Source: Macrostomum lignano
Taxonomy: Eukaryota
DNA length: 64,000 nt
NCBI GenBank assembly: GCA_002269645.1
Contig: NIVC01000363.1
Coordinates: forward strand, 248,001-312,000
Reading direction: 5' to 3'
Positions within the stretch are counted from its first letter, which is position 1. The number at the start of each line of letters is the position of its first letter. Below the pieces are notes generated by a model. The model did no database searches and was not told the origin of the DNA. It was given only the letters and a program-made list of their open reading frames with translations. Position numbers and translations under genes: made by a program. Shown one piece after another: positions 1 to 64,000 of this stretch.

Positions 1-92
1 GTTAATAAAAGTAGCTTTTTACCGTAAAAGGACAAAACTAAGGACTGTTTTGAACAAATTCAAACATGAATTGCATGCAATCATATTTTCAG

Positions 93-2541
93 AGAAATTG
101 TTCACGTGGCCTCCAACGTGTTGCCAATATTGGGCGCCTTCCAAATTGCTGATGGCGTAACCGTGAGTTCTATTGAAACAGGAGCATAAAATAATTTGTC
201 TATATTTCTACTTAAAGTAGCATACTGGGAACGATTGGATTTTCTTCCGCCAGGCCACATCTAGCGGGGCGATTCGCGGTTGCGGCCGCCAAATCCAGGG
301 CGCCGTGGTTCTGTTCGTCGGGTTCTACATTATCGGCCTGCCAATGGGGATCTCGTTGGCCCTAGCAACCGATCTGCAGGTGCTGGGTGAGAACATTTGG
401 GCTTTGATTGGGGAATTAATGAGCTCTATAGGGTTGCTTCTGTCTATTGTTACCTGCATGTAACCTACCACAGCCTGCCATCCTCACCCAGCAATCCCCA
501 ACCCACCTCAACAGATCCCCAACCCACCCAACCATCCCTAACCCACCCAACCATCCCCAACCCACCTAACCATCCCCAACCCACCTAACCATCCCCAACC
601 CACCTAACCATCCCCAACCCACCTAACCATCCCCAACCCACCCAACCATCCCCAACCCACCCAACCATCCCCAACCCACCCAACCATCCCCAACCCACCC
701 AACCATCCCCAACCCACCCAACCATCCCCAACCCACCCAACCATCCCCAACCCACCCAACCATCCCCAACCCACCCAACCATCCCCAACCCACTCAACCA
801 TCCCCAACCCACCCCAACCATCCCCAACCCACCCCAACCATCCCCAACCCACCCAACCATCCCCAACCCACCCCAACCATCCCCGACCCCAACCCACCCC
901 AACCATCCCCAACCCACCCCAATCATCCCCAACACACCCCAACTATCCCCAACCCACCCAACCATCCCCAACCCACCTAACCATCCCCAACCCACCTAAC
1001 CATCCCCAACCCACCCAACCATCCCCAACCCACCCAACCATCCCCAACCCACCCAACCATCCCCAACCCACCCAACCATCCCCAACCCACTCAACCATCC
1101 CCAACCCACCCCAACCATCCCCAACCCACCCAACCATCCCCAACCCACCCCAACCATCCCCGACCCCAACCCACCCCAACCATCCCCAACCCACCCCAAT
1201 CATCCCCAACCCACCCCAACCATCCCCAACCCACCCAACCATCCCCAACCCACCCAACCATCCCCAACCCACCCAACCATCCCCAACCCACCCCAACCAT
1301 CCCCAACCCACCCAACCATCCCCAACCCACCCAACCATCCCCAACCCACCCAACCATCCCCAACCCACCCAACCATCCCCAACCCACCCAACCATCCCCA
1401 ACCCACCCAACCATCCCCAACCCACCCAACCATCCCCAACCCACCCAACCATCCCCAACCCACCCAACCATCCCCAACCCACCCAACCATCCCCAACCCA
1501 CCCAACCATCCCCAACCCACCCAACCATCCCCAACCCACCCAACCATCCCCAACCCACCCAACCATCCCCAACCCACCCAACCATCCCCAACCCACCCAA
1601 CCATCCCCAACCCACCCAACCATCCCCAACCCACCCAACCATCCCCAACCCACCCAACCATCCCCAACCCACCCAACCATCCCCAACCCACCCAACCATT
1701 CCCAACCATCCCCAACCATCCCAACCCACCCCAACCATCCCCAACCATCCCCAACCCACCTTAACCCACCCTAACCACTCCCAACCATCCCCAACCATCC
1801 CCAACCCACCCACCCGCCGCAGGCATGTGGATCGGCCTGCTAGTGGGCTACTCAATCGAGGCCGTGGCCTTCTGCTGCCTGGTGCTCCGCCTGAACTGGC
1901 GCCTCGAGGCCCACAATGCGCAGCTGCGCGCCTACGGCGAAGACGCCGCCGAGGCGGAGATCGTCGACGCCGACCAGTCGATCGGCAACAACAACAGCAG
2001 CAGCGTCGTCGCGGGTGGCAACGCTACAGGCGACAGCTCAAACCACTGGCAAGATTCGGCATCCTACCTGCCCTCTGACGCTGAGAGCGAGTGCTCGCCG
2101 CTCGTGTCGAACTCCTTCCACAATGAGATCGCCTTCTACAGCGACCCCGAGTCGTCCAGTGCGTCCGCAATGCGCTACAGGCGTCGCCAGGCCGCGCGTC
2201 GTAAAAACTCGCGCCGACGCCACACCGAGCAGATCTACACCGGCAGGTTCTACTCGCGCAGCTTCTCCGTTCACTTCGGCGACAGCTCCGATGAGGACGA
2301 GACGGAAAGCGAAGTGGACTCGGAGAGCGGCGACGCCTTCAAGTCTGTGCTGGTCAAGCGGCTGCTGACCCTGGCCTTCCTGATGGCCGCCTTTGCCGGC
2401 TCCGTGCTGCTGCGACTGTTCAGTCAGCACGACGATTCTCTGGGACTGTTGACTACTCCCGTTGCTAACTGCACTGCCGTCACTGCTGGCGCTGCGTCTT
2501 CTTCTGGTTTTGCTACTTTTAGCACCGCAGCGGCGCTTTGA
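93..2541 (+). CDS. SLC47A: MATE family (SLC47-like) multidrug and toxin extrusion transporter, 3' part; exons 93-162, 254-386, 1823-2541; 5' end lies outside the window
   Basis: Spliced translation EIVHVASNVLPILGAFQIADGVT|ATSSGAIRGCGRQIQGAVVLFVGFYIIGLPMGISLALATDLQVL-G-MWIGLLVG resembles MATE TM10-12 (GxLRGxGxQxxGA, YxxGLP, GxWxG). KRLLTLAFLMAAFAGSVLLRL resembles the extra TM13 of animal MATE1. All junctions are GT-AG and in phase (0, 1). Confidence 0.85.
485..1811 (+). repeat. 19-bp C/A-rich minisatellite (AACCATCCCCAACCCACCC)n filling the MATE intron 387-1822
   Basis: 19-bp period visible, roughly 65-70 copies, almost no G on the + strand; ends about 10 nt before the acceptor. Confidence 0.95.
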
Positions 2542-2635
2542 TGAATAAGCCAGGCACCCATGCGTGTGCTGACTCTGCATTGGGAGATTTCTCCTATTGT
2601 TGATTCTCTCCGTATCTCTCGACATTTTCTGCTGG

Positions 2636-3830
2636 CGCTCTCTTGCCTGTCTGGCGACCCTCTTGTCTGTCTGGTGATTCTCTCTTGTCTGTCTGGCGAC
2701 CCTCTTGTCTGTCTGGTGATTCTCTCTTGTCTGTCTGGTGATTCTCTCTTGTCTGTCTGGCGACCCTCTTGTCTGTCTGGTGATTCTCTCTTGTCTGTCT
2801 GGTGATTCTCTCTTGTCTGTCTGGCGACCCTCTTGTCTGTCTGGTGATTCTCTCTTGTCTGTCTGGCGACCCTCTTGTCTGTCTGGTGATTCTCTCTTGT
2901 CTGTCTGGTGATTCTCTCTTGTCTGTCTGGTGATTCTCTTGTCTGTCTGGTGATTCTCTCTTGTCTGTCTGGTGATTCTCTTTTGTCTGTCTGGCGACCC
3001 TCTTGTCTGTCTGGTGATTCTCTCTTGTCTGTCTGGTGATTCTCTTGTCTGTCTGGTGACACTCTTGTCTGTCTGGTGACACTCTTGTCTGTCTGGTGAT
3101 TCTCTCTTGTCTGTCTGGTGACCCTCTTGTCTGTCTGGCGACCCTCTTGTCTGTCTGGTGATTCTCTCTTGTCTGTCTGGTGATTCTCTTGTCTGTCTGG
3201 TGATTCTCTCTTGTCTGTCTGGTGATTCTCTTTTGTCTGTCTGGCGACCCTCTTGTCTGTCTGGTGATTCTCTCTTGTCTGTCTGGTGATTCTCTTGTCT
3301 GTCTGGTGACACTCTTGTCTGTCTGGTGACACTCTTGTCTGTCTGGTGATTCTCTCTTGTCTGTCTGGTGACCCTCTTGTCTGTCTGGCGACCCTCTTGT
3401 CTGTCTGGTGATTCTCTCTTGTCTGTCTGGTGATTCTCTTGTCTGTCTGGTGATTCTCTCTTGTCTGTCTGGTGATTCTCTTTTGTCTGTCTGGCGACCC
3501 TCTTGTCTGTCTGGTGATTCTCTCTTGTCTGTCTGGTGATTCTCTTGTCTGTCTGGTGACACTCTTGTCTGTCTGGTGATTCTCTCTTGTCTGTCTGGTG
3601 ACTCTCTTGTCTGTCTGGCGATTCTCTCTTGTCTGTCTGGTGATTCTCTCTTGTCTGTCTGGCGACCCTCTTGTCTGTCTGGTGATTCTCTCTTGTCTGT
3701 CTGGTGATTCTCTCTTGTCTGCCTGGTGATTCTCTCTTGTCTGTCTGGTGACACTCTTGTCTCTGGTGACGCTCTTGTCTGTCTCGTGACGCTCTGGTCT
3801 GTCTGGTGACCATCTTGTCTGGTGACGCTC
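2636..3830 (+). repeat. 20-22-bp minisatellite (CTCTCTTGTCTGTCTGGTGATT variants) just downstream of the MATE stop codon
   Basis: Direct tandem periodicity; source of the spurious QTRE/DRQE ORFs on the minus strand. Confidence 0.95.
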
Positions 3831-4496
3831 TCCTTTCTGTCTAGACAGACACATAACGCATGAATATTTCAATCCAAAACCCCAAAAAGAAGCTGAATTC
3901 AGCCTGCACCCATAAATTGTGCTTTTCTAGTAGTACGAGACGAGCGTGCATGCAAAATCGGGCCGATTGATTTTTATTATTATTACGATTTTCAACAATT
4001 AACCCTTTTTGATTATATAGATATACTGAAGTTAATTTTTCAATTGTTATCAGTTCCCTTGTGATCGCTTACAAAATTTTCCAAATTCGTTGCTGTTGAT
4101 TCGAAATATGCAATATACTACTGCTATCAGAATGCAAAGTTAATTATTCGAAAATTACTAACATTTTGTAACCAATGCTTGATGACCTTCTATGAGAGGA
4201 GGCTGAGGTGCCTCTGTGTTTTAGGAAGTTGACCGCTTCCTTTGCCCTTTGAACCCACCTGAGCAGAGACTCAAACGACTGCAATGCGACTGGTGAGTCA
4301 CGAGCGCGTCATGTGCAGTTGTAGAATCGTAAGAATCTCAAAAAATCGTCCCAAGAGTCGGTGTGTTAGCGCTTAACTCTTACTAACTCAAGTAGACTAA
4401 ATAGAGTTTATGGCCTCGTGTAAATGCGAAATGAGATAATAATTAGTTGGTTAAAAGTGACTCAGACGTAACTCAGTGATTCTGCAGTGACTCTAC

Positions 4497-5165
4497 GGCC
4501 CAGATTTCACGAAACAGCTAGCAGTTAGCAGTTAGCAGCAGCTAGTTTAGCCGTGCTATTTAGACGCGTCTGAAAAAGTGGTTTCACAACACCATGCTAA
4601 AAAGCAATGGCTAGTAAGCCGTGGCTAAAAGCATGCTAGCGTGGGTCTCCGCCATAGACATGAGGCGTCACTAAGACGATTATTGATTTGTGCCTTTACT
4701 GCGTCAGGAAAGCCCTACTTCATACTTTATCGTGTCTCGCGCCCGCTTTATTGAAGCAGAAGTTCTAAACTCTAAAAGAACAAAAAGTTGCACAAGATGC
4801 TCCGCAGTAGCTGGACTCAGTCGGAATCTTTGTGTGAATTCAGCACTGACAGCGAAATTCCGTCTATCGAGGTAAACTCGTGGCTCCCGATGCGGACCGT
4901 CTTGTAGGAAGTTATGAGGATAGAGGAAATTCATTGACTAACCAGGGTTGAGGCTGGCTGAAAAACAGCTGCTGGTTTTAGCCTTGCTAGTCGACGTCTG
5001 CTAGCTTCGTGAAATCAACTCTCCCACCCTCGGCACCCGATCTGACCTGCTAGCCATAGACAGCTAGACGCAGCTACTTAGCAGTCACTTTGAGAAACCC
5101 AGCCACTGCTTTTAGCAGTTAGCAGTGGCTAAATAGCTGTTAGCAGTGTTTCGTGAAATCGGCCC
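4497..5165 (-). mobile_element. Non-autonomous PIF/Harbinger-like DNA transposon remnant
   Basis: Inverted termini GGCCCAGATTTCACGAAACA (4497-4516) and TGTTTCGTGAAATCGGCCC (5147-5165); subterminal TTAGCAG repeats at both ends. The internal minus ORF 4704-4934 (PRVYLDRRNF...EFTQRFRLS) resembles the Harbinger transposase N-terminus. No clear TSD. Confidence 0.55.
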
Positions 5166-5774
5166 CTGGAGTCATAGACATGAAAGGTCCAAACTTAGAC
5201 GACTCTTTGATCAATTTTAGCAACTTTTACCGTGAAATCTCGTTGTTTTAGAAGCATCTGGAGTCACATGTTCACTCTTTGGGGCAACGAAAGTGACTCT
5301 TTTTGGCCTTGGTACCGTTTTTTTATCACGGGTGTTGATCACACCTAGCTCCCACCTGAATGACAGCATGAAGCATGACCAATTTACCAATAAACAGTAA
5401 ATAGAAAGCCATTAAAAATTTTTATGAATTAACGCACACGAAATGCCGCCGAGGCAGTTGAAATTAATGGATCAACCACAACAGTGTAATAATGTATTGT
5501 TTGAAGGGTTAGAAGTTGCTTAACAGTATTCAGAGGCGAATATATGGATTTAATAGTTGATTTTTGGGAATTTTTTGCATTTTTTACACTCGCAAATAAT
5601 TGGGCTTAGCCGCGACGCCAAACTTCTTTTGTTGAAAATAAATTCAATAAGCAAAGCGCCGCATTTACATGTACAGCTAAAAAACCATGACATTTTTTTT
5701 AATATGAAGAGCAATTAAAACTGTGAAAAATGATGCGCAAAAACTTGCCTAATAATCATATCATAGAGAAGGTA

Positions 5775-6385
5775 AGAGGGAGACAGGAGGGGACAAGAGG
5801 GCAGAGAGGAGAAGGTAAGAGGAGGACAGGAGGGGACAAGAGGAGGAGAGGGAGAAGGGAAGAGGGGGACAGGAGGGGACAAGAGGAGGAGGGAGAAGGG
5901 AAGAGGGGGACAGGAGGGGCAGAGGGGAGAAGGGAAGAGGGGGACAGGAGGGGCAGAGGGGAGAAGGGAAGAGGGGGACAGGAGGGGCAGAGGGGAGAAG
6001 GGAAGAGGGGGACAGGAGGGGACAAGAGGGCAGAGGGGAGAAGGGAAGAGGGGGACAGGAGGGGACAAGAAGGCAGAAGGGAGAAGGGAAGAGGGGGACA
6101 GGGGACAAGAAGTCAGAAGGGAGAAGGGAAGAAGGGAAGAGGGGGACAGGAGGGGACAAGAGGGGGACAGGAGGTGACAAGAGGGGGACAGGAGGTGACA
6201 AGAGGGGGACAGGAGGGGACAAGAGGGGGACAGGAGGGGACAAGAGGGGGACAGGAGGGGACAAGAGGGGGACAGGAGGGGACAAGAGGGGGACAGGAGG
6301 GGACAAGAGGGGGACAGGAAGGGACAAGAGGGGGACAGGAGGGGACAAGATGGGGACAGGAGGGGACAAGAGGGGAGAAGAGAGA
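5775..6385 (+). repeat. Purine-rich compound minisatellite (GGGGACAGGAGGGGCAGA / GGGGACAAGAG variants)
   Basis: Tandem GA-rich units between the convergent MATE and IWS1 3' ends. Confidence 0.9.
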
Positions 6386-6627
6386 GGAAGAAACGTAGAG
6401 TGGAGAAAAGGAAGCAGGGTTAGTGAAGAAAAACGAACCCAAACGCAAAGAATGAAGAGCCGCAACAACGAATATTGCGTATTTAATAATTAATTACACA
6501 GCGAGAATAATTAAAAAGCAACAAAAAATCTTGACACTACTTATACTATACTGAAGTTTGCAAATTCACACGCTATGAAACACTGCCGACTATCGGCATA
6601 GAAATCCAGTAAGCACTTGTGCTGTGG

Positions 6628-9600
6628 TCACAGGGCCATCTTGCGCCCCTCGACACTCAGAGGGACAGCTTTTTTAATCGACTTGCCGCTGCGACGCTTG
6701 TCTTTCAATTGACGCACGTGCCGTTCGAACCAGACTTGGCGTTCGCGTTTTTTCGGCGCAGCGGAGGCCAGTTTAACTGCGTCCATGTCAACCCGGGGCT
6801 TGGGCCGAACCACGTAGTCTTTGTTTGACGGCATGGGCACTCGGGCGCGGCCGACGTAGCCCGGCTCGCCCGGCTTGGCCTTGCCGCGCTGGTCCGAACC
6901 GTCGCCCCGGCCTGGCCGCGCAAGAAAATTTAGATTTTTCAATTCCTACTTACAGTAGCTTGAAAGAAAAGATCTAAAAAGCTTTAAAAAGATTATTATT
7001 ATGTCACATACTGACTATCCTACTTAAAGTAGGATTGCCAATCTAGCATCTAGCTCTAGCCTCTAATCTAAACCTAACCCGAACCTTAAATCCGAAGCCT
7101 TTTGTCATCTGTTCTACTTACAGTAGCTTTAATTCACATTATAGAATAATATTGCAATCTTCTAGCTACTATACTAATAGTAGCTATTACTATTAATAAT
7201 AGCTACTATTAATAAAACTAGCTACTATACTAATAGTAGCTAATTTTGAATTATACCCCGTAAAATCTCACCGGAAGATCTGGCATCGCTGGCCCGTTTG
7301 TGCTGCGGAATATTAGCATAATCCCGCTCCTCTCGCTCCTCCTTAGTCAGAGTGCTGTAGTTGTCAGTTAGCTGAAAGATAGGCCTAGACCAGGTGTTAA
7401 TTAGCCTGCCGCAGATGATCTTATTAGGCCGAGACTCGCGCTTGTGCTTGTACAGGTACATCACAGCCTTGCCGAGGCCGCTGCTAGCCAGTCCGTCCGA
7501 GTCTATGCCGGGAATGGTCTCCAGCATTCTCAGTAGGGTCTCGCGAATCTGCAACGACGGCAGTGAGCCATCGGGACAGGGGGCCAGCCACTCGGTGATG
7601 GCGCTGAGCATTGCGCTGTCGCTCAGGCTGGACACGACATCGGCTTTAGTGAGCAGGCTCACCACCTTGGGTAATAGCTTCATCTTTTTGGTTGCTGGGC
7701 GACCGCTTTTCATCAGTTCCCGATCGCTCTGCGCCGCTTCAAGCATCTCGTAGACAACCTGAGATAGAGATAGTTTTGATGAGTAAATTCGAATGAGCCA
7801 TACCGCAATCATAACCTCCCGGTGTCAAACTCTAATCCTTGGTGTCAAATTATAATTCTTGATGCCAAGTTATAACCCAGGATACCAAATTCTAATCTAG
7901 GATACCAAATTCTAAGTCAGGATACCAAATTCTAATCTAGATTACCAAATTCTAATCTAGGTTACCAAATTCTAAGCCAGGATACCGAATTCTAATCTAG
8001 TATACCAAATTCTATGCCAGTATACCAAATTCTAATCTAGAATACCAAATTCTAATCTAGGATACCAAATTCTAATCTAGGATACCAAATTCTAATCTAG
8101 GATACCAAATTCTAATCTAGGATACCAAATTCTATGCCAGGATACCAAATTCTAATCTAGGATACCAAATTCTATGCCAGGATACCAAATTCTAATCGAG
8201 GATACCAAATTCTAATCTAGGTTACAAAATTCTATGCCAGGATACCAAATTCTATGCCAGGATACCAAATTCTAATCTAGGATACCAAATTCTATGCCAG
8301 GATACCAAATTCTAATCTAGGATACCAAATTCTAAGTTAGGATACCAAATTCTAATCTAGGATACCAAATTCTAATCTAGGATACCTAAATTCTAATCTA
8401 GGATACCAAATTCTAAGCCAGGATACCAAATTCTAATCTAGGATACGAAATTCTTATCTAGGATACCAAATTCTAAGCCAGGATACCAAATTCTAATCTA
8501 GGATACTAAATTCTTATCTAGGATACTAAATTCTAATCTAGGATACCAAATTCTAATCTAGGATACCAAATTCTAAGTCAAGATACCAAATTCTAATCTA
8601 GGATACCAAATTCCCATCTAGGATACCAAATTCTAATCTAGGATACCAAATTCTAATCTAGGATACCAAATTCTAATCTAGGATACCAAATTCTTATCTA
8701 GGATACCAAATTCTAAGCCAGGATACCAAATTCTAATCTAGGATACTAAATTCTTATCTAGGATACTAAATTCTAAGCCAGGATACCAAATTCTAATCTA
8801 GGATACTAAATTCTTATCTAGGATACTAAATTCTAATCTAGGATACCAAATTCTAATCTAGGATACCAAATTCTAAGTCAAGATACCAAATTCTAATCTA
8901 GGATACCAAATTCTAATCTAGGATACCAAATTCTAATCTAGGATACCAAATTCTAATCTAGGATACCAAATTCTAATCTAGGATACCAAATTCTAATCTA
9001 GGATACCAAATTCTAAGTCAAGATACCAAATTCTAATCTAGGATACCAAATTCTAATCTAGGATACCAAATTCTAAGTCAAGATACCAAATTCTAATCTA
9101 GGATACCAAATTCTAATCTAGGATACCAAATTCTAATCTAAGATACCAAATTCTAATCTAGAATACCAAATTCTAAGTCAGGATACCAAATTCTAATCTA
9201 ATCTAGGATACCAAATTCTAATCTAGAATACCAAATTCTAAGTCAGGATACCAAATTCTAATCTAATCTAGGATACCAAATTCTAATCTAGGATACCAAA
9301 TTCTAATCTAGGATACCAAATTCTAAGTCAGGATACCAAATTCTAATCTAGATTACCAAATTCTAATCTAGGTTACCAAATTCTAAGCCAGGATACCAAA
9401 TTCTAATCTAGGATACCAAATTCTATCCAGGATACCAAATTCTAATCTAGATACCAAATTCTAATCTAGGATACCAAATTCTAATCTAGGATACCAAATT
9501 CTAATCTAGGATACCAAATTCTAATCCAGGATACCAAATTCTAATCAGGATACCAAATTCTAATCTAGGATACCAAATTCTATGCCAGGATACCAAATTC

Positions 9601-12600
9601 TATGCCAGGATACCAAATTCTAATCTAGGATACCAAATTCTATGCCAGGATACCAAATTCTAATCTAGGATACCAAATTCTAATCTAGGATACCAAATTC
9701 TAATCTAGGATACCAAATTCTAATCTAGGATACCAAATTCTAATCTAGGATACCAAATTCTAAGCCAGGATACCAAATTCTAATCTAGGATACGAAATTC
9801 TATCTAGGATACCAAATTCTAAGCCAGGATACCAAATTCTAATCTAGGATACAAATTCTTATCTAGGATACCAAATTCTAATCTAGGATACCAAATTCTA
9901 ATCTAGGATACCAAATTCTAAGTCAAGATACCAAATTCTAATCTAGGATACCAAATTCTAATCTAGGATACCAAATTCTAATCTAGGATACCAAATTCTA
10001 ATCTAGGATACCAAATTCTAATCTAGGATACCAAATTCTAATCTAGGATACCAAATTCTAAGCCAGGATACCAAATTCTAATCTAGGATACCAAATTCTT
10101 ATCTAGGATACTAAATTCTAAGCCAGGATACCAAATTCTAATCTAGGATACTAAATTCTTATCTAGGATACTAAATTCTAATCTAGGATACCAAATTCTA
10201 ATCTAGGATACCAAATTCTAAGTCAAGATACCAAATTCTAATCTAGGATACCAAATTCTAATCTAGGATACCAAATTCTAATCTAGGATACCAAATTCTA
10301 ATCTAGGATACCAAATTCTAATCTAGGATACCAAATTCTAATCTAGGATACCAAATTCTAAGTCAGGATACCAAATTCTAATCTAGGATACCAAATTCTA
10401 ATCTAGGATACCAAATTCTAAGTCAAGATACCAAATTCTAATCTAGGATACCAAATTCTAATCTAGGATACCAAATTCTAAGTCAAGATACCAAATTCTA
10501 ATCTAGAATACCAAATTCTAAGTCAGGATACCAAATTCTAATCTAATCTAGGATACCAAATTCTAATCTAGGATACCGAATTCTAATCTAGGATACCAAT
10601 TTCTAATCTAATCTAGGATACCAAATTCTAATCTAGGATACCAAATTCTAATCTAGGATACCAAATTCTAAGTCAGGATACCAAATTCTAATCTAGGATA
10701 CCAAATTCTAATCTAGGTTACCAAATTCTAATCTAGGATACCAAATTCTAATCTAGGATACCAAATTCTAATCTAGGATACCAAATTCTAAGCCAGGATA
10801 CCAAATTCTAAGTCAGGATACCAAATTCTAATCTAGGATACCAAATTCTAATCTAGGATACCAAATTCTAATCTAGGATACCAAATTCTAATCTAGGATA
10901 CCAAATTCTAATCTAGGATACCAAATTCTAATCTAGGATACCAAATTCTAAGTCAGGATACCAAATTCTAATCTAGGATACCAAATTCTAATCTAGGATA
11001 CCAAATTCTAATCTAGGATACCAAATTCTAATCTAGGATACCAAATTCTAATCTAGGATACCAAATTCTAATCTAGGATACCAAATTCTAAGCCAGGATA
11101 CCAAATTCTAATCTAGGATACCAAATTCTAAGCCAGAATACCAAATTCTAATCTAGGATACCAAATTCTAATCTAGTATACCAAATTCTAAGTCAGGATA
11201 CCAAATTCTAATCAGGATACCAAATTCTAATCTAGGTACCAAATTCTAATCTAGGATACCAAATTCTAATCTAGGATACCAAATTCTAATCTAATCTAGG
11301 ATACCAAATTCTAATCTAGGTTACCAAATTCTAATCTAGGATACCAAATTCTAATCTAGGATACCAAATTCTAATCTAATCTAGGATACCAAATTCTAAT
11401 CTAGGATACCAAATTCTAAGCCAGGATACCAAATTCTAATTTAGGATACCAAATTCTAATCTAGGATATCAAATTCTAATCTAGGATACCAAATTCTAAT
11501 CTAGGATACCAAATTCTAATCTAATCTAGGATACCAAATTCTAATCTAGGATACCAAATTCTAATCTAGGATACCAAATTCTAAGTCAGGATACCAAATT
11601 CTAATCTAGGATACCAAATTCTAATCTAGGTTACCAAATTCTAATCTAGGTTACCAAATTCTATGCCAGGATACCAAATTCTAATCTAGGATACCAAATT
11701 CTAATCTAGGATACCAAATTCTAAGCCAGGATACCAAATTCTAATCTAGGATACCAAATTCTAATCTAGTATACCAAATTCTAAGTCAGGATACCAAATT
11801 CTAAGTCAGGATACCAAATTCTAATCTAGGATACCAAATTCTAATCTAGTATACCAAATTCTAAGTCAGGATACCAAATTCTAAGTCAGGATACCAAATT
11901 CTAATCTAGGTTACCAAATTCTAATCTAGGATACCAAATTCTAATCTAGGATACCAAATTCTAATCTAATCTAGGATACCAAATTCTAATCTAGGATACC
12001 AAATTCTAATCTAGTATACCAAATTCTAAGTCAGGATACCAAATTCTAAGTCAGGATACCAAATTCTAATCTAGGTTACCAAATTCTAATCTAGGATACC
12101 AAATTCTAATCTAGGATACCAAATTCTAATCTAATCTAGGATACCAAATTCTAATCTAGGATACCAAATTCTAATCTAGTATACCAAATTCTAAGTCAGG
12201 ATACCAAATTCTAAGTCAGGATACCAAATTCTAATCTAGGTTACCAAATTCTAATCTAGGATACCAAATTCTAATCTAGGATACCAAATTCTAATCTAAT
12301 CTAGGATACCAAATTCTAATCTAGGATACCAAATTCTAATCTAGTATACCAAATTCTAAGTCAGGATACCAAATTCTAAGTCAGGATACCAAATTCTAAT
12401 CTAGGTTACCAAATTCTAATCTAGGATACCAAATTCTAATCTAGGATACCAAATTCTAATCTAATCTAGGATACCAAATTCTAATCTAGGATACCAAATT
12501 CTAATCTAGTATACCAAATTCTAAGTCAGGATACCAAATTCTAAGTCAGGATACCAAATTCTAATCTAGGTTACCAAATTCTAATCTAGGATACCAAATT

Positions 12601-15600
12601 CTAATCTAGGATACCAAATTCTAATCTAATCTAGGATACCAAATTCTAATCTAGGATACCAAATTCTAATCTAGTATACCAAATTCTAAGTCAGGATACC
12701 AAATTCTAAGTCAGGATACCAAATTCTAATCTAGGTTACCAAATTCTAATCTAGGATACCAAATTCTAATCTAGGATACCAAATTCTAATCTAATCTAGG
12801 ATACCAAATTCTAATCTAGGATACCAAATTCTAATCTAGTATACCAAATTCTAAGTCAGGATACCAAATTCTAAGTCAGGATACCAAATTCTAATCTAGG
12901 TTACCAAATTCTAATCTAGGATACCAAATTCTAATCTAGGATACCAAATTCTAATCTAATCTAGGATACCAAATTCTAATCTAGGATACCAAATTCTAAT
13001 CTAGGATACCAAATTCTAATCAGGATACCAAATTCTAAGTCAGGATACCAAATTCTAAGTCAGGATACCAAATTCTAATCTAGGTTACCAAATTCTAATC
13101 TAGGATACCAAATTCTAATCTAGGATACCAAATTCTAATCTAATCTAGGATACCAAATTCTAATCTAGGATACCAAATTCTAATCTAATCTAGGATACCA
13201 AATTCTAATCTAGGATACCAAATTCTAAGCCAGGATACCAAATTCTAATCTAGGATACCAAATTCTAATCTAGTATACCAAATTCTAATCTAGGATACCA
13301 AATTCTAAGTCAGGATACCAAATTCTAATCTAGGATACCAAATTCTAATCTAGGATACCAAATTCTAATCTAGGATACCAAATTCTAATCTAATCTAGGA
13401 TACCAAATTCTAATCTAGGTTACCAAATTCTAATCTAGGATACCAAATTCTAATCTAGGATACCAAATTCTAATCTAGGATACCAAATTCTAATCTAGGA
13501 TACCAAATTCTAATCTAGGATACCAAATTCTAATTAGGATACCAAATTCTAATCTAGGATACCAAATTCTAATCTAGGATACCAAATTCTAATCTAGGAT
13601 ACCAAATTCTAATCTAATCTAGGATACCAAATTCTAATCTAGGATACCAAATTCTAATCTAGGATACCAAATTCTAATCTAGGATACCAAATTCTAATCT
13701 AGGATACCAAATTCTAATCTAGGATACCAAATTCTAATCTAGGATACCAAATTCTAATCTAGGATACCAAATTCTAATCTAGGATACCAAATTCTAATCC
13801 AGGATACCAAATTCTAAGCAGGATACCAAATTCTAATCTAGGATACCAAATTCTAATCTAGGATACCAAATTCTAATCTAGGATACCAAATTCTAATCAG
13901 GATACCAAATTCTAATCTAGGATACCAAATTCTAATCTAGGATACCAAATTCTAAGTCAGGATACCAAATTCTAAGTCAGGATACCAAATTCTAATCTAG
14001 GTTACCAAATTCTAATCTAGGATACCAAATTCTAATCTAGGATACCAAATTCTAATCTAATCTAGGATACCAAATTCTAATCTAGGATACCAAATTCTAA
14101 TCTAGTATACCAAATTCTAAGTCAGGATACCAAATTCTAAGTCAGGATACCAAATTCTAATCTAGGTTACCAAATTCTAATCTAGGATACCAAATTCTAA
14201 TCTAGGATACCAAATTCTAATCTAATCTAGGATACCAAATTCTAATCTAGGATACCAAATTCTAATCTAGTATACCAAATTCTAAGTCAGGATACCAAAT
14301 TCTAAGTCAGGATACCAAATTCTAATCTAGGTTACCAAATTCTAATCTAGGATACCAAATTCTAATCTAGGATACCAAATTCTAATCTAATCTAGGATAC
14401 CAAATTCTAATCTAGGATACCAAATTCTAATCTAGTATACCAAATTCTAAGTCAGGATACCAAATTCTAAGTCAGGATACCAAATTCTAATCTAGGTTAC
14501 CAAATTCTAATCTAGGATACCAAATTCTAATCTAGGATACCAAATTCTAATCTAATCTAGGATACCAAATTCTAATCTAGGATACCAAATTCTAATCTAG
14601 TATACCAAATTCTAAGTCAGGATACCAAATTCTAAGTCAGGATACCAAATTCTAATCTAGGTTACCAAATTCTAATCTAGGATACCAAATTCTAATCTAG
14701 GATACCAAATTCTAATCTAATCTAGGATACCAAATTCTAATCTAGGATACCAAATTCTAATCTAGTATACCAAATTCTAAGTCAGGATACCAAATTCTAA
14801 GTCAGGATACCAAATTCTAATCTAGGTTACCAAATTCTAATCTAGGATACCAAATTCTAATCTAGGATACCAAATTCTAATCTAATCTAGGATACCAAAT
14901 TCTAATCTAGGATACCAAATTCTAATCTAGTATACCAAATTCTAAGTCAGGATACCAAATTCTAAGTCAGGATACCAAATTCTAATCTAGGTACCAAATT
15001 CTAATCTAGGATACCAAATTCTAATCTAGGATACCAAATTCTAATCTAATCTAGGATACCAAATTCTAATCTAGGATACCAAATTCTAATCTAGTATACC
15101 AAATTCTAAGTCAGGATACCAAATTCTAAGTCAGGATACCAAATTCTAAGTCAGGATACCAAATTCTAATCTAGGATACCAAATTCTAATCTAGGATACC
15201 AAATTCTAATCTAGGATACCAAATTCTAATCTAGGATACCAAATTCTAATCTAGGATACCAAATTCTAATCTAGGATACCAAATTCTAATCTAGGATACC
15301 AAATTCTAAGTCAGGATACCAAATTCTAAGTCAGGATACCAAATTCTAATCAGGATACCAAATTCTAATCTAGGATACCAAATTCTAATCTAGGATACCA
15401 AATTCTAATCTAGGATACCAAATTCTAATCTAGGATACCAAATTCTAATCTAGGATACCAAATTCTAATCTAGGATACCAAATTCTAATCTAGGATACCA
15501 AATTCTAATCTAGGATACCAAATTCTAATCTAGGATACCAAATTCTAAGCCAGGATACCAAATTCTAATTTAGGATACCAAATTCTAATCTAGGATATCA

Positions 15601-18600
15601 AATTCTAATCTAGGATACCAAATTCTAATCTAGGATACCAAATTCTAATCTAGGATACCAAATTCTAATCTAGGATACCAAATTCTAATCTAGGATACCA
15701 AATTCTAATCTAGGATACCAAATTCTAATCTAGGATACCAAATTCTAATCTAGGTTACCAAATTCTAATCTAGGATACCAAATTCTAATCTAGGATACCA
15801 AATTCTAATCTAGGATACCAAATTCTAAGCCAGGATACCAAATTCTAATCTAGGATACCAAATTCTAATCTAGGATACCAAATTCTAATCTAGGATACCA
15901 AATTCTAAGTCAGGATACCAAATTCTAATCTAGGATACCAAATTCTAATCTAGGATACCAAATTCTAATCTAGTATACCAAATTCTAAGTCAGGATACCA
16001 AATTCTAAGTCAGGATACCAAATTCTAATCTAGGATACCAAATTCTAATCTAGGATACCAAATTCTAATCTAGGATACCAAATTCTAATCTAGGATACCA
16101 AATTCTAATCTAGGATACCAAATTCTAATCTAGTATACCAAATTCTAAGTCAGGATACCAAATTCTAATCAGGATACCAAATTCTAATCTAGGATACCAA
16201 ATTCTAATCTAGGATACCAAATTCTAATCTAGGATACCAAATTCTAATCTAATCTAGGATACCAAATTCTAATCTAGGATACCAAATTCTAATCTAGTAT
16301 ACCAAATTCTAAGTCAGGATACCAAATTCTAAGTCAGGATACCAAATTCTAATCTAGGATACCAAATTCTAATCTAGGATACCAAATTCTAATCTAGGAT
16401 ACCAAATTCTAATCTAGGATACCAAATTCTAATCTAGGATACCAAATTCTAATCTAGGATACCAAATTCTAAGTCAGGATACCAAATTCTAATCTAGGAT
16501 ACCAAATTCTAATCTAGGATACCAAATTCTAATCTAGGATACCAAATTCTAATCTAATCTAGGATACCAAATTCTAATCTAGGATACCAAATTCTAATCT
16601 AGTATACCAAATTCTAAGTCAGGATACCAAATTCTAAGTCAGGATACCAAATTCTAATCTAGGTTACCAAATTCTAATCTAGGATACCAAATTCTAATCT
16701 AGGATACCAAATTCTAATCTAATCTAGGATACCAAATTCTAATCTAGGATACCAAATTCTAATCTAGTATACCAAATTCTAAGTCAGGATACCAAATTCT
16801 AAGTCAGGATACCAAATTCTAAGTCAGGATACCAAATTCTAATCTAGGATACCAAATTCTAATCTAGGATACCAAATTCTAAGCCAGGATACCAAATTCT
16901 AATCTAGGATACCAAATTCTAAGCCAGAATACCAAATTCTAATCTAGGATACCAAATTCTAATCTAGGATACCAAATTCTAATCAGGATACCAAATTCTA
17001 AGTCAGGATACCAAATTCTAATCTAGGATACCAAATTCTAATCTAGGATACCAAATTCTAATCTAGGATACCAAATTCTAATCTAGGATACCAAATTCTA
17101 ATCTAGGATACCAAATTCTAATCTAGGATACCAAATTCTAATCTAGGATACCAAATTCTAATCTAGGATACCAAATTCTAATCTAGGATACCAAATTCTA
17201 ATCTAGGATACCAAATTCTAATTAGGATACCAAATTCTAATCTAGGATACCAAATTCTAATCTAGGATACCAAATTCTAATCTAGGATACCAAATTCTAA
17301 TCTAGGATACCAAATTCTAATCTAGGATACCAAATTCTAATCTAGGATACCAAATTCTAATCTAGGATACCAAATTCTAATCTAGGATACCAAATTCTAA
17401 TCTAGGATACCAAATTCTAATCTAGGTTACCAAATTCTAATCTAGGATACCAAATTCTAATCTAGGATACCAAATTCTAATCTAGGATACCAAATTCTAA
17501 TCCAGGATACCAAATTCTAATCTAGGATACCAAATTCTAATCTAGGATACCAAATTCTAATCTAGGATACCAAATTCTAAGTCAGGATACCAAATTCTAA
17601 TCTAGGATACCAAATTCTAATCTAGGATACCAAATTCTAATCAGGATACCAAATTCTAAGTCAGGATACCAAATTCTAATCTAGGATACCAAATTCTAAT
17701 CTAGGATACCAAATTCTAATCTAGGATACCAAATTCTAATCTAGGATACCAAATTCTAATCTAGGATACCAAATTCTAATCTAGGATACCAAATTCTAAT
17801 CTAGGATACCAAATTCTAAGTCAGGATACCAAATTCTAATCTAGGATACCAAATTCTAATCTAGGATACCAAATTCTAATCTAGGATACCAAATTCTAAT
17901 CTAGGATACCAAATTCTAATCTAGGATACCAAATTCTAATCTAGGATACCAAATTCTAATCTAGGATACCAAATTCTAAGTCAGGATACCAAATTCTAAT
18001 CTAGGATACCAAATTCTAATCTAGGATACCAAATTCTAATCTAGGATACCAAATTCTAATCTAGGATACCAAATTCTAATCTAGGATACCAAATTCTAAT
18101 CTAGGATACCAAATTCTAATCTAGTATACCAAATTCTAAGTCAGGATACCAAATTCTAAGTCAGGATACCAAATTCTAATCTAGGTTACCAAATTCTAAT
18201 CTAGGATACCAAATTCTAATCTAGGATACCAAATTCTAATCTAATCTAGGATACCAAATTCTAATCTAGGATACCAAATTCTAATCTAGTATACCAAATT
18301 CTAAGTCAGGATACCAAATTCTAAGTCAGGATACCAAATTCTAATCTAGGTTACCAAATTCTAATCTAGGATACCAAATTCTAATCTAGGATACCAAATT
18401 CTAATCTAATCTAGGATACCAAATTCTAATCTAGGATACCAAATTCTAATCTAGTATACCAAATTCTAAGTCAGGATACCAAATTCTAAGTCAGGATACC
18501 AAATTCTAATCTAGGTTACCAAATTCTAATCTAGGATACCAAATTCTAATCTAGGATACCAAATTCTAATCTAATCTAGGATACCAAATTCTAATCTAGG

Positions 18601-21600
18601 ATACCAAATTCTAATCTAGTATACCAAATTCTAAGTCAGGATACCAAATTCTAAGTCAGGATACCAAATTCTAATCTAGGTTACCAAATTCTAATCTAGG
18701 ATACCAAATTCTAATCTAGGATACCAAATTCTAATCTAATCTAGGATACCAAATTCTAATCTAGGATACCAAATTCTAATCTAGTATACCAAATTCTAAT
18801 CAGGATACCAAATTCTAAGTCAGGATACCAAATTCTAAGTCAGGATACCAAATTCTAATCTAGGTACCAAATTCTAATCTAGGATACCAAATTCTAATCT
18901 AGGATACCAAATTCTAATCTAGGATACCAAATTCTAGGATACCAAATTCTAATCTAGGATACCAAATTCTAATCTAATCTAGGATACCAAATTCTAATCT
19001 AGGATACCAAATTCTAATCTAGTATACCAAATTCTAAGTCAGGATACCAAATTCTAAGTCAGGATACCAAATTCTAATCTAGGTTACCAAATTCTAATCT
19101 AGGATACCAAATTCTAATCTAGGATACCAAATTCTAATCTAATCTAGGATACCAAATTCTAATCTAGGATACCAAATTCTAATCTAGTATACCAAATTCT
19201 AAGTCAGGATACCAAATTCTAAGTCAGGATACCAAATTCTAATCTAGGTTACCAAATTCTAATCTAGGATACCAAATTCTAATCTAGGATACCAAATTCT
19301 AATCTAATCTAGGATACCAAATTCTAATCTAGGATACCAAATTCTAATCTAGTATACCAAATTCTAAGTCAGGATACCAAATTCTAAGTCAGGATACCAA
19401 ATTCTAAGTCAGGATACCAAATTCTAATCTAGGTTACCAAATTCTAATCTAGGATACCAAATTCTAATCTAGGATACCAAATTCTAATCTAATCTAGGAT
19501 ACCAAATTCTAATCTAGGATACCAAATTCTAATCTAGTATACCAAATTCTAAGTCAGGATACCAAATTCTAAGTCAGGATACCAAATTCTAATCTAGGTT
19601 ACCAAATTCTAATCTAGGATACCAAATTCTAATCTAGGATACCAAATTCTAATCTAGGATACCAAATTCTAATCTAGGATACCAAATTCTAATCTAATCT
19701 AGGATACCAAATTCTAATCTAGGATACCAAATTCTAATCTAGGATACCAAATTCTAATCTAATCTAGGATACCAAATTCTAATCTAGGATACCAAATTCT
19801 AATCTAGTATACCAAATTCTAAGTCAGGATACCAAATTCTAATCTAGGTTACCAAATTCTAATCTAGGATACCAAATTCTAATCTAGGATACCAAATTCT
19901 AATCTAGGATACCAAATTCTAATCTAGGATACCAAATTCTAATCTAGGATACCAAATTCTAATCTAGGATACCAAATTCTAATCTAGGATACCAAATTCT
20001 AATCTAGGATACCAAATTCTAATCTAGGATACCAAATTCTAATCTAGGATACCAAATTCTAATCTAGGATATCAAATTTTAATCTAGGATATCAAATTCT
20101 AATCCAGGATATCGAATGCTAATCCAGGATATCAAATGCTAAGCCAGGATACCAAATTCTAATCTAGAATACCTGGGTTATAACGCTATCAGCGTCAGTC
20201 AAGAATTCGCTGCGCGCCGAACTGCGCTTAGACGAACGGCGGCGTTCCTCCTTCTTGCGTTGCATAATCGCGTCGAAATCTGACACGGGAAATCCGGGTG
20301 GCTGATCCTCGTCGCCGCTCGATGACGATGACCCGTCATCGTCGCCGTCTCTCTTTTTCTTCGGCTTCGTAACGCCGGTTTCGCCCACGACGTCGCCTTC
20401 AGCCCCGGCCTCCTCGGCATTGAATCCTTCGAACTCTTCGTCCATGTCAGCTTCACCGGCGACATCGTCTTTGTCATCCTCCTGGTCGGAGTCGCCAAAG
20501 ATATCGGTGATGATGCCACCGCTGGCTCCGGCCTCCTGATGCTGCTGCTGTTGAACCGAGTCAGCGTTCTCATCGTCCGGATCGTCCATAACGGTCGGCC
20601 GATGCTTGCGCGGCTGTTTAGCCTCGGGCGGCTCGAAGCCTTCAAAATCAGATTCGGCGTCGTCTTCGCCATCGTCGGCGTGCTCTGCAGCGGCAGCTGC
20701 AACAGTCCGATCGCGATTCGGCTTGTCCTCTTCTGAAGACGATGATAATCGCCGACGTTTGCGCGACTCAGCGCCCGACGTCTGGGCAGCTTCATCGTCT
20801 AAGTTGGGTTCGACAGTTTCACCATCTGTAACAACCACATTGGGTTCCACTGCATCGCCATCTGTAACAACCACATTGGGTTCCACTGCATCGCCATCTG
20901 TAACAACCACATTGGGTTCCACTGCATCGCCATCTGTAACAACCACATTGGGTTCCACTGCATCGCCATCTGTAACAACCACATTGGGTTCCACTGCATC
21001 GCCATCTGTAACAACCACATTGGGTTCCACTGCATCGCCATCTGTAACAACCACATTGGGTTCCACGTCAATTTCAACGACTGATTCAACGACAACAGAA
21101 TCTGCAACTACAGGCTGCTGTTCAAGACCGTTATCTTCGGAATTTTCTGATATTTGCATGCTGTCATTATCGGCCGAGTCATTGGCAATGACTGCTTCTT
21201 CAGCGATAGGCGAAGCTGGCCGTTCTACATCGGGTGAAGCTGGCTCTTCTACATCGGGTGAAGCTGGCTCTTCTACATCAGGTGAAGCTGGTGGTTCTAC
21301 ATCAGGTGAAGCTGGCCGTTCTACATCAGGTGAAGCTGGCAGTTCTACAGCAGGTGAAGTTGGCCGTTCTACATCAGGTGAAGCTGGCTGTTCTACATCA
21401 GGTGAAGCTGGCTCTTCTACATCAGGTGAAGCTGGATGATCTACATCGGGAGAAGCTGGCTCTTCTACATCAGGTGAAGCTGGCTGTTCTACATCAGGTG
21501 AAGCTGGCTCTTCTACATCAGGTGAAGCTGGATGCTCATCTTCATCAGGTGAAGCTGGGTGATTATGAGACATTGGCGACTGTGATGCAGTGTAGCTATC

Positions 21601-21759
21601 CTGACTACTGTCCAAGTTGAGCTGCTCCTGTTGAGCACTATTTGACTGTCTATCTTCTGAAGCATCTAATTGAGGAGACATTGGCCGATTGGCAAGTTGT
21701 TGTTGCTCAATAATTTCAGATTGAGAGTTTGAGTCTGAATGATAGTGATTATCTGCCAT
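6628..21759 (-). CDS. IWS1: IWS1/Spn1 transcription elongation factor, about 785 aa; coding exons 21759-20173, 7758-7272, 6911-6628
   Basis: Exon 2 encodes the TFIIS-N-like core (AAQSDRELMKSGRPATKKMKLLPKV...WLAPCPDGSLPSLQIRETLL...SSGLGKAVMYLYKH...LINTWSRPIF). Exon 3 encodes the conserved C-terminus [24 protein letters not shown]...SVEGRKMAL. Exon 1 is acidic with DIFGDSD and E/D-FEGF motifs. Junctions CAG|GTATTC..CAG|GTT (phase 0) and TCCG|GTGAG..CAG|GC (phase 1) are in frame. The start is taken as MADNHY, just after an AG acceptor at 21777. Confidence 0.93.
7830..20170. repeat. About 12.3-kb satellite of 20-bp monomers (GGATACCAAATTCTAATCTA, roughly 600 copies) with 165-bp higher-order repeats, filling IWS1 intron 7759-20172
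   Basis: Continuous 20-bp period; the variant GGTT monomer recurs at 11909, 12074, 12239 and at 14000, 14165, 14330, 14495, 14660, 14825 (165-bp spacing); degenerate copies at both edges. Confidence 0.97.
20815..21065 (-). repeat. Coding 36-bp tandem repeat in IWS1 exon 1 (VEPNVVVTDGDA x7)
   Basis: Seen in the DNA and in the ORF 20164..21798 translation. Confidence 0.95.
21205..21560 (-). repeat. Coding 24-bp tandem repeat in IWS1 exon 1 (PASPDVEE-type octapeptide x15)
   Basis: Seen in the DNA and in translation. Confidence 0.95.
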
Positions 21760-22976
21760 GTTGGTAGGCGAAACTTTCTGAAATTTGATTAAAAACAATT
21801 TTTATAAGCTGGATTTTTTAATAACAATTCATGGCTTAAATTAATGTACATGAGGCCATTATTTAAGTTATTATATATCTCCAAAGCATACCACACATGT
21901 AAAACTGCTGGCCTACCTGGCTGGCATTGGCATAAATTGTGTCAGACCAAGGGTAAGTAAAAATGCAGTAAAATATAACCACTAGATCTGCTCCACATCC
22001 AATTCAGTTATATATTTTAAATGGTACATCCTATTTATATGCCTGGCTAAACCTATTTTTTAAAACAAACCTATTTTTAAAACACAACATATTATATAAA
22101 ATGACAATGAATATAGGCCAATTTCAATCAGTTGCTAGTCAGATTGTCATATTCTATTTCAATATATGGGATAATATAGTGACTAGGAGCAAAAATTAGC
22201 CTGGTAAAATAATGAGAAAGTGACCAAAATATTATTAGATATTATAAGATATATTAGATATATATTATTAGATATATATAACTAATAATTAAGTTAGCAA
22301 GATACTTAAGGATATAGTACTTAGGGCAATCCAATAATTTTGAACATTAAATAATTTTGTTGAAAATAATAACATAAGTTAAGTTATTTTAAGCTTATTA
22401 AGTAATAGAATAGATAATAAAAATCAAATGTAATATTTTTGTTTAAACAATATTTTTAATTGGTATAAATTTAACCAATCAATTATAGCATGGCTAGACA
22501 ACTTATTGCCCTAACAACAATCATACTTATAGCTAAGCTGTATCCTATTATAGAACTCTACAAACTTGATATCAACTTGCAATCTATATGAAAACAATGA
22601 TAGATTAGACAGCCTATATGAAATGGCTTGCTAGATACTACCTGTTTGCTAACCATAAGTGCAGCCACTATCTAGCTGCTTTTGCTTACTAGTAACAATG
22701 TTAAGAAGGGCTCTATCAGTATCAGAGGTCCAATGTGTAGGGGTTTTGTTGAATAGATTAATGCTACTCAATCAGTTTTTTATAGGCCTATCTTTTGTTT
22801 TAGAAAAGTCCAAAAGAAATTGCTCACTGGTGTATAGAGTAGACACTTTTCAATGTTGCTGAGTATATATAAAATTTAAAACAATAAAAAATCAATTTAG
22901 AAATGGGTCAAGTATTAGGAAAACTTTTTTATGCTTTTAATATTTGAATTTTTAATTTGAATACCCCTATGGAGGC

Positions 22977-24870
22977 TTAATGTAGGGACTCCAGTGAGGT
23001 TACCATAAAGCTGATAATTACACGAAAAATCGTAAAATAATGTTTTTTAAAAATGAAATTGCCATGCATAGAAAATGTTTATAGTAAAAACAAAATATAC
23101 ATGTTAAAGAAGAGTTTCTATTCTTTTTAATGAGATATTAAATTTCAAAAGTTCGTTTTTTTGTTGGAAAGCAATTATTTTAACAAAATATAACTATTTA
23201 TTGATACAAACAACTATATTTACAAACATTTTTTGACATTTTGAGAAGAAATTTTTTTTCTTTTCTCCCTATTTAGACAGTATAAAAAAATTAAAGTTGA
23301 ATAAAAATCGTACCCGTATTTCCGAAGCATAGTAAAACCCGGAAATGAATGCTACTCCGTAATATGATTACATTAAAAAAAACCGCACATGTCTATCTAC
23401 ATCCGCCAAAAAGTTATTGAAGCCTGTTTTTTGCCTATCTCTTCAGTCTAAAATAGACGGATAAAACAGAAAATTTAAATTTTTTTCTAGCAGTAATTTC
23501 CGAAGACTATTCTTCTACTGCATTTAATAGAGGAACTTATAGGAATTCTTCACAGCACTTTTATATCTTTCCACATACATCCGCCGAGGAGCAGCAGCAA
23601 TGTTTGCTTTTTAGTAGCGATACTACTTACATACTACTTATATAAAAAGTGGCTTATTATGGATTTTCTTAACCAAAAAGAAGACGTTTTACCATTGCAA
23701 ATTAGTTTTGAAGGCAAAATAATACAAATAAATGTATGCTTTAGCTTATTGAGCTATAGCAATTGCAATCCCAATAAATGACCCCTTGAATGCACGTAAC
23801 CTTGGTCTGCAATTCAAACTCCCAAAAAAGGAACTGAATTTCATAAGAAATTGTGTTTATTCCATTTGTAAGTTTAATAAGCAACTTCACAATATACAAT
23901 TTTAAGTACAATATATTTTTAAATACTTCTTTACACTTGTTTACAGAAATGTTCATCAGTAACTTTATTTACAATATAGCTACAATTTTACAATAAGGAT
24001 AGGCTCAATCAAAAAATATATAAGACAATAGTATCAACAATTATTTACCTATATGTTTTACAGTTAAAAAGCAAAGCAGACAATATACATTATGTGTATA
24101 AAGACAATAAGCATTAAATATATGCTAACTTCAGTCTTCAGTTGCAGCTACTCAACAAGCAATAATATTGGAAAAAAAAGAACAAGAGCTTTTAAATAAA
24201 CCAAAGTACACAAAAAAAACATTTTCATATGTTTTTCATTAAAAAAACAAATCAAACTTTATATATATTCATTAGTCTAAAAAATATAATCATTCAAAGT
24301 TGAAAAATGTGCAATTTTAAGATATGCTATCAAGTTCCAGTAGCAAAAAAGTCACAAAATTGGTGAATTTTTTAACCTTTGTCAATATATAGGAAAAAAT
24401 GGTATAAAAATATATACTTTTATATGTTGTGGAGTAAACAAATAAAAAAGATTTCAGAAAAAGCAATAACTTTTAAATAATAGTCATTTGAAATTTTAAT
24501 TTTGCTCTATTTTTGATGTGCATTTTTCACTTTTTAAAAATTCAAATGCAAACCCCAAGAAAGATACATTAGAAAGAATAAAAACAATTTGTTAATCTTA
24601 TGTAGAACTGCTTGGTCTTTAAAATGATACCAGACTCAATATTGTATGTTGAATAGCAAAAAAGATATGACAACAAAAAGTGAAAAATTTTGTTTTCGTA
24701 CATCTAATGGCAACAATCTATAATGTATTTTTCCTATCTAAAAAACGTAATTTTTTGGGCACAAAAAATGCTATAACTTTTTTATTACTCAACCAAATTT
24801 AATAAGTGAAGCCATTTTGTGATGCTGTTATTGTCCTCTATCAGATACATAAGAAGGAGTCCCTACTTAA
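22977..24870. mobile_element. Possible degenerate non-autonomous DNA transposon with TTAA-flanked short TIRs (Kolobok-like?)
   Basis: TTAA-T-GTAGGGACTCC at 22977-22992 and GGAGTCCCTAC-TTAA at 24856-24870 form an 11-bp inverted repeat with TTAA outside; AT-rich interior with no recognisable ORF. Confidence 0.3.
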
Positions 24871-25698
24871 TGTACTATTAATAATAACCGAAATAGGACA
24901 TTTTTCTCCAATTCCAAGAAATCTAAGTCCTCTACCCTACCTAAACAAAATTTATTGATAGCCATGAGATTAATAAATTATAATATTTCCTTAGATTAGA
25001 ACTTCCCCATAACAACCCTTATGAATATGACATCAATAGGATTTTTCCAATTTAAGAAATACCCCTATAGGCTAGGCCCTATAACAACTTGTTTTTATGT
25101 TAATCTTATTTCTTATTACCCATTAAGTAAATAAGTAGGCCTTGGCCTAGCCAATTAAGATTTTTTGGTGTATGTATAGCTATAACATGACAAAATGACT
25201 CCCTTGCCTTGGCTTTGCTTCACTGCTTTAGTAGCAGCAGCAGGCTTATACATAAATTAAGATGACTCAAATTGAGGTGAGGTGATAACAAAATGGCAGA
25301 TGACAAAATGACAATGCCTAGGAACATTTTAATCAATGTTAAACTGATAAAAAATGTTTGCTTGGAGTCGAGTCCAGACTGGACTGGATTCTGGAAGAAA
25401 CAAAAAGTTAGGCCTAATAATAATATAATAAGGCCTAGGCCTAATAATAATATTAATTGTTCAAAACAGGCAAGGCTAAGCTGGCTAGGTCATTTATTGA
25501 CATGACATTGTCAATGGCTAGCCAAGATCGGCCTAGGGCCTAGGATTCTATTTCTGCCTAGCCCTAGACTAGGCCTACTAATGTAATAAGTTATAAGTAG
25601 AGACGTAGAGTAGATTTGGCTAGGCCTAAAGGATCATATATCAGATGTATTATGCTTGATTAGGCGCTAGGCCTAGCCTAGCCCCTAGCTATATTTTT

Positions 25699-26150
25699 AC
25701 CGTTTTTAAACCGAAGTCGATTTAGTCCTACTTATTAAATCAATGCCTAAATGTAACTATATCCTAAGACTAAGACTCACTAAGTGCTATTTTAATTAAT
25801 TAATTTTTTCGTTGTTTTTACTTGAAGTTGAAGTGCCCCGATTTAGAAAAAATGACTAGCAAAGTCATATGAGAAGCAGAAATTCTATAAGCCTAAATGA
25901 TATTTTTTGCGTTATTTTAAAGTAGTCTGATTGATTTCTTCGGGAAAAATACAAAAATTTGTTTATATTTGCTTAGCCAGCATATATAAAAGAACGCGAT
26001 TTGTCCCGATTCATTTTCAAACTTTCAGTTCTCACGATCGAGTTTTAAATCTAAATACCGACCGGCGGATTACAATTTTAACTTTGTCCATGCTATCGTG
26101 TCAAAAAAGATAGTCAATAAAATTTTTCCTTTTTAAACATCTCCGAAAAG
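25699..26150. promoter_or_regulatory. Putative head-to-head promoter and non-coding first exons of IWS1 (-) and the AT-hook/ankyrin gene (+)
   Basis: Donor-like ACG|GTAAAA on the minus strand at about 25698 and AAG|GTAGGC on the plus strand at 26151; CpG-richer than the flanks; both genes have an unpaired AG acceptor just before the ATG. Confidence 0.25.
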
Positions 26151-26741
26151 GTAGGCTAGTCCTTTTATCAACTGCATCAAACCATTCTCTAAAGTAAAAC
26201 AATAAACGTGTTTTACTACCGTATACGTAAAGGCCTTAATTGTGCGCGATTTGTATTTGTAATCTGTGAATCTTGATTTATAGCATTATTGTACGCCTGA
26301 GTAAAAACTGGAAATCTGATTGCAAACGCATGGCAAAAAATTTATTGAAATGCTGATAAAAATTATCTGATTTTGCTTTTTAGACTACCTTCTTACAGAT
26401 CCTCGAGCTATTTTACCTTTCTAAACAAAAATGCTATGTCGTTTACTATACCTGAAGAGTAACAGTAACCTGAAATTAGTATCTTGTTTCTTTGCAAAAT
26501 TGCAGTATACGAATTTTAGCGACCTTATTTTCGTTCTAACTCGATCCATGATTCCTTTCTATGCACAAATAAAGTCGAGTCACATCTACAACTATCGCCA
26601 CCAAAAACTAAGGATTTTAGAGTTTCTTGCTAAAAAGCTCAAACTGTTAACTTATCTCTTATTCATTTTTCTGTCTCTGAAAATGCACAACAACTGGCAG
26701 CTTTCTGAATTTTGTATTCCAGCTTAAATCGCCAACACAAG

Positions 26742-28954
26742 ATGACGACATCATCGACCATCATTCAAGTGAGCCAGCCCAACGAAAACGATGTCACAAT
26801 CCGAATTGACCTGACATTTCGCAATGGCCAGGCTCCCGTCACAATGCACCAGCAGATTCTGCAGCCACAGCAGCAGCATTCAGTCCAGCAGTCGCAGCCG
26901 CAGCATTCAGTTTGGCAGCAGCAGCAGCCTCCAAGCCAGCAGTCCCAGCAGTTGTCGGCAGCTGCTCAGATCGAACAGCTGATGCGCAACATGAAAAGCT
27001 TGGATGTCAGCCGTGACGTGGCATCACCAGCCGCACCACCTGGCCGTCGGGCCGCCCAGCTTCTTGCCAGCATCAACTCGCAGCCGATACCGAAGCTGAA
27101 CTTTGAGAACCGGCGCAGGAAGGCCGCCGAAGCTGCCGCCGCTGCCGACGCTGCTGCCGGAATCGACAGATCTCAGACACAGGTAACTTCCCTGACCTCA
27201 GTGCATCCTGCTCAAAGTGTGCACTTGCGAATGCGATCCAGTGTAACTTCCTTGAGCTCAGTGCATCCTGCTCAAAGTGTGCACTTGTGAATGCGATCCA
27301 GTGTGACTTCCTTGAGCTCAGTGCATCCTGCTCAGAGTGTGCATTTGTGAATGAGATCCAGTGTGACTTCCTTGAGCTCAGTGCATCCTGCTCAAAATGT
27401 GCATTTGTGAATGCGATCCGGTGTGACTTGACTTCCCTGTGGTCAGTGCATGCTGCTCAAAGTGTCCATTTGTGAATGCGATCCAGTGTGACTTCCTTGA
27501 GCTCAGTGCATCCTGCTCAAAGTGTGCACTTGTGAATGCGATTCAGTGTGACTTCCTTGAGCTCAGTGCATCCTGCTCAGAGTGTGCATTTGTGAATGCG
27601 ATCCAGTGTGACTTCCTTGAGCTCAGTGCATCCTGCTCAAAGTGTGCATTTGTGAATGAGATCCAGTGTGACTTCCTTGAGCTCAGTGCATCCTGCTCAA
27701 AATGTGCATTTGTGAATGCGATCCGGTGTGACTTGACTTCCCTGTGGTCAGTGCATGCTGCTCAAAGTGTCCATTTGTGAATGCGATCCAGTGTGACTTC
27801 CTTGAGCTCAGTGCATCCTGCTCAAAATGTGCATTTGTGAATGCGATCCGGTGTGAATTGACTTCCCTGTGGTCAGTGCATGCTGCTCAAAGTGTCCATT
27901 TGTGAATGCAGCCCAGTATCCAGTCTCAACAACGCCCCATCTCCTTCTCCAGGTCATCGGCATCCCCGATGTCCTCGACAGCGATGACTGGCAGGCCTCG
28001 GGTTCCGACGATGACGCGGGCGGCTTGGACAGCAGCCGCAGGAGCAGCCAGCAGCTGTACCTGCCGAAGGCTCCGCCGCATTCCATTGACCCACAGACCA
28101 CGACGAACTTTTCCAAACTCGCCAGGGGCTGCGCCGAAGGCAGCGACGATGACGACGACATCCTGCGCGAGCTCGAGGACGGAGACGGCTACAACCGCGG
28201 CGAGGTGCCGGACCGGCGACGCCGCCAGCTGAGCTCCACAACAACCACAACCTTGGCACCTTCGCCCTACTCATCGAACGCCTCCCCGCCAGGATTTCAG
28301 GTCCACACGCCGCCCAGCCACGAAGAGCATCAGCAGGTGCAGTGGCCGCCGCAGGCAGCTCACGTAGTCAGGTAATTCAGCACCATTGATTGCACAAAAC
28401 CGTGAGCACAGAGCACACTGCATCAAGCTTGTCACTTCATTCCCACACCCGAATTCAGGCAGCAGCACAGCATGACCGTCAATGCTGAGCCACCGGTGCA
28501 GCAGCAGCAGCCTCCGGTGCCTCCTCAGCCCGCCGCGCCTGAGAAGCGCAAGCGCGGTCGACCGAGAAAGTTCGACACCGGTGCTGCCGCCAATGGCAGC
28601 TCAGCAACTGTTGCTGGGGCCAGCGCCCAGCAGCCTCAGCAGCTGCATCTCCTTCAGCCAAGGCGTCAGGCTGCGATTTTTCTGGGAGCTCAGCGAGGCA
28701 GCTCTGCGGCTGCGGACTTCGTCTGCAGTGAGGCTCTCCGGCTTTGCTTGTTTGAGATGAAATTGCTGAGTATTGGGACTATGAGCTGCTTTTATACTTA
28801 ATTCCTCACTGACTTTACCTGCACAGGAGAAGAGCTGCAGGAAGCCCGGCGTGTGATCGGGAACCTGGCGTACGGAGAGCTGACTCAGAAGAATGAGCAC
28901 GGAGAGCTGTGAGTATCCTGTCTGTCAGTCTGTGTGTCTGTCTGTCAGTCTGTG

Positions 28955-29025
<71 letters not shown>

Positions 29026-29062
29026 GTGTGTTAGTGTCTATCTGCCTGTCTTAGTGTCTTAG

Positions 29063-29101
<39 letters not shown>

Positions 29102-29159
29102 GTGTGTTAGTTTCTATCTGCCTGTCTTAGTGTCTTAGTGTCTGTCTGTCTGTCTGTCA

Positions 29160-29225
<66 letters not shown>

Positions 29226-31691
29226 AACCCCACCTCCCACATCCCAGGCTGGTCCACAAGCTGGCTCGCGAGGGCAACTGGCCCAAGGTGGTGGCCTTCA
29301 ACCAGCGCCAGCTCAGCAACCCGTCCTTCGGCGACCTCTTCGCGGGCATCAACACCCCCGACAGCTTCGGTCGGACGGTTCTTCTAGAAGCGGTGCAGCA
29401 GCAGAACGCCAAAGCCGTGGCCTACTGCTGCCTGTTCACCAGCAGCTCCGATCGGCTGCTGCTGCCCGCGCTGGCCGAGGCCGCCCTGCTGCCCGCGGCG
29501 GATGAGGAAATTTTCCTGACCGTCCTGACCACCCTGTGCCAGGACTTGGACGTGAACGGTGAGTGGCTGCCTCAGGGGTCCTTGGTCTCACAGCTGAAGT
29601 GGCTGTCTCAGGGGTCCTTGGTCTCACAGCTGAAGTGGCTGTCTCAGGGGTCCTTGGCCTCACAGCTGAAGTGGCTATCTCAGGGGTCCCTGGCCTCACA
29701 GGTGTAGTGGCTGTCTCAGGGGTCCTTGGCCTCACAGCTGAAGTGGCTGTCTCAGGGGTCCTTGGCCTCACGGCTTAATGCAATCTCATTGTAAAATGAC
29801 GTTGCAAAAATGAAATTGCAAATCTTTCTTTTCTGCATTTTCATTTTTTTCTAGAATTTTCCGCGTGCGTGCATCTTTAATCTCCACAATTTATCGCCCT
29901 ACACCACGTGGCAACCGAAATAAATGCTAAAATGATGCTTTTTAATATCCTAATCCCGAATTCAACAACCAGCACAAGCAAAGTGCAGGTCGTGCAGATG
30001 CCAAAAATAGCAAAATTACCCTCCGGTTTTGTATTTTTGTTTATGTCGGGTTCTGAGAGTCTTCTGTTCTGTTCTGAGGGCCCCCAGCCAGCTAACGAAT
30101 GCGGTGACTAACAGAACCCAAGTGCTACCAGCCTCTCTCTCCCGCTGCCTCTCTTCCAGTCGCTATACATAAGAGACGCACATTTGTGCGGCCTTATCAG
30201 CGCTCCTATCCTTCTGCACTGCGGGGCTTTGTCAGACAGGGCCCCACCGTCTGTGCTGCCATTGGCTGAAAAATAGTCAAATATCCTTCTATTTCGAATC
30301 TGCTTTGCTCTCCTCTCCTAGCCTTTGCTGCGGCAGAAGCAACTCAACACTAAAGAAGGACGTTGCAGATTTTATAACCAATGCGAGTTTAAGTTTGCAC
30401 AGGAGTAAATTCAGTCAACTCAGTAAATAATATAAGGACATCCGGTTCCATATATGTCTCTGCTTTTATTGCCGCTCTGTTCGTATCTCAATCTTAGCTG
30501 CTCCACATCCGCCACCCACATGTTTGCAGAGCAGCTTGAGTAAGTGTGCCACACGCAATCCAAGCTTTGAATTCATAACGCAGACCGTCGGTCTCTCCTT
30601 CCATCTGTTTGATCTGCTCTTATGGCTGATAAAAATGAATTCAAATTTAGCCATTTAAGATTTAAGATGCTGACTCGCCTACTCACAAGTAGAAAGTAGC
30701 GCATATTCTCGCTAAATGCTCCAATGCACCAAAACCAACCGAAACAGGCAATCCAGTGCTGAAGGCTTGCAACAAAGACATCGACTCCGAACTCAGCTGG
30801 GGTGTCAGCAGCAGACTCTGGCGGTTCAGCGGGCTGACTCTGCTGCAGCTGCTGAGCATTCAATCCTACGATGAGCATTCGCATTCCCGTCTGAGCAAAC
30901 TGAGTAGCTGCGGTGCAGACCCTCGGCGGCCTGTCAGTCGGATTGCCGCTCCGGAGTTCAGACCGTTCTCCAACTGCCCGCAGCTGGCTGCCAGGTTCTC
31001 TCCTGATCCCCTGGGATGCCTGCAAGCCCTGGGGCTGACCACGCCAAGGGCTGTTCCGATTCTTCAGGGCACACAGCTGACCTTCAGCTGGGACACGGAC
31101 TGTCACGTGTCCCACAGCTGCGCTAAGATCATCGCTTGTGAGTTCTGGTTGGACTACTCAAACCATTGATGAATGCATGCAGTTTGTATTGACCTGGACT
31201 GAGTATAATGCCTTTGACCTTAGCTGACCGCCTGCCCGCCCTCAAACCATTGATGAACTCATGCAGTTTGTACAGACCTGGACTGAGTATAATGCCTTTG
31301 ACCCTAGCTGACCCCCTGCCCGCCCTCAAACCTTTGATGAATGCATGCAGTTTGTATTGACCTGGACTGAGTATAATGCCTTTGACCTTAGCTGACCGCC
31401 TGCCCGCCCTCAAACCATTGATGAACTCATGCAGTTTGTACAGACCTGGACTGAGTATAATGCCTTTGACCCTAGCTGACCCTAGCTACCCGCCTCCCAT
31501 AGCTCGCACATACCTCTCAGCAGTGACCCCCCTGCCCGCCTCCCACAGCTCGCACAGACCTCTCAGCAGGCTACAAAGAGTTGGCTCAGCGCAGACTGTC
31601 TGGCCCGGAGCTGCCCGAGCTGAAACTCGAAGACGTTGACCTGCCGACTGTGGACGAGTTTTACAACATGCTGAAATCCTTCACCGCCTGA
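26742..31691 (+). CDS. About 677-aa Q-rich protein with an AT-hook and degenerate ankyrin repeats (IkappaB/Bcl-3-like); exons 26742-27182, 27953-28371, 28459-28727, 28827-28908, 29248-29558, 30748-31137, 31570-31691
   Basis: Seven exons join in frame through canonical GT-AG sites (phases 0,2,1,2,1,1) for 2034 nt including TGA. Contains KRKRGRPRK (AT-hook core RGRP) and ankyrin-like units TQKNEHGELLVHKLAREGNWPKVV and INTPDSFGRTVLLEAVQQQNAKAV. Confidence 0.75.
27183..27911 (+). repeat. 60-bp minisatellite (about 12 copies) starting at the GT of intron 1 of the ankyrin gene
   Basis: GTAACTTCC at 27183 and 27243, GTGACTTCC at 27303; a variant unit carrying an extra GACTT recurs. Confidence 0.95.
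28917..29224 (+). repeat. (TCTG)n compound microsatellite in intron 4 of the ankyrin gene
   Basis: Direct observation. Confidence 0.95.
29560..29775 (+). repeat. 36-bp minisatellite (about 6 copies) overlapping the intron 5 donor
   Basis: GAAGTGGCTGTCTCAGGGGTCCTTGGTCTCACAGCT repeats; the first copy begins inside GTGAGTGGCTG. Confidence 0.9.
31157..31480 (+). repeat. 84-bp tandem repeat (about 4 copies) in intron 6 of the ankyrin gene
   Basis: CTCAAACCATTGATGAA...CCTGCCCGCC unit repeated, with two alternating variants. Confidence 0.9.
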
Positions 31692-32765
31692 GCCTGCGTG
31701 GCCCAGCTTCATTATTTACATTTTCGTTTTGCGTATTTCTGTTCATATCCGAGACTGACTTTGGAAAGTGCAAAAAACTGATTACGTCTTGCAAATTTAA
31801 CGATTTTCATACCTTGCATATCTTGTGACGCGATCCAACCAGAGTCTAATTCTTTTCGCTGTTTGGGAGTTTTTGAAACACGAATCCTATTCGTAGACAG
31901 GGTTTAAATCAATTATTATAATACAATCTTTAACCTTGTACGTTCAAAACTGATTTAGCAAAATTTTATGCGCCATGAATATTGATATTTTAATTAAGAA
32001 AATAATCTACTTTATTTTATTACTTAATCTACTTTTTCTCAGACGCGCAACTTTACCGCAGTGATATTTTAGTTGTTTTGCAATGGTTTGTTTATAAGCA
32101 ATTCCTTAGGGCAACCCTTATCACTGAATTATGGATATTAAAATCTGTTACCTGTTAAGATAAAGACTCAAGCTATATATGCGATAGCACTATTACCAGA
32201 TTCAACTAAACAGCAGATTTTAAACATTTTTAAAATACCGTAGAACCATCTAAAATATGTGCAAATACTAAAATGCTAATTTTGGGTTTGCTGCAGAATT
32301 GTTTTTTCGTTTCGTGTTCCCATCGTACGCACTGCTGCACGATAATAATGACATTATATTCTTGCTGGCAGACGAACTGACAGTAGACCTCTACAATGCA
32401 CTAATCGCTGCCATCTTTGCATCAATGGTAAAAGAAATCAGTCTATAAACTTCTATATTTAGTTCAATACCGCGGTCATGACGGAAGGTTTTACCGATAC
32501 ATATACTGCATGTACATGTACTTCGATTTCAAAATGACGTCCAATTAGTCAATAGGAGACTAATTGATCGATAGCAGATTTACTTGACGAATATTTAATT
32601 GGGCTTCTCTTATTGTACAGTGTAGTGTAGTACATGCATGTAAATACTTTCTTACCTGGGAGGGGTCACTCCTCACTCGACCCAGTACGCTCATACATGT
32701 AACTTTGCCTGGCTTCTATATATATTTAAATGTAACTTCATCACGATATTTATATACACATGTAC

Positions 32766-32940
32766 CAAGGACTACTCAAGTAGAACGAGGGGACTCTATG
32801 TTTAGGAGACAGGTTTTACTTAAAACCTCCATTCTCTGCAATTTATCTTTCGGTAGAACCTGCTTTCCCTAAAAATTTCCAAGAAACGTACATGGTGCAT
32901 GTAAAGTATAAATTCCCACCTTCTACTTGAGTAGTCCTTG
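32766..32940. mobile_element. 175-bp MITE-like element with perfect 20-bp terminal inverted repeats
   Basis: CAAGGACTACTCAAGTAGAA (32766-32785) is the exact reverse complement of TTCTACTTGAGTAGTCCTTG (32921-32940); there is also an imperfect inner inverted repeat. No TSD evident. Confidence 0.55.
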
Positions 32941-34252
32941 AATGTGCCTGTGCAGTGTGTAGATATGAATTACATTAAATGTAAACAATCATACCTGGAT
33001 GTTGTCAAGGTTGACGCCCGCCTTGATTTTTGTACGCTCGCACATGCATACGCGTGCATTGTAGACCGATTACAAATGTAGTTGTACTGCACAATTGGAT
33101 CATGTACAAATTAAGAGGCTATTGTGAACCTAATTAGTCAATAGAAAAACTGCAGTTCTATAGATTTTTGTTTTTTTTGTACCGTTAGTGCTCAGAAAAA
33201 ATGTCTTTACGCTGCAAATTTGTTTTATTATGTTATAGAGTTAGAGTTATTTCAAAGTCGCCTACATGCAACATTTTAATACGATATAGTTAAGTTAGCC
33301 AAACTTACTGTTACTACTACTACTACTACTATTTTAATTACCATGACGCCACAGCGGCCACATGTACGTATAGGGGTGTATGGGTGCAGGTTTATGTCGT
33401 AGTATTCTAGGCTTTGAATTAAAGTTAGCCATAATTTTTTCCTATATGCCTGAAATACAAGGGTGCCACCTGTACAAACAGCGTCTGAGTTTCCTTAAAC
33501 TAGGTCTATATCTAATAATTGCAATCTAGGCCCTACACAAATCTGCAGATATCACATTATTACTAGGCCTATCTTAGGCTATCTGCCTATATCAGCTCAG
33601 TTCAAAATTAGAGCTGTGATATTAGCTTTTTAGTCTGTCCACAATTTGAGGCCTAATGGGTGCTCTTACTAAGAGCTCTTAGAGTTTTCCTACCCCCTGC
33701 ATATAGGATAGGGGGCCTAAGGGCATAGCATCAGCATGATGGCATCAGCATGTCAGTGATGTCACAGGTTTTAGGGAAAACTTTTGGCATAGGACATAAT
33801 GATATTATTATCAACAGTAAGCCTACCTACTTGACATTGACAGTGGTGGCCTGTGGCCAGCCTAGTATGAAAATTTCTTGCAAATCCTTAAAAATTATAT
33901 GATAGAATAGTTATTCAGGCCTAGATTTGAGAGTCAGGGCAATGCAAGTGCTTAATTTTTTGGTGTGCATTTGTAGGCCTAGGCTATCTATTGTCTATCT
34001 ATTCAATTTTTGTTTAGGTGTAGGCCTATATCCAGCATGCTCTGGACTAGGCCTATGACCTCAATCAGTTTTCTTGTATCTTTTATTTCAGAATAGTCCA
34101 AGAGAAATTGCTCATTGGTGCATAAAGTAGTGACTTTTCAATTTTGCAAAGTATACTTTGTCCAAATTTCGTATTTAACTTAACTTTTTTAATAAAATTG
34201 GCTAAGCTTATTGACATAGTCTATTTTTATTAAAAATATACATTTTAAACTT

Positions 34253-34287
<35 letters not shown>

Positions 34288-34717
34288 AATAAGTGCTAAA
34301 TAGTATTAAGTAGGATTTATATTCTTATTTAGGCCTAGCCCTAGCCTAGCATAGCCCAAGGCTTAGAATGTATACATAAGGGCCTATGCAATTTATACCT
34401 TAGAGTTAAACTGCTAGGCCTAATTAAAGTAGCCAGTAGCTTTAAGTCTAAAAATTTGAGTCATACTTTTCTATGTAGTTGCGACTCAGCTAGGACTAGG
34501 CCTATATATTTGTCTTATATTTTTGGTAACTTGCTGATCCTATTAGCAAACGATTCTATAAGATAATCTTTTATACTTACTAGTAAATTGCGGAACTTAA
34601 TTTAGATAAGTTATTATAATACTTTTCATATAGTTAGTTCTTTTATCTTTGGGAACAACCAGTATTTTTTACTGATTAAGAGCTAGTGCATGTTATTGCT
34701 AAACTTTTCATTTGTAA

Positions 34718-36743
34718 TAGGGGTCCCAAATCCTGGACATTTTATAATCCTGGACAAAAAAATTGACCCAATCCTAGGATCCTGAGCCAATCCTTGGATT
34801 GAATAAACAACTTGATGGGAAGCTTTCCATTGCCCACAAAACAAATTTCTCAACTAATTTGAGCATCATTTGGGTTTCTACTTTCTATTCTAGCTTATAC
34901 TGCATTGATATTGATAAAAAAGTTAAGTTATTTTATTTCATTTCACTTATCCTTGGTCACTCACTTATTCCTTGTAAAATTGTCACATTCATTCCTATTT
35001 CAACTATCCATCAATGCAATATATTTTTTTTATTGCAAATCATGCAATGCAATACAAGTTCCAGGCTACCAGCAGCAGTAATTGAAATTTGCAACTGCAC
35101 TGTTTCTATGACTTTCAACTCTGGCAAGTGACAATGACAGGTGACAGTTCAATTGTAAAAATTATGAGCATTCACAAATTGGGGTTGTTGCAACAGCACA
35201 AAAAGCCATGAATGAATTGCAAGTTGTCTATATTGTTGCTTATTCTACATGACGTTGGCACTATAGCAGTCAGCAACGCAAGCTTTGTCTGGTCTAGTTA
35301 GCAAAGTGGGCTCTTAACAGGGCAAGCTTGGAGAGTGTCGTGTTGCTCAGCTTGGACCTCACTTTTGTCAGGAGGATGCCTGCAGCAGAAAAGGCATGCT
35401 CAGCTTCAACACTGGTTGCTGGAATGGCCAACAATGATTAGTACAGCAGCTCTAGCATCTCCCCTTGCTGCCCTGTAGCCCGCAGGAATTCCAGCTCACA
35501 CCCAACCCTTGCCTCAATGGGATTTTTCCTATTCAGCACAACTTCTTGCCCTTGGCCTGAGTGCCAACCCTCTAATGGCAGTCACAGTTGTTCCTCCATT
35601 GTTGCCTGAGGTACGCTGCTAACGATCTCCTTGTTGGCTCCAATTTCCACGCAATCAGCTGCCTATGGATCTTTGCTGGCACTGGCGCTCAGGTTCAACT
35701 TGTCTGCCATCAAGACTAAAAGATACTTCGCAGCATTGAACTCAGAGATTGTCTTCGTCTGTCCGCCATGTGACCCCTAATTCACAGCAATGGTGATGCT
35801 GCTTCTTCGCTCGCTGATGCGACTCTCTAGCGTGTAGCCAAGCTGCTTGGACAGGGATGAGTCCAGTCCCTTCAGCTCTTCAATTGCGAATCCAACAGCA
35901 ACTTCAGCCATGCTCAGGTTGCAATCATGCCAGGACAATGTCTGGATGATCAGCTCCAGTGGTTTCAACACATCAGCTACTTCCTTTGCCTGCTTGACAG
36001 TCTGCTGCATAAATGGCAGTGGCATCTCTAAGCACACAAGTGCCTTGTGCACTTGTTTGTGTAGCAGGACAAAGCATTCCATTATTGACACAAGGGAGTT
36101 CCACCGCGTTGGTGTGTCAAGTAACAATGACAGTTTCTTTCCAAAATTCTCCTTCACAAACTTCTACAGCTTATCATTGCAAAAAGTGCTGGAGCAAAAC
36201 AGCTTCACCACTCTCCTGACAATCTTCACTATATTCAACAGTTCTATTGTCAAGGGCCTCGGAGGTGCAATTAGCTGATCAAAGTTCACTGCATCTGCCT
36301 CATCATTGTCATGCTCCTCCTCACTGACACTGTTGCTGTTGGTATTGCTGCCCTCAGTGTTGTGATGATGACTATCCCTATCAATGGCCTGCTCCTTCTC
36401 ACTTGATTGCTTGATGTACAGGATGTCGCAAACAGCAAGATGCACACCATGAGCATAGCACTAGCACAGTTGGTGCTCAAAATTGACTGACCCTCCACAT
36501 TAGCGAAGCTCCATCAGTGGTGCAAGCTGTGATGTCCTTAGCATTAAGCCCGAACTCGGAAATGCATTGCATCAACATTTCTTTGAGACAATCAGCTGGC
36601 AGTGATCCAGTAATTCGAACCAGCCCAAGATTGTAGATAGTGCACTCAGTGCACCGGGATCCCAGACCCCTAATCCCAAGATCCCGAACAGTAACAAAAA
36701 GCTGGGATCCTGGGAACTCAGGATCCCAGGATTGGGACCCCTA
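34718..36743 (-). mobile_element. Internally deleted hAT DNA transposon
   Basis: TIRs TAGGGGTCCCAAATCCTGG and CCAGGATTGGGACCCCTA; 8-bp TSD ATTTGTAA / ATTTGCAA (1 mismatch); transposase remnants inside. Confidence 0.9.
35310..36560 (-). pseudogene. hAT transposase pseudogene fragments
   Basis: Minus-strand motifs TTDGAS (about 36510-36530), CxAHxxHL (YAHGVHLAV), DTPTRWNS (35777-36157 ORF) and the hATC motif IPATSVEAEHAFSAAG (about 35380-35430), interrupted by stops and frameshifts. Confidence 0.85.
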
Positions 36744-39156
36744 ATTTGCAATAGTGGTTAAATGTACCAAGATAGTTTCATAAAGTCTGGCCTAAACTAT
36801 TTATGCCTGGCCTAAACTTGGCTCTCTTATTAGGCATGTACTGCTTAAAAAGCAGCATCTCTTTGTAGAAATGTGCAGCACTTTATCAATGGCAATGCTT
36901 TGACTAGGCAAGTAGCTGTTCTTACAAACTATCTAGATAATATCTAGGAATGGCCTTATATTGCACAAGGGATCATCAGTGTCAAAGTCAATAATCATAG
37001 CAATGCAGCAATGTCATTATCTGCTGAAACTGCAAGCAAGGAGCATCTTCATGCTTTAAAAATAGGGATGGAAGTAGAATAGGTCCTTTGACTAGTAAGT
37101 TGTCAGCTCCAGTTTTTGAACAACTCAAAAATGCAAATGCCAATCACCTTTGTCATCTCAGAAACAGTGCAGGGCTTCAAAGCTCTAAGTCTATAAACCA
37201 GTTTATTATTATTTTACTATTATCTCCATTTTCATCTAGCCATCATCCATATCAGCAAATGCAAAGAATCCCAGATTTACTCTACTTACCTCAAAGAACT
37301 TAGAGAAAGAATTAGATCAAGCATTGGTATTTGGAGTTATTGACTTTGGACTTATTGCTTGGTTCACTGTTAAGGTCCAAGTTTTGCTAGGCTTGCTTGG
37401 CTACTTCAGTGCTTATTGTCACTGTTTGACTGCTTGCATTATAAGATTTTGTAAGCTGGGATGGCAAACTAAGGAGGCACAAGTAAAAATTCTTTTATTT
37501 AACTTTTCCTGTCTATATTTTCTGTCTTTTGACTTTTTCTAGCTTGGTTATAGACAATTTTCTAGTCAAAAATGCTACTTCTCTTGTTGAAAAAGTGTTT
37601 TCTTACTTGTGCATTGCAGAATCGAAATTGTTTATGGTATGCATAGCTTGCCATAAATTTTGTAAGTTTGTTAGGCTGTATATATATGAAAAATATTTTA
37701 TAAATATTATGAATATTACTATATAATTATGTTTTAAATAGCTAATGTTTTAGTATAAATAATAGCAAGTAAACAAAAATCATAAACTTGACTTGTTTTG
37801 TTTTATTCACTCAAATACTTGAGCTCTTCAATCTCTAACTATACTACTTTAAGACCAAATTGATAAGTAGCCTAGGGCTAATAGTTATCTCAGTACCAGT
37901 TATTTGAGTAATAAATAGTAAATCAACAAATTCCCAAACTTTAAGAGAAATAACCATTTAGAAATGAGACATCTAGATTCAGAATCTAAGGAATTGCCTA
38001 AGTCAAAATAATTATTAAAATATGAGCTGTAACCTTCTAATCTTAGTAATGCCCAGACTGAGAGAAACCCTCAATAGGAGCACATTTCAAAATAGGGAAA
38101 TACATAGGCTAAGTAAGTGCCTAAAGACTACTCAGGCCAGTAATATATGATATGCTACTAGTGTATAATGCAGTGTTAAAAGTACATTTAAGTGTTACAT
38201 TAGAAGATAAAGAATCCTTACTACAACTTGATAGTATTTAGTAGGATTCCAAATTGAGTCAGCCCTGCAACAACTTTGGTAATAGTGGTAAGATGATTCT
38301 AAGAGATTACAGTAAACCACAATTTAGTAACATAGTGGGATAAATAACAAAGACCCTGTGACAATTATATTGCTTTGCTTCTAAAATACAAGTTATCTTA
38401 GCTTTTATTATATCTTTGGAAACAACTCAACCCCTATTTTTGTCTTTTAAATGTATTTAACTACCTTGTGAAGCCTATCTTATTATTCAAATGTTCTAGG
38501 CAAAAAATGTTCTTCTATCATCTAAATATATACCACATTGCAACACAAACCCAACCCTATCCTTTGTAGCGGGTGCTACAACTAAGAAAAAAAGGCAGAT
38601 AATTGCAGTGGGACTAAGTGTAAAAACAAGCAGTAGGAAATGCCGCTCTGGCTTCTTAGCTTAGCGCTGTAGAACTGTATTTCATCATTAATATCTGCCA
38701 TAGATAATACTCGTAGAAGCATACTTATATAAATCAATGACTGGGCAGTGTTGTAGTGTTATATCTACAACACATAGTGCTATACCTTCAACTGTGTCTT
38801 CTAAAACCTTTTTAAGTTCTATCCTTCAAACCATGCAAAAATTTCTTGTTCTTGAACTGTATCATTCAAGACAGGTTTTTGTCCTTGAAATAAATGTAAG
38901 AGTTAGCCTTTTTATAGATATTCCTAACACACACACACACACACACACTCAAATAGGTTAAACAGAATGAACCAATAACCTATGTTTCTATAAATAGGTT
39001 TTCTGTTTAACTTCTTAGCTTGTGCATTATTTTATTTAATAGTTCAATAGCTGGATTATATTCAGCCAAATTGAATTTGATGGTAATAAAATATTTTACA
39101 AATTCCATGCATTCTCACTAATCACTGCTGCTTATTGATCAGTAATCACCAACAAA

Positions 39157-39435
39157 ATGGAGGCAAAGCGCAAAACAACTGTTAGCAAAGCTATTAAACG
39201 CACAGAGGAAGCCAAATTGGAGGCGCTTAAAACGTTCAACCAAATGATTGAAGATGGCAACTTGGCAGTTAACGAGTTTAACCTCTGTGCTCGCCAGTGC
39301 GTCGAGGGAAAAACTGATATGCAATCTGTTGAGAGCCAGTTCTTAAAGGCTCAATCGATACTGTTGCAGCACACTGACTCGATGAATGAGGCTGCACTAA
39401 GATTTTCTAACGGCGCCTCCAACTTGAATTCATAG
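39157..39435 (+). CDS. 92-aa intronless orphan ORF, probably helical or coiled-coil
   Basis: Strong start context AAAATGG, AG acceptor 14 nt upstream, GC content and amino-acid usage distinct from the AT-rich flanks; no family recognised. Confidence 0.55.
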   Translation: MEAKRKTTVSKAIKRTEEAKLEALKTFNQMIEDGNLAVNEFNLCARQCVEGKTDMQSVESQFLKAQSILLQHTDSMNEAALRFSNGASNLNS

Positions 39436-39778
39436 CTTATCCACTCAAAGACCCATAGCTCTCACAGAACCATAGCTTATCCACTCAAAGACCCATAGCT
39501 TATCCACTCCAAGAACCATAACTCTCACAGAACCATAGCTTATCCACTCCCCCAGACCCAAAGCTCTCACAGAACAATAGCTTATCCACTCGTAGACCCA
39601 TAGCTCTCACAGAACCATAGCTTATCCACTCTCCCAGACCCATAGCATATCCACTCCAGGAACCATAGCTCTCACGGAACCACAGCTTATCCACTCCAGG
39701 AACCATAGCTCTCACGGAACCATAGCTTATCCACTCCAAGACACATAGCTCTCACGGAACCATAGCTTATCCACTCTC
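39431..39778 (+). repeat. About 40-bp minisatellite (CATAGCTTATCCACTC...CATAGCTCTCACAGAAC) starting at the orphan ORF stop codon
   Basis: The first unit includes the TAG of the 92-aa ORF. Confidence 0.9.
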
Positions 39779-40296
39779 CGAGTCCCACCAGTTGAACCTA
39801 TCTCATTGTGTTTATTCATATATTTTAGCATGCAAATCATATTAACTGATTTGCATCCCAAATTGATCATTTGACTTAATAAATTGCATTTGAAATAAAT
39901 TTTCAATGGCATTGAACTGAAAATAATTTCTTATCAATGATAGTTTTCTGCAATTATATTTGTCCAGAAAAGCGAAGAGAAGAGCATATGCTCGTACGTG
40001 TATTTGAATCAAAATCGTATTCTTTGATAAGCCATTCTTTGCGCAGAAATATTGGTTGATTTCATAAAAATATTCGCAAAGCCTGTTTCAAATATATACA
40101 CAACACAATAACAATATAAAGTTTTTATGCTCAGTTGTTTGTTCATCTTTTTCCTCTTAGTGCAATTATTATGATATTTTGTTTTTTCTCAACAAGAATT
40201 ATCATATTATTTTGTCAGATGCTGGCTCATAAATGCCCTATCCATTCTAATCATCCGTTGAGTCTTTGTACCGGAGCTGCATTGGTCCACCCGGTT

Positions 40297-43200
40297 CTAG
40301 AAGTCCTTGTCCCATCCAGACGTTTCATCCGGAGGAATGCTTGATCGCGACTCGAACTTGTCAAAGTTTGACGCGTCAGTTGGACTATTAATCTGCCAGA
40401 CAGATAAAACAAACAAGGATAATTCAAATCGTAAAAAATACAAATTGAACGTTGTGCAAAGGCCCCAGATTAATGTTTAGAATGTTCAAAGAGAGTCAGA
40501 CACGATAACAGCTCTCAGCTACCAGTCAATAGCTAATTGCCTTATTTACCTTCGGAGACAGTGGCGGCACAAGCGACATCCTTGACAATCCAGTCCAATC
40601 GTAGCCTTGAAACCATTTGTGCTTTTTTATGTCGGCGATGCCGCCAATTCCGCTGCCAAGTCGCTCCTGGGGCGACTCGCGGCACAATTTCTTCACGAGG
40701 CCCTGAGCAGCCTTGCTCATGCTAGCCGGAAAGTCTACAGCCTCGATGCCGCGAAGGATCACGTTGTAGATTTTCATGGAATCCGGGGCGTTGAATGGCG
40801 GACTGTTAAACAGATCGAGGCGGGGTGTGGTTGGATAACTTCAATTGCCTATTGAGATCGTGTCTAACAGTGAGACAATATCAAGCCATTATCTCATTGG
40901 AGTCACAGGAAAGTTCGGTGGATGCTTAGAAATTCCGACATTAAGATACGAGAAGAAACCATCCTTAAATCAAATCCGAAGAATTTCTGGTTTATTTTCC
41001 ATTGTAAAGTTTAACTATATATATATTCAGCAACATCGAAAAGACACCATCGCAGAAGATTCCGTCTGTGGTCGCCACTTTTAAGAGTGCAGGTAAAGTC
41101 TCTCAATCTTTGCGGGTGACACAACTTGCTACGCCGCGGCAGACTTGCGTTGGGAAATGAAGTTGGGGGGGGGGAGCGGTGCGCGAGGGTTGGACGGACT
41201 AACGCTACCCCGATCAGTTATCTCTTATCTTTTATTTCAGAATAGTCCAAGAAAAATTGCTCACTGGCGCATAGAGTGGCGGCTTTTCGATGTTGCTGAG
41301 TATATATCAAAAGAACAAATATACAATGGAACATTGCCTGCATGGCCCCATTTTAGAGTGGCTAGGTTTGCGGCCAAAGGCACACAGCCGCGTTGCAATT
41401 GCGCGGTGATTCCGAAGGTCTATGAACGCTTGTACTTGTCCTCTACAGCTTGTACAGTTTGGGCAATGTGGGAGCCTCGAACTACCACTCTGTATTTGTA
41501 CCACACAGCTAAAGCGCAGAGCTGCTATCATAGCCTGCGCATCCAGGGTAGACTAGAGCTTAATTCTCAAGGTAGTGTCGAAATCCACCGCCGAGCTGAC
41601 GTTGAAAGAACCCTCACCTGCCACTAATGAGCTCAAACAGCAGCACTCCAATCTGCCAGATGTCCGCCGGAAAGCTGTGACCTTTGTTCAAGATGATCTC
41701 CGGGCTGACGTACTCCGGCGTGCCGCAGAAAGTCCAAGTCTTCTTGCCGTGGCCAATTTTTTTTGCAAACCCGAAATCGCACTGGATGCGGATTGTTTGA
41801 TTGGTAAAAAGTTCTACCATCCGGTAAATTGAATATAACTGTAAACACTGCGCATCACGATACCGTACCAGCTTGACGTATCCCCGATGATCCAGGAGCA
41901 GATTCTCTGGCTTCAAATCTCTGTAGATTATGCCGCGCTCGTGCAGATGCTGGAACGCTTCAAGTACGCAGGCCAGGATAAACTTTGTAGTTGGTTCATC
42001 AAAGTTTCCTCTAGAACAAGAAGATAAGGCGTTTGCAGAATATTTCCGAAGCGAAGTTGAATTGATTGGAATTATCACTTCTAACTGCGATTGCCAGTAG
42101 TTAAATTGAGGAACATTCCACACAGCTTACACATTTCTCAGCATAGTCCAGAGTTCGCCTCCCAGACAGACTTCCATCAGCATGTAGACGTACTTTCGGT
42201 CTTTAAATGTCTTGTATAGCCTGCAGTTGTGGGGGTTGATTCAAATATGTAAAGTCGCGAGTAGTTGTAGCTTTGAATTTCAATGGTTTTCCGGAGTGCT
42301 CACTTGCAAATAAAGTTAGACTTCAGACTCATCAGGATATTCTTCTCCGAGTAGATGTGGTCCTGCTGTCGTGTGTGTACAATATGCTGCTTCTTTAAGC
42401 ACTTCAAAGCGAATGTCACATCCGGGTTGGCCTTCCACGTCACCTTTTGGATTCGATGAATAGTATTTTCACTTTGTCAGCTCTAAGTATTGCAACAAAT
42501 TAAAAAAAATAAAAACGGACGCCGCAAACCAGTTCCACCCGACCGAATCCGCCCATGCCGAGGGTGACTTCGAAATGCAAATCGTGCAGCTCGATCACCG
42601 CGAACGCCTCGTCTGAGTTTGTTGAGGCTACGCTGAAAAGAATCGATGCAAAATTAATTCGAATCTCGATAAGTTATCTCCGGAACCACTACTGAGCTCT
42701 TAAATTGAACACCATTTAAAAAGTGTTGATGACCAAAACTGCATTGTCGTCAAAACTTTTGACTACTAACGTACTATCTTTTTTAAAGGCACTCTCAAAC
42801 CATGAAGTGCTTTAAGCCAGGAGCTATATGTTTATAGTTCATTTCTGCTGGATGCAGCAAAATTCGCACTCTATTTCTTGCTACTTTTGAAGACCTTTCT
42901 GAAAATACTCGTAGTTTCTAGAGGCAACAGAAGGGGATTAAAAATTATTTTATGAAGGTGTTCACCACCTTATCCCGCTTGGTTCCACTCCCCTGTCTCA
43001 TCTCATCAAGTACTTTTGCTGCCAAACAGAATTCTCCGTTTTGTGGCCTATCAAGAGATGCAGATTGACTCAATTTACAGCGTCTCTGAACCTACCTGAG
43101 ATTTCCCGGCCTGTTTTCGTCGTAGACTTTCTCCTTGAATTCAGACAGGTCGCCAATCAGGTGTATAAACGAACTAAATGGAGGTATAGATTAGGAGAAA

Positions 43201-45253
43201 TTGGCGTTCTAATTAAGATGACTAGGTGGATTACTGAGCAAATCAGTTTCTGAATTTCTCTCACAGCCGGTCCAATGTGAGCACTTCGACCTTCGTTTCG
43301 GCTATGCAATTAGCCGTTCTCCGTTCCTCCCTGGTCGGGAATATGGTTTAATTTGTTTATTTATCAGCATACTCGTAAATAACAAGCTGCATGCAAGTTA
43401 AAGTCCACCCCACTTAATTGGCTCACTCAAGCAAAGCTTTCTCGCCAAAGTAATCGCCAGATTTGAGTACTCGAATCAACTGAGGATGCGCGCCGCCGTG
43501 CACCTTTTGCGTCACTTTTACCTGAAATTTCATATTTTTTAGGACTTTAAAGCAATTGCAGCTCTAGGGTTTCTGTATTGATATCTAAGAGTACTTGTCA
43601 CCGCTTCTGCCCTCCTCTGTGTCCCTCAGAGTGTCACTAGCTACCTATACCCTCCCCAGTGTCCCTAAATGAGTCACCACCTACCCTCCCCAGTGTCCCT
43701 AAATGAGTCACCACCTACCCTCCCTAGTGTCTCTAAATGAGTCACCACCTACCCTCCCCAGTGTCCCTAAATGAGTCACCACCTACCCTCCCCAGTGTCC
43801 CTAAATGAGTCACCACCTACCCTCCCCAGTGTCCCTAAATGAGTCACCACCTACCCTCCCCAGTGTCCCTAAGTGAGTCACCACCTACCCTCCTCAGTGT
43901 CCCTAAGTGAGTCACCACCTACCCTCCCCAGTGTCCCTAAGTGAGTCACCACCTACCCTCCCTAGTGTCTCTAAATGAGTCACCACCTACCCTCCCCAGT
44001 GTCCCTAAATGAGTCACCACCTACCCTCCCCAGTGTCCCTAAATGAGTCACCACCTACCCTCCCCAGTGTCCCTAAGTGAGTCACCACCTACCCTCCCAG
44101 TGTCCCTAAGTGAGTCACCACCTACCCTCCTCAGTGTCCCTAAGTGAGTCACCACCTACCCTCCCCAGTGTCCCTAAGTGAGTCACCACCTACCCTCCCC
44201 AGTGTCCCTAAGTGAGTCACCACAGACTCAAAATCGCAACTCACCACGCCATCCTTAATGATGAAGAACGTGTTGCCAGTCTCGCCCTCGCGTACAATGT
44301 ACTGCTCGGCCTCGAACGAATCCTTTCGTAAAGTATAATTATAACAGTATGGAATTTAATTTACCAAAAAATAATGTTAAGGAAATTTTTATCGGGATTA
44401 TGACCGTCTTACCTCTTCGATAGCGTCCGCTATTTTATTCAACTTGGAAGTGTCTAGATTTTTTAGCAGCGGCACGCTGAAATTCAAATTATTATAGTGA
44501 TTTTAGTGAGATAACTAGCCATTTAGCACCCCCGTTGGGGGGCGCAAAAAGACACAAATTAATTGGTTTCCATTTTTGCCCAAGAGTAATAATTTAACTA
44601 ATCACGCCCCCCGTTGGGGAGCAAAGAATGAATGTAATAAGTTAATTAATAATGTAATTTAATAACATAGAATAAAATGTAGGAGTACCCCTGAGCTGCT
44701 ATGCTCCCCCCAAATGATATGGTTTATGATTACTGGAGCTATGGTGTTGTATTCAGGTGTTGTACCTGCGTAAAAATCCAACATAATCGCTTTGCTTCTC
44801 CAGTCCAGCCTTCATCATGATGGCCTTGAACACCGTGCGGTCCAGGCACCACAGCTTTGCCGAACTTTCGGCTAAAAATTATGGAAAATAGGTTTAATGC
44901 AATATCTGTCTGCCTTCGGAGCATGCTAGAATTCAGCAAATTATTTGTGCTGTAAACGTATGTGTATCTTCTGAACTAAGAATTGCAAATCAAGTTTTTA
45001 AAGTGCAAAGTTACACTAATTACATCTCAATGATGTCACAGATACATACGGCAGTGTGAAGCTGTTTTGTAGAAGCCAATATTCATACATTGCTTGTGTT
45101 CAGCTAGGTCAGCTAGGTGTCTTTGTTGACATGCATTGTAAAATGAAGGGAGAGGAGAGAGAAGTGAAGGAAGAGGGGAGAAGTTGAGGGAGAGGGCAGA
45201 GAAGGGAAGGGAGGAGAGAGAAGAGATGGGAAGGGAGGAGAGAGGAGAGATGG

Positions 45254-45288
<35 letters not shown>

Positions 45289-48200
45289 AGGGAAGGGAGA
45301 GAAGTGAAGTGAAGAGAGACGGGAGAGAAGTGAAGGGAAGGGAGAGAAGTGAAGGGAAGGGAGAGAAGTGAAGTGAAGGGAGACGGGGAGAGAAGTGAAG
45401 GGAGAGAAGTGAAGGGAAGGGAGAGAAGTGAAGGGAGACGTGAGAGAAGTGAAGGGAGTGTGGAGATACATGTAGAATTGAAAGTTAGGCGCAGGTGCTC
45501 TTACCCGAATCTTCCACTGTTTGAAAACAGACAAGAAAGGTTTTAATAAATTTCATATCTGAATTATTCGTTCTTTTTTACATTTCACAACAAAACACAT
45601 CATGACTCAGTTCTTCCCGAGCTAAACTGATTGCTCTTAGAGCAGCAGTATCAGCCCACAGCAGCAGCTCACCCTTCACTGACGCAGTCCTGGTGCAGTT
45701 GTACAGCAGTGCCAGCTCGCCGAACGCGATGCCTTGGCCCACCGCGCCAAGTCGCTTGCCGTCCTGCGTCACCTCGAGCCGGCCCTCTGTGACCAGGTGC
45801 GAACGGAGAGGTTGAGCGCTCTAGTATTCACTCTAATAAGCACTAGTTGTCACTCTGATCAGCACTCTAGTAGTCACTCTGATCAGCACTCTAGTAGTCA
45901 CTCTGATCAGCACTCTATTAGTCACTCTGATCAGCACTCTAGTAGTCACTCTGATCAGCACTCTAGTAGACACTCTGATCAGCACTCTAGTAGTCACTCT
46001 GATCAGCACTCTAGTAGTCACTCTGATCAGCACTCTAGTAGTCACTCTGATCAGCACTCTAGTAGTCACTCTGATCAGCACTCTAGTAGTCACTCTGATC
46101 AGCACTCTATTAGTCACTCTGATCAGCACTCTAGTAGTCACTCTGATCAGCACTCTAGTAGACACTCTGATCAGCACTCTAGTAGTCACTCTGATCAGCA
46201 CTCTAGTAGTCACTCTGATCAGCACTCTAGTAGTCACTCTGATCAGCACTCTAGTAGTCACTCTGATCAGCACTCTAGTAGTCACTCTGATCAGCACTCT
46301 ATTAGTCACTCTGATCAGCACTCTAGTAGTCACTCTGATCAGCACTCTAGTAGACACTCTGATCAGCACTCTAGTAGTCACTCTGATCAGCACTCTAGTA
46401 GTCACTCTGATCAGCACTCTAGTAGTCACTCTGATCAGCACTCTATTAGTCACTCTGATCAGCACTCTAGTAGTCACTCTGATCAGCACTCTAGTAGACA
46501 CTCTGATCAGCACTCTAGTAGTCACTCTGATCAGCACTCTAGTAGTCACTCTGATCAGCACTCTAGTAGTCACTCTGATCAGCACTCTAGTAGTCACTCT
46601 GATCAGCACTCTAGTAGTCACTCTGATAAGCAACTTTATTAGTCACTCTGATAAGCACTCAGCAGTCACTATAATAAACACTCTAGCAGTCACTCTAATG
46701 AATACTCTAGTAGTCACTCTGATAAGCACTCTTGCCGTCACTCTGATTATACTGTGCTTTCAATCCAACTACGTGTGTAAGCCTACAACAGTCATGCAGA
46801 GTCACAAGCGTCACTCACCCGAGCACACGTACAAGTGCTGCCCTTTCTCGCCCTGTCGAATCACGTGACACCCTGGCGGCACAGTTTTGGCGTACATGCA
46901 GGCTACCATTTCGTCCAGTTGTTGCGGTTCCATGTGCTGCAGCAGCGAGTTGCTCACAATGGCATCTCGAATTAGTTTCTTTGAGCTGCGGATGACAAGG
47001 TGAGGATGCGAGCTGCTTAGGCACACAATGCACTACTAAGATGAGTAATAACCATGCTTTAAAAACTCGTGCTTTTGAAAAATCCTAAGCCGAGGTTTTC
47101 TAACGATTGGCTTTATATTTAGATAAAGCGAGTTCAGAGGACTGAAAGGCTAATCAATGATCATAAATAATTCACCAGCTAGTCCTTGTCGACTGGGTCA
47201 GAAATTCTTTCAGGAAATTATGGGAACTGAACTGAAGCTTTGCCTATAGCTGCATGCCCATGCACTTTAGGAGCTCGGTTAGTTTACTTTGAATAGACCG
47301 GACTCGGTGCGAGAGTGTTCTGTGAGCTGCATACAGTACCCACTGTTCCGGAGAAGTGAGTACAGGAGAGTTCTAGCTTTAGCTTCCGCATCTGTCCACT
47401 CTTATGTCTCCCTCTCCCTGTCTCCCTCTCCCTGTCTCCCTCTCCCTGTCTCCCTCTCCCTGTCTCCCTCTCCCTGTCTCCCTCTCCCTGTCTCCCTCTC
47501 CCTGTCTCCCTCTCCCTGTCTCCCTCTCCCTGTCTCCCTCTCCCTGTCTCCCTCTCCCTGTCTCCCTCTCCCTGTCTCCCTCTCCCTGTCTCCCTCTCCC
47601 TATCTCCCTCACCTGTCTCCCTCTCCCTGTCTCCCTCTCCCTGTCTCCCTCTCCCTGTCTCCCTCTCCCTGTCTCCCTCTCCCTGTCTCTCTCTCCCTGT
47701 CTCCCTCTCCCTGTCTCCCTCTCCCTGTCTCCCTCTCCCTGTCTCCCTCTCCCTGTCTCCCTCTCCCTGTCTCTCTCTCCCTGTCTCCCTCTCCCTGTCT
47801 CTCTCTCCCTGTCTCCCTCTCCCTGTCTCCCTCTCCCTGTCTTCTCTCCCTATCTACCTCTCCCTATCTCCCTCACCTATCTCCCTCTCCCTGTCTCCCT
47901 GTCCCCGTCTCCATCTCCCTGTCTCCCTCTCCCTGTCTCCCTCTCAGTGTAGATGGCAGATAGATTTATAAAACTGTAGAAGATCGCAGGTGTTATAAAT
48001 TGCTCAGCCCAATCCATCTGAAATCCAGCTGGCCAATCCCAAACTCAATTTTCCCCCAATTTTCTCCGCCCTCGCTCCATCCCAATCTCTGGCACTCCGC
48101 CCAGCTGAGAACGGCTTGCCTCATTCAGTTTGCCATCTTGTCTTATTGAGCAACGATTTTGTCATTCCGTCACTCCAGTCACTCAGTCACTTCGATATTG

Positions 48201-49097
48201 TCACACAGTCACTCTAATATTGTCACTTAGTCACTCTAATATTGTCACTTAGTCACTCTAATATTTTCACTCAGTCACTGCAATATTGCTACTCATTCAA
48301 TCTCATATTGTCACTCAATCACTCTAATATTGTCACTCAGTCACTCCAAAATTGTCACTCGGTCACTCTAATATTGTCACTCGGTCACTCCAAAATTGTC
48401 ACTCAGTCACTGCAATATTGCCACTCAGTCAATCTCATATTGTCACTCAGTCACTCCAATATTGTCACTCTAATATTGTCACTCAGTCACTGCAGTTGTC
48501 ACTCAGCCCTAACCCCCCATCTCACCGCTCATCCTTGTCGTGATGCCGCAGCTCGATCTCGCCCAGCTGCGAGTCCAGGGACTCGCCCGAGACGCCCTGC
48601 TTTTTCAGTCTCTCCCTGGCGCTTGCGGCAGCTCCGAGACCACCCGTAGTGGTCGCCGCCGCCGTCGTTGTCGCAGTCTTGGCGTGCAGCGCCTCGGTGA
48701 CGAGTTCCGGCTCCGCGCCCACCGTGAGGTCCAGCACAGACTTCAGCTTGTTGGCCTCGGCCCTCAGGCCGTCCATCTCCTGTCGCTGCAGTTCGACCAT
48801 CCTGCGCAGCTCCCTGTTGGCCGCCTCCGCCTCGACCAGGAGGTCGGCCTGCCGCTGCCGCTCCAACCTCAGCCGCGTCACGGTGGCTGCGAGCTCTGCG
48901 GACGGCACGGCAACCCCGTCAAGCGTCACCTTGCGGCTGCCACCGGAACTGAGGCCGGCCCCGTTTCCCATCGGTGTTGAAGCTGCCCGACTGCTGCTGC
49001 CGCTGCTGTTGTTCGATGGTTTCCGTTGCTGACGCGGCTTCGATGGCTGGCTTGATGCGGCGCTTGCCGGAGTCTTGGCGCCTCCCGCGACTGGCAT
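40297..49097 (-). CDS. PRKG: cGMP-dependent protein kinase, about 775 aa; 16 exons: 49097-48526, 46985-46819, 45786-45673, 44871-44766, 44476-44413, 44322-44245, 43521-43427, 43330-43265, 43173-43096, 42632-42530, 42443-42304, 42220-42131, 42010-41869, 41781-41618, 40802-40550, 40392-40297
   Basis: N-terminal leucine zipper; pseudosubstrate [11 protein letters not shown]; two cNMP-binding domains ([31 protein letters not shown]); kinase motifs [41 protein letters not shown]; AGC tail SNFD...ETSGWDKDF. All 15 junctions are GT-AG and in phase (2328 nt). Paralogue (PKG I or II) not assigned. Confidence 0.95.
43640..44222. repeat. 34-bp minisatellite (about 17 copies) in PKG intron 6
   Basis: TGAGTCACCACCTACCCTCCCCAGTGTCCCTAA(A/G) unit. 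Confidence 0.95.
45145..45460. repeat. Purine-rich, about 19-bp minisatellite (GAAGTGAAGGGAAGGGAGA) in PKG intron 3
   Basis: Direct observation. Confidence 0.9.
45830..46750. repeat. 24-bp minisatellite (CACTCTGATCAGCACTCTAGTAGT) filling PKG intron 2
   Basis: 24-bp period with recurring ATTAGT and AGTAGA variants. Confidence 0.95.
47405..47945. repeat. 14-bp pyrimidine minisatellite (CTCCCTGTCTCCCT) in PKG intron 1
   Basis: Direct observation. Confidence 0.95.
48165..48505. repeat. Degenerate, about 22-bp repeat (CACTCAGTCACTCTAATATTGT) next to the PKG intron 1 donor
   Basis: Imperfect tandem copies. Confidence 0.8.
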
Positions 49098-49269
49098 CTT
49101 GAGAGCTGGACTGGGGGAGGGGGCGGGACGGGCAGACTCTGAGCCTCACGTCTGAACCAATGGGAAGGCCGCCGTATCTATTCAGTGCAACTTATAGTCC
49201 TAGAAACCCAGCTTTAGGTGATAGTCGCACTTTAAATCACTTTTTCGATCACTCAACCATGATTAAGGT

Positions 49270-49945
49270 TAGTTTTTTTGATCCCACACCCATGTCCTCA
49301 AATGTCAGTTTTTTGATCCCACACCCATATCCTCAAATGGCAGTTCTCTGATCACATACCCATGTCCTCAAATGGCAGTTCTCTGATCACATACCCATGT
49401 CCTCAAATGGCAGTTCTCTGATCCCACACCCATGTCCTCAAATGGCAGTTCTCTGATCCCACACCCATGTCCTCAAATGGCAGTTCTCTGATCCCACACC
49501 CATGTCCTCAAATGGCAGTTCTCTGATCCCACACCCATGTCCTCAAATGGCAGTTCTCTGATCCCACACCCATGTCCTCAAATGGCAGTTCTCTGATCCC
49601 ACACCCATGTCCTCAAATGGCAGTTCTCTGATCCCACACCCATGTCCTCAAATAGCAGTTCTCTGATCCCACACCCATGTCCTCAAATGGCAGTTCTCTG
49701 ATCCCACACCCATGTCCTCAAATAGCAGTTCTCTGATCCCACACCCATGTCCTCAAATGGCAGTTCTCTGATCCCACACCCATGTCCTCAAATGGCAGTT
49801 CTCTGATCCCACACCCATGTCCTCAAATGGCAGTTCTCTGATCCCACACCCATGTCCTCAAATAGCAGTTCTCTGATCCCACACCCATGTCCTCAAATGG
49901 CAGTTCTCTGATCCCACACCCATGTCCTCAAATGGCAGTTCTGTG
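49270..49945. repeat. 35-bp minisatellite (GATCCCACACCCATGTCCTCAAATGGCAGTTCTCT) upstream of the PKG ATG
   Basis: 35-bp period, about 19 copies. Confidence 0.95.
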
Positions 49946-50708
49946 ATTCTACACTCCGAGGACTCTAAAGTACTCGTTATTTCTAAGAATGCCACACCCA
50001 TAAACTAAAAAGTTGTTTAGGGCCATTGTGCAGCTTTTGCAGTTACTGATGACGTGGCCTAAAAAACTAGGATGTGGCTTCCCACAACCGGAGTACCGCA
50101 GCTTCTCAACTGTAAAGTCGGTGCTGCATTTGCATGGACAAACTACTTTACTTCCCCCCAAAAACCTTGGAATGAAAAACTGTTTGCCATTCGATAAGGC
50201 AGAACCGTGAATTTTTATCGAGTACCTGTAGACTTAAGCCATGCCAAGGTGCTCCTTCAGAGCCAGAGTCTGGCCAGATTACCGGATTACCACTTAAAAA
50301 CCTTAACTTCAGCATAAAAATGCATTGGCTTGTCAATATCTCAGTTTCAAGGCTTTTTAAATTAGTGTCTAACCTGTTCATTGAAATTAGATGTTGCGGT
50401 CCAAGACACGAGAGTTACTTATATGAGCGTTTTTCTAATCCAGATCCTTCTTGGTTTAGAGGTCCATGGCTTCTCTTCTAGAATCTCTATCGCGACTTTG
50501 GAGTGCAAACAAAGATTCGTGCGAAATTTTGGGCCCAGTTGGCTGCTTGGCCAGGCAGCAGATTCAAGATTTATCGGGGTGACAGACAGCTGAGGCTGAT
50601 GTAGCGAGTGTTCTGATGTTGAAGCTCGACTTTAGAATGGACTAATTTAACTTACTCTACCTGCGAGTGTAAGTCCTAAATTATTACACTCCAAACACAG
50701 GTGTTTGT

Positions 50709-51340
50709 AATGTTAGACACAGTTATGTAACATGTTAGACACTGTTATTCGTAACATGTTAGACACTGTTATTCGTAACATGTTAGACACTGTTATTCGT
50801 AACATGTTAGACACTGATAGTTGTAACATGTTAGACACTGTTATTCGTAACATGTTAGACACTGATAGTTGTAACATGTTAGACACTGTTATTTGTAACA
50901 TGTTAGACACTGTTATTTGTAACATGTTAGACACTGATAGTTGTAACATGTTAGACACTGTTATTCGTAACATGTTAGACACTGTTATTTGTAACATGTT
51001 AGACACTGATAGTTGTAACATGTTAGACACTGTTATTCGTAACATGTTAGACACTGTTATTTGTAACATGTTAGACACTGTTATTCGTAACATGTTAGAC
51101 ACTGTTATTCGTAACATGTTAGACACTGTTATTTGTAACATGTTAGACACTGTTATTCGTAACATGTTAGACACTGTTATTTGTAACATGTTAGACACTG
51201 TTATTCGTAACATGTTAGACACTGTTATTCGTAACATGTTAGACTCTGTTAATTGCAGCATGTTAGATCCAGTTATTTGTAACATGTTAGACACTGCTAA
51301 TTGTAACATGTTAGAGACAGTTGTCACCTGTTAGATAGAT
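50709..51340. repeat. 24-bp minisatellite (AACATGTTAGACACTGTTATTCGT)
   Basis: Direct observation. Confidence 0.95.
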
Positions 51341-52019
51341 TTGAGAAAAATGTTAGACACCTTCAAAGATTAGTTACATACCCGAAAAGAACGAATGCTT
51401 CAGCTTGTAATGTTGAACTAAAAATGATTTCTCCAAAACAGTAATAAAAATTTTCTACTGTGGCTGAAATTTGAAGTATTGTGTCTGCAGAATGCTACTT
51501 ACAAGTAGAGCAATTTGGAGTCAGACTTATGATTTCAACTAGAGCAGTTAAATTAGTTTATCCCCTTGATATGCACAATGTTCATAAATATTAAAGATGC
51601 ATTGAGTACTCATTGCTCTAACACATCATCTTGCTAATGATCGGCCATAGTGATCATAAATCTTTTCCGGCCAAGTGCCTGTCAAAGCGGTAACTTCAGT
51701 GGACTCGTATACATGTAAATAATATCAATTTCTGGCAATAATATATTCAGACTGAGTAAATACGGCAATCTGCCTGATTGCCAGTTGAGCAGCCAGACGG
51801 AGGCAATAACTGCCAGATTAAGAAGTCTGCATGCAGTCAGCTCCCAAATGGCAGAGGGCGGAACCGACCCCACGCTCGGGCTGGGGTGGCTGACCAGCAA
51901 CAGGGCGCCGATCGCGTAAGTGCATTCAGGCTGAGGGACGCTCAGCATTGAGTCTTGTTGACGGAGCAGAGATATTGATGAGTGAGAGATGTTTGAGTGA
52001 GGGGGAGATTCGAGAGGGG

Positions 52020-52790
52020 GAGATTTGGCGCCAAAATGAGTATCAGAGAGGAGCCAAATTAGGTGGCGGAAAGGCGCCAAAATCTGCCAGAGAGGCGCCA
52101 AAATTAGTGTCAGAGAAGCGCCAAAATGAGTGTCAGAGAGGCGCCAAAATGAGTGTCAGAGAGGCGCCAAAATGAGTGTCAGAGAGGCGACAAAATGAGT
52201 ATCAGAGAGGCGCCAAAATGAGTATCAGAGAGGCGACAAAATGAGTATCAGAGAGGCGACAAAATGAGTATCAGAGAGGCGACAAAATGAGTATCAGAGA
52301 GGCGCTAAAATGAGTCAGAGAGGCGCCAAAATGAGTATCAGAGAGGCGACAAAATGAGTATCAGAGAGGCGACAAAATGAGTATCAGAGAGGCGACAAAA
52401 TGAGTATCAGAGAGGCGACAAAATGAGTATCAGAGAGGCGACAAAATGAGTATCAGAGAGGCGCTAAAATGAGTCAGAGAGGCGCCAAAATGAGTATCAG
52501 ACAGGCGCCAAAATGAGTGTCAAAGAGGCGCCAAAATGAGTATCAGACAGGCGACAAAATGAGTATCAGAGAGGCGACAAAATGAGTGTCAGAGAGGCGC
52601 CAAAATGAGTATCAGAGAGGCGACAAAATGAGTATCAGACAGGCGCCAAAATGAGTGTCAAAGAGGCGCCAAAATGAGTATCAGACAGGCGCCAAAATGA
52701 GTATCAGACAGGCGCCAAAATGAGTGTCAAAGAGGCGCCAAAATAAGTATCAGAGAGGCACCGAAATAAGCGCCCTAGAGGCGCTAAAAC
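52020..52790. repeat. 23-bp minisatellite (GAGAGGCGCCAAAATGAGTATCA)
   Basis: Direct observation. Confidence 0.95.
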
Positions 52791-53479
52791 AAGTCCCAGA
52801 GAGGCGTTATAACAAGGGACAAAAATATTGTGCAAAAAGCGTTGCAAGAGCGGAGCTTACCGAAAAGCTATCTTAACCAAATCCACTAAGAAGTGCTGCA
52901 GTCTCAGCTAATCAATACGGGTCAGTTCAAGCAGCTATTTGCAGTTGCCAAGCTACAGACGACCGATAGCTCGCGTTTACTGGAGACTGCAGTGCTAAGA
53001 AGAACCTCGTCCGCCTCGCAAATGAGAGATTGCTTCGGTCGAGGCTTTTAAAGCTTCATTTTTTTTCTAGAGAGACTCACGTCGCTCTTAATCTCTATCT
53101 CCGTGGAAGAAGGCTCGGGATTGGGCGGTGTCTGTTTGAGCAGATCCACTTACACTACTTAGAGGGTACGGATAGCCGTCTACCGCTTTCACTTCTTCCG
53201 TGCATAGCACTGATCGCTAGGTTTGCTCTATCACACGCTTGGCCTGTTTCTCCGGAAATTATCCCGCTACTCCCTTTTTTTCTAGCAGACGAATGTCTTG
53301 GCTTAAGTCTGCGTTGTCGCTTTAATAATGAAATTACTTTAACTAAATAATCCTGGAACTCTATGGGGCTTTTTAAGTGCCAGTTGACAAGGCTGTTAGA
53401 GATAAGAGTCAGAGATAGCTAGAAGAGACAGAGCAGAGATAAAGAAAGGAGGGGAGGTGGAGGGAGAAAGTAAATAAAG

Positions 53480-54100
53480 AGAGACCAAATCGACAGACAA
53501 GATAGAGAGACGAAAGGGCATACAGAGAAAAAAGAAAGAGAATAGAGAGACAAGAGAGAGAATAGAGAGACAAGAGAGAGAATAGAGAGACAGGAGAGAG
53601 AATAGAGAGACAAGAGAGAAAATAGAGACAGGAGAGAGAATAGAGAGACAGGAGAGAGAATAGAGAGACAGGAGAGAGAATAGAGAGACAGGAGAGAGAA
53701 TAGAGTTACAAGAGAGAGAATAGAGAGACAAGAGAGAGAATAGACAAGAGGGAGAATAGAGAGACAGGAGAGAGAATAGAGAGACAAGAGAGAGGACAGA
53801 GAGACAAGAGAGAGAATAGAGAATAGAGACAGGAGAGAGAATAGAGAATAGAGACAGGAGAGAGAATAGAGACAATAGAGAGAATAGAGAGACAGGAGAG
53901 AGAATAGACAAGAGAGAGAATAGAGAGACAAGAGAGAGAATAGAGAATAGAGACGGGAGAGAGAATAGAGAGACAGGAGAGAGAATAGACAAGAGAGAAT
54001 AGAGAGACAAGAGAGAGAATAGAGAGACAGGAGAGAGAATAGACAAGAGAGAGAACAGAGAGGACAGAGAGATAAGAGAGAATAGCGAGACAAGAGTAAA
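53480..54100. repeat. GA-rich, about 20-bp minisatellite (GAGAGAGAATAGAGAGACAG)
   Basis: Direct observation. Confidence 0.9.
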
Positions 54101-54559
54101 GAAAGGCAAGGGGGAATAAAGACTAATAGACCGCTCGCACGGCAGGCGGTCCAGCGGCCGGTTTCTCATTAGTCGCGAATCCAAACTATGAAAGTTTTTC
54201 ACTCCGTTCGATGGTTCCCTCTTCTTGTTGCAAAACCCTAATGAAACCGCCAGCCGGCGAGCCTATTGCTGGCAATAAAAATAGCTCCTCTATTCGACAC
54301 AATGCTGCTCAGATTGGAGCGCAATCTTCGGGTTGCCATTGGAAACCGGTGTAAATGGAATCCTTGCTAACTAGCTGTTAACAACAGACTCTGCGCCTGG
54401 GGAAGGGCAATCTTGAGACAAGCCCAGGTAACTGTAACGCGATCGAGAGTTGGGCGCTTCTTAAGCCCTTCTTAACAAGAGACTTTAGCCTACCAGTTTG
54501 GGATTCGAGATGCACCTTTCATTAATCATTGCTGAGCCTAGGAGCTCTCCTGCTCCTAG

Positions 54560-54750
54560 GCTCAGACAGACAGACGGAAAGACAGACGGACAGGCAGACA
54601 CAAAGACAGACAGACAGACCCTAAGACAGGCACTAAGACAGACAGACAGACAGACAGACATACAGACAGGCAGACACAAAGACAGACAGACAGACAGACA
54701 GACAGACATACACAGACAGACAGGCAGACAGACAGACGGACAGGCAGACA

Positions 54751-54818
<68 letters not shown>

Positions 54819-55015
54819 GGACAGGCAGACAGACAGACAGGCAGACAGACGGACAGACAGACAGACAGGCAGACACAAAGACAGACAGACAGACACTAAG
54901 ACAGGCACTAAGACAGACAGACATACAGACAGGCAAACACAAAGACAGACAGGCAGACATACAGACAGACAGACAGGCAGACAAACAGACGGACAGGCAG
55001 ACAGACAGGCAGACA

Positions 55016-55067
<52 letters not shown>

Positions 55068-55091
55068 GGACAGCCAGGCAGACAGACAGGC

Positions 55092-55123
<32 letters not shown>

Positions 55124-55345
55124 GGACAGGCAGACAGACAGACAGGCAGACAGACGGACAGACAGACAGACAGGCAGACACAAAGACAGACAGACAGACA
55201 CTAAGACAGGCACTAAGACAGACAGACAGACAGACAGACAGACATACAGACAGGCAGACACAAAGACAGACAGACATACAGACAGACAGACAGGCAGACA
55301 GACAGACGGACAGACAGACAGACAGGCAGACAAGACAGGCAGACA

Positions 55346-55405
<60 letters not shown>

Positions 55406-55499
55406 GGACAGCCAGGCAGACAGACAGGCAGACAGACAGTCAGTCAGTGAGACAGACAGGAAGTGAGTCACAGACAGAAAGACACTAAGACAGACACTA

Positions 55500-55540
<41 letters not shown>

Positions 55541-55541
55541 C

Positions 55542-55603
<62 letters not shown>

Positions 55604-55620
55604 GGAAGTGAGTCACAGAC
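54560..55620. repeat. (GACA)n compound microsatellite
   Basis: Direct observation. Confidence 0.95.
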
Positions 55621-55862
55621 AGACGACAGACAGTCAGTGAGACAGACAGGAAGTGAGTCACAGACAGGAAGTGAGTCACAGCCAGGAAGTGAGTCACAGC
55701 CAGGAAGTGAGTCACAGACAGGAAGTGAGTCACAGCCAGGAAGTGAGTCACAGACAGGAAGTGAGTCACAGCCAGAAAGTGAGTCACAGCCAGGAAGTGA
55801 GTCACAGACAGGAAGTGAGTCACAGACAGGAAGTGAGTCACAGACAGGAAGTGAGTCACAGA
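55605..55862. repeat. 18-bp minisatellite (GTGAGTCACAGACAGGAA)
   Basis: 12 consecutive copies from 55653, plus copies at about 55462 and 55609. Confidence 0.95.
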
Positions 55863-56634
55863 CAGACAGCCCAATGTATACTAAAACAATAAACTAGACT
55901 TAAGAAAACCTTAACAAATATTGAAACGAAAGAACTATTTTAAGAACATTATAATCAGTAAAAGTGGCAGTAACTGAGCTAGGAAGATGACACTGCAGGT
56001 CTGCCTGCCCTACAAGCCCTTCATCGGAACTGAAAGGCCTCCAGGAAAGGAGAGCCCAGACGAAATTGGAAACGAAAGTGTAAGCGCGGCGCACTTCCGG
56101 TTGTTGGTCTTAACTGTAGGTTTATTGCAACGGAAAGGCACCAATTAACATACCCAGGTAGATGGATTATATGTCTTATATAAGAATTGATGAACTTATT
56201 ACGTGATTATAGTACTGGCAAATGTCTTATATTGAAATTCTTGTGCACGTGGCCGAGGAAAATGAACGACCATAACCTCTAGCATAAGCTGTGGCAGACA
56301 GTCCAGGCTGAGCGGATGAACTCCACTATATTTATTTCCTAGATATTCCATCCAGTCTGTCCACTCGACTCTCGTCTTACCATGGCTGATGCCCGATGCA
56401 GCTGCGGATTTTCACTCAAATCCCATGGGATAATCGCCCGGGATCAGAGTGAAAGAGGAGGAATTAAAAAGCCGGACCGCAAAAGGCAGTCAGACAGATG
56501 AGTTGACGCTCCTTCCGATATTCAGTTCGGCATAGCATAGCATTTTTAATAAAAAAATTGTGCGGCAATCAGCCAGGGCTGGGCACTGGGTTGTAAATGC
56601 CATCAGCGAATTGCAAAATAAAAGCACAGACAGC

Positions 56635-57075
56635 CTAGCAACCGGGGATCTGGGAGGCCGGCCCAGCAACCGGGGATCTGGGAGGCTGGCCCAGCAACCG
56701 GGGATCTGGGAGGCTGGCCCAGCAACTGAGGATCTGGGAGGCTGGCCCAGCAACCGGGGATCTGGGAGGCTGGCCCAGCAACTGAGGATCTGGGAGGCTG
56801 GCCCAGCAACTGGGATCTGGGAGGCTGGCTCAGCAACTGGGGATCTGAGAGGCTGGCCCAGCAACTGAGGATTGGAGAGGCCGGCCCAGCAACTGGGATC
56901 TGGGAGGCTGGCTCAGCAACTGGGGATCTGAGAGGCTGGCCCAGCAACTGAGGATTGGAGAGGCCGGCCTAGCAACTAGGGATCTGGGAGGCTGGCTCAG
57001 CAACTGGGGATCTGGGGGGCTGGCCCAGCAACTGGGGATCTGGGAGGCTGGCCCAGCAACTGAGGATCTGGGAGG
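56635..57075. repeat. 28-bp minisatellite (GATCTGGGAGGCTGGCCCAGCAACTGAG variants)
   Basis: 28-bp period. Confidence 0.95.
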
Positions 57076-57598
57076 CGGACGGTGCCATAGTCGTACAAGT
57101 CTTTGGTGCAAAAGACAGAGACACAAGAGTCACAAGACAGGCTTGTATTTTTGTCAAGATGGTCAAGCGACTGAACTCTTCGTGCAGTAAAATATTTAAA
57201 CTATGATGTAATGGTCAATAAACTTTAAGCTTACATTGGCACTTTATATGCACTGACGCGTACAATTTGAGAACTACTAACTCAGAGTTTAATAAAACAA
57301 AACCAATACGATTGATTAATTAAAGCGCTCAACTGCATCCAGACTCAGAGAATTTTGAAAATAACAAAAAACTATAACTAACTAGAATGACTAGAAAAAA
57401 GGAACAAGTAAGCAACTAGCAAAACGCAGGAACGATTTTAGGCTAACAACCACAATTTCGTGAATCGATGCTCTACTAACAGTAGGAGATACCGCAATGT
57501 TTCAATGTTTCTTAAGAATACCTCAGGATCCATATTAAGCTTAAGTCCCCATCAGACTGATCCCACCCCCAACCAGACTGATCCCACCCCCAACCAGA

Positions 57599-59324
57599 TC
57601 AGCCGCCCATGGCACTAGGATCAATTGCCGCAGCCGGGTCGCAGGTGAAGGCTATGGTGAGCGCGAACCTCTGCCCGTTGGTGACCCGCTCAACCCTATG
57701 GGTGTTCTCTGACCCGGACGTGAAGGCTGACACTCGGCCAGTTCGCGGCTCAACAAACGCCGTGGAAGTGCCGTTGGAGTCTAAAAATAGAAACCGACCG
57801 CCGGTGAAATCTGTGCCGTAATTGGCCAGGTAGAGCAGGGACGTGTAGTGAAAGCTGCCGTAGGTGTCCTTGTCCACGTGCGAGTGCCAGTACTCGTCGT
57901 GCTGGGTGCGAGCTTCGGCCGACGTTAATCTGGAGAAGAACGTCGGCTTAGTCAATCGCAACGATTCGGCGTTGGACACTTTGAATGCGGCGGCCACCGC
58001 CAGGCGAATGCGGTTCACCACGCCTGCGTACAGGCGCCGCTCCGATTCGGTGGGCGCGAACCCGCGACCTCCTGAGTGGTTGGGGCGAAATGGTTGAGGG
58101 AAATTTTAGCTGGGCCGTGTAAGTGGGAAACTACATAGAGAGTGGGAAACTACAGGGAGAGTGGGAAACTACAGAGTGGGAAACTACAGAGAGAGTGGGA
58201 AACTACAGGGAGAGTGGGAAACTACAGAGAGAGCAGGAAACTACAGAGAGAGTGGGAAACTACAGGGAGAGTGGGAAACTACAGAGAGAGCAGGAAACTA
58301 CAGAGAGAGTGGGAAACTACAGGGAGAGTGGGAAACTACAGGGAGAGTGGGAAACTACAGGGAGAGTGGGAAACTACAGGGAGAGTGGGAAACTACAGAG
58401 AGAGTGGGAAACTACAGGGAGAGTGGGAAACTACAGGGAGAGTGGGAAACTACAGGGAGAGTGGGAAACTACAGGGAGAGTGGGAAACTACAGAGAGAGC
58501 AGGAAACTACAGAGAGAGTGGGAAACTACAGGGAGAGTGGGAAACTACAGGGAGAGTGGGAAACTACAGAGAGAGCAGGAAACTACAGAGAGAGTGGGAA
58601 ACTACAGGGAGAGTGGGAAACTACAGAGAGTGGGAAACTTCACAGAGTGGGAAACTACAGAGAGAGTGGGAAACTACAGAGAGAGTGGGAAACTACAGAG
58701 AGAGTGGGAAACTACAGGGAGAGTGGGAAACTACAGAGAGAGTGGGAAACTACAGGGAGAGTGGGAAGCTACTAATGGAAGCTACTACAACAATGGCAAG
58801 CAGGAACGCTACTGAAACACAAAAGAAAATAATGGAAAGCAATGTGACTAACCATTTCTGCCGTCCACAGTGTAGACATTAACAAACTTCTGTCCCAGAG
58901 ACAGAGCTCCGGAGTGCAGATCCAGAATGGTGGCCCCACCAGATCCGCCACCCAGAGCGAAGCCTCGCTTGGCCAGTGCCAGCAGGGCCGCAGCCTCAGC
59001 CTCAGTGGCGATGCCGTCATGAACGAATCGACCGCAGCTGGCTGGCAGGCAGTCGGGTCGCAGGCGCCTCAGCTCGGCTGTGTAGGCTTTGGCACACTCG
59101 AACTGCCTTTGAGTTGGTTTAATAAACGACTGATTGGCAGGTGCTAGCACAATTTGTTCATTTCTGATGGTGTCTTTGGCAAAATTTTGGTAGCAAATTC
59201 CAAAACAGATGGCGACAATTGCTACAGCTGCACCTGGCATGAGCCAGGCAGAAATGCTGCTTTTCTTTGTCCCATAGTCAGCATGATTGCCTCTCCTAGA
59301 GGCTTTTGTCTTGGCCTTTGCCAT
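57599..59324 (-). CDS. OGFOD3: 2-oxoglutarate/Fe(II)-dependent oxygenase domain-containing protein 3, about 314 aa; exons 59324-58853 and 58071-57599
   Basis: N-terminal TM segment; GGSGGATILDLHSGALSLGQKFVN, LTKPTFFSRL, HDEYWHSHVDKDTYGSFHYTSLLYL and EPRTGRVSAFTSGSENTHRVERV match OGFOD3 as recalled; HxD...H metal triad; phase-1 GT-AG junction in frame (945 nt). Confidence 0.92.
58122..58770. repeat. 19-bp minisatellite (AGGGAGAGTGGGAAACTAC) filling the OGFOD3 intron
   Basis: Direct observation. Confidence 0.95.
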
Positions 59325-59964
59325 GCAATTTAATGCATCACATATAATGTGACAATACATTGAGATGATAATGGTAGCTTGTACCTTTTGTGAAGGGAAC
59401 TCTAAAGTCCCTGGGGTCAAAGACTTAAGTCTTAAGGGTTAATGCTTATGTTTTCTAAGAAATAGTCTATATTCACTTTAATTAATTAATATGCCCTTTG
59501 CTATTTTTGGCAATAAATGTAGTTGACCAAATTGGCTTAAGGGAAAAATAGTTTGAAGGTAAAACAACAAATTATCATTTTATTTATTTTGTTCACATAT
59601 TTATCTTTTGCAACTTTTCAGCATGGCATACATTTTAAGGAAAATTATTTTTGGCAGACATTGGCATATAGTTTTCTTAAAGCCACTTTTTATTATAGTG
59701 CATAACTTAAGGTCTTTCAGATATATAATATTACCATGTTATGCATATTATTATGAACAAATATCTAGTTATACTCTTAGAATAGACTATGTCCTATGAG
59801 GCTATAAATTAATATTTGTAGTGCAGATTGATTCAGAAATCAAATTTTAATTATGAAGACTTCCAATAGTAGGTCTAATAAATAGGCCAATATAGAGATG
59901 ACATGATATTGATAGGCCTAGGGCTAGTTTGTTCATCCTATGGCTATTCCATAGGCTATGACAG

Positions 59965-61048
59965 TAGAGGTTGCAATCCCAGGATCTTCGGATCTTGAAA
60001 TCCCAAGATTTAGACATTTTTTGGTATTATGGGATCCTAGGATTGGAAGTTGGGATTATGTTGGGATTTGGAATTTAAATATTGAAATGTGAAAAGTGGA
60101 AACTGAGTTATTTAAATCATAAAAAGCAAGATATTAGGCCTATGATTAATTTATGATGGTATGGTACATGTGCATGTGCACTGTGCTGTGCACTATATAG
60201 TGTGCAGTCTAGAAAGACAGCAGGGATAGATAAACTCCAACTGCTGTCGTTGGTCAGACTTAGAGGCAGCACTAGCAGTCAGACCCTGGCTCCTGGGATA
60301 GGCAGAGAAATGAAACTTGCTAAGATAAGCTGGGGTGAGGTCTGGGCTTTGGGTATATGATTGGGTTTGGCTAGGTAGGCTAGAGGGAAATGAGAGCTTT
60401 GTGTATATATATACACCGTAGTGTATGTACACTTTATTGACTTTAACAATCTGCTCTGCCTCTGCATGAGGTGGTGGGTACAAGGAGGCCTGGAGGATGG
60501 ATGGCTACAGGATAAGGCTGGGCCACTGAAGGCCCTTTCCCTGGTTGTATTTTATTCACCCCAAGTTCTTGTTTCTCTTCTCATTTAGATTAAAGTGGAA
60601 CTTGGAAGATCAATAAGTTACTTGATGCTTGATAGATATGATATAGTTGTATAATGTGACTTCTAACTATAAAGACTCTGAACTCAACTCAGAACATTAA
60701 ATCATAAATGTATGATATGATATGGCAGCAATATGGTGCTATTGTTACGCAATGAAAGCTAGTCACTAACATATTTATATCAATCATACAGAAAATAAAA
60801 GCAAAAAGTAAAAACTGTTTATTGGATTGATCAGTTTGTTCTTCTTGAGTTCCTTTATTCATTTTGTAATATTAGGCAAGAACAATTGGGAGCAACAAGC
60901 AAGCTAAATGGTGTTAAAAACTTGAAAATGCATAAATGAGATGCTTGTTTTGTTACCAATATCAGAATTTATGACACAATTGACAAATTGAGGTAAACTG
61001 TGAGGAAATCTCCAATCTCCAATCCAAGCCGGGATTTTGCAACCCCTA
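59965..61048. mobile_element. Non-autonomous hAT element
   Basis: TAGAGGTTGCAATCCCAGG (from 59965) and CGGGATTTTGCAACCCCTA (to 61048) form inverted termini; flanked by the direct repeat ATGACAG(T) at 59958 and 61049; subterminal ATCCCAGGAT-type motifs like those of the 34718 element. Confidence 0.75.
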
Positions 61049-62041
61049 ATGACAGTTAACTAAGTTCATACTCATGTGACATGTACTCATATAGCTAGTT
61101 AGGCCTAGGCATTAGGCCTAGGCCTTTTTAGGCGGCTTAGGCATTAGACCTAAGCCTAGGGCACACTGATTTGAAAAAGCAAAAAACATTCATGGATTCA
61201 TGTAGGCCTAATAATAGTAATACTGTACTGAATAAGCTTAACCTGAACTTGTACAGTTTCGCCTTAAGCTCAATTTATGCGATAGGCCTAGCGGCTTATT
61301 GGGTCTAGGCCTACAGGAGATTTTAATAAGCTCAGTAAATCTTGGATTTCCCTCTAATAATAGCAATATTAATTATTATTACAACTAAAAATTAGCTTCA
61401 AGACCTTTAAACTTAAAACCTTTTGTCCACACGTAGCACTGCGACACGTTCTGATTCAAGTTTTAACATCGTTTTATTGAAGTCATGGTCGGTTCTTTGT
61501 TTAGTACATAGTCACTACGCACGCTTGCCCTATCCCCCTATGTCGGATCGGAACCGACTGGCGATAGCAACTTAACAAAAGGTATCAGGAGCTCGTAGTT
61601 AACAATTATTCATACCAGGCCATTCTTGATTATTCGAGGCTAACTACTATGCTATCCTATGTAATATAACAATTGCCGACAATCTGCAGTTCTAAAATAT
61701 AACATTTTTGCAATATTGTTTGAGAACATTATTGATTGCACAGAAATTAGAGGACTTTCCATGAACTTGCGGACGGGAGTCAAGAGTCAAGACTGAGAAA
61801 CATATAATTGCTTAATTAGCTAAGACTGATCCACACATATTGCAGAGATTTAATGAACGCGTAAAAGTACGTAAAGCTCAGTAAAAGCCGTCCTTGTCAG
61901 CAAAAGCTATAATAGTTCTTTCAGTGGAAAATTTCTTATCTAAATTATACAGTAGATATGCGAAAAATAACTAATAGGCAATGTGTACACATACTGTACA
62001 TGTGCAACAACAACAACAACAACAAATTAAATACATGTACA

Positions 62042-63049
62042 TTCTCAGCCAGTCAAGCATAGGACAAATGTCACAGGGCGCGCTTCCAAGGCCTCGGAGC
62101 GAAATATGTACATGTAGGCCGCAACGCCGCAGTGTCGTGTCCCCGGGCACAGGCATCAGCCATGGCAGACAGTCGTCGAAACGCCTACGAGTGCGCGCCT
62201 GCCTCCGCCGGTAGGGTGCCTGCAGCGTCAGCAGCAGCAGAACCTCCTACACCACGGCTGCGGGCAGAACATGTACATATGGATCGTCTCGGCTCGGATA
62301 TGGCTTGCCTGCAGCTGGAGTTGGCGACGGCGCAACAGTTCGCTAGGACGGAACAGGCCGCGCGGTGTGGCGATAGAATACCGCATTGGGTAACACGCTC
62401 GTAAGCAATCTTGAAAAAAGGCGGCACGCAGCAAGTCAGCGTGCGCCGCATCGACCTGCTGTTTGAGCGCGATTCCGTCAGCGTTCAGGTCTCGGCGTTG
62501 CACAGCAGACGGTCTCGATCACCGACTAGAACAACGCCGCGCGCCCTCTGGCGTGGTTAGACAAGACCTCGGACTGCAGGAAAGCCCTAACGGAGCGGAA
62601 TTAGGCAGGCCAGGCAAGGCCCCGGCGGCGTCGCAGGTCCTCGCGATAGAACGTCAGGCACCAGCAGACCGCCAAGGTAGACAAACTGGTGACAGCGCGG
62701 AAGCCTCGTCACCTGTTTCGTCAGCGCCTCGACGTCAGAAAATTGCAGCCAGCTCGATGTCGTCCGGCACGCAGAGCGGGACGGTCTTCTCTGCGTGTGT
62801 TGACCACCAGGCCGACACTCGCCGCAACGCTTACCAGCGGTCCAGCTGGCGCTGGGCGCCCTCGACGGTCGAGAACAGCAGGGCGAGATCGTCGGCGTAG
62901 CCAAAAGCACGCTGATCCGCGTCGAACCACGCTTCACGGTCGTCGACCGCGTCACCGAGAAAGTCGTCGTCGTCATTGGAGGAAGAGCGATCCGCAGCCC
63001 ATTCAAGCAACCAGGACAAACAGTATAGGAACGGCGTAACATATTTGAT
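62042..63049 (-). mobile_element. 5'-truncated, degenerate non-LTR retrotransposon (RTE-like ORF2 fragment)
   Basis: Minus-strand FGYADDLALL (YADD at 62888-62899), FVYLGG, RRGLAW and VLLCNAET-TLT motifs spread across frames, typical of the C-terminal part of RTE-clade reverse transcriptases; flanked by ATACATGTACA direct repeats. Confidence 0.75.
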
Positions 63050-64000
63050 ATACATGTACATGTAAGTATATCAAATGTACATATATACACATACTCTCCC
63101 ATAGCCTTTGGCAGGACAGTGGACTGGTATTGTACATGTAAGAGCTGAATCTGCTTTATTGATTGACATGTGCATGCCAGTACATACTTTTTATACATGT
63201 ATGTTGCACCATGCATGTATTAGGCTCCCGAAGGACTTACAAGGATTAACTCGTCCATAATTTGCATGTGCTTCACAATTCTCCTCACTGTCTACGAGCT
63301 ATGTAAGTCTTGTAACGAGTACATTTAATAGCATAGCAGCGAATGTTTGTATAGTGCAATTAACAAATAATTAGTAGTCAAACGAATTATGAGATAATGA
63401 ATTAATTACTATGTGACAGGAATATGTAATTACGGCATGATTACATGAACGAAAGAGAAAAAAAACATTTTACGTTGTTAAAAGAAATTAATAATGTTTT
63501 GACGAATTAGTTTGTATTTGAAGTCTTTAAAAAGCGATTACAAGCAAACCGTATTTACATGTAGATACAATCGCGTAAGCACTGAGTATGTGTACATATG
63601 TTCGTGTATATATTAGCGTGTTATATGATATTAAACATTTTGCATAAAACAATTAGTGGAGCCGCATTGAAAAAAGCACACGAAACGAAGAAAAATTATG
63701 ATAAACAATTACTTAAAATTACGCCTGTGATGCTCTGCATTAAAATGTGTGTATTCAAGGTACTCCTAAACAATATGTACATGTAAGTGTCTTGTTTAAA
63801 TTCGAAAACTCAGGAAAATGAAACAAATGAGCCACAACATACGTACTAGGCATGCATTTTAAAAATTATCGTTGCAAGCAGGTGTTGCTTTAAAATCCTC
63901 TATCAAAAGCTCCGGGTGGGCAAAATGAGTAGATTCTCGTAACTCAAAAGGAAATCCTGATTGCTGAAGGCTCAGAAAGTGGAGGGGTCGGGTTCTAACG

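What the first reader, a model, noticed from the sequence alone, without database searches (positions are those of the whole stretch)
7759..20172. 12.4-kb intron of IWS1 that is about 99% one satellite with a 165-bp higher-order repeat
A conserved Pol II elongation-factor gene must be transcribed through roughly 600 copies of a 20-bp monomer. Inside, an 8-monomer unit (GGTT variant, canonical, 25-bp variant, canonical x2, GTATA/AAGTCA variant, AAGTCA variant, canonical; 7x20+25 = 165 bp) repeats in blocks near 11.9-12.9, 14.0-15.0 and 18.2-19.6 kb, separated by homogeneous monomer tracts, with degenerate edges. This resembles centromeric higher-order repeat organisation, and 165 bp is close to a nucleosome-plus-linker length. 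Both strands have stops in all frames. Whether it acts as satellite chromatin, an elongation or timing element, or a length-polymorphic regulator of IWS1 is inference.
Basis: partly seen in the sequence, partly recalled or inferred. Interest (0 to 1): 0.7.

Follow-up and report, generated by a model that had tools for sequence, protein, structure and literature searches.

The report
Intron bloated by a private minisatellite
The first coding intron of an animal IWS1 gene is a real 12.4-kb array of about 600 copies of a 20-bp unit with local 165-bp higher-order blocks, but it looks like an extreme case of the intronic minisatellite expansion seen all over this window, not a centromere-like element.

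Summary
TRF finds one array at 7861-20173: period 20, 607 copies, 91% matches. It fills 99% of a GT-AG, phase-0 intron (7759-20172, minus strand). Removing that intron gives a protein that aligns without a gap to human IWS1 (E 5.6e-75). The 8-monomer, 165-bp unit is real. There are 16 perfect copies against 0.002 expected by shuffling. Five blocks total 4.0 kb, 32% of the intron.

The 165-bp length looks incidental: it equals eight 20-bp monomers plus a 5-bp ATCTA duplication, and 140-bp and 160-bp periods also occur in the array. The monomer is found nowhere else in the 64 kb. Tandem repeats make up 27% of the rest of the window, each with its own unit, and a neighbouring gene has an intron that is 83% one 19-bp array.

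One new detail: the intron's first 20 nt are themselves a monomer. The transcript therefore carries about 600 weak copies of the donor site (TTG|GTATCC), with the authentic CAG|GTATTC first and best.

Most likely this is a locally born, probably neutral minisatellite that is spliced out with the intron. It is a new member of a known kind, and interest is low to moderate.

The parts
20173..21759 (-). IWS1 coding exon 1: ATG at 21759, last codon CAG ends at 20173. It encodes an acidic, disordered N-terminus and the start of the conserved region (VSDFDAIMQRKK...DADSVITQ).
   Evidence: ORF and frame. Its last ~70 residues align to human IWS1 from residue 526.
7759..20172 (-). IWS1 intron 1, 12,414 bp, phase 0. 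Donor CAG|GTATTC, acceptor TCTATCTCAG|GTT.
   Evidence: Sequence at both borders. The alignment to human IWS1 has no gap at the junction.
7821..20172 (.). 20-bp minisatellite array of about 605 head-to-tail monomers, all in one orientation. The + strand unit is GGATACCAAATTCTAATCTA; in the transcript it reads TAGATTAGAATTTGGTATCC.
20153..20172 (-). First 20 nt of the intron, GTATTCTAGATTAGAATTTG. This is a monomer with one mismatch, so the authentic donor site lies in register with the repeat.
   Evidence: sequence.
20053..20132 (-). Four monomers, the 3rd to 6th from the donor, in which the repeat's GT is ATATCC. The donor-like dinucleotide is lost next to the authentic donor.
   Evidence: (monomer list).
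11798..13022 (.). 165-bp higher-order repeat block 1.
13895..15000 (.). 165-bp higher-order repeat block 2, the most homogeneous: lag-165 identity 0.927 against 0.858 at lag 20.
16439..16882 (.).
18070..18804 (.). 165-bp higher-order repeat block 3a.
18928..19433 (.). 165-bp higher-order repeat block 3b.
7759..7860 (-). 3' tail of the intron: decayed monomers grading into unique sequence. It holds the pyrimidine tract and acceptor (...TTTACTCATCAAAACTATCTCTATCTCAG).
7272..7758 (-). IWS1 coding exon 2, holding the TFIIS-N/Med26 domain. Donor TCCG|GTGAGA.
6912..7271 (-). IWS1 intron 2, 360 bp, with its own 19-bp array at 7163-7242.
6628..6911 (-). IWS1 last coding exon (...ARVPMPSNKDYVVRPK...SVEGRKMAL, stop).

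Best explanation
This is a locally born, private minisatellite that grew inside a once-short first coding intron of IWS1. It was most likely seeded by tandem duplication of the intron's own first ~20 nt. It then grew by replication slippage and unequal sister-chromatid or homologue exchange. Exchange out of register by eight monomers amplified a marked block into the 165-bp higher-order units, and the older edges decayed. The array is transcribed as part of the IWS1 pre-mRNA and removed with the intron.

It is tolerated for three reasons. The authentic donor is the first and best of about 600 donor-like sites. The branch, pyrimidine tract and acceptor region lies outside the array. The unit has no AATAAA and no open frame. 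Its most probable functional status is neutral or slightly deleterious passenger DNA, in a genome where introns and intergenic DNA are generally prone to this kind of expansion.

Shown here: the anatomy, the exon-intron structure, the higher-order structure, the privacy of the monomer, and the repeat richness of the neighbourhood. Inferred: the seeding from the donor-proximal sequence, the exchange mechanism, and neutrality.
For: - Array and its limits.
- Both flanks are consecutive exons of one gene, same strand and phase. The alignment to human IWS1 has no gap at the junction, E 5.6e-75. Pfam Med26 domain.
- The monomer is absent from the other 51 kb on both strands. No dispersed relatives appear in a self-BLAST.
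- 27% of the rest of the window is tandem repeat with unrelated units.
- The OGFOD3-like gene has a ~780-bp intron that is 83% one 19-bp array. IWS1 intron 2 and exon 1 carry their own arrays.
- The higher-order repeat is non-random (16 units against 0.002) but covers only 32% of the intron, in five blocks. Periods of 7 and 8 monomers also occur, as expected from out-of-register exchange.
- The edges and the left third are more diverged than the interior and right.
- In the transcript, the first 20 nt of the intron are a monomer. There are 605 GT dinucleotides, of which 496 read TTG|GTATCC (4 of 9 matches to CAG|GTAAGT). The authentic CAG|GTATTC is the best at 6 of 9.
- There are 0 AATAAA and 1 ATTAAA in the sense strand, and stops in all frames.
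- The sense RNA shows no unusual structure, z -1.0. There is no Rfam match.
- Large intronic VNTRs and higher-order repeats within VNTRs are documented elsewhere (PMC13131567, PMC11118589, PMC2588610).
Against: - Nothing here measures selection. There are no population data or related-species data, and the organism could not be identified (best homologues 59-65% identical).
- The array reaches the exon border exactly. The four monomers closest but one to the donor have lost their GT. That could reflect selection against nearby decoy donors, meaning the array is not entirely without effect on splicing.
- At 12.4 kb it is about ten times longer than any other array in the window.
- Genome-wide copy number of the monomer is unknown, so a satellite family with other, larger arrays is not excluded.
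Confidence: 0.8

Rival explanations
1. The array has a cis-regulatory role in IWS1 expression. Its ~600 weak donor-like sites (and ~1,100 YAG) could bind U1 snRNP or hnRNPs and modulate splicing efficiency, transcript retention or elongation. Alternatively, its length could act as a polymorphic delay or dosage tuner.
For: - Every monomer is a paralogue of the intronic half of the authentic donor.
- The four monomers at +40 to +100 have lost the GT.
- The unit lacks poly(A) signals.
- Precedent: the intronic CACNA1C VNTR is reported to affect gene regulation (10.1101/2025.09.15.676436, abstract).
Against: - The decoys match U1 poorly, 4-5 of 9 positions, and lack the exonic CAG.
- The RNA shows no structure signal.
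- The same kind of array fills other introns and intergenic DNA in the window, so no gene-specific explanation is needed.
- There is no conservation evidence. The loss of GT near the donor rests on four adjacent, probably co-descended monomers at a degenerate edge.
Confidence: 0.08
2. The array is correct in kind, but its length or internal order is an assembly artefact (collapse, expansion or mis-ordering of reads within a long low-complexity array).
For: A 12.4-kb array of 20-bp units with 57% identical monomers is hard to assemble. Blocks of identical 165-bp units are where assemblers mis-estimate copy number. No read data are available.
Against: - The array has at least 44 distinct monomer variants in a structured, non-periodic long-range order.
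- Both edges are decayed and grade into unique sequence.
- The two flanks are consecutive exons of one gene in the right order, strand and phase, which argues against a misjoin.
- The indel rate is low: 19 monomers are one base short or long (18 of 19 bp, 1 of 21 bp) out of 603, and several of these recur as the same variant.
Confidence: 0.07
3. The array is a functional satellite-chromatin domain. It would be a member of a genome-wide, possibly centromeric or heterochromatic, satellite family whose 165-bp higher-order unit phases nucleosomes.
For: Higher-order organisation is real, and neighbouring units are more alike than neighbouring monomers. 165 bp is near a nucleosome repeat length. The array is almost free of CpG, 9 against 265 expected.
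Against: - It is 12.4 kb, inside a housekeeping gene, and bounded directly by that gene's coding exons.
- The monomer is 20 bp and has no other copy in 64 kb.
- There is no match in metagenome contigs or in papers.
- The higher-order repeat covers only 32% of the intron, and 140- and 160-bp periods coexist with it.
- 165 bp is explained by 160 plus a 5-bp duplication.
- Higher-order repeats occur in ordinary VNTRs (PMC2588610).
Confidence: 0.03

Closest known systems
Large intronic VNTRs, e.g. the 30-bp repeat TRACT in intron 3 of human CACNA1C (3-30+ kb)
   Same: A unit of tens of bp, a kilobase-to-tens-of-kilobases array lying entirely within an intron of an expressed gene, and many unit variants arranged in structured patterns (PMC13131567, PMC11118589, 10.1101/311795; listed).
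   Different: The array here fills 99% of its intron and abuts the donor site in register. Nothing is known about its polymorphism or effect. The host gene and organism are different.
Human arrays >10 kb of VNTR or simple satellite with higher-order repeats (Warburton et al. 2008)
   Same: Short-unit arrays show domains of highly similar multi-unit higher-order repeats covering part of the array, and some arrays lie within introns (PMC2588610).
   Different: The human examples have kilobase-scale higher-order units. Here the unit is 8 monomers (165 bp) in five blocks.
Satellite-filled gigantic introns of Drosophila Y-linked fertility genes (kl-2, kl-3, kl-5)
   Same: Introns are made almost entirely of simple tandem repeats that Pol II must transcribe through (PMC6508621, PMC11207136).
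   Different: Those introns are hundreds of kb to Mb, heterochromatic and Y-linked, and need a dedicated spermatocyte programme. This one is 12.4 kb in a housekeeping-type gene amid ordinary genes.
Centromeric alpha-satellite higher-order repeats
   Same: A multi-monomer unit whose copies are more alike than neighbouring monomers, and a homogenised interior with diverged edges.
   Different: The monomer is 20 bp against 171 bp, the array is 12 kb against Mb, the location is genic, and there is no evidence of kinetochore chromatin. The resemblance is in the mode of amplification, not in function.
Intronic repeat-expansion loci such as ATXN10 (ATTCT)n. This comparison rests on my own knowledge and was not checked here.
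   Same: Repeat tracts of tens of kb within an intron are transcribed and spliced out.
   Different: Those are pathogenic expansions of 5-bp units. Here the unit is a 20-bp minisatellite in what is presumably a normal reference allele.

Membership tests
Minisatellite / VNTR | Head-to-tail array of a unit of roughly 10-100 bp | tested here: met
   Period 20, 607 copies, all on one strand.
Minisatellite / VNTR | Copy number varies between individuals | not testable with these tools
   Only one haplotype is available.
Satellite DNA with higher-order repeats | Multi-monomer units more similar to each other than adjacent monomers are | tested here: met
   Lag-165 identity 0.927 against lag-20 identity 0.858 at 13861-15061. 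16 perfect units against 0.002 by shuffling. This holds for only 32% of the intron.
Centromeric or heterochromatic satellite | Very long arrays (hundreds of kb or more) in gene-poor regions, with the family present at many sites | tested here: not met
   12.4 kb between two coding exons of one gene. There are no other copies in the 64-kb window. The rest of the genome was not available.
Centromeric or heterochromatic satellite | CENP-A or H3K9me3 chromatin, and nucleosome phasing | not testable with these tools
   Needs ChIP or MNase data.
IWS1 / Spn1 (host gene) | TFIIS N-terminal-like helical bundle and the conserved C-terminal region | tested here: met
   Pfam PF08711, 1.2e-08, above the curated cutoff. 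Alignment to human IWS1 residues 526-819, E 5.6e-75, and to yeast and Encephalitozoon Iws1/Spn1 structures.
Spliceosomal GT-AG intron | GT...AG borders, a pyrimidine tract, and a reading frame and homology restored by removing the intron | tested here: met
   CAG|GTATTC ... TCTATCTCAG|G, phase 0. The alignment to human IWS1 has no gap at the junction.
Spliceosomal GT-AG intron | The junction is observed in RNA | not testable with these tools
   No transcript data.
Satellite-containing gigantic introns (Drosophila Y type) | Intron size of hundreds of kb to Mb | tested here: not met
   12,414 bp.

The most novel reading that the evidence does not exclude
The array is built from copies of the intron's own donor-site half. 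The IWS1 pre-mRNA therefore carries about 600 in-register weak U1-type sites downstream of the true donor. This could act as a U1 or hnRNP landing pad that tunes splicing, retention or elongation of the transcript of a factor that itself couples elongation to RNA processing. That would be a length-polymorphic autoregulatory element.
Probability: 0.04. Interest if true: 0.6.

Novelty: new member of a known kind. Interest (0 to 1): 0.22.

Why it matters
As it stands, the finding mainly shows how far a private minisatellite can inflate an intron of an essential-type gene without disturbing its exon structure. It also shows that higher-order repeat structure arises in ordinary genic arrays and need not signal centromere function. 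The one feature worth a splicing specialist's attention is that the repeat is in register with the donor site. That makes it a natural test of how the spliceosome picks the first of about 600 near-copies of a donor. If the array proved length-polymorphic and correlated with IWS1 output, it would join the small set of functional intronic VNTRs.

Tried and rejected
I did not try to get round it.
- Homologue searches with IWS1 exon 2 and with the OGFOD3-like exon gave no close relative. Best identities were 59% and 65%, and named hits were spread over molluscs, arthropods, amphioxus and vertebrates. The organism stays 'unidentified metazoan'. Amphioxus, which I suspected because of its minisatellite-rich introns, is excluded: identity to Branchiostoma is 64%.
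- A scan of metagenome contigs for two canonical monomers gave 0 hits. A full-text paper search for the monomer gave 0 hits.
- I asked whether the intron position is ancient. In Lottia the nearest intron is 10 codons downstream. The closest metagenomic homologue has no intron there. There is therefore no support for a conserved position, and no comparison of intron size was possible.
- Rfam over the whole window found nothing. Folding two higher-order units of sense RNA gave z -1.0. I rejected a structured-RNA or nested-ncRNA reading.
- Self-BLAST of the window looked for a transposon origin or dispersed relatives of the monomer and found none. It showed only cross-matches between low-complexity arrays and one ~100-bp dispersed element.
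- The nucleosome-length argument for 165 bp was rejected as numerology, because 140- and 160-bp periods coexist and 165 = 160 + 5.
Full report
**What is there.** Tandem Repeats Finder reports a single array at 7861-20173 with period 20, 607 copies and 91% matches. Two more decayed copies lie at 7821-7861. The canonical + strand unit is GGATACCAAATTCTAATCTA.
- With up to 3 mismatches it matches 564 times, against 0.01 expected from dinucleotide-preserving shuffles.
- With up to 4 mismatches there are 602 hits, all on the + strand and all inside the array. None lie elsewhere in the 64 kb on either strand.
- Splitting the array at a conserved anchor gives 603 monomers: 543 of 20 bp, 38 of 25 bp and 18 of 19 bp. 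There are 44 distinct sequences, and 344 monomers are exactly canonical.
- GC content is flat at 0.30-0.31 across the array, against 0.45-0.52 in the flanking 1-kb bins that hold the neighbouring exons.

**The host gene and the intron.** The gene is on the minus strand.
- Exon 1 (21759-20173) ends ...GTT ATA ACC CAG. The next bases in the transcript are GTATTC.
- Exon 2 starts at 7758, after ...CTATCTCTATCTCAG. Both borders are in phase 0.
- Joining exon 1, exon 2 (7758-7272) and exon 3 (6911-6628) gives a 785-residue protein. It has a Pfam Med26/TFIIS-N domain above the curated cutoff.
- Its last 294 residues align to human IWS1 residues 526-819 at E 5.6e-75. The alignment runs from exon 1 sequence (VSDFDAIMQRKK...) into exon 2 (VVYEMLEAAQSDRELM...) without a gap at the junction.
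- The identification as IWS1, the intron borders and the inference that the conserved protein needs transcription through the array therefore all stand.
- RNA evidence is not available here.
- The intron position is not shared with the two homologues I could inspect. Lottia has an intron 10 codons downstream, and the closest metagenomic homologue reads straight through.

**The higher-order repeat.** I coded each monomer by variant.
- It appears 16 times as a perfect 8-monomer string. Shuffling monomer order 2000 times gives a mean of 0.002 and a maximum of 1.
- Requiring at least 97% identity between adjacent 165-bp stretches defines five blocks: 11798-13022, 13895-15000, 16439-16882, 18070-18804 and 18928-19433. 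They total 4.0 kb, 32% of the intron.
- In the cleanest block, identity is 0.927 at lag 165 and 0.858 at lag 20.
- The rest of the array is homogeneous monomer tracts or other patterns. The AAGTCA variant also recurs every 7 monomers (28 spacings) and every 8 monomers (7 spacings). One run of it with an 8-monomer period (160 bp) leads directly into a 165-bp block at about 17.6-18.2 kb.
- The 25-bp variant is the canonical unit with ATCTA duplicated. So 165 bp is 160 bp plus that 5-bp duplication, and I see no reason to treat its closeness to a nucleosome repeat as more than coincidence.

Read in the transcript's sense, the first 20 nt of the intron are GTATTCTAGATTAGAATTTG. That is a monomer with one mismatch, so the array reaches the exon border in register with the donor site.
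- The intron has 605 GT dinucleotides, and 496 of them sit in TTG|GTATCC.
- Scored by matches to CAG|GTAAGT, the authentic CAG|GTATTC is the best site at 6 of 9. The in-array copies score 4-5.
- The third to sixth monomers from the donor read ATATCC and have lost the GT.
- The acceptor end is different. About 60-100 nt of decayed or unique sequence carry the pyrimidine tract and the AG.
- The sense strand has no AATAAA and one ATTAAA.
- All six frames are closed, with a longest open run of 52 codons.
- Two higher-order units of sense RNA fold no better than shuffles, z -1.0. Rfam finds nothing in the window.

From this I infer that the array was seeded by duplication of the donor-proximal 20 nt of a formerly short intron. 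I also infer that it is tolerated because it offers neither a competitive donor, nor a poly(A) signal, nor an open frame.

**Context.** The window is full of tandem arrays. Merged TRF intervals cover 41% of it, and 27% when this array is set aside. Units are mostly 14-36 bp and arrays 0.3-1.3 kb. A self-BLAST shows the units are unrelated to one another apart from low-complexity cross-matches.
- IWS1 intron 2 has its own 19-bp array. IWS1 exon 1 has two in-frame coding arrays of 24 and 36 bp.
- The OGFOD3-like gene at 57.6-59.4 kb has a ~780-bp intron of which 651 bp are one 19-bp array, with only about 50-80 nt left at each splice site.
- The IWS1 array is thus the extreme of a local, and presumably genome-wide, habit: about ten times longer than the next largest.
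- It is the only one of the two intronic arrays whose splice sites I mapped that runs up to a splice site.

**Source organism.** I could not name it. The best homologues of two genes are 59-65% identical and spread over several phyla. It is a metazoan, because the C-terminal ARVPMPSNKDYVVRPK-type tail is shared with animal IWS1. The monomer was not found in metagenome contigs or in the paper library.

**Explanation and rivals.**
- *Best explanation (0.8).* A private minisatellite grew by slippage and unequal exchange. Its higher-order blocks are a by-product of out-of-register exchange. It is removed with the intron and has no demonstrated function.
- *Cis-regulatory role (0.08).* The array could act as donor decoys, a U1 or hnRNP platform, or a length-dependent delay. 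The register with the donor and the GT-less monomers beside it are the only hints. Those monomers lie at a decayed edge and probably descend from one event.
- *Wrong assembled length or order (0.07).* This cannot be excluded without reads. The ordered, in-phase exons on both sides argue against a misjoin.
- *Centromere-like or heterochromatic satellite (0.03).* Array size, genic setting, monomer length, local privacy and partial higher-order coverage all argue against it.

**Comparison with what is known.**
- Kilobase-to-tens-of-kilobases intronic VNTRs with structured unit variants are documented. An example is the 30-bp CACNA1C repeat of 3-30+ kb (PMC13131567, PMC11118589, 10.1101/311795).
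- Higher-order repeats within large short-unit arrays, some of them intronic, were described in the human genome (PMC2588610).
- Introns made almost wholly of satellite are known from Drosophila Y-linked genes, at a far larger scale and with a dedicated expression programme (PMC6508621, PMC11207136).

This locus works like the first two and is a new example of that kind. It fails the size and setting criteria for the centromeric and the gigantic-intron classes.

**Verdict.** It is a new member of a known kind, with interest about 0.2. The donor-register feature is the only point that might repay an experiment.

Noticed in passing
window 20804-21066 and 21208-21558: IWS1 exon 1 contains two in-frame coding minisatellites: 36 bp x 7.3 (VEPNVVVTDGDA) and 24 bp x 14.5 (PASPDVEE-type). 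Both lie in the disordered N-terminus. Both periods are multiples of 3, unlike most non-coding arrays in the window.
   Followed up: partly
window 1-64000: Tandem repeats cover 41% of the window, and 27% without the IWS1 array. There are about 30 separate arrays, mostly with 14-36-bp units and 0.3-1.3 kb long, each with its own unrelated unit.
   Followed up: partly
window 57602-59420, minus strand: An OGFOD3-like 2OG-Fe(II) oxygenase gene. Its ~780-bp intron (about 58073-58851) is 83% one 19-bp array (58122-58772), leaving about 50-80 nt at each splice site. This is a second intron in the window dominated by a private minisatellite.
   Followed up: yes
window 41617-42123 and 48525-49097, minus strand: A protein-kinase-domain exon (Pfam Pkinase 1.4e-32) and an upstream coiled-coil exon that looks like the N-terminus of a cGMP-dependent kinase (by eye only). 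The DNA between them holds at least five private arrays (43648-44223, 45144-45458, 45815-46747, 47405-47945, 48178-48484).
   Followed up: partly
window 7163-7242: IWS1 intron 2 (6912-7271) has its own 19-bp array (TAGCTACTATACTAATAG x 4.3), starting about 30 nt from its donor.
   Followed up: no
window 22767-22874, 34058-34155, 41207-41311: A ~100-bp dispersed element, 80-85% identical between copies, possibly a MITE or SINE fragment. It is the only non-tandem repeat family seen in the window.
   Followed up: no
window 54563-55649 and 28918-29223: A 1.1-kb (CAGA)n tract and a 0.3-kb (CTGT)n tract: the same microsatellite in opposite orientations, 25 kb apart.
   Followed up: no
window 7759-20172: The intron is almost free of CpG, 9 observed against 265 expected from base composition, whereas IWS1 exon 1 has CpG at expectation (105 against 108). 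This simply follows from the CpG-free unit, but it gives a 12-kb CpG desert inside a gene body.
   Followed up: partly
L001 (Lottia gigantea KB199651.1) 3145-3682; L002 (ENA metagenome contig): The IWS1 intron position is not shared. Lottia has a ~540-bp intron 10 codons downstream of the position seen here. The closest homologue (59% identity, metagenomic) has an uninterrupted reading frame across it.
   Followed up: partly
window 35780-36445, minus strand: ORFs that by eye resemble the C-terminal part of a hAT-type transposase. Pfam gave no hit, so this is unconfirmed.
   Followed up: partly
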